This document shows positions 1 to 32,000 of a stretch of DNA of 32,000 bases, piece after piece; the stretch's first letter is position 1, and each line of letters starts with the position of its first letter. The notes beneath the pieces are model-generated. The model had not been told where the DNA came from. It was given only the letters and a program-made list of their open reading frames with translations, and made no database searches. The DNA is from Haloferax volcanii DS2 (GTDB lineage: Archaea > Halobacteriota > Halobacteria > Halobacteriales > Haloferacaceae). The DNA lies in the NCBI RefSeq assembly GCF_000025685.1, contig NC_013964.1, positions 1 to 32,000 of the forward strand, in the 5' to 3' direction. The translations under genes were made by a program, and so were the position numbers.

Positions 1-28
1 CTGTGTCTTCCTCGTGACCGCCTCGGCC

Positions 29-42
29 GTTACAAACGCGAG
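29..42 (+). repeat. 14-nt repeat GTTACAAACGCGAG, copy 1, upstream of orc1/cdc6, followed by the G-rich GGTGGTG
   Basis: Identical 14-mer at 29-42 and 140-153, 111 bp apart. It contains the small palindrome CGTT-ACA-AACG. A degenerate third copy, CCGTTCAAACGG, is at 114-125. Confidence 0.6.
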
Positions 43-139
43 GGTGGTGTCTGACGGTCTTACTTGCGCGATACTACTCGTTGATCGTCGAATCCAAAAC
101 CGGGTCCGAAGTGCCGTTCAAACGGCCGTATTTGTCGCT

Positions 140-153
140 GTTACAAACGCGAG
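140..153 (+). repeat. 14-nt repeat GTTACAAACGCGAG, copy 2, followed by TCCACCCC (an inverted G-string), just upstream of the orc1 TATA
   Basis: Exact match to 29-42. Its flank GAGTCCACCCC is the reverse complement of a GGGGTGGA-type G-string, which resembles GAGGGTGGTG next to copy 1. Confidence 0.6.
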
Positions 154-167
154 TCCACCCCTTCACA

Positions 168-174
168 TTTATTA
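168..174 (+). promoter_or_regulatory. TATA-like box (TTTATTA) for a near-leaderless orc1 transcript
   Basis: AT-rich heptamer centred about 30 nt upstream of the ATG at 201. This spacing is typical of haloarchaeal leaderless promoters. Confidence 0.45.
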
Positions 175-200
175 CGGGTGAGTATGAATACCGAACTCAC

Positions 201-1433
201 ATGACATCGGACGAGAGCGAGGGTGGGACCCGCGACCCGCTGTTCCGCTATGACCAACCCATTTTCGCGAACGAGGATATCCTCAAAATCTCTCATCTCC
301 CCGGTCCCGACAAGATTGTCGGCCGCGACGAGCATATGTCGAAAGTCGCACAGGCGCTCAACCCCGCCATCTTCGGACGCGAACCGACCCATCTGTTCAT
401 CTTCGGCAAGACCGGGTCGGGAAAGACGCTCACCGCTCGCCTCGTGAGCGAGCGACTCCAACACGAGGCGGTCCGCGAGGACGTCGACGTCCGCATCGCC
501 GTCATCGACTGCGGCGAACAGCACACCGAGGCCTCGGTCATCAAGACGCTCGCCTCGCAGGTCAACGACCCGTCGAAAAGCGGGATGACGATTCCCGAGC
601 GCGGGCTGTCGACCGGCGACTACTACAACCGCCTGTGGCAGGTGCTCGACACCTGTTCCGACGTGACCATCGTCATCCTCGACGAAATCGATATGCTCCG
701 CGACGACGAGGTGCTCCGAAAGCTCTCGCGCGCGGGCGAGAATCAAAAGATAGTGGACTCGCGCATCGGCATTATCGGCATCTCGAACAAAATCGACTAC
801 CCCGAGGAACTCACGGAGCGCGTCAAATCGAGCTTCGCCCACGACGAACTCGTCTTCCCGTCGTACGACGCGAACCAACTCCGCGAAATCCTCGAAAACC
901 GGAAGGACGCGTTCAAGCCCGGCGTCCTCACCGACGACGTGATTCCCCTCGCGAGCGCGCTCGCCGCCCAGGAACACGGCGACGCCCGGAAGGCCATCGA
1001 CATCCTGCGCAACGCCGGCCGAATCGCGCGAAACGAGAGCGCCGAGACCGTCACCGACGACCACGTGCGGGCGGCCAAGGAGAAAAGCGAGGCCGACCGC
1101 TTCAGCGAACTCCTCGAAGGGACCGCCACGCAGTCGAAGGCCGTCCTCTACTCGCTGGTCCTCCAGACCGGCGGCCGGAAGACCGCCGAGATTACGACGA
1201 ACAAGATTTACCGACAGTATCTCACCGTCGCCGACGACCTCGACATGGACCAACTCTCCGAGCGCCGCGTGCAGGAACTCCTGCAGGAACTCGACTTCCT
1301 CAACGTCATCCAGTCGGAGGTCCGCGGGCGCGGCCGCGGACAGGGCGTCCACGGGACCCACCGCCTGCTCGAGGACCCGGACATCGTCAAGCGAGTGCTC
1401 CTCCGGGACAGCCGTATCTCCACGCTCGAATAG
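201..1433 (+). CDS. orc1: Orc1/Cdc6 replication initiator (AAA+ ATPase with C-terminal winged helix)
   Basis: Walker A GKTGSGKT, Walker B IVILDEID and sensor region GDARKAIDILR. I prefer the ATG at 201 (MTSDESEGG) to the TTG at 81 given by the ORF track, because a TATA-like box lies 30 nt upstream of 201. Confidence 0.93.
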   Translation: MTSDESEGGTRDPLFRYDQPIFANEDILKISHLPGPDKIVGRDEHMSKVAQALNPAIFGREPTHLFIFGKTGSGKTLTARLVSERLQHEAVREDVDVRIAVIDCGEQHTEASVIKTLASQVNDPSKSGMTIPERGLSTGDYYNRLWQVLDTCSDVTIVILDEIDMLRDDEVLRKLSRAGENQKIVDSRIGIIGISNKIDYPEELTERVKSSFAHDELVFPSYDANQLREILENRKDAFKPGVLTDDVIPLASALAAQEHGDARKAIDILRNAGRIARNESAETVTDDHVRAAKEKSEADRFSELLEGTATQSKAVLYSLVLQTGGRKTAEITTNKIYRQYLTVADDLDMDQLSERRVQELLQELDFLNVIQSEVRGRGRGQGVHGTHRLLEDPDIVKRVLLRDSRISTLE

Positions 1434-1554
1434 CGACGCACGGCACGCGACGCCTGCGTCCGCACGGGTCTCCGATGCTGTCGGCCGCGTCGGAAAAAAG
1501 CTACCGCACGAACCCTTAACACACGTCCGTCTCTGTCGATAGACGACCGAAACC

Positions 1555-2712
1555 ATGGACGAAGAGTTACGCTCGTTGCTCACGAGTCTCGTCGAAATCG
1601 AGACCGAGAATCCGCCGGGGGACGAGGCGGCGGCGGCGCAGTTCGTGTCCGACTGGCTGGACTCCCGAGGCGTCTCGGCGACGCTCGTCGAGGAACCGTT
1701 CCCCGACCGACCGCAGGTCGCGGCCCGCGTCGGCGACGGCGAACCCTCGGTCGTCCTCAACGGCCACCTCGACGTGGTCCCGGCGGGCGACCGAGACCAG
1801 TGGACCCATCCACCGTACGACCCGACCGTCAGAGACGGCAGACTGTACGGTCGCGGGAGCGCGGACATGAAGTGCGGCGTCGCCCTCGCGATGCTCGCGA
1901 CGGTCGAGTTCGCCGACGCGTTCGAGTCCGGCGCGCTCGACGGCTCGCTCGTGTTCCACGCTGCCGTCGGCGAGGAGACGGCCGAACCGGGGACGAAGAC
2001 GCTCCTCGAACGCGGCTACGACGGCACCTACGGCGTCGTGCTCGAACCGACGGCGTTGCGGACCGCGACGAGCGCGAAGGGGCTCGGTTGGTACGAGATT
2101 TCCGTCGGCGGCGACCCGTCGCACGCGAGTCGGCCCGACGAGGGGGACAACGCGATTGGGAACGCTCGTCCCGTTCTCGACGCGCTCGAAGCGTACGACG
2201 AGGAGATTCGGGCACGCTCCGACTCGCTCGTCGGTCGCCCGACCGCGACGGTCACGCGGTTCGAGGCGGGGACGAAGGAGAACGTCGTTCCGGAGAGCGC
2301 GACCATCACGGTCGACAGGCGGTTCGTCCCCGCTGAGACAGTCGAGGAAGTCGACGCCGAAATCGACGCGCTGCTCTCCGACGTGACGGCCGAACACGAC
2401 CTGAACGTCGAGTGGACGCGAACGCGAGTCTACGAATCGGCGGCGGTTCCGACCGACAGCGACATCGCGGCGCGCTTTCGGGACGCGGCCGCCGAGCGGG
2501 CGGATATCGACCCCGAGCCGTGGGGGATTCGGGCGGCGACCGACGTTCGGAACCTCGTCAACGACGCCGGGATGGACGCGATTACGTGGGGGCCGGGGTC
2601 GATGGCGCAGGCCCACGCCTACGACGAGTACATCGAACTGTCGGAGGTCGAAGCCGGGTACGACATCCTCCGCACGGCGCTCCGCGGGCTGTTCGAGGCC
2701 GGCGCAGACTGA
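1555..2712 (+). CDS. M20-family metallopeptidase (ArgE/DapE-like deacylase)
   Basis: Motifs NGHLDVVP and GRGSADMKCG with a later EE pair, in the typical M20 catalytic plus dimerisation layout. 385 aa, acidic. Confidence 0.85.
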   Translation: MDEELRSLLTSLVEIETENPPGDEAAAAQFVSDWLDSRGVSATLVEEPFPDRPQVAARVGDGEPSVVLNGHLDVVPAGDRDQWTHPPYDPTVRDGRLYGRGSADMKCGVALAMLATVEFADAFESGALDGSLVFHAAVGEETAEPGTKTLLERGYDGTYGVVLEPTALRTATSAKGLGWYEISVGGDPSHASRPDEGDNAIGNARPVLDALEAYDEEIRARSDSLVGRPTATVTRFEAGTKENVVPESATITVDRRFVPAETVEEVDAEIDALLSDVTAEHDLNVEWTRTRVYESAAVPTDSDIAARFRDAAAERADIDPEPWGIRAATDVRNLVNDAGMDAITWGPGSMAQAHAYDEYIELSEVEAGYDILRTALRGLFEAGAD

Positions 2713-2736
2713 CACCGACTGTCGGCTGACGGGCTG

Positions 2737-2742
2737 AAAAAA
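2737..2742 (-). terminator. Oligo-T (T6 on the minus strand) downstream of the GlcG-like gene
   Basis: A6 on the plus strand lies 18-23 nt beyond the stop at 2760. Archaeal termination commonly uses oligo-T tracts. Confidence 0.4.
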
Positions 2743-2759
2743 CGTGACGCCGCGTTCGG

Positions 2760-3179
2760 CTATTCGACGAGTTCTTCGAACCGCTCGACCGCGGCGCTCG
2801 CGACCGCCATGTCTTCGGACACCTCGCCGCCGCTGACGCCGACGGTCCCGACGAGTTCGCCGTCGACTTCGAGCGGATAGCCGCCGCCGAAGACGACGAG
2901 TCGATTCTCGTCCGTCGTCTGGAGGCCCCACAGCGACTCGCCGGGCTGGCTCCCCTCGGCGAGTTCGTGCGTGGGCATCTGCAGCGCGGCCGCCGTGTAC
3001 GCCTTGTTTCGAGAGATGTTGACGCTCGCCAGCCACGCGTCGTCCATTCGGTGCTGTGCGATGAGGTTACCCTCCGGGTTCGCGACCGTAATCACCATTC
3101 GCAGCCCCATCGACTCGGCTTCCGCTTCCGCCGCTTCGATGAGTGTCTTCGCCGTCTCGAGATTGATTGCATCGGACAT
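2760..3179 (-). CDS. GlcG/HbpS-like (DUF336) putative heme-binding protein
   Basis: 139 aa with the family-typical ending GGGYPL...GxxGVSGG and the NISRNKAYTAA segment. Confidence 0.75.
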   Translation of the reverse strand: MSDAINLETAKTLIEAAEAEAESMGLRMVITVANPEGNLIAQHRMDDAWLASVNISRNKAYTAAALQMPTHELAEGSQPGESLWGLQTTDENRLVVFGGGYPLEVDGELVGTVGVSGGEVSEDMAVASAAVERFEELVE

Positions 3180-3413
3180 ATCGCTTCGTCGAAACCGGTC
3201 TCGACGGCCCTACTTATACGTGCGCCGCGGGTCTCGAACGAGCGGCCGATTTCGCTCCTCTCTCCCGATTTCGGGCGTCTGAGTGACCCTCGAACGACGC
3301 TGACGGGAGAACAACAACTATTGGTTCTCTTATACTTATTGTCAACCCTCGGAATCGGGTCGAAGACGCATCGAGAAGACGTTCGGTTCGAGGCGAACCG
3401 ACCCGATAGCCGG

Positions 3414-4661
3414 TCAGTCGTACAGCGGGTACTCGGCGGTCAGTTCGTCGACCTTCTGGTCGACGAACCCCTCGACCGACTCGTCGTGCGGCGCGTCGAC
3501 GATTTCGTAGATGAGGTCCGCGACGGTCCGGCAGGCCTCCTCGTCGAAGCCGCGGGTCGTCAACGCGGGCGTGCCGGCGCGAATCCCGCTCGGGTTGAAC
3601 GCCGAACGACTCTCGCCGGGAACCGTGTTGGCGTTGAGGACGATACCGACCTCTTCGAGCGCCGCTTCCACGTCCTTGCCCGTCGTGTCCGGGTGCGACG
3701 GCCGGAGGTCGACAAGAACTAAGTGCGTGTCAGTCCCCTCGGAGACGAGTTCGAGGCCGCGTTCCTGTAACCGCTCGCCGAGGGCGGCGGCGTTATCGAC
3801 GACCTGCGAGGCGTACTCCTCGAACTCGGGGGTTAGCGCCTCGCCGAAGCCGACGGCCTTGCCGGCGACGTTGTGCAGTATCGGTCCGCCTTGGAGGCCG
3901 GGGAAGACCGCGGAATCGACGTCGTCGGCGTGTTCCTCGTCGCACATGATGATGCCGCCGCGACCCGACCGAATCGTCTTGTGGGTCGAGCCGGTGACGA
4001 AGTCCGCGGTGCCGACGGGCGACGAGTGTTCGCCCGCGGCGACGAGGCCCGTGATGTGGGCGATGTCGGCGAGGTGGTACGCGTCGACCGAGTCGGCCGC
4101 GGCCTGTACGCGCTCCCACTCGACCTCTCGCGGGTACGCGGAGTAGCCCGAGATGATGATGTCCGGGTCGAACGCCTCGGCTTTCGCGGCGAGTTGGTCG
4201 TAGTCGACGTAGCCCGTCTCGGCGTTGACCTCGTACTGTTCGACCTCGTACGTCTTCCCCGCGACGTTCACCGGGTGGCCGTGGCTCAGGTGGCCGCCGT
4301 GGGTCAGGTCCAAGGAGAGAATCTTGTCGCCGGGGTCGAGCACGGCGAGGAACACGCCCATGTTCGCCTGCGAGCCCGAGTGCGGTTGGACGTTGACGTG
4401 CTCCGCGCCCCAGAGCTCCTTGGCGCGGTCGATGGCGAGCTGTTCGACCTCGTCGGCGTACTCACAGCCGCCGTAGTACCGGCTCCCCGGGTAGCCCTCG
4501 GCGTAGTTGTTCGTCAGTTCCGAGCTTTGGGCCTCCATGACCGCCTCGCTGACGTGGTTCTCGCTCGCTATCATGGCGAGCGTATCGTTCTGTCGTTCGC
4601 GTTCGCCCGCCAGCGCGTCGGCGACGGCCGGATCGGTCCCTCGAACGGTGTCGTAAGGCAT
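3414..4661 (-). CDS. glyA: Serine hydroxymethyltransferase
   Basis: Motifs LIASENHVS and GSTHKT (PLP lysine), and SHMT-like over its full length. Start trimmed to MPYDTVRG (ATG at 4661); the 58-codon upstream extension in the ORF track is basic and implausible. Confidence 0.93.
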   Translation of the reverse strand: MPYDTVRGTDPAVADALAGERERQNDTLAMIASENHVSEAVMEAQSSELTNNYAEGYPGSRYYGGCEYADEVEQLAIDRAKELWGAEHVNVQPHSGSQANMGVFLAVLDPGDKILSLDLTHGGHLSHGHPVNVAGKTYEVEQYEVNAETGYVDYDQLAAKAEAFDPDIIISGYSAYPREVEWERVQAAADSVDAYHLADIAHITGLVAAGEHSSPVGTADFVTGSTHKTIRSGRGGIIMCDEEHADDVDSAVFPGLQGGPILHNVAGKAVGFGEALTPEFEEYASQVVDNAAALGERLQERGLELVSEGTDTHLVLVDLRPSHPDTTGKDVEAALEEVGIVLNANTVPGESRSAFNPSGIRAGTPALTTRGFDEEACRTVADLIYEIVDAPHDESVEGFVDQKVDELTAEYPLYD

Positions 4662-4684
4662 CGTGGGTGCATCTCGACTCTGCG

Positions 4685-4691
4685 GTATAAC
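4685..4691 (-). promoter_or_regulatory. TATA-like box (minus strand, within CGTTATACC) for leaderless glyA
   Basis: Centred about 27 nt upstream of the glyA ATG at 4661. Confidence 0.45.
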
Positions 4692-4796
4692 GCTTCGCCG
4701 TCCCCCGAGACGAGGGCGGTACGCCGAACCAGAACCACAACGTGACAGGACGCGCACGTTCTGTGTTCGGGTCGATGAGCGCGGTGAGTGCCGCTT

Positions 4797-4817
4797 GGAT
4801 ATCTTCGAAAGATATCC
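4797..4817. promoter_or_regulatory. 21-bp palindrome GGATATCTT-cga-AAGATATCC in the divergent glyA / dehydratase intergenic region
   Basis: The two 9-bp arms are perfect reverse complements with a 3-nt centre. It lies in the middle of the 362-bp divergent region. Confidence 0.5.
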
Positions 4818-5023
4818 TGAATTGGGTTCGCTCACGGCCGAAATCGACGTATTACGTGTTCAGTTCTCACCGAGACGAGTACCCACCGGCGATAGCTCTA
4901 TATTGGAACTTCGTCACGTCTCTCACATACCGTGCCAAGAACTATCACAGACCACGGAACGTCCCGAGGGGACACGCGCACGCCCCGGCGAGCCGTTCGG
5001 CCGACCGCCGAGGTGAGCCGCCG

Positions 5024-6265
5024 ATGAGTGAGGTCGAGTCCCTCCCGGTGCAGTACAGCGACATCGAGCGCGCGAGCGAGCGACTCGAAAACGACCGCGT
5101 CGTCAAGCGGACGCCGATAGAGCGGAGCACCTCGCTCGGTGACCTCGTCGGCGCGGACGTCTACCTGAAGATGGAACACCTCCAGTGGACGGGGTCGTTC
5201 AAGACGCGCGGTGCGTACAACAAGATTCGACAGGATACCGACCGCGGCATCGACGAGTTCGTGGCCGCGAGCGCCGGTAATCACGCGCAGGGCGTCGCGC
5301 TCGCGGCGACCGAGTGCGGGGCCGACTCCACGGTCGTGATGCCGGAGAACGCCCCGCAGACGAAAATCGACGCGACGCGCGACTACGGCGCGGAAGTCGA
5401 ACTCGTCGGCGAGGACTTCCAGGAGACGATGGCGTACGCCCAGTCGCTCGCCGAGGAGTCGGACGCCGAGTTCGTCCACGCGTACGACGACTGCGACATC
5501 GTGGCCGGACAGGGAACGCTCGGCGTCGAGATGTACCGCGACCTCCCCGAGATGGACACCGTGGTCGTCCCCATCGGCGGCGGCGGGCTCATCTCGGGTA
5601 TCGCCACCGCCATCAAGCACCACGACCCCGAGATTCGCGTCGTCGGCGTGCAGGCTGAGGGCGCGGAGACGGTCCACGAGAGCCTCGACAAAGGCGTTCC
5701 CGTGACGCTCGACGACACCAACACCATCGCGGACGGCATCGCCACCGGCGGCATCTCCGAGTTGACGCTCCGAACCATCGAGGAACACGTCGACGAGGTC
5801 GTCACGGTCTCCGACGGGGAAATCGCGGAGGCCATCCTCCTCTTGCTCGAACGCGCCAAGCAGGTCGTCGAGGGTGCCGGTGCCGCCTCCGTCGCCGCCG
5901 TGCTGAGCGACGACCTCGACGTCGAGGGCGAGACCGTCATGCCGCTTCTCTGCGGGGGCAATCTGGACATGACGATGCTCCAGACGGTGCTCGTCCACGC
6001 GCTCACCAGCCGTCGCCAGACGCTCCGTCTCCGGGTTCGAATCCGGGACGAACCCGGCGAGATGGCGCGACTCTCCCGGCTCATCGCCGACCGCGACGCG
6101 AACATTCACGACGTTCGCCACGTCCGCGCCGTCGACGCCCTCGACGTCGGCGAGGCCCACCTCCTGTTCCGCATCGAGACCAAGGGAGCCGAACACGCGG
6201 CGGCCGTCGTGGACACGATAGAGGACGCGGGCTACGCGGTCGACGACGTTTCGGAGCCGAGCTAG
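5024..6265 (+). CDS. PLP-dependent threonine/serine ammonia-lyase (dehydratase) with C-terminal ACT-like regulatory domain
   Basis: SFKTRGA (PLP lysine), GGGGLISG glycine loop, and a C-terminal region of about 90 aa resembling a regulatory domain. Start taken at the ATG at 5024 (MSEVESLP), which is preceded by GGTGA 8 nt upstream. Confidence 0.88.
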   Translation: MSEVESLPVQYSDIERASERLENDRVVKRTPIERSTSLGDLVGADVYLKMEHLQWTGSFKTRGAYNKIRQDTDRGIDEFVAASAGNHAQGVALAATECGADSTVVMPENAPQTKIDATRDYGAEVELVGEDFQETMAYAQSLAEESDAEFVHAYDDCDIVAGQGTLGVEMYRDLPEMDTVVVPIGGGGLISGIATAIKHHDPEIRVVGVQAEGAETVHESLDKGVPVTLDDTNTIADGIATGGISELTLRTIEEHVDEVVTVSDGEIAEAILLLLERAKQVVEGAGAASVAAVLSDDLDVEGETVMPLLCGGNLDMTMLQTVLVHALTSRRQTLRLRVRIRDEPGEMARLSRLIADRDANIHDVRHVRAVDALDVGEAHLLFRIETKGAEHAAAVVDTIEDAGYAVDDVSEPS

Positions 6266-6419
6266 CGCCCGGTTCCTCGGTCTCGACCGTTCTCGCAGCC
6301 GAATCCCGAATGCCTCTCGATTTGATACGACGTGTGAGATGCGGCGGGACGCGGCTTGAACGACGAACGCACTGATGTCCTCTCCGCGAAGCGACTCACC
6401 GATACCGACGAAGCGTCCG

Positions 6420-7298
6420 CTACGTCTCTCCGGCCGATTGCCGGATGCGCGCCACGACGTCTTCCCGACTCACGTCGGGGTCGTCGTCGGTCGTGAGTCG
6501 GCCCATCACGAATTCGAGCAGGTCGAGGTCTTGGAGCAGGTCGAGCGCGTCCATGCGTTCGAGGTCGAGCGCCTTGCCGAACTCGTAGACGGTCTTGGCG
6601 TCGTTGGCGGCGTCGGCGAGTTGGTCGATTGTGACGGACTCGGGGAGGCCGATGCCGTCGGCGAGCGCCTCGGGCGACCCGTCGCCGTCCGCCGCGGGTG
6701 CCGGTGGTCGCTCGACGCCCGTCGGGTCGCCGGCGAGCGACGTTTCGTACGACGACGGTTCGTGGACGCCTTGGTCGATCATGTACCTGCGGACCGTCTC
6801 GTCCGTCACGTCCATCTCGAAGGCGTCGGCCATCCGCTCGAACGTCTCGTACCGCGCGTACACGGCTTCGAGGTACGTCGTGTCTTCGAACGCCGGCACG
6901 TTCGGGTTCCGAACGGCTTCGTGCGGTTCGGAATCGGCGTCGTCGTCGGCCGTCTCGGTTGAACTCGTCGTCGGCGCATCGGTCGCGACCGTGACGACGA
7001 CCGCCGGGTCGCCGTCGAGCGAGACGTCCGCGGCGTCGACGGCGACGTGCTCGCGGTCGCTCGGCAGCACGTCGTCGACGCCGAGCGTGAGCCCAATCGA
7101 CCCGTCGGAGTCGAGCGACGCCCCTCGGATTCGAACGGGGATGTCGCCGTCGGCGTCCGACGAGAGCGCGAACTCGACATCCGCGGACGCGCCCGAGTCC
7201 GTGACCGTCACGGACGACTCGCGGACGCTCGCGGCGTCCGTCCGCTCGCACTCTTCGAGGAATTCGCCCAGCCGCCGAAGCGATGTACCCACGCTCAT
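6420..7298 (-). CDS. Acidic hypothetical protein (N-terminal beta-rich region, Thr/Asp linker, two helical C-terminal segments that may be HTH-like)
   Basis: 292-aa ORF with haloarchaeal acidic composition. I recognise no motif. It is divergent from the HTH_10 gene. Confidence 0.6.
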   Translation of the reverse strand: MSVGTSLRRLGEFLEECERTDAASVRESSVTVTDSGASADVEFALSSDADGDIPVRIRGASLDSDGSIGLTLGVDDVLPSDREHVAVDAADVSLDGDPAVVVTVATDAPTTSSTETADDDADSEPHEAVRNPNVPAFEDTTYLEAVYARYETFERMADAFEMDVTDETVRRYMIDQGVHEPSSYETSLAGDPTGVERPPAPAADGDGSPEALADGIGLPESVTIDQLADAANDAKTVYEFGKALDLERMDALDLLQDLDLLEFVMGRLTTDDDPDVSREDVVARIRQSAGET

Positions 7299-7540
7299 TG
7301 TCCGTTTCGACGGACGCGCCGAGACTCCCTGAAAAGCGGTGTGGAATACTGAGTCAGTTTATATAGCCCCACAGAATATGCGGCGAAAAGTATAAACAAA
7401 AATCTAATGTTCACACTACTATATCGTGCCCACGAGAAACGCTTCTGTCGCGAGCGTCGACGCGAGTTCGCGACCTTCAACCGAACCGGCAGTCCGGCTT
7501 CCCCGGTGTCGAATCTCTGTATCCACGAGGTGAAGACACG

Positions 7541-8191
7541 ATGAGTCTGATAACCGTTGCCGACATCGCGCACGACGACCTCGCGCTGACGCCGACGATT
7601 CAGTCGGAGGCCGCGAGCGAGATAGACGTCATCTCTCAATCCGCGACCGACCCCGAGACCGGCCTGTTTTTCTTCGTCGTGAAGGGCGCGGACGTCTCGG
7701 CGTTCGAAGCGGCGCTGGAGGTCGACCACACGGTCAGCGACTGGCAGCTCGTCTCCGAGCGGGAGGAGTCGGCGGTGTATCGCATCGGACACACGCCCGA
7801 CACGATTCTCCTCTCGCCTATCATCACGGAACTCGGCGGGCTCATGCTCGACGCGTGCAGCAACGACACGGCGGGCTGGCGGGTCCGGCTCCAGCTTTCG
7901 GACCGCGAGGCGCTCTCAGAGGTGTGGGTGTACTGCGAGGCGAACGACATCTCCTTCGAGCTGAACCGGATGTTCCGACAGGACGGCTGGATGAACGGCG
8001 AGCCGAGCAAGCTGACCGACGCCCAGCGCGACGCGCTCGTCGCCGCCTACGAACACGGCTACTTCGAGGAGCCGCGAGAGGCGGCGCTGGACGACCTCTC
8101 GGAAGTACTCGACATCTCGCCGACGGCCGTCAGCGGACGCATCAGGCGGGGGACCGCGGAGCTGGTCGAGTCGATTCTCCTCGACGAGTGA
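7541..8191 (+). CDS. HTH_10 (bacterio-opsin-activator-type) transcription regulator
   Basis: C-terminal LTDAQRDALVAAYEHGYFEEPREAALDDLSEVLDISPTAVSGRIRRG is the canonical HTH_10 signature. Confidence 0.85.
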   Translation: MSLITVADIAHDDLALTPTIQSEAASEIDVISQSATDPETGLFFFVVKGADVSAFEAALEVDHTVSDWQLVSEREESAVYRIGHTPDTILLSPIITELGGLMLDACSNDTAGWRVRLQLSDREALSEVWVYCEANDISFELNRMFRQDGWMNGEPSKLTDAQRDALVAAYEHGYFEEPREAALDDLSEVLDISPTAVSGRIRRGTAELVESILLDE

Positions 8192-8219
8192 CGGAATAAC
8201 CCCCGAAGAAAGGCGGGAG

Positions 8220-8594
8220 TCAGACCGCGAGGACGTAGTCGTCCTGCGGTTCGTAGATTTCGCCGCTCATCCGCAGGTCGCGGACGGCGTCGAGCGTTTC
8301 GCCGATGGCGACGCCGTTGTCCGCGAGCGCCGCGGCGAGCCGCCCGAGTTCGACGCCGTCGGGGTGGTCCTCACCGAGTTCGGTGAGCGCCGTTTTCACG
8401 CCGTCGCTCTCGACGTCGACGTCGAACGCGACGCGCTCCCACTCGACGTCGTGGCCGGTGACGTTCGCGTGTCGCCGGTACAGGTCGACGGCGTCGTTCG
8501 GCTCCGTGACGGAGACGTGGAGGTCGCACGCCGGGCAGGTGACGACGCCGGCGTGTGGTTTTTCGGCTAGTTTGGCACTCTCGTCGTCAGGCAT
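8220..8594 (-). CDS. Small acidic protein with a C2H2-like metal site and a probable winged-helix C-terminus; translationally coupled to the Rieske oxygenase
   Basis: 124 aa, with C20-x2-C23-x18-H42-x5-H48. The C-terminal GEIYEPQDDYVLA resembles a wing hairpin. Its ATG (8592-8594) lies inside the last codons of the upstream gene (minus-strand ATGCCTGA, an 8-nt overlap). Confidence 0.7.
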   Translation of the reverse strand: MPDDESAKLAEKPHAGVVTCPACDLHVSVTEPNDAVDLYRRHANVTGHDVEWERVAFDVDVESDGVKTALTELGEDHPDGVELGRLAAALADNGVAIGETLDAVRDLRMSGEIYEPQDDYVLAV

Positions 8595-9729
8595 TGTACG
8601 CGTCCTGCGCGAGGCGGTGCAGTTTGTGGACGGTGTGTTCGTTCGGACCGAGCTGTGCCTGCCCGAGCGCGCCGGACGTGAGCCCCTCGTACTGGCGTTC
8701 GACGAGCTCGAAGTCCTCTTCTTGGAGCTGCCGGCTCGTCTGGACGAACTTCTCTTCTTCTTCGGACAGCTCGGAGTCGCGGAAGTAGTAGTCCGCGATG
8801 AGCTGGAAGCGCCCCTCGTCGATGGGGTCGATGATGTACGTGCCGTAGCCGTCGGCGGTGCCGTACATGTTGACCGTGAAGTTCGGCCAGAAGTAGTAGA
8901 ACTTGGCCTCGTGTTCGGGGTGGATGCGCATCTCGTCGTCGACGTCCTCTTTGTGCTTGTAGTGAAGCACCCAGTGGTAGTCGTTGACTTCGAGTTCGGA
9001 CTCCATGAGTTCGAGTCCCTGCACCCAGTCTTGGTGGTTCGCCTGACAGTGGTCGCACTCCGAGTAGTTCCCGCTGAACGTCTTCCAGTTGCACTCGACT
9101 TCGGAGACGTAGCGCCGGGCGTGTTCGTACTCACCGAGCGGCAGGTCTTCGAGTTCCGTCTTCATCTCCCCGGCCTGTTCGGCAAGCGAGAGGCTCGGTT
9201 CGTCCTCGAAGTTGACGAACACGAGCGGCCCGATGGCGTCGGTGTTGACCTCCATGAGGCCGTTTTCTTCGGGGTCGAGTTCGCTGACGGCGTCGTCGTC
9301 GAGGTCGGGATTCAGACTCGCCTCCTCGAAGCTCTTGGGGGTGCTCTGGAGCGACCCGTCGAGTTCGTACGCCCAGAGGTGGTACGGGCAGGTGATGCGG
9401 CTGAGGCTGCCGGGGTCGGTCATCGGCGTGTCGTCGAGCATCTTCGACCCGCGGTGGGCACAGACGTTGTAGAACGCCCGCACGTCGCCCTCGCCGTCGC
9501 GGGTGACGATTATCTGCTTGTCACCGATGGTTCGCGTGAAGTAGTCGCCCGCGTCCGGGATGTGGGTCTCGTGGCCCGCGTAGACCCAGTACCGACCGAA
9601 CACTTTCTCCTTTTCCATCTCGTGGACCTCCGGGTCGGTGAAGTACCTCGCCGGCAGCGCGTTCGTTTCCGCGGTGATGTCGGCACTTACCGCACCGATC
9701 TCGTCACGATTGTTATTCCACCGTGTCAT
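8587..9729 (-). CDS. Rieske [2Fe-2S] non-heme-iron oxygenase, alpha-subunit type; candidate quaternary-amine (glycine betaine) monooxygenase
   Basis: Rieske motif CAHRG...CPYHLW and mononuclear iron motif DHCQANH (H-x4-H). Start trimmed to MTRWNNNRDE (ATG at 9729). The substrate assignment comes from genomic context only. Confidence 0.88.
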   Translation of the reverse strand: MTRWNNNRDEIGAVSADITAETNALPARYFTDPEVHEMEKEKVFGRYWVYAGHETHIPDAGDYFTRTIGDKQIIVTRDGEGDVRAFYNVCAHRGSKMLDDTPMTDPGSLSRITCPYHLWAYELDGSLQSTPKSFEEASLNPDLDDDAVSELDPEENGLMEVNTDAIGPLVFVNFEDEPSLSLAEQAGEMKTELEDLPLGEYEHARRYVSEVECNWKTFSGNYSECDHCQANHQDWVQGLELMESELEVNDYHWVLHYKHKEDVDDEMRIHPEHEAKFYYFWPNFTVNMYGTADGYGTYIIDPIDEGRFQLIADYYFRDSELSEEEEKFVQTSRQLQEEDFELVERQYEGLTSGALGQAQLGPNEHTVHKLHRLAQDAYNA

Positions 9730-9771
9730 GGGAGGAAGAAACACACATCTGTGGAAAAGGATTCGTCGGAA

Positions 9772-9805
9772 ATAGTGGACCCGTATAAGTGGCGGTGGAT
9801 ATCCG
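9772..9805. promoter_or_regulatory. Bipartite motif ATAGTGGACCCG-N14-GATATCCG in the divergent Rieske / sarcosine-oxidase promoter region
   Basis: Both halves recur at 13472-13495 upstream of the dimethylglycine-oxidase-type gene, with N4 spacing there. Here a TATA-like GTATAAG/CTTATAC (9784-9790) lies between the two halves. Confidence 0.5.
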
Positions 9806-9926
9806 CGAGCGGCCGCCGTTCGGCGGCGAGCGCCGCTCTCGGCGGGCCGAGCGTCGTTCCTCTGAAAAAGGGGCTCCGTGATACAGGTCAAGAGTCAAGG
9901 GGGGACGTTCCGAACCGCCGGGCACA

Positions 9927-11069
9927 ATGAGTGTCCGCGACGACCGATACGATGTCGCCGTCGTCGGGGTCGGCGGGATGGGGAGCGCGACCGCGTACCA
10001 CCTCGCCGACCGCGGCCTCGACGTCGTCGGTCTCGAACGCTACGACATCCCTCACTCGCAGGGGTCGTCCCACGGCATCACCCGCATCATCCGCCGCGCG
10101 TACTACGAACACCCGTCGTACGTCCCGCTCATCGAGCGGGCGTACGACCTCTGGGACGACCTCGCCGACGAGACCGGCCGCGATATCATCCACCGAACCG
10201 GCTCCATCGACGCCGGCCCCGTCGACAACGACGTGTTCGCGGGTTCGAAACGCTCCTGTGAGGAACACGACATCCCGCACGAGGTGCTGACCGGCGCGGA
10301 GGTCAACGAACGATTCCCCGGCTACGAACTCCCCGAGGACTACCGCGCGGTCTATCAGGAAGACGGCGGGTTCGTCGTCCCCGAGCAGTCGATTATCGGC
10401 TATACCGAAGCGGCACAGGCCCGGGGTGCCGAAATCCGCGCCCGCGAACGGGTCGAAGACTGGGCGGAGACGAACGACGGCGGCGTGCGCGTCCGCACCG
10501 ACCGCGGCGTGTACGTCGCGGACGCGCTCGTGCTCGCCGCGGGCGCGTGGAACTACAAACTCGCTGACGCGCTCGACGGCCTCGCGATCCCCGAGCGACA
10601 GGCGCTCGCGTGGTTCCAACCCGAGTCGCCGGCGACGTTCGCGCCCGAGGAGTTCCCCGTCTGGAACCTCAGCGTCCCCGAGGGTCGGTTCTACGGCTTC
10701 CCGGTCCACGACGTGCCGGGGTTCAAACTCGGCAAGTACCACCACCGCGACGAGGAGGTCGACCCCGACGACTTCGACCGCGAGCCGAACCGCGCCGACG
10801 AGGCGATACTCCGCGATGTCACGGAGAAGTACTTCCCGGAGGCCGCGGGGCCGACGATGTCGCTCGCGACGTGTATGTTCACGAACTCGCCGGACGAGCA
10901 CTTCATCCTCGACACGCTGCCGGACCACCCGCAGGTCGCCGTCGGCGCGGGCTTTTCGGGACACGGCTTCAAGTTCGCCAGCGTCATCGGCGAAATCCTC
11001 GCTGACCGCGCCGGCGACGGCGAGAGCGACCTGCCGCTCGATATGTTCTCGCTCGACCGGTTCGAGTGA
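9927..11069 (+). CDS. Monomeric sarcosine oxidase / N-methyl-amino-acid oxidase family flavoenzyme
   Basis: N-terminal VAVVGVGGMGSATAYHLA (GxGxxG); a Cys in TCMFTNSPDEHFILD at the position of the covalent-FAD Cys of MSOX-type enzymes; GFSGHGFKF near the C-terminus. Confidence 0.88.
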   Translation: MSVRDDRYDVAVVGVGGMGSATAYHLADRGLDVVGLERYDIPHSQGSSHGITRIIRRAYYEHPSYVPLIERAYDLWDDLADETGRDIIHRTGSIDAGPVDNDVFAGSKRSCEEHDIPHEVLTGAEVNERFPGYELPEDYRAVYQEDGGFVVPEQSIIGYTEAAQARGAEIRARERVEDWAETNDGGVRVRTDRGVYVADALVLAAGAWNYKLADALDGLAIPERQALAWFQPESPATFAPEEFPVWNLSVPEGRFYGFPVHDVPGFKLGKYHHRDEEVDPDDFDREPNRADEAILRDVTEKYFPEAAGPTMSLATCMFTNSPDEHFILDTLPDHPQVAVGAGFSGHGFKFASVIGEILADRAGDGESDLPLDMFSLDRFE

Positions 11070-11225
11070 CGACGGGCGGTCGAGCTTGCCGCTCGTCAAC
11101 CGATTTGACGATATAACTTCCGTAAGTTTTCTTCATTTGCGTATAAATGCCTCTATTATCGAAGCCGACTTGTTATGATGTGTAACACCAATGGGTTGGT
11201 TGAATCGTGTGGGGTGTGGACTCGT

Positions 11226-11280
11226 GTCACGGTCGGTGCGGACGCGTCGAATCCGACGCGGGTCGTCTCTCGACGGTGAC
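11226..11280 (+). promoter_or_regulatory. Nested inverted repeat / stem-loop in the putative long leader of the BCCT transporter gene
   Basis: The outer arms GTCACGGTCG (11226-11235) and CGACGGTGAC (11271-11280) pair at 9 of 10 positions. The inner perfect 7-bp stem CGCGTCG/CGACGCG (11243-11249 / 11254-11260) has an AATC loop. Confidence 0.4.
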
Positions 11281-11359
11281 AGTGGGTGGCCCCAAAGCGG
11301 GGACAACGATATGACCGAACACGAATTCATCTGGCGGTCGTCAATGGAGGCTGTATCGA

Positions 11360-13114
11360 ATGGCGAATAGCAACGACTCGACCGGTCGGTCGACGAGCGA
11401 GTTACAGGAAGACCTGTTTTATCCCGATATGGAGCGCGAACCCGGTGACAGAAACATCCAGGGGTTGGGGTTCGACATCCATCCCGTCGTCTTCCCGGCC
11501 GCGCTCTTGATAATCGGCGTCTTCGTCGCTGCGACGCTCATTCTCGGTGAGCAGGCGGCGAGCGTCTATTCGGGTATCAGGGGCTTTTTCGAGGGGAACT
11601 TCGGGTGGTTCTTCCTCCTGTCGGTGAACCTCTTTATCGTGGTCTTGGCGTACTTCGCGCTGAGTAAGTACGGAAAGATAACCCTCGGCGGCGTCGAGGC
11701 GGAAAAGGAGTTCAGCGACTTCTCGTGGATGGCGATGCTGTTCAGCGCGGGCATGGGTATCGGGCTCATGTTTTACAGCGTCTCGGAGCCGCTGTACTAC
11801 TTCAGTAACGTCCCCGGCTTCTTCGACGCCGAGGCCGGGTCCGGCGGTGCGGGTATCGCCGCGATGACGCAGACGTTCTTCCATTGGCGGTTCCACCCGT
11901 GGGCCATCTACGGCCTCGTCGGCTTGGGACTCGCGTTCTTTTCGTTCAATCGGGGGCTGCCGCTCACGTTCCGGTCGATTTTCTGGCCGCTCCTCGGCGA
12001 GCGAATCTACGGCTGGCCGGGCCACCTCATCGACCTCGTGGCGGTGTTCGCGACGCTGTTCGGCCTCGCCACGTCGCTCGGCCTCGGGGTCGCACAGATA
12101 AACACCGGGCTGTCGTACATCCTCGGCGGGAGCATGCTCGGCGTCCTGAGCGTTCCGAACAACACCGGGATGCAAATCGCGCTCATCGCCGTGATTACAC
12201 TCATCGCTACCGCCTCTGTCGCGGCCGGCCTCGAAGGCGGTATCCGGCGTCTGAGCACGGTGAACGTCTTTCTGATGTTCGTGCTGTTGACGTTCGTGCT
12301 CGCCGCCGGCGCGACGATGAGCATCTTCGGCGCGTGGGTGCAGGGCCTCGGGAACTACTTCAGCGACTTCCTCTCGCTCGCGTTCTTCACCGGGACGCTC
12401 GGCGACGGCGCGTCCACCGTCAACGCTTGGACGGTGTTCTACTGGGCGTGGTGGATTGCTTGGTCGCCGTTCGTCGGGATGTTCGTCGCGCGCATCTCGA
12501 AGGGGCGGACGGTCCGCGAGTTCGTCTTCGGCGTGTTCGTCCTGCCGTCGCTGTTCTCGACGGTCTGGCTCTCGGCGTTCGGCGGGAGCGCGCTGTTCAA
12601 CTCGCTTCAGGGTAACGGCGCGGTCCTCGCGACCTACAACGAGGCCGGCCAGACGGTCGCCATGTTCGCGCTCCTCGAACAGTTCCCGTTCAGCGCCGTC
12701 TCGGGGCTGCTCGCCGTGACGCTCATCGTCACGTTCTTCGTGACCTCCTCGGACTCGGGGTCGCTCGTCGTCGACCATCTCACGTCGGGCGGCAAGCACA
12801 ACGTGCCGCGGACCCAACGCATCTTCTGGGCGGTCATCGAGGGCCTCGTCGCGTCGCTTCTCCTCTACGGCGGGGGTCTCGGCGCGCTCCAGACGGCGGC
12901 CATCGCGACGGGGTTCCCGTTCGCCGTCGTCCTCGTCATCATGTGCTACACGGTCTATCTCGGCCTCGACAAGGAGTACGAACTCCTGCAATCCGAGGAG
13001 TTCGCCGAGCGAATCGAGGACTTGGCGGACGAGGACATCGACATCGACGTCGGTCGCTCTCAGACGTCAGTCGTGACCAACGTCCGGCAGAACCCCGGCA
13101 CGACGGACGACTGA
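11360..13114 (+). CDS. BCCT-family (betaine/carnitine/choline) transporter
   Basis: Signature WTVFYWAWWIAWSPFVGMFVARISKGRTVREF, about 12 hydrophobic segments and an acidic C-terminal tail. Confidence 0.93.
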   Translation: MANSNDSTGRSTSELQEDLFYPDMEREPGDRNIQGLGFDIHPVVFPAALLIIGVFVAATLILGEQAASVYSGIRGFFEGNFGWFFLLSVNLFIVVLAYFALSKYGKITLGGVEAEKEFSDFSWMAMLFSAGMGIGLMFYSVSEPLYYFSNVPGFFDAEAGSGGAGIAAMTQTFFHWRFHPWAIYGLVGLGLAFFSFNRGLPLTFRSIFWPLLGERIYGWPGHLIDLVAVFATLFGLATSLGLGVAQINTGLSYILGGSMLGVLSVPNNTGMQIALIAVITLIATASVAAGLEGGIRRLSTVNVFLMFVLLTFVLAAGATMSIFGAWVQGLGNYFSDFLSLAFFTGTLGDGASTVNAWTVFYWAWWIAWSPFVGMFVARISKGRTVREFVFGVFVLPSLFSTVWLSAFGGSALFNSLQGNGAVLATYNEAGQTVAMFALLEQFPFSAVSGLLAVTLIVTFFVTSSDSGSLVVDHLTSGGKHNVPRTQRIFWAVIEGLVASLLLYGGGLGALQTAAIATGFPFAVVLVIMCYTVYLGLDKEYELLQSEEFAERIEDLADEDIDIDVGRSQTSVVTNVRQNPGTTDD

Positions 13115-13150
13115 CCGCGGAGCCACCGAACCGATGACTCGACGCTATCG

Positions 13151-13309
13151 ATGAACGCGCTCGCTGTCGTTTCGGCGGCGTTCGCGGTCTTCCTTTTCGT
13201 CGTTGCACTGTTCGCGATGACGGCCGGTGAGCTACGGGGCGCAGGTCTCGCGTTCCTGAGCGCCAGTCTCGTCATCTACCTCAGAGAGAAGCACCTCGTC
13301 GGCGAGTGA
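13151..13309 (+). CDS. Small two-helix membrane protein (52 aa), not in the ORF track
   Basis: My translation is MNALAVVSAAFAVFLFVVALFAMTAGELRGAGLAFLSASLVIYLREKHLVGE. It has two hydrophobic stretches separated by GELRG and starts 36 nt after the BCCT stop. I recognise no homology. Confidence 0.4.
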   Translation: MNALAVVSAAFAVFLFVVALFAMTAGELRGAGLAFLSASLVIYLREKHLVGE

Positions 13310-13471
13310 CTTTGTCGGCGGGTGACTCCGGTCAGTGCGCTCCTCGTCGGCGCACGGCTTTCGTCGCCGCGCGTGTACTCGTCGTTCTCTGACGCTGATT
13401 CTCGTCGGACCACGCGACGCACCCGTGGTGAGGCCCCTCCCTCGTCACCCCCCGGTATCTATACACCTCAG

Positions 13472-13495
13472 ATAGTGGACCCGGAGAGATATCCG
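13472..13495. promoter_or_regulatory. Bipartite motif ATAGTGGACCCG-N4-GATATCCG upstream of the dimethylglycine-oxidase-type gene
   Basis: Same two half-motifs as 9772-9805. It lies between a TATA-like CTATAC (13459-13464) and the ATG at 13523. Confidence 0.5.
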
Positions 13496-13522
13496 AAGGC
13501 CGCAGTCACTACTGTTTGGTAC

Positions 13523-16036
13523 ATGAACACATGGTCTACGTTTCCCGAACGCGCCGGAACGGTCGTCGTCGGGGCCGGCTGTGTCGGTTGTAGCGCGGCG
13601 TATCACCTCGCCGAGTCGGGTCGCGAAGACGTCGTCGTCCTCGACCGGGGTCCGCTGTTCGAGACCGGGGGGTCGACCTCTCACGCCCCCGGACTCGTGT
13701 TCCAGACGGCCGGGAACAAGCTGATGACGGAGATGGCGTCGTACACGCGCGACCTCTACGACGGGTTCGGTGACTTCCGGACGTGCGGCGGCATCGAAGT
13801 CGCCTACACCGAAGACCGCTGGGACTTCCTCAAACGCAAGCGCGAGTGGGGTCAGTCCTACGGCATCGACGAGGGCCAACTCCTCACGCCCGAGGAGGTC
13901 GAATCGCGCGTCCCGCAGATAAACGCCGACGTCATCTACGGCGGCTACTACGTCCCCTCGGACGGGAAGGCCGACGCCGTCAGCGCCGCCGAGTCGATGG
14001 CGGAGGAGGCGCGCGAGGCGGGCGTCGAGTTCTACGGCCACACCGAGGTCACGGACATCGACACTACCGACGGCAGCGTCGACGCGGTCGAAACCGAACA
14101 CGGCCGCATCGAGGCCGACGAGGTGCTCGTCGCCACGAACATCTGGGGGCCGCTGTTCGGCGAGATGGTCGGCACGGACATCCCGCTCGTCCCCTGCGCG
14201 CACCAGTATCTCGTCTCCGACGAACTGGACGAGCTCGAAGGCGCAGAGCGCGAAATCGAACAGCCGCTCCTCCGGCATCAGGACCACTCGCTGTACTACC
14301 GCCAGCACGGCGAGCGCTACGGCATCGGCTCGTACAACCACGAGTCGCTGCTGGTCGACCCGGCGGATATCTACGGGCCCGACAAGCTCGACGACCTCGG
14401 ACTCGAATACCCGTCGCTCCGGGAGTTCACGGAGGAGCATTTCTACGAGAACACCCACCCGGACCACGACCGGTCGGCGTTCGACGCCGCGAGCGAACTC
14501 GTTCCCGGCTTCGAGGACTGCGAGTGGACCTCCGCCATCAACGGCATGTTCTCGTTCACGCCCGACGGCATGCCCATCCTCGGGCCGGACGAGGACACCG
14601 AGGGTCTCTGGTGGGCGCTCGCCGTCTGGGTCACGCAGTCCGGCGGCGCGGGCGACATCGTCGCCAGCTGGATGGAAGACGGGACGCCGCGGCTCGACGG
14701 CTCCCGCGTCAACGCCTCCGGCGCGCACGTCTCCCGGTTCCAGTCGCACACGGGCAGCCGAGAGTACACCTACGGGCGCGGCGCGCAGCAGTACCGCGAG
14801 GTGTACCAACTCGTCCACCCGCGCGAACAGCCGGACGGACAGCGCGCGCTCCGTCGGAGCCCGTTTTACGACCGGCAGGCCGACCTCGGCGCGGAGTTCT
14901 ACGACAGCGACGGCTGGGAGGTCCCGCAGTGGTACGAGTCCAACGAGACGCTCCTCGAAACGTACGACGTGCCGGACCGCCCCGACTGGCTCTCGCAGAA
15001 CTGGTCGAAGGTCCAGGGCGCGGAACACCAGCATCTCCGCGAGAAGGTCGGCATGGTCGACATGACGACGTTCACGCCCATCGAAGTGTCGGGCCCGGGC
15101 GCGCTTGAGTTCCTGCAAGGGCTCCTGACGAACGACATGGATGTCACGCCGGGCCGGATGCGCTACTCCGCGATGCTCAACGAGGACGGCGGCGTACTCG
15201 CCGATCTGACCGTCGCCCGCCTCGGCGACGAGCGGTTCGTGCTGTTCACCGGGGGCGGAAGCTCGGCGACGCTCCACTCGCGGTGGGTCACAGAGCACGC
15301 GCCCGACGACGGCTCCGTCGACGTGACCGCACACGTCTCCAGTCGAACCGGTATCGGCGTCTTCGGCCCCGACTCCCGGAAGGTGCTTTCGGACCTCGTC
15401 GAGGCCGACCTCTCGAACGACGAGTTCCCGTTCTACTCCGCACAGGAGACCTACCTCGGTAGCATCCCCGTGACGATGCTCCGACTCTCGTACGCCGGCG
15501 AACTCGGCTGGGAAATCTACGCCCCGACCGAGTACGGAAGCCAGCTCTGGGACGCGATTCGCGAGGCCGGCGAGGAGTACGACATCGCGCCCGTCGGCTG
15601 GGCCGCGCTCGACTCGACGAGCATGGAGAAGGGATTCCGCCTGTGGGGGACGGACCTCACGCCCGAACACAACCCGTACGAGGCCGGCATCGGCTTCGCG
15701 GCCGACCTCGACACCGACTTCGTCGGGAAGGCGGCGCTCGTGGCGGACAAAAACGACGACAGCCCGAGCGACCGCATCGTCCCGATAACGCTCGACGAGG
15801 AGGAAGCCGTCGTCGACGCGGGCCACCCGGTGTTCGTCGACGACGAGGTCGTCGGCTACTGCTGTCGGGCCGACTACGGCTACACCATCGACGCCGGCAT
15901 CGCGTACGCCTACCTCCCCGAGGAGTACGCCAGCTCGGGGCAGGACGTCGAAATCCGGTACGAGGGTGACGCTCACCCCGCGACGGTCCGGTCCGGGCCG
16001 CTTTTCGATCCCGACCGCGACAAGATGATTCGGTAA
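13523..16036 (+). CDS. Dimethylglycine oxidase/dehydrogenase-family enzyme (N-terminal FAD oxidoreductase fused to a GcvT-like folate-binding aminomethyltransferase domain)
   Basis: VVVGAGCVGCSAAYHLA (GxGxxG), GGSTSHAPG, and a C-terminal GcvT-type region (SYAGELGWEIY). At 837 aa it matches the size class of bacterial DMGO. Start trimmed to MNTWSTFPE. Confidence 0.9.
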   Translation: MNTWSTFPERAGTVVVGAGCVGCSAAYHLAESGREDVVVLDRGPLFETGGSTSHAPGLVFQTAGNKLMTEMASYTRDLYDGFGDFRTCGGIEVAYTEDRWDFLKRKREWGQSYGIDEGQLLTPEEVESRVPQINADVIYGGYYVPSDGKADAVSAAESMAEEAREAGVEFYGHTEVTDIDTTDGSVDAVETEHGRIEADEVLVATNIWGPLFGEMVGTDIPLVPCAHQYLVSDELDELEGAEREIEQPLLRHQDHSLYYRQHGERYGIGSYNHESLLVDPADIYGPDKLDDLGLEYPSLREFTEEHFYENTHPDHDRSAFDAASELVPGFEDCEWTSAINGMFSFTPDGMPILGPDEDTEGLWWALAVWVTQSGGAGDIVASWMEDGTPRLDGSRVNASGAHVSRFQSHTGSREYTYGRGAQQYREVYQLVHPREQPDGQRALRRSPFYDRQADLGAEFYDSDGWEVPQWYESNETLLETYDVPDRPDWLSQNWSKVQGAEHQHLREKVGMVDMTTFTPIEVSGPGALEFLQGLLTNDMDVTPGRMRYSAMLNEDGGVLADLTVARLGDERFVLFTGGGSSATLHSRWVTEHAPDDGSVDVTAHVSSRTGIGVFGPDSRKVLSDLVEADLSNDEFPFYSAQETYLGSIPVTMLRLSYAGELGWEIYAPTEYGSQLWDAIREAGEEYDIAPVGWAALDSTSMEKGFRLWGTDLTPEHNPYEAGIGFAADLDTDFVGKAALVADKNDDSPSDRIVPITLDEEEAVVDAGHPVFVDDEVVGYCCRADYGYTIDAGIAYAYLPEEYASSGQDVEIRYEGDAHPATVRSGPLFDPDRDKMIR

Positions 16037-16195
16037 ACGCCGGATTTCGTCGCGTCACCGCCTCCGCCACCGTCTCCGCCACCGTCTGCGCCTCTGCCTC
16101 CCCCTCAATTTATCGGCGCTGTCGAACCGCAGTCACCGATTGTCCGCCGAGGCCGTGCTGAACTCGGCAGATTTGTTGGGGATCGGGACTGCCTG

Positions 16196-16200
16196 AAAAA
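16196..16200 (-). terminator. Oligo-T (T5 on the minus strand) downstream of vapC
   Basis: A5 on the plus strand lies 18-22 nt beyond the vapC stop at 16218. Confidence 0.35.
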
Positions 16201-16217
16201 TACTTATCCTCCCGCTG

Positions 16218-16595
16218 TCACTCGTCTTCGACGGTCTTCAGGTCGAGCCGCGGGGCAAACGACTCGTACGTCTCGTCGCTCGAAACGATAGTGTCGCCAT
16301 CGGATTCGACGAGATGGAGCGCATCGAAGGGTGTGAACCCGTGGTCTTCGACGTAGGTCGCGGCCGTGAGAACCGTATCTACGTCCCCACGCACTTCCAA
16401 CAGCGCGGCGACGTTCGTGATGACCCGCTCCGTGTCCCGCTCTTCTCGGTACGCGACCATGAGGAGTTCGATGAGCGTGAACTGCGACGTCCACAGTTCG
16501 TCTCGATGGTTTCGGTAGACCGCCTCTGCGGCGTCGCCCAGCCAGTCTTCGTCCTTGATGAGCGCCAGTAGGAAGTCCGTCTCGGCTACATTCAG
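16218..16595 (-). CDS. vapC: PIN-domain VapC toxin lacking a canonical start codon (CTG in a CTGA overlap with vapB)
   Basis: Hand translation upstream of the tracked ATG continues in frame as NVAETDFLLALIKDEDWLGDAAEAVYRNHRDELWTSQFTLIELL, the N-terminal acidic PIN strand. The only start-like codon at the expected position is CTG at 16595-16593. Confidence 0.65.
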   Translation of the reverse strand: MNVAETDFLLALIKDEDWLGDAAEAVYRNHRDELWTSQFTLIELLMVAYREERDTERVITNVAALLEVRGDVDTVLTAATYVEDHGFTPFDALHLVESDGDTIVSSDETYESFAPRLDLKTVEDE

Positions 16596-16822
16596 CGGCC
16601 GGCCTCGTCGAGCGCCGCGTTCCGCGCTCCGCGACGGAGTTCTTCGGCCGTCTTCTCGACGTCCGCGAACTCGGTGCGGAGCGCACCGAGCGGGTCGTCT
16701 TCGATTGGAATCAGCTTGATACCGTCGTGCAGTTGGACGATGTGGTAGTGTTCGCCGTACCGCTCTCTGATCTCTTTAGGGAGCGTGAGGCGTCCGCGAC
16801 CGTCCAGCGTCGCTTCGGACAT
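16592..16822 (-). CDS. vapB: AbrB/SpoVT-fold VapB antitoxin
   Basis: The N-terminal GRGRLTLPKEIRERYG swapped-hairpin motif. 76 aa, located directly upstream of the PIN gene. Confidence 0.85.
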   Translation of the reverse strand: MSEATLDGRGRLTLPKEIRERYGEHYHIVQLHDGIKLIPIEDDPLGALRTEFADVEKTAEELRRGARNAALDEAGR

Positions 16823-16966
16823 ACGGTCTACTACGATGGGTAGAAAGAAGAATTTTCCCCATAACCCGATTTGCCACCCACTCGGATAGAACCCTCTCGT
16901 TCCAGAACGCTCCCGTTGTCCGTACCACTTGACTTCTGTCCGGCGCTCCGAGTTTCGACGGAGGTG

Positions 16967-16989
16967 GATTATCCGAATTATTCGGAATC
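16967..16989. repeat. Near-palindrome GATTATCCGAAT-T-ATTCGGAATC at the 3' end of the par operon
   Basis: The core CCGAAT-T-ATTCGG is a perfect palindrome, and the outer GATT/AATC arms pair with a 2-nt offset. It spans the stop codon at 16978. Confidence 0.4.
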
Positions 16990-17400
16990 TTCGTCGTCGA
17001 CGCCGCGCTGTTCGAGGACGCGCTCGACGATTTCTTCGGGGTGTTCGGTCGCCACGGCGAGCGCGGCGTTGTGGAGTTCGCTCTTCGTGACGCCCTTGAG
17101 GCCGTGGTCGCGGGTCAGTTCGCGCTCCACGTCGTAGGTGATGATGTCGTCGAACTCGTCGGCGACCGCTTCGAGCACGTACAGCGCCTTGTGGACGGTC
17201 TCGTCGAACTCGAAGGCGGGGCGCTCGCGGGGGTCGACGGGTTCGGCGGACGCGGATTCCGTCGCTGACTCGTCGTCCGATTCGACCGCGTCGTCGGTGC
17301 CGGCGTCTTCGTCCGCCGGTTCGGGTTCCGGCTCTGGCCCGGAGTCGGTCTCGCCGCTTCCCATCGCGGCGTCGAGGTCGCCGAAGGGGTCTTCGCTCAT
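16978..17400 (-). CDS. Acidic protein coupled to ParA (candidate partition adaptor / centromere-binding partner)
   Basis: 140 aa, with a disordered acidic N-terminus (PEPEPEPADEDAGTDD) and a folded C-terminal region of about 80 aa. Its start overlaps the parA stop as ATGA (17397-17400). Confidence 0.7.
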   Translation of the reverse strand: MSEDPFGDLDAAMGSGETDSGPEPEPEPADEDAGTDDAVESDDESATESASAEPVDPRERPAFEFDETVHKALYVLEAVADEFDDIITYDVERELTRDHGLKGVTKSELHNAALAVATEHPEEIVERVLEQRGVDDEDSE

Positions 17401-18260
17401 CGGGCCACCTCGCCTTCTTCGACGATTTGCGCGAGTTCGTCGTAGCACGCCAACTGGTCGCAGGTGCTGTCGTAGTCCCGCAGCGGCATGTGCTCCCGAA
17501 TCGACGCGTCGATGGCCGACCGATGCCGAATCCCCGGCTTCGGCAGGTCGCCGTCCCACTCGCCGTCGTCGATGGCCTCGAACACGTCCGGGTCGGTGTA
17601 CGCGAAGTTCGGGAGCTTCGAGGCGATGTTCGGCTTCGAGACGAGCGCCTCCACGAGCCGTCTCGTCGGGCGGTCGTGGTCGATTCGGTCCCGCAGGTCG
17701 GTCGGCACGACCGCGAGGATTTCGAGGTCGAAGTGTTCGCGCGCGGGCGTGATAAGTCGCTTGACGGTCTTTTCGAGTCCCGAGAGCGCCCCCGATTCGG
17801 GGCGCATCGGCAACACGAGGTTCTGCGTGGCGTACAGCGCGTTGTCGTTGAGTTTCCCGCGCGCCGCGGGGCAGTCCACGACGACGTAGTCGTAGTCGTC
17901 CCCGAGAAGCGGGTCGATGACGCGCTGTTTGAGCCGCGCCGACCCCATCATCACGCCGCCGAGGTCCGACTCGACCTGTTCGATGCGGTCGTTCGAGGGG
18001 AGGAGGTCGATTTCGAACCCGGTCTCCAAGATGAGCTCTCGCGGCTCCAACTCGGCGTCGTCGAGGAGCACGTCTCCGAGATGTGCCTCCGAGTAGAACT
18101 CTTCTCCGAACCCGAGACCCGTCGTGGTGTGTCCGTTCGGGTCGAGGTCGACGAGCAGCACGTCGCTTCCCCGGTGTGCGAGTTCGCGGGCGAGGTTGAT
18201 GGAGGTCGTCGACTTGCCGATACCGCCTTTGAGGAGACAGACGCTGACTGCACGTGACAT
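17397..18260 (-). CDS. parA: ParA/Soj-family partition ATPase
   Basis: Deviant Walker A KGGIGKST and LLVDLDPNGH. Start trimmed to MSRAVSVCLLKGG (ATG at 18260). Confidence 0.9.
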   Translation of the reverse strand: MSRAVSVCLLKGGIGKSTTSINLARELAHRGSDVLLVDLDPNGHTTTGLGFGEEFYSEAHLGDVLLDDAELEPRELILETGFEIDLLPSNDRIEQVESDLGGVMMGSARLKQRVIDPLLGDDYDYVVVDCPAARGKLNDNALYATQNLVLPMRPESGALSGLEKTVKRLITPAREHFDLEILAVVPTDLRDRIDHDRPTRRLVEALVSKPNIASKLPNFAYTDPDVFEAIDDGEWDGDLPKPGIRHRSAIDASIREHMPLRDYDSTCDQLACYDELAQIVEEGEVAR

Positions 18261-18346
18261 GATGGGGATATCCGTACTATCGAGATTCTCGGCGTAGTTG
18301 AAATAATTATGGTTACTCCAGCTCTTTGAACAACTCACACACTCCA

Positions 18347-18364
18347 AATAATCTGAATAATCTA
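18347..18364. repeat. Tandem AATAATCT(g)AATAATCT(a) in the AT-rich parA / permease divergent region
   Basis: Two adjacent copies with a 9-nt period, read directly from the sequence. Confidence 0.4.
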
Positions 18365-18437
18365 AACTCAGCGAGTTGATCGACTCGGTTCGCTCTCGCC
18401 TCGACTGGCGGCCCGAATTGTCGCCGGCAGTAGCTAT

Positions 18438-19892
18438 TTGGGCCCGTTGTGTGCAGGTAAATTCGTGACAGATTGGTTGCCCGACCGAGGGCTGCGCGCC
18501 CCCGAACTCTCGTCGCAGACGGTGACCCTCGCGGTCGCCGCCGCCTTGCTCCTCGCGGTCGTCGGGCTCCACCCCGTCTCCGTCCTTCCTGTCCGGTCGC
18601 AGTACGCGCTTTCGGTTTTCGTCGTCGCGCTCCTGCTCTGGTTGACGAAGCCGGTTCCGTACGCGATTTCGAGTCTGGCCTGCGTCTCCCTGTTGTACGC
18701 CCTCGGCGTCGTTGACACCTTCGAGGCCGCGGTGAGCGGCTTCACCTCCTCGCTCGTGTACTTCCTCCTCGTGTTGTTACTCCTCGGCAACGCGGTCCGG
18801 TCGGTGGGGTTGGACACCCAGTTAGCGAACCGACTGCTGTCCCCGGACAGCACCCCCCGCGGGGCGTTTCGTTCCATCGCGCGGAACGTCCTCGTGCTGG
18901 CGCTGTTCATGCCGTCGGCGATGGCCCGCGCGGTCGCGTTCATCCCCATCGTCGAGGAGGTGACAGAGGAGCTCGACCTCCCGTCGGGAAGCGGGTTCGA
19001 GCGCGCGACGTTCCTCCTCTTGGGTCACATCAACCCCATCGCGTCGATGGCGCTCATGACCGGCGGCGGGATGGCGCTCGTCACCTCGGGCATCCTCGCG
19101 ACGAGCGTCCGTCCGCTCTCGTGGGTCGAGTGGGCTGTCTTGATGGTCCCACCCACGGTGGCGCTCTACGTACTGGCCGCCGCGGCTGCCGGTCTCCTCA
19201 ACACCGTCGACGCCGACTCGACTGTCGACCCCGGCACGTCGGGGATTGCGGATGCGTCCGCCGACGGCGAGTTGACCCGCGAACAGGGACTCGTCGCGGC
19301 GGTGATGGCCGGGACCGTCCTCGCGTGGGTCGTTGGGTCGTTCGCCGGACTTCCCGAGATTCTCCCGGCGGTCGCCGCGGTCTCCGTCCTCGCGCTTCCG
19401 GGAGTCGACGTTATCGACGCCGACGACGTCAAGGGACTCAGTTGGGGCGTCCTCTTTCTCATCGGCGCGACGCTGTCGATTCTGGACGCCCTGAAAGCGA
19501 CCCAAACTATCGCGCTCGTCGTCGACCTCCTCGCGCGGTTCGTCCCGTTCGAGGCGTTCAGTCACTGGCAACTCGTCGGACTGCTCCTCGGGTTCGCGGT
19601 CACCGTTCGCGTGCTGTTTTCGACCGGGTCGGCCGCTATCGTGGTGATTCTCCCCATCGTGCTGCGATTCGCGGAGACGTTCGGCGTGACGCGGCTCTAC
19701 CTCGGACTCGCGGTCCTCCTCGTGGTGGGGTCGACGACGATTCTCCCGTTCAACACGACTGCCGTCCTCGTCTCGCTGGACCGCGGACCGCTGACGAATC
19801 GGGACGTGACGCTGTTCGGGTTCGTGACGATGGGCCTGTCGCTCGTCGTCGTGACCCTCTCGTGGCTCTTTTATTGGCCGCTCGTCGCCTGA
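18438..19892 (+). CDS. Anion/dicarboxylate permease of the ArsB/NhaD-DASS (SLC13-like) superfamily
   Basis: A polytopic membrane protein of about 480 aa with internal two-fold repeat character. The start is uncertain: TTG at 18438 per the ORF track, or in-frame GTG at 18465 or 18519. There is no early ATG. Confidence 0.7.
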   Translation: MGPLCAGKFVTDWLPDRGLRAPELSSQTVTLAVAAALLLAVVGLHPVSVLPVRSQYALSVFVVALLLWLTKPVPYAISSLACVSLLYALGVVDTFEAAVSGFTSSLVYFLLVLLLLGNAVRSVGLDTQLANRLLSPDSTPRGAFRSIARNVLVLALFMPSAMARAVAFIPIVEEVTEELDLPSGSGFERATFLLLGHINPIASMALMTGGGMALVTSGILATSVRPLSWVEWAVLMVPPTVALYVLAAAAAGLLNTVDADSTVDPGTSGIADASADGELTREQGLVAAVMAGTVLAWVVGSFAGLPEILPAVAAVSVLALPGVDVIDADDVKGLSWGVLFLIGATLSILDALKATQTIALVVDLLARFVPFEAFSHWQLVGLLLGFAVTVRVLFSTGSAAIVVILPIVLRFAETFGVTRLYLGLAVLLVVGSTTILPFNTTAVLVSLDRGPLTNRDVTLFGFVTMGLSLVVVTLSWLFYWPLVA

Positions 19893-20050
19893 GTCGGCGA
19901 CCGGCGCACCGACCCGTCCGCGCGAATCCAGGTTTCGGTGACGCCCCCCGTTGCGACAACCACCGGGCTATTTGTAGGTGAGCGGTATCTGCCCGGTACG
20001 GGTGAGTTCGCATCTTACGTGTTGAGTTTACGACGGCCCCGACCGGCGTC

Positions 20051-20704
20051 ATGTCGAAGATAGACCGCCGTCTGCGAGACGCCCGGAGCATCGAGTTGGA
20101 CAACGCGTTTTACGTCGAGGACGGGACGTGGATCGAGTCGCTCACCATCGCCTCGAACGCCCCCTTCGACGTGGAGTCCCTCCTCGCCGACATCTCGGGC
20201 GTGACCGTCTTCTACGACGAGGAGATTCCGACCGCCTCGACCGACGTGCAGATACGTCGAGTGACGATTCTCGCCAACGAGTCGTACCCGTTCATCCTCG
20301 GACTGGTTCTCAGACAGGAGACGATTCCGAACCGCATCGTCCTCCAAGACGGCGTCTTCGAGGTCGTCGCCACCGCCCAGGACTGGGACCACTTCAGGGA
20401 ACTCGCCGACGAGATTCAGGAGACGCTCGGGGAGTTCGAACTCCGCTCCGTGACGCAGGACGAAGCCCCGGGTGAACCGCTCGACAGCGGCCGATTAAAG
20501 GAGGTGTTAATCTCTAAGCTGACCGACGACCAACTCGCGGTTCTGGAGACGGCATTCAACCACGGCTACTTCCACATTCCGCGGGAGACCTCTGAGACCG
20601 AACTCGCCGAGGAACTGGGTATCGCTCAGTCCACGCTGAGCGAACGACTCCGGACCGCGGAGCGAAATCTGCTCGAACTCATCTACGGTCCGCGACAGGA
20701 GTAG
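20051..20704 (+). CDS. HTH_10 (bacterio-opsin-activator-type) transcription regulator, paralogous in architecture to 7541-8191
   Basis: C-terminal LTDDQLAVLETAFNHGYFHIPRETSETELAEELGIAQSTLSERLRTAE. Confidence 0.85.
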   Translation: MSKIDRRLRDARSIELDNAFYVEDGTWIESLTIASNAPFDVESLLADISGVTVFYDEEIPTASTDVQIRRVTILANESYPFILGLVLRQETIPNRIVLQDGVFEVVATAQDWDHFRELADEIQETLGEFELRSVTQDEAPGEPLDSGRLKEVLISKLTDDQLAVLETAFNHGYFHIPRETSETELAEELGIAQSTLSERLRTAERNLLELIYGPRQE

Positions 20705-20821
20705 CTCAGCCCTTGTTGGAGAATATTGCCGCATCTCGGCGACCGAGTATATAAAGAACGATAGATATCGGGGCGTATCGGGAACAGCACCATGGAAGAT
20801 ACTCCATAACAGGCTGTCGCA

Positions 20822-22756
20822 ATGTCGGAGAAAAATCGTGATAGTTCGGGTGTCGAACGTGGAACTGGCCTTACGCGACGCGACTACGTGGCGGCGACTG
20901 CGACCGCCCTCGGCGTGACCGGACTCGCCGGGTGTACCGGTGGCGGCGGGAGCGGGAACGGCGGGACTGACGGCGGGTCGAGCCTCACTCCCGACGTTCC
21001 TTCTGGAACCCCGGAGACGGTCGAGACGAAGTACTGGCGCGAGTGGGAGACCATCGACGCCGACGAACCGCCGCTCGACTACAGCGCGACCGCGGGTGCG
21101 GTGTTGGACCCCGTCCCGCTCGAATTTTCGAGCGAGGACGACCCGTGGATGCGGGAACACGCGCTCATGGTCCAGCGTGGGCTCGACGCCCTCGGCGTCA
21201 AGACGCAACTCAACGATCGACCGCTGAACCAACTGTACGCCCAGAGTTGGGACACGAAGGGGCTCGAAGCGATCATCTCGATGAGTACCCACGGTCCGGA
21301 CCCGCAACGCGGGCTGGACCCGAACCCGCTTTTGATGCGGCGGAGCGAGACGAGCCTCTCGAACTACGACAACTACTACCACCCCGACCTGCAGGAGGTG
21401 CTGACGGAACAGAGTCAGACGACCGACCGACCCGAGCGCGAGGAGCTCGTCGCCGAGGCGCAGCGCATCTTCAGCGAGGACGTGGGCGCGCTCATTACGC
21501 TGTTCCCCGATATCATCACCGCGGTCAACACGGAGCGCTGGAGCGGCTACGTCCAGACGCCGGGCAACGGGCCGACGAAGGACTCGTTCGTCTGGTCGGA
21601 GGTGAACCTGCAACCCCAGACCGACGACCGGACCTACATCAAGGGCGTGACCACCTCGATGAACTCGCTGAACCTCCCGTGGGCCGCCGGCGGCGCGGAG
21701 GCGAAGCGGCTGACGTTCATCTACGACGGCCTCTTCGACGCCACGCCGGACCTCGAAGTCGTCCCCGCGCTGGCGACCGGCGGCGGGTTCGTCGACGACA
21801 CCACCGTCGAACTCACTCTTCGCGAGGGCGTCGAGTGGCACGACGGCGAGCCGTTCACCGCGGAGGACGTGAAGTTCACCGTCGAACTGTACAAGGAACA
21901 CTCCTCGACCAGTCAGACGCCGTTCTACGAGCCGGTCGAGTCGGTCGAGGTGCTCGGCGACCACGAGGTTCGGTTCAATCTGAAGGGCCCCGACGCGGCG
22001 TTCATGACCCAGCGCGTCGTTCGCAGCGTCATCATCCCCAAGCACAAGTGGGAGGACGTGGAGAACCCGTCTCAGCACAACCCCGAGTCGCCCGTCGGCA
22101 CGGGGCCGTTCACGTACGAGAACTGGGAGCTGGGTACTCGCTTCGAGGTGTCGAAAAACGAGGGTCACTGGATGTTCGACGACGACTGGCGGGCAGACGT
22201 GCTCGGCGACCAGGCCACGACCGGCGAGGGCGTCGACCGCGTCATCTGGATAAACGTCGGCAACATCGACTCCATGATCGGCTCGCTGCAGGGCGGCGAA
22301 ATCGACGCCATCGGCACGACGCTCTCGAACTCGCAGGCCGACCGCGCCGCGAGCACCGCCGGCGTCGAGAAGATGACCTCGGGCAACTTCGCGCCGCTCG
22401 ACACGAAGCTGATGTTCTCCTGTCCGCTCGTTCGCGACAAGGAGTTCCGCGTCGCTCTCGCCAAGTCGATAGATACCGAGGGCTTCGCTGCCGACGTGCT
22501 GCAGGACCGCGCGACCGTCCCGAGCGGGGAGAACCCGATTTCGGACCTCACGCCGTGGCACACGTCGGATACCACCCACTACGAGTTCGACATCGACGGG
22601 GCGAAATCGCTCCTCGAACAGGCCGGCTACACGCGGGACGACGACGGCAACCTCCGGTTCCCCAACGGGGACGCGTGGGCCGCCTTCGTCGAGCGTATTC
22701 AGCCCGGGAACATGCACAAGCGCCGCGACGAGCTCGGACAGGCGGACTTCTCGTGA
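20822..22756 (+). CDS. ABC transporter substrate-binding lipoprotein, family 5 (peptide/opine/nickel type), Tat-exported
   Basis: Twin-arginine TRRDYVAATA followed by the lipobox LAGC and a Gly/Ser-rich linker. The mature region of about 600 aa looks family-5-like. Confidence 0.85.
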   Translation: MSEKNRDSSGVERGTGLTRRDYVAATATALGVTGLAGCTGGGGSGNGGTDGGSSLTPDVPSGTPETVETKYWREWETIDADEPPLDYSATAGAVLDPVPLEFSSEDDPWMREHALMVQRGLDALGVKTQLNDRPLNQLYAQSWDTKGLEAIISMSTHGPDPQRGLDPNPLLMRRSETSLSNYDNYYHPDLQEVLTEQSQTTDRPEREELVAEAQRIFSEDVGALITLFPDIITAVNTERWSGYVQTPGNGPTKDSFVWSEVNLQPQTDDRTYIKGVTTSMNSLNLPWAAGGAEAKRLTFIYDGLFDATPDLEVVPALATGGGFVDDTTVELTLREGVEWHDGEPFTAEDVKFTVELYKEHSSTSQTPFYEPVESVEVLGDHEVRFNLKGPDAAFMTQRVVRSVIIPKHKWEDVENPSQHNPESPVGTGPFTYENWELGTRFEVSKNEGHWMFDDDWRADVLGDQATTGEGVDRVIWINVGNIDSMIGSLQGGEIDAIGTTLSNSQADRAASTAGVEKMTSGNFAPLDTKLMFSCPLVRDKEFRVALAKSIDTEGFAADVLQDRATVPSGENPISDLTPWHTSDTTHYEFDIDGAKSLLEQAGYTRDDDGNLRFPNGDAWAAFVERIQPGNMHKRRDELGQADFS

Positions 22757-22807
22757 GGTGACACGCATGTCGAACACTACTCACTCGTGGCGTTGGGGGG
22801 TCCGACC

Positions 22808-23803
22808 GTGAGCGAGTTCCAGCGGTTTCTCGCAAAGCGGCTCGCCATCTCCATCGTGCTCACCCTCGTGGCCGTCTCGGTCATCTTCGTCGTCTTGCGG
22901 TTGCTCCCGGGGAGTCCGTTCGAATCCCTCGTCACCGCGGGCAACTTGAGCCAGCAGCAAATCACCGAGATTCGAGCGATGTACGGCCTCGACCAGCCGA
23001 TGTGGCGGCAGTACCTCAGCTACCTCCAGAGCATCCTGCTGTTTCAGTTCGGCTACTCCATCCTGCGGAGCCAGCCCGTCTGGGGGGTACTGGCCCCGCG
23101 GCTCGTCAACACGCTCATCCTGCTCGTCCCCGCGTTAGTGACGACGGCGGTCCTGAGTTCCCTGCTCGGGATGTACGTCGGCTGGAACCGCGGGAGCAAA
23201 CTGGAGAAGCTCAGCATCATCGCCACGACGTTCCTCCGGTCGACGCCGGTGTTCATCACGGGCATCCTGTTCGTCATCATCTTCGCGTACAACCTCGAAC
23301 TGGTGCCCGCATTCGGGATGCGCTCTATCAGCGCCTCGCCGGAGGGCTACGTCGAGACGTTCGCCTCGTTCGACTTCCTGCACCACTACATCCTGCCGTT
23401 TACGGTGTCGGTGCTGTACTACAGCGGCGATTTCCTGCTGTTGGCGCGCAACGGCGTCGTCGAAAAGCGGGGGTCGGAGTTCCTCAAGCTCCACCGCGCG
23501 AAGGGGCTCTCGGAGATGCAGCAGCTCGCGCGGGCGGGTCGGAACTCCATGCTGCCGATTCTGACCTACTTCGCGCTGCGTCTCGGGATGATTTTCCAGG
23601 GACTCATCCTGCTCGAAGTCGTCTTCGGCTGGCCCGGCATCGGCCGCGAACTCGTGCTCGCCATCCAACAGCAGGACTACCCGCTGGTGCAGGCCGCCGT
23701 CTTCATCATGGCGCTCGCGGTCATCGTGGCGAACCTCGTCGCCGACGTGCTGTACGCCTACTTCGACCCGACCGTCTCGACCAGCGGAGGTGGTGCCGCG
23801 TGA
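22808..23803 (+). CDS. ABC transporter permease (DppB/OppB-like)
   Basis: The N-terminal (M)SEFQRFLAKRLAISIV is typical of this family, along with an EAA-like loop region. I prefer the GTG at 22808 to the GTG at 22787. Confidence 0.85.
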   Translation: MSEFQRFLAKRLAISIVLTLVAVSVIFVVLRLLPGSPFESLVTAGNLSQQQITEIRAMYGLDQPMWRQYLSYLQSILLFQFGYSILRSQPVWGVLAPRLVNTLILLVPALVTTAVLSSLLGMYVGWNRGSKLEKLSIIATTFLRSTPVFITGILFVIIFAYNLELVPAFGMRSISASPEGYVETFASFDFLHHYILPFTVSVLYYSGDFLLLARNGVVEKRGSEFLKLHRAKGLSEMQQLARAGRNSMLPILTYFALRLGMIFQGLILLEVVFGWPGIGRELVLAIQQQDYPLVQAAVFIMALAVIVANLVADVLYAYFDPTVSTSGGGAA

Positions 23804-24720
23804 GCACCGAGACGAAGCCCGAAGCCGAACTGAAAAAGCGCGTCGAGGGGGTCGCGGAGACGCTCCGCGACCAGTTCACGTTCCTGCGACGTGACCGCCT
23901 CGCGTTCGCCGGCGTCCTCATCGTCGCGGCGTTCGTCTTCCTCGGCCTCCTCGGCCCCGCGCTCGCCCCGCACGACCCCATCGAGCACACCGTCCGCGAC
24001 GACGCCGGCTCGATGCTGCGGCTGTCCGAACCGACCGGCGCGGCCCCGTTCGGGACGACCGCCTACGGGAAAGACGTCCTGAGCCAGTTCCTCGCCGGCG
24101 CGCAACCGACGTTCATCGTCGGCCTGTTCGGCGGCATCGGGACCGGTGCGCTCGGCTTTCTCGTGGGGCTCGTCAGCGGGTACTACGGCGGCTGGGTCGA
24201 CGAGGTTCTCATGCGTCTCACGGACCTCACGTTCTCGCTGCCGTTCACGCCGATGGCGCTGTTACTCCTGACGTTCGTGACGCCGAGCGTCTGGCTCATG
24301 ACGGGTATCATCGTCGCGTTCCTCTGGAAGATGCCCGCCCGCGTCGTCCGCTCCGAGGTCCTCTCCGTCAGAGAGCGCACCTTCGTGAAGTCGGCGCGCG
24401 CCAGCGGCGCGAGCGACTTGCGGACGATGCTCTACCACGTCGCGCCGAACGTGCTCCCCATCGGCTTTCTCTACACGGCCTACGGCATCGCGTGGGCCAT
24501 CGCCGCGCAGGCCAGCCTGGCGTTCCTCGGATTCGGCGACCCGACCGTCACGAGTTGGGGCCGGATGCTCCGACAGGTGTTCGAATCGGGCAACATGCGC
24601 GTCGCTTGGTGGTGGGTGCTCCCGCCCGCACTCGGCATCGCGGCCATCACCACCTCGGTGTTCCTCATCGGCCGCGCCTACGAAGAAGTCATCAACCCGG
24701 AGATTCAGACCGAACAATGA
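23800..24720 (+). CDS. ABC transporter permease (DppC/OppC-like)
   Basis: GTGA overlap with the upstream permease stop. Contains FGTTAYGKDVLSQ and the SARASGAS EAA-type motif. Confidence 0.85.
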   Translation: MSTETKPEAELKKRVEGVAETLRDQFTFLRRDRLAFAGVLIVAAFVFLGLLGPALAPHDPIEHTVRDDAGSMLRLSEPTGAAPFGTTAYGKDVLSQFLAGAQPTFIVGLFGGIGTGALGFLVGLVSGYYGGWVDEVLMRLTDLTFSLPFTPMALLLLTFVTPSVWLMTGIIVAFLWKMPARVVRSEVLSVRERTFVKSARASGASDLRTMLYHVAPNVLPIGFLYTAYGIAWAIAAQASLAFLGFGDPTVTSWGRMLRQVFESGNMRVAWWWVLPPALGIAAITTSVFLIGRAYEEVINPEIQTEQ

Positions 24721-26834
24721 GCCTCCTCGATATCACAGACCTCACGGTCACGTACTCGACCGACAGCGGAACCGTCCACGCCGTCAACGACGTGTCGTTC
24801 AGCATCGACGAGGGCGTCAACTACGGCCTCGCCGGCGAATCCGGCTCGGGGAAATCGACGCTCGCCGAGGCGGTTCTCGGTCTCCTCCCCAGCAACGGCT
24901 CCGTCGAATCCGGCAGCATCGAATTCCAGGGCCGGGACCTGACCGGCCTCAGCGAGCGCGAGCGTCGCGACGTGCTCTGGGAGGACATCGCCTACATCCC
25001 CCAGAGCGCGATGGACTCGCTCGACCCGGTGATGTCCACCGGCGCGCAGATTCGGCAGGCGATTCAGACCCACCGGAACGTCACCGACGACAAGGCGCGT
25101 TCGCGGGTCCGAGAGCTGTTCGAAATCGTCGGACTCGACCCCGACCGAATCGACGACTACCCCCACGAGTTCTCCGGGGGGATGCGCCAGCGCGTGACCA
25201 TCGCCATGGCGCTCGCGCTCGAACCGGACCTCATCATCGCCGACGAGCCGACCACGGGGCTCGACGTCATCGTTCAGGACAAGATTATCGACAAGATTCT
25301 GGAGATACAGGACCGGATGGACAGCTCGTTGCTGCTCATCACCCACGAAATCGGCGTCATCGCCGAGACGTGCGACGAGCTTTCGATACTCTACGGCGGG
25401 AAGGTCATGGAACAGGGAAGCGTCGACAACGTCCTCGTGAACCCCACGAACCCGTACACGATGGGGTTGAAGAACTCCTTCCCGGAGATAGAAGAGGGCG
25501 GCCAGGACCCCGTCTCGATTCCGGGGTCGCCGCCGAACCTGAGCGAGGCACCCGGCGCGTGCGTCTTCAAGGACCGGTGTCCCTTCGCGACCGAGGAGTG
25601 CGAGGCGTCCCATCCGGACCTCGTCGACCTGCCGAACCGTAACCACCGCTCGGCGTGCCACCACGTCACCAAAGCCGCCCAGATGCGGTGCGATGCCACC
25701 GACCCGGAGACGTGGGGCATCCCCGACAGTCACGACGAATCGGACCGCGGCGAGGTGCTCCTCGAAACCGACGGTCTCGAGAAGTACTACGAGCAGAGCC
25801 AGCCGCTCTTGGAGCAACTCAGGGGGAACGACCCGAACTACGTCCGCGCCGTCGACGGCGTTTCCCTGCGCGTCCGGCGGTCCGAAATCCTCGGCATCGC
25901 CGGCGAGTCCGGCTGTGGGAAGTCGACGCTCGGCGAGACCATCGCGCTCCTGAAACAGCCGACCGGCGGCGAGTTCGTCTTCGACGGCGAGCCTTACGAG
26001 CACTACGTGGACGGGAACATGCGCGAGTTCCGCCGGAAGGTTCAGATAATATTCCAGGACCCCTTCGACTCGCTCAACCCGAGACAGACGGTTCGGCAGT
26101 TGGTCGGCGAACCGCTCACTATCCACGACTACCGGACCGACGAGCGCGAACGGGCCATCATCGAGACGTTGGAGAAAGTCGGGCTCACGCCCGCGCGGAA
26201 GTTCCTCGACCAGTACCCGCACCAGCTATCGGGGGGCCAACGTCAGCGCGTCGCGGTGGCCAAGGCGCTCGTTCTCGACCCCGACTTCCTCATCTGCGAC
26301 GAGCCGGCGTCGATGCTCGACGTGTCGCTGAAGGTGAACCTGCTGAACCTCCTGCGCGAACTCGCGGACACGGAGGACATCGGTATCGTCTACATCTCTC
26401 ACGACCTCGCCAGTCTGGTACAGGTGTCGGACCGACTCGCCATTATGTACCTCGGGCGGGTCATCGAGGAGGGCGACGTCGAATCCATCGCGGCCGAGCC
26501 GAAACACCCGTACACCACTTCGCTCCTCGCGGCCGCCCCCGAGAAGGACCCGACGGTCGACCGCGACCGCGTTCTGCTCGACGGCGAGCCACCGAATCCG
26601 GTCGACCTCCCGTCGGGCTGCGTCTTCGCTCCGCGGTGCCCGAAGGCGGAAGACGAGTGCCGGGAGAGCGAGCCCGGACTCGATACCGTCCGAAGCGGCG
26701 AGTACCGCGCCGCATGCTACTTCCCGGACGGGGAGACCCCCGCCGCAGACGACCTCGCCGACGACCGCTCGGACTCTCAATACGGGGACTCTGAGTTCTC
26801 GCCGCCGGCCAGCGGCGACTCGGCCAGCGACTGA
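24717..26834 (+). CDS. Fused tandem ABC ATPase (DppD-DppF fusion) with Cys-rich oligopeptide-type C-terminal segments
   Basis: Two full nucleotide-binding domains: GESGSGKST / FSGGMRQR / IIADEP, and GESGCGKST / LSGGQRQR / LICDEP. Each is followed by a CxFxxRCPxxxxxC segment. ATGA overlap with the upstream permease. Confidence 0.9.
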
Positions 26835-26915
26835 CGCCGCCCTTCGACTCTCCTCGCTTCGTCTCCTTAGCGACCTCCCAGTAGCTCCGTGTCCCGATTC
26901 GAGGTTCGGCTGACG

Positions 26916-27190
26916 CATTAGAATTGCATAAACCAAACAATATTATAAGGAAGAATATTAGAATAATTTTCAAATTATTGAATCTATTTACTTATATTTG
27001 TTTCTTCTGTGTGTTTACTTCTGTGAATATATCTCAGATGTCCAAATAAAACCGGAAAATTCTGTTAATATCTATCCTATATAGTCAAAATGGGTATAAA
27101 AAGCTGACTTCAGCTATATTGCGGGGTTCCGTGGTTGATATATCTATTTACGCCGGATGTAATATTGTGTTTAAATTGATTTACTATTAT
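26916..27190. other. AT-rich island (about 25% GC) between two convergent genes
   Basis: Hand count gives 45 G+C in the 180 nt from 26941 to 27120. It contains the inverted repeat AATAATTT-tc-AAATTATT (26962-26979) and the 10-nt direct repeat ATCTATTTAC (26982-26991 and 27142-27151). Confidence 0.8.
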
Positions 27191-27219
27191 CCGGTCTGGG
27201 TTGCGGTCGACCGCTCTCC

Positions 27220-28260
27220 CTACGCCAACTCCGAGATATCGAACACCGGCTTGCACGTCCCGCCTTCGATGAACGTCTCGAAGGCTTCGTCGGCTTCGAA
27301 CAGCGAAAACCGGGTGTCGACGAACGTCTCGCAGTCCACGTCGCCGTCGCGAATCAGTCGGAAGGAGCGCTCGAAGTCCTCGTACATCGAGGCGTACGAA
27401 CACTGGAGGTCGATTTCGGCCCGAACGAGCGGGGAGTAGGGCATCGACGTCTCGCCGGTCTGGCCGACGAGGACGATTTGGCCGCCCTTGCGGACCTCGT
27501 CGACGGCCGTCGTGAGCCCCGAGGGGTGGCCGGTCGTGTCGAACACCACGTCGTAGCCGACGCCGCCGGTGTGGCGCTCGCGGCGCGCCTCGGTGTCGTC
27601 GTCGGCGACGTTGACCGTCTCGAAGCCGAGTTCCTCCGCGAGCGGGAGGCGATAGTCGGCGTCCTGTCCCACGCCGGAGACGACGACGGTGCCGCCCTGC
27701 GCGCCCGCGACTTGGGCCGTGAGCAGACCGATTGGCCCGGGGCCTTCGACCAACACGCGGTCGCCCGCGCCGACCCGGGAGTTCTCGATGACGGCGCGCG
27801 CGGCGATGCTCGTCGGCTCCGCGACCGCGGCGTGCTGCTGTTTCACGTCGTCGGGAATCGGGTGGAGGGCGCGCTCCGGGACGGCGATGAACCGCTCGTA
27901 CGCGCCGTCGTGGTCGACGCCGGTGATGACCGCGTCCTGGCAGACGTTCTCCTCGCCGATGCGACACTGATAACACTCGCCGCAGCCGCGAATCGGTCGT
28001 TCGACCACGCGGTCGCCGACGCCGAACTCCGTCACGCCGTCGCCGACTTCGACCACGCGACCGGCGTACTCGTGGCCGATGACCGTCGGGAGGTCCATCC
28101 GCTCGAAGGCGGATTCGAACTCGTAGATTCCCGCGTCGCTCCCGCAGAGGCCGGCGTAGTCGACCTCTACGAGCACCTCTCCGGCACCCGGTTTCGGTTT
28201 CTGTCGCTCGACGAACTCCATAGCGCCGGAGCTACGCTCTACTTTGGCAAGTCCTCGCAT
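27220..28260 (-). CDS. Zinc-dependent medium-chain alcohol/polyol dehydrogenase (threonine/sorbitol dehydrogenase-like)
   Basis: GHEYAG (catalytic Zn), CGECYQCRIGEENVC (structural Zn) and GPGPIGLL (NAD binding). Start chosen at MRGLAKVERSSGAMEFVERQKPKPGAGEVLVEV (ATG at 28260). Confidence 0.88.
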   Translation of the reverse strand: MRGLAKVERSSGAMEFVERQKPKPGAGEVLVEVDYAGLCGSDAGIYEFESAFERMDLPTVIGHEYAGRVVEVGDGVTEFGVGDRVVERPIRGCGECYQCRIGEENVCQDAVITGVDHDGAYERFIAVPERALHPIPDDVKQQHAAVAEPTSIAARAVIENSRVGAGDRVLVEGPGPIGLLTAQVAGAQGGTVVVSGVGQDADYRLPLAEELGFETVNVADDDTEARRERHTGGVGYDVVFDTTGHPSGLTTAVDEVRKGGQIVLVGQTGETSMPYSPLVRAEIDLQCSYASMYEDFERSFRLIRDGDVDCETFVDTRFSLFEADEAFETFIEGGTCKPVFDISELA

Positions 28261-28358
28261 GAGAGCACATGTGGCACGGGTCGGTAAAAACGTATTGCAT
28301 GCGGCACTCCCGTCGCGCGTTCCGCAACTATCATGTCGGCACCGTGCGGACTGAGACC

Positions 28359-29132
28359 ATGGTCGCATACGAGCACACGCCAGTCTCCGTCAGTGACAAG
28401 CGCGTCGTCGTCGTCGGCGGGACGAGCGGTATCGGTCAGGCAATCGCCCTCGGATTCGCCAGCGAGGGCGCGGACGTCCTCGCAACCAGCCGACGCGAGT
28501 CGGCGGTCGACGAGACGGCCGACGCCATCGAGGAACTGGGAGCGAACGCGGTTCGGGAGACCTGCGACGTGACGGACCCGGCCTCGCTCGAACGCGTCCG
28601 CGAGCGCGCCGTCGAGGAGTTCGGCGGCGTCGACGTGGTCGTCGCCTCGCAGGGCGCGATATCCCGCGAGACGGTCCGCGACATCGACGACGACGCGTGG
28701 GACCACGTCACCGACATCGCGCTCGGGGGCGTCCGCCGCGTGACGCAGGAGCTGGCCCCGGCCGTCGCCGACGGCGGGTCGATTATCAACATCTCCTCGT
28801 TGGCCGCGCGGCTCTCGATGGCGAACCTCCCCGCCTACTCGGCGGCGAAGGGCGGCGTCGAGGCGTTCACCCGCGCGTCCGCGAAGGAACTTGCCCCCGA
28901 GATACGCGTCAACGCCATCGCACCGGGCTTCGTCATCACGCCGCAGAACGCCGACACCTACGCCGAAGGGACCGAAAAGCGCGAGCGAATCGACGAGCGA
29001 ACGCCGCTCGGCAGAGTCGCGGAACGGGAGGAAATCGTCGGCGCGGCGGTCTTCCTCGCGAGCGACGCGTCTTCGTTCGTGACTGGTGAGGTCGTCACCG
29101 TCGACGGCGGGTTCGCGGACAGCGCGTTCTAA
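28359..29132 (+). CDS. Short-chain dehydrogenase/reductase (classical SDR)
   Basis: GGTSGIGQA (TGxxxGxG), NISS and YSAAKGG (YxxxK). Start trimmed to MVAYEHTPVS. Confidence 0.88.
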   Translation: MVAYEHTPVSVSDKRVVVVGGTSGIGQAIALGFASEGADVLATSRRESAVDETADAIEELGANAVRETCDVTDPASLERVRERAVEEFGGVDVVVASQGAISRETVRDIDDDAWDHVTDIALGGVRRVTQELAPAVADGGSIINISSLAARLSMANLPAYSAAKGGVEAFTRASAKELAPEIRVNAIAPGFVITPQNADTYAEGTEKRERIDERTPLGRVAEREEIVGAAVFLASDASSFVTGEVVTVDGGFADSAF

Positions 29133-29136
29133 CCCC

Positions 29137-29178
29137 GTCTTTCGTCTCCCGTCTCCCGTCTCTCGTCTCCCGTTTCGC
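29137..29178 (+). repeat. Heptamer microsatellite (GTCTCCC)n, about 6 units, immediately after the SDR stop codon
   Basis: Reads gtctttc gtctccc gtctccc gtctctc gtctccc gtttcgc. Confidence 0.85.
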
Positions 29179-29184
29179 CATCGA

Positions 29185-29202
29185 CGCGCTCTCGTGAGCG
29201 CG
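29185..29202 (+). terminator. GC-rich hairpin (7-bp stem CGCGCTC/GAGCGCG, loop TCGT) downstream of the SDR gene
   Basis: Perfect 7-bp complementarity. No adjacent T-run, so its role as a terminator is uncertain. Confidence 0.3.
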
Positions 29203-29817
29203 CGCTAGCCCCTCCCGACGGGAGTTTCGATGTCGCTTCCGACAGGTTTGCCGCCGGCAGACGCCGGAGACTGCTGGACAATCGTTCTGTAATAGGGAAC
29301 GAAGGGCGAGGCCGAGTGACTCGTCCCCCGCGTTCGCTCTTGCTCCGGACTCTCGGGAACCCCGCCCCCCTTCTCGGCGTCGGCCACCCGAATTACAAGC
29401 GTATGTGTGTAATCTAAAACCGGCGCACCGCACGTCGCGTGGGCTGTTCCCGGACTCTCTCGTTCGTGCGTGCTGTGATTGCATTCTGTGATAGAAAACG
29501 GCAGTGTCTGGCGAACTCTCGGCCCACTCGTTCCTGATTATCGGCCGAGACGAGCCGTAATAATCGACTTGTCTCTCTCGGTGGTCGTTTTCGACGACAC
29601 CGGTGTGGGTCGTCAGTCCGCGCTCGTGGGCTCCGACACGGCCGTCTCGTCGCCGCGTTGCCGATTCGACCCGCCGACTCGGCGTGTTCTGTTACTGGGA
29701 ATTCGTGTGTCTCTCTACGTCACACGCGTCGGGCTCGTGTCGCCTCTTCTGCCTGTCATCTCGCGCTCGTCGGCGCTCGTCGTCAACGGACGAGCGAACT
29801 ACACCCGGCCGGGAGTT

Positions 29818-29849
29818 CGAGACCGAACCCGCCGACGTCTCGGGGTTTT
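29818..29849 (+). terminator. Hairpin (CGAGAC/GTCTCG, 13-nt loop) followed by GGG-TTTT; candidate 3' end of a plus-strand transcript in the gene-free region
   Basis: A 6-bp perfect stem plus two possible U-G pairs, with T4 at 29846-29849. Confidence 0.35.
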
Positions 29850-29884
29850 CTGCATTGCCCCGCGCCGCCCATACCGGGACGTAC

Positions 29885-29892
29885 TTTTATTA
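29885..29892 (+). promoter_or_regulatory. TATA box (TTTTATTA) for a leaderless transcript of the FAH-family / xylose dehydrogenase operon
   Basis: Centred about 29 nt upstream of the ATG at 29918. Confidence 0.5.
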
Positions 29893-29917
29893 CAATCGCT
29901 GGTAATGAGGATACTGA

Positions 29918-30787
29918 ATGCATTACCACCAGCTAGCGGTGTCGGGAGAGCGTCGTCTCACGGCAAGCCGCGACTCCACGACGTACGACCTCACGAGCGC
30001 CGACGCGGACCTTCGGACGTTCGGTGACTTGGCTCGGGTGGCGAGTATCGCCCGGACCTCGGTCGACCGACTCGCCGCCGAACTGACCGAGGACGCCGAC
30101 GTGGTCGACGACGCGTTCGTCGACCGGCACGCGACGGTTCCCGTCGACGCCGAGGAAATCTGGGCCGCGGGCGTCACCTACCAGATAAGCGAGCAAGCGC
30201 GCGAGGAGGAGAGTTCCATGCCCGATATGTACTTCGACGTGTACGACGCCGACCGGCCGGAGGTTTTCTTCAAGGCCACGCCGTCTCGGACCGTCGAACC
30301 GGGCGACGCCATCGGCGTCAGAGGCGACTCCGAATGGGACGTGCCGGAGCCCGAACTGGGTATCGTGCTTCGCCGGGGGGAAATCGTCGGCTACACCGTC
30401 GGCAACGACGTGAGTAGTCGGTCGATAGAGGGCGAAAACCCGCTGTATCTCCCACAGGCGAAAGTGTACGACCGCTGTTGTTCCATCGGCCCGTGTGTGG
30501 TGACGCCCGAAGACGTGGAGGACCCCCACGAGTTGGAGATGAGCATGACTATCGAGCGCGACGGCGAAGTCATCTACGACGACGCCACGAACACCAGCGA
30601 GATGGTCCGCAGCTGCGACGAACTCGTGTCGTACTTCACGCGACACAACACGGTGCCCGAACTGGCGGTCATCCTGACGGGCACGTCGCTCGTCCCCGAA
30701 CAGCCGTTCGACCTTCAAGAGGGTGACCACGTCGACATCACTATCGAGGGTATCGGAACCCTCTCGAACTCCGTCACCACCGTATGA
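29918..30787 (+). CDS. xacE: Fumarylacetoacetate-hydrolase-family enzyme, probable 2-keto-3-deoxy-pentonate (xylonate/arabinonate) dehydratase
   Basis: FAH-fold motifs [12 protein letters not shown] and [12 protein letters not shown]-coupled to a xylose-dehydrogenase-type gene, the arrangement I recall for Haloferax volcanii pHV3. The gene symbol is from memory. Confidence 0.75.
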
Positions 30788-31956
30788 GCCCCGCCCCCAC
30801 CGACATCGTCGAGGAGTTCACGCGCCGCGACTGGCAGGGAGACGACGTGACGGGCACCGTGCGGGTCGCCATGATCGGCCTCGGCTGGTGGACCCGCGAC
30901 GAGGCGATTCCCGCGGTCGAGGCGTCCGAGTTCTGCGAGACGACGGTCGTCGTCAGCAGTTCGAAGGAGAAAGCCGAGGGCGCGACGGCGTTGACCGAGT
31001 CGATAACCCACGGCCTCACCTACGACGAGTTCCACGAGGGGGTCGCCGCCGACGCCTACGACGCGGTGTACGTCGTCACGCCGAACGGTCTGCATCTCCC
31101 GTACGTCGAGACCGCCGCCGAGTTGGGGAAGGCGGTCCTCTGCGAGAAACCGCTGGAAGCGTCGGTCGAGCGGGCCGAAAAGCTCGTCGCCGCCTGCGAC
31201 CGCGCCGACGTGCCCCTGATGGTCGCCTATCGGATGCAGACCGAGCCGGCCGTCCGGCGCGCCCGCGAACTCGTCGAGGCCGGCGTCATCGGCGAGCCGG
31301 TGTTCGTCCACGGCCACATGTCCCAGCGCCTGCTCGACGAGGTCGTCCCCGACCCCGACCAGTGGCGGCTCGACCCCGAACTCTCCGGCGGCGCGACCGT
31401 CATGGACATCGGGCTCTACCCGCTGAACACCGCCCGGTTCGTCCTCGACGCCGACCCCGTCCGCGTCAGGGCGACCGCCCGCGTCGACGACGAGGCGTTC
31501 GAGGCCGTCGGCGACGAGCACGTCAGTTTCGGCGTCGACTTCGACGACGGCACGCTCGCGGTCTGCACCGCCAGCCAGTCGGCTTACCAGTTGAGCCACC
31601 TCCGGGTGACCGGCACCGAGGGCGAACTCGAAATCGAGCCCGCGTTCTACAACCGCCAAAAGCGGGGATTCCGACTGTCGTGGGGGGACCAGTCCGCCGA
31701 CTACGACTTCGAGCAGGTAAACCAGATGACGGAGGAGTTCGACTACTTCGCGTCCCGGCTCCTGTCGGATTCCGACCCCGCGCCCGACGGCGACCACGCG
31801 CTCGTGGACATGCGCGCGATGGACGCGATTTACGCCGCGGCGGAGCGCGGGACCGATGTCGCCGTCGACGCCGCCGACTCCGATTCCGCCGACTCCGATT
31901 CCGCCGACGCTGCCGCCGCCAACCACGACGCCGACCCCGATTCCGACGGGACGTAG
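30784..31956 (+). CDS. xacA: Gfo/Idh/MocA-family D-xylose 1-dehydrogenase-like oxidoreductase with a low-complexity acidic C-terminal tail
   Basis: RRDWQ...[32 protein letters not shown] and [13 protein letters not shown] closely track the haloarchaeal xylose dehydrogenase sequence as I remember it. The symbol is from memory, not from a search. Confidence 0.8.
31873..31910 (+). repeat. In-frame 15-bp tandem repeat GCCGACTCCGATTCC x2 plus a partial copy, encoding [12 protein letters not shown] in the dehydrogenase tail
   Basis: Read directly: identical copies at 31873-31887 and 31888-31902, then GCCGACGC. Confidence 0.85.
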
Positions 31957-32000
31957 GACTCGATTCGGCGCGTCGTCGCCCGCAGTTTTATTATCGGGTT

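Follow-up and report, generated by a model that had tools for sequence, protein, structure and literature searches.

A haloarchaeal gene cluster proposed to carry glycine betaine to pyruvate through a group V Rieske oxygenase

The gene cluster at the start of the Haloferax volcanii megaplasmid pHV3 is best read, with moderate confidence, as encoding the aerobic breakdown of glycine betaine, and of the products of its demethylation, to pyruvate, with a Rieske oxygenase acting as the betaine demethylase. The window (the whole 32,000-nucleotide stretch analysed) runs from HVO_B0001 to about B0028, and this copy of the cluster spans 2760-16036 (about HVO_B0003 to B0014). A sequence-only reading had named six genes here; each was verified at its coordinates by codon-position GC together with Pfam and NCBIfam scans, and the RefSeq annotation of a 99.4% identical H. 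alexandrinus plasmid carries identical gene models. The HbpS-like gene, HVO_B0006, the HTH_10/BAT gene, HVO_B0008, and a 52-aa ORF were absent from that reading. The features are as follows.

2760-3179, minus strand: HbpS/GlcG-like haem-binding accessory protein HVO_B0003 (Pfam HbpS-like, 143 bits)
3414-4661, minus strand: serine hydroxymethyltransferase GlyA, plasmid copy (SHMT, 492 bits)
5024-6265, plus strand: IlvA-type PLP serine/threonine ammonia-lyase with one ACT domain (PALP, 287 bits, plus ACT)
6420-7298, minus strand: HVO_B0006, acidic three-domain protein (AlphaFold model, pLDDT 73)
7541-8191, plus strand: HTH_10/BAT-family transcription regulator HVO_B0007 (HTH_10, 55 bits; BAT, 40 bits)
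8220-8594, minus strand: HVO_B0008, small C2H2 zinc-finger and winged-helix protein (Pfam HVO_B0008_N and HVO_B0008_C)
8587-9729, minus strand: group V Rieske non-haem-iron oxygenase of a haloarchaeal clade (Rieske and Ring_hydroxyl_A domains)
9772-9783, plus strand: 12-mer ATAGTGGACCCG in the Rieske/solA intergenic region, candidate shared cis-element
9927-11069, plus strand: monomeric sarcosine-oxidase-type flavoenzyme, SolA/MSOX family (DAO, 200 bits)
11360-13114, plus strand: BCCT-family transporter HVO_B0012, "BetT" (BCCT, 582 bits)
13151-13309, plus strand: 52-aa hydrophobic (membrane) ORF between the BCCT and DMGO genes, annotated in RefSeq
13472-13483, plus strand: the 12-mer again in identical form, 51 nt before the DMGO start
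13523-16036, plus strand: dimethylglycine oxidase, FAD- and THF-dependent (DMGO; DAO, FAO_M, GCV_T, and GCV_T_C domains)

In the proposed mechanism, the BCCT carrier would import the solute, and the homotrimeric Rieske oxygenase would hydroxylate a betaine N-methyl group to give dimethylglycine and formaldehyde, a role proposed from gene context only, with electrons supplied by a ferredoxin or reductase whose gene lies elsewhere. DMGO would then oxidize dimethylglycine to sarcosine with release of H2O2, the methyl carbon passing to tetrahydrofolate (THF) as 5,10-CH2-THF. The monomeric sarcosine oxidase would yield glycine, formaldehyde, and H2O2, GlyA would combine glycine with CH2-THF to form serine, and the IlvA-type dehydratase would generate pyruvate and ammonia. 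Strong homology argues for each of these last four reactions. With the Rieske protein as demethylase, the electron donor is the only enzyme missing from the pathway. The earlier remark that a GbcB-type reductase is absent holds: no FNR/GbcB-type reductase or ferredoxin was found among the scanned ORFs or the genes that RefSeq annotates in the matching region, and neither is conserved across related loci, which counts against the favoured reading. The cluster had also been called self-contained; it is not, because no reductase is encoded nearby, and it provides no outlet for the two formaldehydes or the H2O2.

The assignments of GlyA and the dehydratase stand, both scoring above their model cut-offs (576 bits against 335 for NF000586 and 454 bits against 378.75 for TIGR01127). 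Membership of the transporter (named HVO_B0012 in PMC6267482) in the BCCT family, as first read, is likewise clear, and its top NCBIfam model is a glycine betaine BCCT, at 512 bits under the 650 cut-off. Strong homology confirms the two oxidase types as well. DMGO aligns over its full length with Arthrobacter globiformis DMGO (PDB 1PJ5; 604 bits), and the covalent-FAD motif GGSTSHAPGLVFQT is identical in the two. The SolA/MSOX protein scores 292-310 bits, again over the full length, against the Bacillus/Thermomicrobium sarcosine oxidases (1EL5, 7EXS), and 207 bits against E. coli MTOX. Domain order and the covalent-flavin His and Cys sites are shared with these enzymes; Thr48, Arg49, Arg52, Lys265, His269, Cys315, and Lys348 are present in the SolA/MSOX protein, whereas Tyr317 is replaced by Phe. 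The H. volcanii proteins also differ in being archaeal and acidic, and in that their genes share one cluster with genes for a Rieske oxygenase and a BCCT. NCBIfam names the SolA/MSOX protein N-methyltryptophan oxidase (502 bits, cut-off 257), which counts against the favoured reading. Since DMGO and monomeric sarcosine oxidase are well-known Arthrobacter/Bacillus types, the description of the cluster as built from non-canonical parts cannot be kept. Both copies of ATAGTGGACCCG recur with no more than two mismatches at the loci of the seven other Haloferax species; the pair may be a shared cis-element, or a coincidence.

All signatures of group V, the quaternary-amine group, are present in the Rieske protein (PMC7948474, PMC10952381). 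Its closest solved relative is CntA (6Y8J; 137 bits over the full length, 29% identity), the sole solved relative that aligns across the catalytic domain. The two have in common the fold, the alpha-only architecture, all metal ligands, the bridging Glu205, the Cys206/Cys209 (CxxC) pair, and the pi-cation Tyr203. Tyr at this position marks the C-hydroxylating group Va oxygenases (CntA, CMO, and OxyBAC), whereas the known demethylases GbcA, BmoA, and Stc2 belong to Vb and have Asn. The GbcA/BmoA-type identity first assumed fails on three points: the GbcA equivalog model gives 131 bits against a cut-off of 670, the protein has Tyr for Asn, and it falls outside the Vb clade (83% bootstrap) in a haloarchaeal clade of its own. 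The GbcA model matched the N-terminal half alone, a pattern that the true carnitine oxygenase YeaW also gives. These three points, together with the lack of a characterised orthologue, count against the betaine-demethylase reading. The placement of the protein as a quaternary-amine type of group V thus stands; it is not GbcA/BmoA, and it is not clearly CntA either, because the identity is 29% and the carnitine-pocket residues are changed. In a MAFFT alignment, Asn270 alone is retained, while CntA Tyr225, Phe258, Tyr295, Tyr315, and Phe319 are all replaced. Moreover, the clade containing CntA and YeaW (97% support) excludes the Rieske protein, there is no CntB partner gene, and the gene context indicates methylglycine, not carnitine, metabolism.

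The resemblance to CntA bears on a different reading, in which the lower pathway (DMGO, sarcosine oxidase, GlyA, and IlvA) is real and the Rieske protein acts on another quaternary amine or in another reaction. Options include CntA-like C-N cleavage of carnitine, of gamma-butyrobetaine, or of betaine itself to trimethylamine and glyoxylate, or action on another betaine; dimethylglycine or sarcosine would then come from outside or through another betaine demethylase, such as a DmdA-like/MTHFR pair. We regard this as unlikely. It gains from the rank of CntA among solved relatives, from orthologues that JGI names "carnitine monooxygenase subunit," and from Haloplanus and Halalkalicoccus, where genes for a DmdA-like THF methyltransferase and an MTHFR-like protein directly adjoin the Rieske gene. 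A DMGO-centred metagenome locus (L076) with IlvA and a BCCT has no Rieske gene within 10 kb, which also counts against the favoured reading. However, apart from Asn270 the CntA pocket is replaced, the surroundings showed no CntB/YeaX reductase gene and no malate-semialdehyde or trimethylamine genes, and the tight and widespread Rieske-DMGO-SolA linkage is hard to explain with unrelated substrates.

This linkage is also what argues for betaine demethylation by the Rieske protein. Rieske, SolA, DMGO, and IlvA genes occur together in 26 loci (type 1) from 14 haloarchaeal genera in three orders, with DMGO sharing 62% identity or more with the window protein. IlvA and an HVO_B0008 match are found in all 26 of these loci and GlyA in 17; an HTH_10 regulator and a BCCT are present in most. 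The grouping of the core genes is beyond chance, because they co-occur in 26 loci of 14 genera. In other genera, genes for FolD, PurU, formate-THF ligase (FTHFS), MTHFR-like and DmdA-like proteins, and RidA join the cluster, RidA adjoining the IlvA-type gene in some. These neighbours fit methyl-group and one-carbon catabolism, THF-linked demethylation, and a serine dehydratase. Rieske paralogues are, moreover, repeatedly paired with DMGO paralogues, which fits sequential demethylation of a quaternary and then a tertiary amine. That the genes are neighbours without a pathway (GlyA and IlvA for amino acids, BCCT for osmoprotection, and oxidases with unrelated substrates) is very improbable given a set conserved in 14 genera and joined elsewhere by one-carbon/THF genes. 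In favour of such unconnected neighbours, the genes form six or more separate transcription units spread over both strands, and so does speak a BCCT transposon insertion from a hypochlorite-hypertolerance screen in glycerol medium to which betaine was not added (PMC6267482). As for the replicon, its secondary nature is confirmed by its identity as pHV3, with Cdc6 (81-1433), ParA, and a toxin-antitoxin pair. The term island is doubtful: several genera carry the cluster on the chromosome, and neither a tRNA gene nor a G+C departure showed up in the scans made here.

Homology and synteny thus back uptake and a stepwise oxidation that takes N-methylglycines to glycine, then to serine and pyruvate, as first read, but not a GbcA-type first step. 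The order of intermediates (betaine, dimethylglycine, sarcosine, glycine, serine, and pyruvate) is that of Pseudomonas and Chromohalobacter (GbcAB or BmoAB, DgcAB, SoxBDAG, GlyA1, and SdaB), where a Rieske oxygenase likewise opens the route and dedicated extra glyA and serine dehydratase copies are present. In contrast, the haloarchaeal Rieske protein is of another subgroup (Tyr not Asn, outside the Vb clade) with no adjacent GbcB-type reductase, DMGO stands in place of DgcAB and monomeric sarcosine oxidase in place of SoxBDAG, and the regulator is of the HTH_10/BAT family and not an AraC-type GbdR.

The embedded regulators are archaeal, as had been noted. HVO_B0007 is divergent from the Rieske operon, an HTH_10 regulator adjoins the Rieske gene in about 30 loci, and the protein likely regulates the cluster. 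The HVO_B0008 start overlaps the Rieske stop codon by 8 nt; its invariant residues are C20, C23, H42, and H48, and its model has a beta-beta-alpha finger and then a winged helix, with MCM, Rpa2, and DtxR winged helices as top folds at weak E-values. A tblastn match to it adjoins the Rieske gene in most loci, with a called ORF of the family in 30. HVO_B0006 has no match in the Pfam and NCBIfam copies used, its homologues were found in haloarchaea only, and a fold search with its model gave no match. In this model, a beta domain and a helical C-terminal domain accompany an HTH-like segment of three helices in which the TVRRYM motif is invariant; the protein may be a DNA-binding regulator. Both proteins are conserved, DNA-binding-looking accessories. 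In 13 loci the HbpS-like gene is found close to the Rieske gene, in a second cluster type it sits immediately upstream, and the 52-aa ORF is conserved in Haloferax loci.

The pathway had been taken as undescribed; two publications precede it. Anderson et al. 2011 (PLoS One 6:e20237) noted DMGO and BCCT in H. volcanii, and Gomez et al. 2018 (Genes 9:562, Fig. S7) drew the cluster as a predicted route from betaine/choline to pyruvate, HVO_B0003 to B0012 and neighbours ending, as here, in GlyA and IlvA2. Their betaine-to-dimethylglycine step proceeds via homocysteine/methionine methyl transfer, whereas here the Rieske protein is proposed. The literature searched contained no growth, expression, or mutant data for the cluster. 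Anderson et al. also cite betaine without growth stimulation in H. walsbyi and no growth of H. utahensis on betaine, reports that we count against the favoured reading.

The KEGG-based scheme in Fig. S7 labels the Rieske protein choline monooxygenase (CMO), an enzyme that turns choline into betaine aldehyde. In this scenario, the cluster would degrade choline through betaine, with betaine aldehyde dehydrogenase (BADH) and the betaine-to-dimethylglycine step (for example, a homocysteine methyltransferase) encoded elsewhere. We consider it quite improbable, even with the group Va Tyr (found also in plant choline monooxygenases), the JGI name "choline monooxygenase" on some related bacterial proteins, and the likeness of the BCCT to BetT (440 bits) in its favour. 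It leaves two steps without genes, the key betaine demethylation among them; no aldehyde dehydrogenase is conserved beside the cluster, the nearest one in Haloferax being generic with a top model other than BADH; and the Rieske protein stands apart from a CMO-named protein (P0126) in an NJ tree, with joining support of only 17%. In two loci (L053 and L058), GbsB-like and BADH-like (GbsB/GbsA-like) genes and a BCCT adjoin the Rieske and DMGO genes; choline oxidation is therefore covered there, a choline monooxygenase would be redundant, and the Rieske protein would be free for the betaine step.

Relative to the published prediction, what is new is the proposal of the Rieske protein for the betaine step and the conservation shown across 14 genera. 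The predicted betaine route is directly testable, as H. volcanii is a tractable model organism.

Pfam and NCBIfam scans confirm each of the six genes, at the coordinates listed here, that the sequence-only reading had placed on a route from glycine betaine to pyruvate. Five further genes, absent from that reading, lie with them: those for the HbpS-like protein, HVO_B0006, the HTH_10/BAT regulator, HVO_B0008 and a 52-residue ORF. Of the proposed route, the lower pathway stands, while the GbcA/BmoA identity given to the Rieske protein and the status of an undescribed pathway do not.

Features of the cluster region (coordinates, strand where noted, description)
81-1433, Orc1/Cdc6 gene, at the start of the window
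2760-3179, HbpS-like protein
3414-4661, minus strand, GlyA (Pfam and NCBIfam, above the curated cut-off)
5024-6265, plus strand, IlvA-type PLP dehydratase with one ACT domain (Pfam and NCBIfam, above the curated cut-off)
6420-7298, HVO_B0006
7541-8191, HTH_10/BAT regulator
8220-8594, HVO_B0008, with an 8-nt overlap with the Rieske stop codon
8587-9729, minus strand, Rieske oxygenase alpha subunit (Pfam and NCBIfam)
9927-11069, plus strand, DAO-family amine oxidase, 380 aa (Pfam and NCBIfam)
11360-13114, plus strand, BCCT carrier (Pfam and NCBIfam)
13151-13309, hydrophobic membrane ORF of 52 aa in the gap between the BCCT and dimethylglycine oxidase genes, RefSeq-annotated and conserved in Haloferax loci
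13523-16036, plus strand, DAO + FAO_M + GCV_T + GCV_T_C protein, 837 aa (Pfam and NCBIfam)

The part of the pathway that would run from dimethylglycine oxidase (DMGO) through sarcosine oxidase and GlyA to the dehydratase is a solid prediction from sequence. DMGO aligns end to end with the Arthrobacter globiformis enzyme (1PJ5; 604 bits, query 13-833 on 7-826), has the DAO + FAO_M + GCV_T + GCV_T_C architecture of the A. globiformis type and shares with 1PJ5 the same motif around the covalent-FAD histidine (His48), GGSTSHAPGLVFQT. The oxidase encoded at 9927-11069 scores 310 and 292 bits against sarcosine oxidases in the PDB and 207 bits against E. coli N-methyltryptophan oxidase (MTOX). Aligned to 1EL5, it retains the covalent-FAD Cys315 and the carboxylate- and flavin-site residues Thr48, Arg49, Arg52, Lys265, His269, and Lys348, and Tyr317 is replaced by Phe. 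In NCBIfam, the MTOX model NF008425 gives 502 bits (cut-off 257) and the monomeric sarcosine oxidase model TIGR01377 gives 318 bits (cut-off 480). Because NCBIfam would name the protein an MTOX, sarcosine as its substrate is not fully closed. The BCCT domain scores 582 bits over model positions 1-484 of 485; the best NCBIfam model for this carrier is the glycine betaine BCCT (512 bits, cut-off 650), and the BetT model gives 440 bits (cut-off 695).

The window is haloarchaeal in composition (G+C 60-69%, with a strong third-position GC), and 3414-16036 is 99.4% and 99.1% identical to megaplasmids of Haloferax alexandrinus and H. lucentense, respectively. HVO_B0008 and HVO_B0006 match H. volcanii proteins at 100% identity, and the window is assigned to the opening 32 kb of pHV3, roughly HVO_B0001 to B0028. 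Plasmid maintenance functions lie on both sides of the catabolic cluster: Cdc6 (81-1433) on one and, on the other, a toxin-antitoxin/ParA block at 16212-18254 (PIN-domain toxin, AbrB/MazE antitoxin, a hypothetical gene, and ParA). Between the Cdc6 and HbpS-like genes, an M20 (ArgE/DapE-type) deacylase is encoded at 1555-2712; it is probably unrelated to the cluster, since it accompanies the cluster in Haloferax only. A dipeptidase gene is also present in Pseudomonas and Vibrio betaine loci (PMC12093977). The stretch 18438-26834 encodes a permease of the SLC13/DASS family, an Opp/Dpp-type ABC transporter and, at 20051-20704, a second HTH_10/BAT regulator; the ATPase of the transporter is a fused double ABC protein (780-aa ORF, 24492-26834). 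Xylose dehydrogenase genes occupy the end of the window. A mobile genomic island was considered and not adopted, given the ordinary G+C, the lack of a tRNA gene, the lack of a transposase or integrase among the ORFs scanned and the chromosomal location in other genera. Rfam, tRNA, and bacterial promoter scans gave nothing relevant.

How widely are these genes kept together? The Rieske protein was searched in one genome per species, giving 65 loci on which the window proteins were then placed by tblastn. In 26 of the 65, from 14 genera, genes for the Rieske protein, the sarcosine oxidase-type enzyme (SolA), DMGO (at least 62% identity) and IlvA occur within 10 kb. The genera are Haloferax, Halarchaeum, Halomarina, Haladaptatus, Natrialba, Halorussus, Natrinema, Halovalidus, Haloarchaeobius, Halogranum, Natribaculum, Halegenticoccus, Halalkalicoccus, and Natronorubrum, and several of the 26 loci are chromosomal. 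For these core genes, the synteny that the sequence-only reading had proposed to look for across haloarchaeal genomes is present. HVO_B0008 has a match in all 26, GlyA in 17, and the HTH_10 regulator and BCCT in most. When the ORFs of all these loci were clustered without bias and scanned with Pfam and NCBIfam, further recurrent neighbors emerged: FolD, PurU, formate-THF ligase, an MTHFR-like protein, a DmdA-like GcvT-only protein, and RidA. This is the company expected for a THF-linked demethylation and a serine dehydratase. A second cluster type combines a Rieske paralogue (~73%) and a DMGO paralogue (45-50%) with HVO_B0006 and HbpS and lacks SolA, and some genera have two Rieske and two DMGO paralogues in tandem.

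In Haloplanus and Halalkalicoccus (numbered loci L012, 3695-6367; L013; L033 and L038, ~11.6-16 kb), genes for the DmdA-like and MTHFR-like proteins adjoin the Rieske gene, and FolD and formate-THF ligase join the pair in Halalkalicoccus. The DmdA-like protein scores 243 bits on the DMSP demethylase model, below the cut-off. This pair may provide for THF-dependent methyl transfer from betaine or DMSP. A DMGO-centered search of metagenome contigs gave eight loci, too few to gauge how often DMGO occurs without a Rieske gene. One of them (L076, contig Ga0136574_100073) combines a DMGO that is 75% identical to the window protein with IlvA and a BCCT of the Haloferax type, and neither a Rieske nor a SolA gene occurs within 10 kb. 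Hence, the lower pathway can exist without a Rieske gene close by.

The weak point of the route is its entry reaction, which depends on the identity of the Rieske protein. The Rieske ligands of this protein (C90, H92, C114, H117) and its 2-His-1-carboxylate iron site (H227, H232, D339) all align with those of CntA, and the bridging Glu224 (E205 in CntA) and the Cys225/Cys228 pair lie within the motif NYSECDHCQANH. A bridging Glu with a CxxC pair beside the iron site is a feature of group V, the quaternary-ammonium Rieske oxygenases (PMC7948474, PMC10952381). Neither the window ORFs scanned nor the conserved neighbors include a beta-subunit family, consistent with an alpha-only enzyme. Among solved relatives, CntA (6y8j) alone aligns over the full length, with 137 bits and 29% identity; the matches to aromatic-ring hydroxylases and Stc2 are confined to the Rieske domain. 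On the GbcA equivalog model NF058607, the protein scores 131 bits against a cut-off of 670 and covers model positions 28-230 of 420, i.e., the N-terminal half, a pattern identical to that of the carnitine oxygenase YeaW (154 bits). The Vb-type proteins of Burkholderia, Ralstonia, and Sinorhizobium match this model at full length with 472-496 bits, below the same cut-off of 670, and as references they represent the Vb clade and not GbcA itself.

According to the rule of Quareshy et al., Tyr or Phe at position 203 of CntA marks subgroup Va (CntA, choline monooxygenase [CMO], and OxyBAC; C-hydroxylation or C-N cleavage), and Asn marks subgroup Vb (GbcA, BmoA, and Stc2; N-demethylation) (PMC7948474). 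The position is Tyr222 in the Haloferax protein, so that the pi-cation Tyr203 of CntA is kept, and Tyr in all haloarchaeal paralogues, with Asn in the GbcA-like and Stc2-like references. Of the other CntA pocket residues, Tyr225 aligns with S or E, Phe258 with A or F, Asn270 with N or G, Tyr295 with A, Tyr315 with S, and Phe319 with a gap. The outcome varies with the alignment used, and one or two of these residues are kept at most. In a neighbor-joining tree (the only tree method used, 100 bootstraps, with Vb references that score below the GbcA cut-off), the haloarchaeal Rieske proteins form a clade (100%) outside both the Vb clade (83%) and the clade that contains CntA and YeaW (97%). The failure on NF058607, Tyr222, the separate clade, and the changed pocket together suggest a distinct group V lineage without a characterized orthologue. 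The proposal that this is a GbcA/BmoA-type enzyme is contradicted by the score (131 versus 670 bits), by Tyr222 in place of Asn, by the position outside the Vb clade and by the lack of a neighboring reductase. The names in PLSDB, PGAP, and JGI ("SRPBCC", "aromatic ring-hydroxylating", "carnitine monooxygenase subunit" and "choline monooxygenase") were set aside as generic or inconsistent.

In five loci (L037, L042, L043, L053, and L055), a Rieske paralogue of 336-349 aa is encoded in tandem, ~1 kb downstream of the full-length gene. Its catalytic iron ligands are intact, as are the bridging Glu and the CxxC pair; the two aligned members (P0096 and P0100) have lost all four Rieske-cluster ligands and have no PF00355 match. 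Mixed trimers of the full-length enzyme and this paralogue are conceivable.

With respect to the electron donor, the ORFs scanned in the 32-kb window include no GbcB/BmoB-type FNR reductase, no CntB/YeaX reductase and no ferredoxin, and the RefSeq annotation for the matching region has none either. This bears out the statement of the sequence-only reading that a GbcB-type reductase is missing. Across the 65 loci, no ferredoxin or FNR-type gene is conserved and no reductase family is recurrent. In this respect the haloarchaeal cluster differs from the Burkholderia Vb reference, whose gene is followed by one for an FNR-type reductase, and from E. coli, where yeaX follows yeaW. Genes for an aldehyde:ferredoxin oxidoreductase adjoin the DMGO paralogue, HbpS, and Rieske genes in L058 (1256-5904), L036, L040, and L046, with a NuoF-like FMN/4Fe-4S gene beside them in L040 and L058. 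It is a matter of speculation that oxidation of formaldehyde or another aldehyde, with reduction of ferredoxin, could return electrons to the Rieske enzyme.

We consider it reasonably probable, with modest confidence, that the cluster encodes a betaine catabolic pathway opened by Rieske demethylation of betaine, the demethylase role being assigned from gene context. The assignment is made because the pathway is then complete save for the electron donor, and because Rieske paralogues are repeatedly paired with DMGO paralogues, a pairing compatible with demethylation of a quaternary amine and then of a tertiary one. Our confidence in the full statement is held at this level because the assignment, drawn from context, clashes with the published Tyr/Asn rule. 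KEGG and Gomez et al. (2018) assign the Rieske protein as a CMO, an enzyme on the Tyr/Phe side of that rule; the comparison with CMO is based on the rule and one sequence that JGI names CMO. With a CMO, neither betaine aldehyde dehydrogenase nor the betaine demethylase would have a gene. No aldehyde dehydrogenase is conserved near the cluster, and the nearest in Haloferax is generic. In Natronococcus jeotgali (L053, 14608-~17500) and Haloterrigena salina (L058, 13000-16506), the Rieske/DMGO genes are adjoined by genes for a BCCT carrier, for an iron alcohol dehydrogenase resembling GbsB (choline dehydrogenase GbsB is its best model, at 325 bits) and for an aldehyde dehydrogenase resembling BADH (507 bits), suggesting that choline oxidation there is carried out by other enzymes. 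The CMO assignment is therefore disfavored relative to betaine demethylation.

Among the accessory proteins, HVO_B0008 (Pfam families HVO_B0008_N and HVO_B0008_C) has invariant C20, C23, H42, and H48. Its structure model (pLDDT 66) places a winged helix after a beta-beta-alpha zinc finger, and the top Foldseek matches are winged-helix domains with weak E-values. As modeled, it resembles a factor that binds DNA or protein rather than an electron carrier; the latter role, considered in view of its two Cys and several His, was rejected as the model shows a classic C2H2 finger and winged helix. The HVO_B0006 model has three domains with an HTH-like middle segment, and no fold match was found from it. 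The 12-mer ATAGTGGACCCG occurs in two promoter regions of the cluster: in the Rieske/solA spacer (9772-9783) and, as an identical copy 51 nt before the DMGO start, at 13472-13483. The loci of the seven other Haloferax species, all close relatives, retain both copies with no more than two mismatches. The 12-mer is a candidate common operator; a chance match among all spacers is also possible. GATATCC follows each copy. Between glyA and ilvA there is also a 21-bp palindrome, GGATATCTTCGAAAGATATCC (4797-4817).

DMGO genes adjoining BCCT genes were noted in H. volcanii and three other haloarchaea by Anderson et al. (2011), who raised the use of betaine, dimethylglycine, or sarcosine as a possibility. 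In a screen for hypochlorite hypertolerance, Gomez et al. (2018) obtained a transposon insertion in HVO_B0012 (BCCT), and they drew the neighboring genes as a betaine/choline pathway (CMO, BetB, DMDH, SoxA1, GlyA1/2, and IlvA2), with electrons from FNR-like proteins encoded elsewhere and methyl transfer between homocysteine and methionine (their Fig. S7). Given these two predictions, the pathway is not undescribed, contrary to the sequence-only reading. No experimental study of haloarchaeal betaine catabolism was found in the literature searched. What is added here is how widely the cluster is conserved, where the Rieske protein falls among its relatives, and the argument that this protein opens the pathway, as against a CMO with an unknown demethylase. 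It is plausible that the cluster is an archaeal variant of a known, and already predicted, catabolic pathway.

Of the organic solutes that hypersaline waters receive by release, glycine betaine is one of the main ones. Bacteria are usually held responsible for its aerobic fate in these waters, with haloarchaea viewed as using it as an osmoprotectant only. A broader proposal, which taken as a whole we hold tentatively and would not call probable, is that the haloarchaeal Rieske proteins arose independently as a third lineage of quaternary-amine oxygenases. They would demethylate betaine through CntA-like (Tyr, pi-cation) binding and not the carboxylate-on-iron mode of GbcA/Stc2, draw electrons from the general ferredoxin pool without a dedicated reductase, and have HVO_B0008 as partner and, in some genera, maybe the Rieske-cluster-less paralogue, perhaps in mixed trimers. 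Haloarchaea would in that case account for a significant aerobic loss of betaine from hypersaline systems, and demethylation by a Tyr-type enzyme would violate the Tyr/Asn rule of Quareshy et al. If the enzyme is instead a choline or carnitine oxygenase, the step from betaine to dimethylglycine in archaea would be left unassigned, with the DmdA-like/MTHFR-like pair as the lead candidate. With a conserved cluster in the genetically tractable H. volcanii, whether and how haloarchaea eat betaine is a question open to simple experiments.

What the first reader, a model, noticed from the sequence alone, without database searches (positions are those of the whole stretch)
8220..9729. Rieske oxygenase without a reductase partner, translationally coupled to a 124-aa C2H2-like / winged-helix protein
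Characterised quaternary-amine Rieske monooxygenases (GbcA/GbcB, BmoA/BmoB, CntA/CntB) are two-component systems with a dedicated flavin/[2Fe-2S] reductase encoded alongside. I can find no such gene anywhere in this 32-kb window. Instead, the oxygenase stop codon lies inside the start region of a small acidic ORF (minus-strand ATGCCTGA, an 8-nt overlap), which implies coupled translation and possibly linked stoichiometry.

The small protein has only two Cys, arranged C-x2-C-x18-H-x5-H like a zinc finger, so it cannot be a ferredoxin on its own. It ends in a wing-like GEIYEPQDDYVLA segment. It could be a substrate-responsive DNA-binding regulator made together with the enzyme, or a new accessory/adaptor subunit that docks a housekeeping ferredoxin. 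Either would be an undescribed arrangement for this enzyme class.
Basis: partly seen in the sequence, partly recalled or inferred. Interest (0 to 1): 0.62.

Follow-up and report, generated by a model that had tools for sequence, protein, structure and literature searches.

The report
Rieske oxygenase with zinc-finger partner
In salt-loving archaea, a betaine-degrading iron-sulfur oxygenase that has no reductase gene of its own is always followed by one small zinc-finger/winged-helix protein of unknown function, a real, unstudied pairing that can be tested directly in the model organism Haloferax volcanii.

Summary
Window 8587-9729(-) encodes a CntA/GbcA-like Rieske oxygenase. Window 8220-8594(-) encodes a 124-aa protein whose ATG overlaps the oxygenase stop (ATGCCTGA). 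The genome matches Haloferax volcanii DS2 in size, and the window is the start of pHV3. The small protein is almost certainly HVO_B0008, namesake of Pfam PF25214/PF25215.

- **Structure:** AlphaFold gives a confident two-domain model (pLDDT 91): a C2H2-like finger plus a winged helix of the archaeal MCM C-terminal type.
- **Linkage:** in 395 haloarchaeal genomes, 61 carry the small gene. All 61 have it directly downstream of this Rieske gene on the same strand (gap -8 to +76 nt).
- **No reductase:** none lies in the window or is conserved within ±10 kb in 25 loci. The GbcB/CntB-type domain is missing from the whole genome and from 40 of the 61 pair genomes.
- **Not redox:** the metal ligands are lost in 22% of family members.

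Its function is unresolved. I favour a non-redox protein partner of the oxygenase (about 0.42) over an operon-embedded regulator (about 0.35). A single-chain AlphaFold docking test gave no support for binding. I found no literature on either gene. Within this scan, only first-reader notes on this same window mention the island.

The parts
8587..9729 (-). Rieske non-haem-iron oxygenase alpha subunit, 380 aa (P0002). Rieske ligands are C90/H92/C114/H117. Iron ligands are H227/H232/D339, with bridging E224.
   Evidence: Pfam Rieske + Ring_hydroxyl_A. Best solved relative is CntA 6y8j, 9.5e-39, with the ligands aligned. The ligands are invariant in 64 homologues.
8220..8594 (-). 124-aa small protein (P0001), almost certainly HVO_B0008.
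   Evidence: Pfam PF25214 + PF25215. AF2 model: pLDDT 90.8, pTM 0.82. 129 family clusters, all haloarchaeal.
8587..8594 (-). ATGCCTGA start/stop overlap between the oxygenase and the small ORF.
   Evidence: The same overlap occurs in 6 other Haloferax loci. Other genera have gaps of -4 to +76 nt.
8433..8546 (-). N-terminal finger domain (residues 17-54): beta-beta-alpha-beta fold, C20/C23/H42/H48, invariant Y39-R40-R41.
8226..8399 (-). C-terminal winged helix (residues 66-123) of the archaeal MCM C-terminal type. R108, G111, E115 and P116 are invariant; D119 is nearly so (98%).
   Evidence: In one search PF21120 MCM_WH_arc hits relatives and one family member (P0040); P0001 itself did not hit it.
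9730..9926 (.). Divergent promoter region between the Rieske and sarcosine-oxidase-like genes. A TATA-like TTATA lies at 9784-9788 (minus strand), followed by an element conserved across genera (about 9755-9782).
   Evidence: The transcription start is inferred, not shown.
7541..8191 (+). HTH_10/BAT-type regulator, convergent with the small gene.
   Evidence: Pfam. It is adjacent in 20 of 29 neighbourhoods. In five genomes without an adjacent copy, four have the best homologue 20-32 kb away and one (G154) has it 74-212 kb away or more.
9927..11069 (+). Monomeric sarcosine oxidase / N-methyltryptophan-oxidase-like flavoprotein (context).
11360..13114 (+). BCCT transporter (HVO_B0012 'BetT' in PMC6267482) (context).
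13322..16036 (+). Dimethylglycine dehydrogenase/oxidase-like protein (DAO + GCV_T) (context).
6420..7298 (-). Acidic 292-aa protein of unknown function. Relatives are annotated DUF8073 and sit next to the Rieske gene in other genera.

Best explanation
The pair is a conserved two-gene unit of the haloarchaeal glycine-betaine catabolic island. The first gene encodes a CntA/GbcA-like Rieske monooxygenase, inferred to catalyse betaine -> dimethylglycine + formaldehyde. It has no dedicated reductase and most likely takes electrons from a housekeeping [2Fe-2S] ferredoxin. The second gene encodes HVO_B0008, a non-redox protein with a zinc-stabilised finger and an MCM-type winged helix, made from the same transcript. 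I propose that HVO_B0008 acts at the protein level on the oxygenase. It could be an accessory subunit that stabilises or assembles the oligomer, including mixed oligomers with the Rieske-less paralogue where that exists. It could instead help dock the electron donor, using the invariant basic Y-R-R face of the finger. Shown here: gene reality, fold, strict linkage, absence of a reductase, dispensability of the metal site. Inferred: substrate, ferredoxin as donor, and physical binding to the oxygenase.
For: - **Linkage:** 61 of 395 haloarchaeal genomes have the small gene, and the same 61 have the Rieske orthologue. All 64 copies lie on the same contig and strand as a Rieske hit, with the starts about 1.2-1.5 kb apart (coordinates). 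The gap was measured in 40 loci including the window's own and ranged from -8 to +76 nt.
- **Single context:** there are no orphan copies. A scan of 1.84 billion representatives finds only a tiny core family (13 hits at E<=1e-30, 48 at E<=1e-10).
- **Fixed position:** other island genes shuffle. The HTH_10 regulator is convergent, on the same strand, 20-32 kb away, or replaced by an IclR-type gene. The small gene stays attached to the 3' end of the Rieske gene.
- **Persists across divergence:** it still follows a divergent (48-53% identical) Rieske gene. In 9 of 29 sampled loci it sits between that gene and a Rieske-less catalytic paralogue. This recalls the NdmCDE complex, which needs a structural subunit.
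- **Winged-helix type:** it is the archaeal MCM C-terminal type. Among the best fold matches are the protein-binding Rpa2/RPA32C winged helices. The recognition helix (E99, D102, E106) and the wing tip (D118, D119) are conserved acidic, which argues against canonical winged-helix DNA binding.
- **No reductase:** none in the window. No NAD_binding_1 domain in the genome or in 40 of the 61 pair genomes, and never near the pair in the other 21. No ferredoxin or reductase among the conserved neighbours in 25 loci. Seven Fer2-domain genes lie elsewhere in the genome.
Against: - AF2 of a natural read-through fusion (Halorussus, 25-aa linker, 9 paired rows) gave pTM 0.67 with both parts folded. That is what two undocked bodies give. 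The test is weak: it used a monomer, not the alpha3 trimer, and no PAE was returned.
- The small protein evolves fast (36-50% identity against 72-80% for the Rieske protein). Within Haloferax its dN/dS is 0.45-1.4 against 0.06-0.08.
- Distance covariation with the Rieske protein does not exceed background.
- Relatives with 2-3 fingers plus the same winged helix lie in mobile-element or viral contexts. This hints at a nucleic-acid-related ancestry.
- Four genomes have divergent Rieske paralogues with neither a small partner nor a reductase. So the partner is not generally required for reductase-less operation.
Confidence: 0.42

Rival explanations
1. HVO_B0008 is an operon-embedded transcription regulator or co-regulator of the betaine island. 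It would bind DNA through the basic finger helix (R40, R41, often R43/R44, R54), possibly together with the neighbouring Bat-type HTH_10 regulator, as the small zinc-finger protein Brz does with Bat in Halobacterium (from memory).
For: - A zinc finger plus winged helix is, a priori, a nucleic-acid-binding architecture.
- Relatives carry 2-3 tandem fingers and lie in transposon or viral contexts.
- Evolution is fast and constraint is relaxed.
- The AF2 fusion test showed no docking.
- An HTH_10/BAT regulator is adjacent in most loci.
- A conserved operator-like element lies downstream of the TATA box in all Rieske promoters examined.
- Regulators at the end of catabolic operons are common in bacteria (general knowledge).
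Against: - The winged-helix recognition helix and wing tip are conserved acidic.
- The winged helix is of the MCM/RPA32 type, which acts mainly as a protein-interaction module.
- All four metal ligands of the finger are lost in 17 of 77 members, yet the family persists.
- The family occurs in only one genomic context and never moves away from the 3' end of the Rieske gene, unlike the true regulator genes of the island.
- The island already has a dedicated regulator.
Confidence: 0.35
2. HVO_B0008 has another non-catalytic role tied to the oxygenase: a maturation or chaperone factor for Fe-S or iron loading in high salt, or an RNA-binding factor acting on the operon's own mRNA.
For: The linkage is strict and the genes are co-transcribed. 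The finger has a basic face. AF2 gave no stable docking, which fits a transient interaction. The 5' region of the Rieske transcript is conserved.
Against: It shows no similarity to any known Fe-S or metallochaperone family. There is no positive evidence for RNA binding.
Confidence: 0.13
3. The small protein is itself the missing electron carrier, with a 2Cys/2His (Rieske-like) iron-sulfur site.
For: Two Cys plus two His is formally the ligand set of a Rieske centre, and no reductase or ferredoxin is encoded nearby.
Against: 17 of 77 family members have lost at least three of the four ligands, although their Rieske partner stays about 75% identical. The spacing and the AF2 fold are those of a C2H2-type zinc knuckle plus helix. 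It shows no similarity to any Fe-S family.
Confidence: 0.03
4. The system is an ordinary GbcAB/CntAB-type two-component enzyme whose reductase gene simply lies outside the window.
For: None found.
Against: The complete genome has no NAD_binding_1 domain. Forty of the 61 pair genomes have none. In the other 21 it lies at least 275 kb away or on another contig. None is conserved within ±10 kb of 25 orthologous loci.
Confidence: 0.03

Closest known systems
GbcA/GbcB (Pseudomonas), BmoA/BmoB (Chromohalobacter) and CntA/CntB (Acinetobacter) quaternary-amine Rieske monooxygenases
   Same: The alpha subunit has a Rieske CxH...CxxH centre, a 2-His-1-Asp iron site and a bridging Glu, all alignable to CntA (6y8j, 9.5e-39). 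It sits among betaine-catabolic genes (BCCT, dimethylglycine and sarcosine oxidases, SHMT).
   Different: There is no FNR-type flavin/[2Fe-2S] reductase beside it or anywhere in the genome. It scores far below the NCBIfam GbcA cut-off (132 against 670 bits). It is followed by a zinc-finger/winged-helix gene that those systems lack.
NdmCDE caffeine N7-demethylase complex (Pseudomonas putida CBB5; from memory)
   Same: It is a Rieske-family N-demethylase that uses a Rieske-less catalytic subunit and a non-catalytic structural subunit. Here, 17 of the 61 pair genomes carry a Rieske-less 336-aa paralogue near the small gene.
   Different: NdmE has a GST fold and NdmD is a reductase. Here the extra protein is a finger plus winged helix and no reductase is present. 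No complex has been shown.
C-terminal winged helix of archaeal MCM (Pfam PF21120) and the Rpa2/RPA32C winged helices
   Same: The fold is the same, as is the signature L-R-x-x-G-x-[LIV]-[YW]-E-P with an acidic helix 3. The best PDB profile hit is an MCM C-terminus (8x7t, E = 0.09). Fold hits include 9f26, 9f27 and 1dpu.
   Different: It is a stand-alone 124-aa protein fused to a finger domain and is encoded in a catabolic operon, not in a replication protein.
Pfam HVO_B0008_N / HVO_B0008_C (PF25214 / PF25215)
   Same: This protein is a full-length member and very probably the name-giving sequence.
   Different: Pfam defines only the domains. Neither the names returned here nor the literature search gave a function or the linkage to the Rieske gene; the Pfam entry text itself was not available.
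Brz / Bat of the Halobacterium salinarum bop regulon (from memory)
   Same: It is a small zinc-finger protein encoded next to a Bat-type HTH_10 regulator.
   Different: No sequence relationship was tested. Brz is about 60 aa and has no winged helix. The analogy is only a lead for the regulator rival.

Membership tests
HVO_B0008 family (Pfam PF25214 + PF25215) | Both domain models hit above their gathering scores over their full length. | tested here: met
   84.5 bits (cut-off 27) and 91.2 bits (cut-off 27.4), profile positions 1-38/38 and 1-51/51.
Quaternary-amine Rieske monooxygenase, oxygenase component (CntA/GbcA/BmoA type) | Rieske [2Fe-2S] ligands CxH...CxxH. | tested here: met
   C90-A-H92 and C114-P-Y-H117 align to CntA and are invariant in 64 homologues.
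Quaternary-amine Rieske monooxygenase, oxygenase component (CntA/GbcA/BmoA type) | Mononuclear iron 2-His-1-carboxylate plus bridging Glu. | tested here: met
   E224, H227, H232 and D339 align with CntA E205, H208, H213 and D323 (the CntA numbering is from memory, with the chain offset checked).
GbcA equivalog (NCBIfam NF058607) | Score above the curated cut-off. | tested here: not met
   131.8 bits against 670, with only the N-terminal half matched.
Two-component GbcAB/BmoAB/CntAB system | Cognate FNR-type reductase (FAD_binding_6 / NAD_binding_1 / Fer2) encoded alongside. | tested here: not met
   None in the window. No PF00175 in the genome. Absent from 40 of 61 pair genomes and never near the pair.
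Two-component GbcAB/BmoAB/CntAB system | N-demethylation of glycine betaine (or C-N cleavage of carnitine) shown biochemically. | not testable with these tools
   The substrate is inferred only from the conserved neighbours.
Classical C2H2 zinc finger | C-x2-4-C ... H-x3-5-H on a beta-beta-alpha fold that binds Zn. | tested here: inconclusive
   The spacing is C-x2-C-x18-H-x5-H (the classical linker is 12). AF2 gives beta-beta-alpha plus a third strand. CCHH is present in 60 of 77 members and lost in 17. The metal was not testable.
Winged-helix DNA-binding transcription factor | Winged-helix fold. | tested here: met
   AF2 shows H66-74, H83-91, H97-110 and a beta-hairpin at 113-123. Foldseek finds winged-helix hits only, all weak (E >= 0.085).
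Winged-helix DNA-binding transcription factor | Basic or polar recognition helix and wing able to contact DNA. | tested here: not met
   Helix 3 positions 99, 102 and 106 are 93%, 71% and 89% acidic. The wing tip D118/D119 is 83% and 98% acidic.
Winged-helix DNA-binding transcription factor | Specific DNA binding. | not testable with these tools
   Needs EMSA or ChIP-seq.
Ferredoxin / iron-sulfur electron carrier | A conserved full set of cluster ligands. | tested here: not met
   There are only 2 Cys, and at least 3 of the 4 candidate ligands are lost in 22% of members.

The most novel reading that the evidence does not exclude
HVO_B0008 defines a new, non-redox component class for Rieske oxygenases. 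It would be a finger/winged-helix adaptor that binds the alpha3 oxygenase, or a mixed alpha/Rieske-less-alpha' oligomer, and lets it draw electrons from the housekeeping haloarchaeal ferredoxin. That would replace the dedicated reductase of the bacterial GbcAB/CntAB systems.
Probability: 0.2. Interest if true: 0.75.

Novelty: new variant of a known kind. Interest (0 to 1): 0.55.

Why it matters
Glycine betaine is a major organic solute in hypersaline habitats, yet no haloarchaeal route for degrading it has been worked out. I found only two synteny-level remarks in the literature (PMC3102087, PMC6267482).

The bacterial betaine and carnitine Rieske monooxygenases are textbook two-component enzymes. 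This is a widespread archaeal version, present in 61 of 395 sampled species, that has no reductase and instead has an invariably linked protein of unknown function. Working out what HVO_B0008 does would do two things. It would assign a function to a Pfam family that currently has only a locus-tag name. It would also show either a new kind of oxygenase accessory subunit or a new type of small archaeal regulator.

The organism is genetically tractable, so deletion, pull-down and growth tests are straightforward.

Tried and rejected
- **Mixed alignments:** mixing Rieske-only, small-only and fusion rows in one MAFFT alignment (A4, A6) scattered the small proteins over the Rieske columns. I discarded these and used nine natural in-frame read-through fusions plus Rieske rows instead (A7).
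- **Distance covariation:** a mirror-tree analysis of small versus Rieske, HTH_10, MSOX and DMGDH in 14 loci showed no excess for any biologically meaningful pair. The high small-ThrDH value looks like saturation. The test was uninformative.
- **Operator test:** I asked whether the conserved promoter element occurs only where an HTH_10 gene is adjacent. The test cannot discriminate: four of five 'HTH_10-less' loci have the best homologue 20-32 kb away on the same replicon, and all five genomes carry 13-23 HTH_10 paralogues.
- **Small-less paralogues:** I checked whether Rieske paralogues without the small gene carry a reductase instead. They do not. Their neighbours are BCCT, MFS, CoA-ligase, hydratase and CoA-transferase genes.
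- **Solved structures:** sequence and profile searches of the PDB for the small protein found nothing significant. Foldseek against PDB and BFVD gave only weak winged-helix or virus-protein hits.
- **Literature:** searches for HVO_B0005 to HVO_B0012 and for haloarchaeal betaine/Rieske terms found only remarks on the BCCT and dimethylglycine-oxidase genes.
- **Net charge:** charge per residue does not separate regulators from enzymes in this halophile.
Full report
**What is there**

On the minus strand, the 380-aa ORF at 8587-9729 ends ...Y-N-A-stop. The ATG of a 124-aa ORF (8220-8594) lies 8 nt inside it, giving ATGCCTGA.

The large protein carries Pfam Rieske and Ring_hydroxyl_A domains. Its best solved relative is the carnitine monooxygenase oxygenase subunit CntA (6y8j, 9.5e-39, residues 25-360). 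The Rieske ligands (C90, H92, C114, H117), the iron triad (H227, H232, D339) and the bridging Glu (E224) all align to CntA. They are invariant or nearly so in 64 homologues. The NCBIfam GbcA model matches only the N-terminal half and falls far below its cut-off (132 against 670 bits). So this is a separate subfamily of the quaternary-amine Rieske oxygenases.

The neighbours form a betaine -> glycine -> pyruvate island:
- a BCCT transporter
- a monomeric sarcosine-oxidase-like flavoprotein
- a dimethylglycine-dehydrogenase-like protein
- SHMT
- a PLP-dependent dehydratase
- an HTH_10/BAT regulator

**Identity of the genome**

The assembly has 5 contigs totalling 4,012,900 bp, and the window is bases 1-32000 of contig 4. 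The small protein's cluster has a longest contig of 437,906 bp. From memory, these are the sizes of Haloferax volcanii DS2 and its replicon pHV3. The small protein is a full-length, top-scoring match to Pfam HVO_B0008_N and HVO_B0008_C, so it is almost certainly HVO_B0008 itself. The BCCT gene is HVO_B0012 in PMC6267482.

**The small protein**

An AlphaFold2 model built on 77 family sequences is confident (pLDDT 90.8, pTM 0.82). It has three parts:
- a disordered tail (residues 1-13)
- a beta-beta-alpha-beta finger (16-55) carrying C20, C23, H42 and H48
- a winged helix (66-123)

Foldseek against the PDB finds only winged-helix matches, all weak (E >= 0.085). They include the protein-binding Rpa2/RPA32C domains as well as DNA-binding DtxR-type and Z-alpha domains.

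Pfam and PDB profile searches place the winged helix with the C-terminal winged helix of archaeal MCM. Weak PF25215 hits in the genome survey fall in MCM-sized ORFs.

A profile search of 1.84 billion representative proteins returns 145 hits. There is a small core family, followed by proteins of about 170-210 aa with two or three tandem copies of the same finger plus the same winged helix. One such relative lies among transposase, SHOCT and hypothetical genes. The best viral fold hits are uncharacterised proteins of Haloarcula tailed viruses.

Within the family:
- R40, R41, R108, G111, E115 and P116 are invariant.
- N33, Y39, D49 and D119 are nearly invariant.
- The four candidate metal ligands are intact in 60 of 77 members. 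At least three of the four are lost in the other 17, a subgroup in which every named source is Haloarcula or Halomicroarcula.

The metal site is therefore structural and dispensable. This excludes an essential iron-sulfur role.

The winged helix has a conserved acidic recognition helix (positions 99, 102, 106) and an acidic wing tip (118, 119). The only conserved basic face is on the finger helix (R40, R41, often R43/R44, plus R54).

**Linkage**

I surveyed 395 haloarchaeal species genomes.
- 61 genomes have a strong PF25215 hit, 64 copies in all.
- The same 61 have a Rieske homologue of P0002.
- By coordinates, every copy lies on the same contig and strand just downstream of that Rieske gene.
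- In the 39 other loci examined in detail, plus the window's own, the distance from the Rieske stop to the small-gene start is -8, -4, -1 or +2 to +76 nt.
- Four further genomes have only divergent Rieske homologues (41-55% identity depending on the search) and no small gene. Their neighbours are transport and CoA-metabolism genes, again without any reductase.

The rest of the island is conserved but fluid. The HTH_10 regulator is adjacent in 20 of 29 neighbourhoods. It is replaced by an IclR-type gene in Halalkalicoccus. In four of five genomes checked that lack an adjacent copy, the best homologue lies 20-32 kb away on the same replicon. Only the small gene never moves.

The small protein evolves much faster than the enzyme. 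Identity is 36-50% against 72-80%, and dN/dS within Haloferax is 0.45-1.4 against 0.06-0.08.

**The missing reductase**

- No protein of the window has a ferredoxin, FAD_binding_6/NAD_binding_1 or related domain.
- The whole genome has no NAD_binding_1 domain, although the control genomes show the search works.
- Of the 61 pair genomes, 40 have none. In the other 21 it lies on another contig or at least 275 kb away.
- Clustering all ORFs within ±10 kb of 25 diverse loci gave these conserved neighbours: SHMT, an ABC ATPase with a CBS domain, an HbpS-like protein, GNAT, EamA, aldo-keto reductase, MTHFR and an AstE/AspA-like protein. None is an electron-transfer protein.
- The genome has seven Fer2-domain genes elsewhere.

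A housekeeping ferredoxin is therefore the obvious electron donor. This is an inference.

**Test for physical association**

Where the two ORFs happen to be in frame, reading the single stop codon as Gly gives a natural single-chain fusion. I aligned them with 55 Rieske homologues (A7) and folded the Halorussus fusion, which has a 25-residue linker.

Both parts folded: the small domain reached pLDDT about 90 and the linker stayed below 35. pTM was 0.67, roughly what two unconnected bodies of 380 and 120 residues would give (my own rough estimate, about 0.68-0.72). So the test gives no support for a docked complex. It is weak, however. It used a monomer rather than the alpha3 trimer, it had only nine paired rows, and no PAE was returned.

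**Reading**

Two explanations remain. I put a protein-level partner of the oxygenase slightly ahead (about 0.42) for these reasons:
- its position at the 3' end of the Rieske gene is absolutely fixed
- the family occurs in a single genomic context
- the winged helix is of the MCM/RPA32 type, with an acidic helix 3 and wing
- the gene persists beside a strongly divergent Rieske gene
- it lies between that gene and a Rieske-less catalytic paralogue in several genera (see below)

An operon-embedded regulator or co-regulator comes close behind (about 0.35). It is favoured by the finger-plus-winged-helix architecture, the mobile-element and viral relatives, fast evolution, the negative docking test, and the presence of a conserved operator-like element. 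A maturation or RNA-binding role (about 0.13) cannot be excluded. An iron-sulfur carrier role and a reductase lying outside the window are both effectively refuted.

**Novelty**

No paper in the searchable library mentions HVO_B0008 or its neighbours apart from the BCCT gene. The only statements about haloarchaeal betaine catabolism are synteny remarks. Every source name returned for family members is 'hypothetical', 'uncharacterized' or a domain-derived label. I therefore class the enzyme as a new variant of a known kind of system, paired with an uncharacterised partner family.

**Seen in passing**

- A 336-aa paralogue has lost all four Rieske ligands but keeps the catalytic iron site. It occurs in 17 of the 61 pair genomes and often lies directly after the small gene.
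- The region between the TATA-like box and the Rieske start codon is conserved across genera.
- A DUF8073-like protein is a further conserved member of the island whose function is unknown.

Noticed in passing
L073:3087-4097 (Haloprofundus salilacus); also L004, L013, L014, L016-L019, L025, L028: A 336-aa paralogue of the oxygenase is 61-64% identical overall and 74-80% identical in the catalytic part. It has lost all four Rieske ligands (C90->S, H92->R, residues ~108-151 deleted) but keeps E224/H227/H232/D339. It occurs in 17 of the 61 pair genomes and often lies directly after the small gene. In Natronococcus-like genomes the only full-length partner is a 48-53% divergent Rieske gene. This suggests a mixed oligomer, as with NdmC.
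   Followed up: partly
window 9755-9790 (minus strand) and the equivalent upstream regions of L038-L061, L073, L075: A TATA-like ACTTATA lies about 57 nt upstream of the Rieske ATG. It is followed by an element conserved across genera (for example ACTAyCTGCGAtCAAC...TTTT). The Natrialbaceae plasmid-type loci carry a GTTCA-N10-TGAAC palindrome instead.
   Followed up: partly
window 6420-7298 (-): This acidic 292-aa protein has no significant Pfam hit here. Its 32-39% identical relatives are annotated DUF8073_N/M/C and sit immediately beside the Rieske gene in Natrialbaceae, Haloprofundus and Natronococcus loci. It is a second conserved unknown of the island.
   Followed up: partly
L091:6451-7086 (G142 contig 11) and proteins P0137, P0138, P0140, P0146: Relatives have two or three tandem HVO_B0008_N/DUF7542-type fingers followed by the same MCM-type winged helix. 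The one genomic copy examined lies among transposase, SHOCT and hypothetical genes. The best BFVD fold hits are proteins of Haloarcula hispanica tailed viruses 1 and 2.
   Followed up: partly
L092-L095 (G291, G106, G336, G311): Divergent Rieske homologues (41-54% identity) without the small gene sit beside BCCT or MFS transporters and CoA-ligase, enoyl-CoA hydratase, CoA-transferase, MaoC and PrpD genes. They may be oxygenases for a different quaternary amine (carnitine-like?). They too lack any reductase gene.
   Followed up: partly
window 81-1433 (+) and 17397-18572 (-): An Orc1/Cdc6 gene lies at the very start of the contig and a ParA-type ATPase lies further on. Both fit the window being the origin-proximal part of a megaplasmid (pHV3).
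   Followed up: no
window 20051-20704 (+): A second HTH_10/BAT regulator lies upstream of a dipeptide/oligopeptide-type ABC transporter operon (20822-26834).
   Followed up: no
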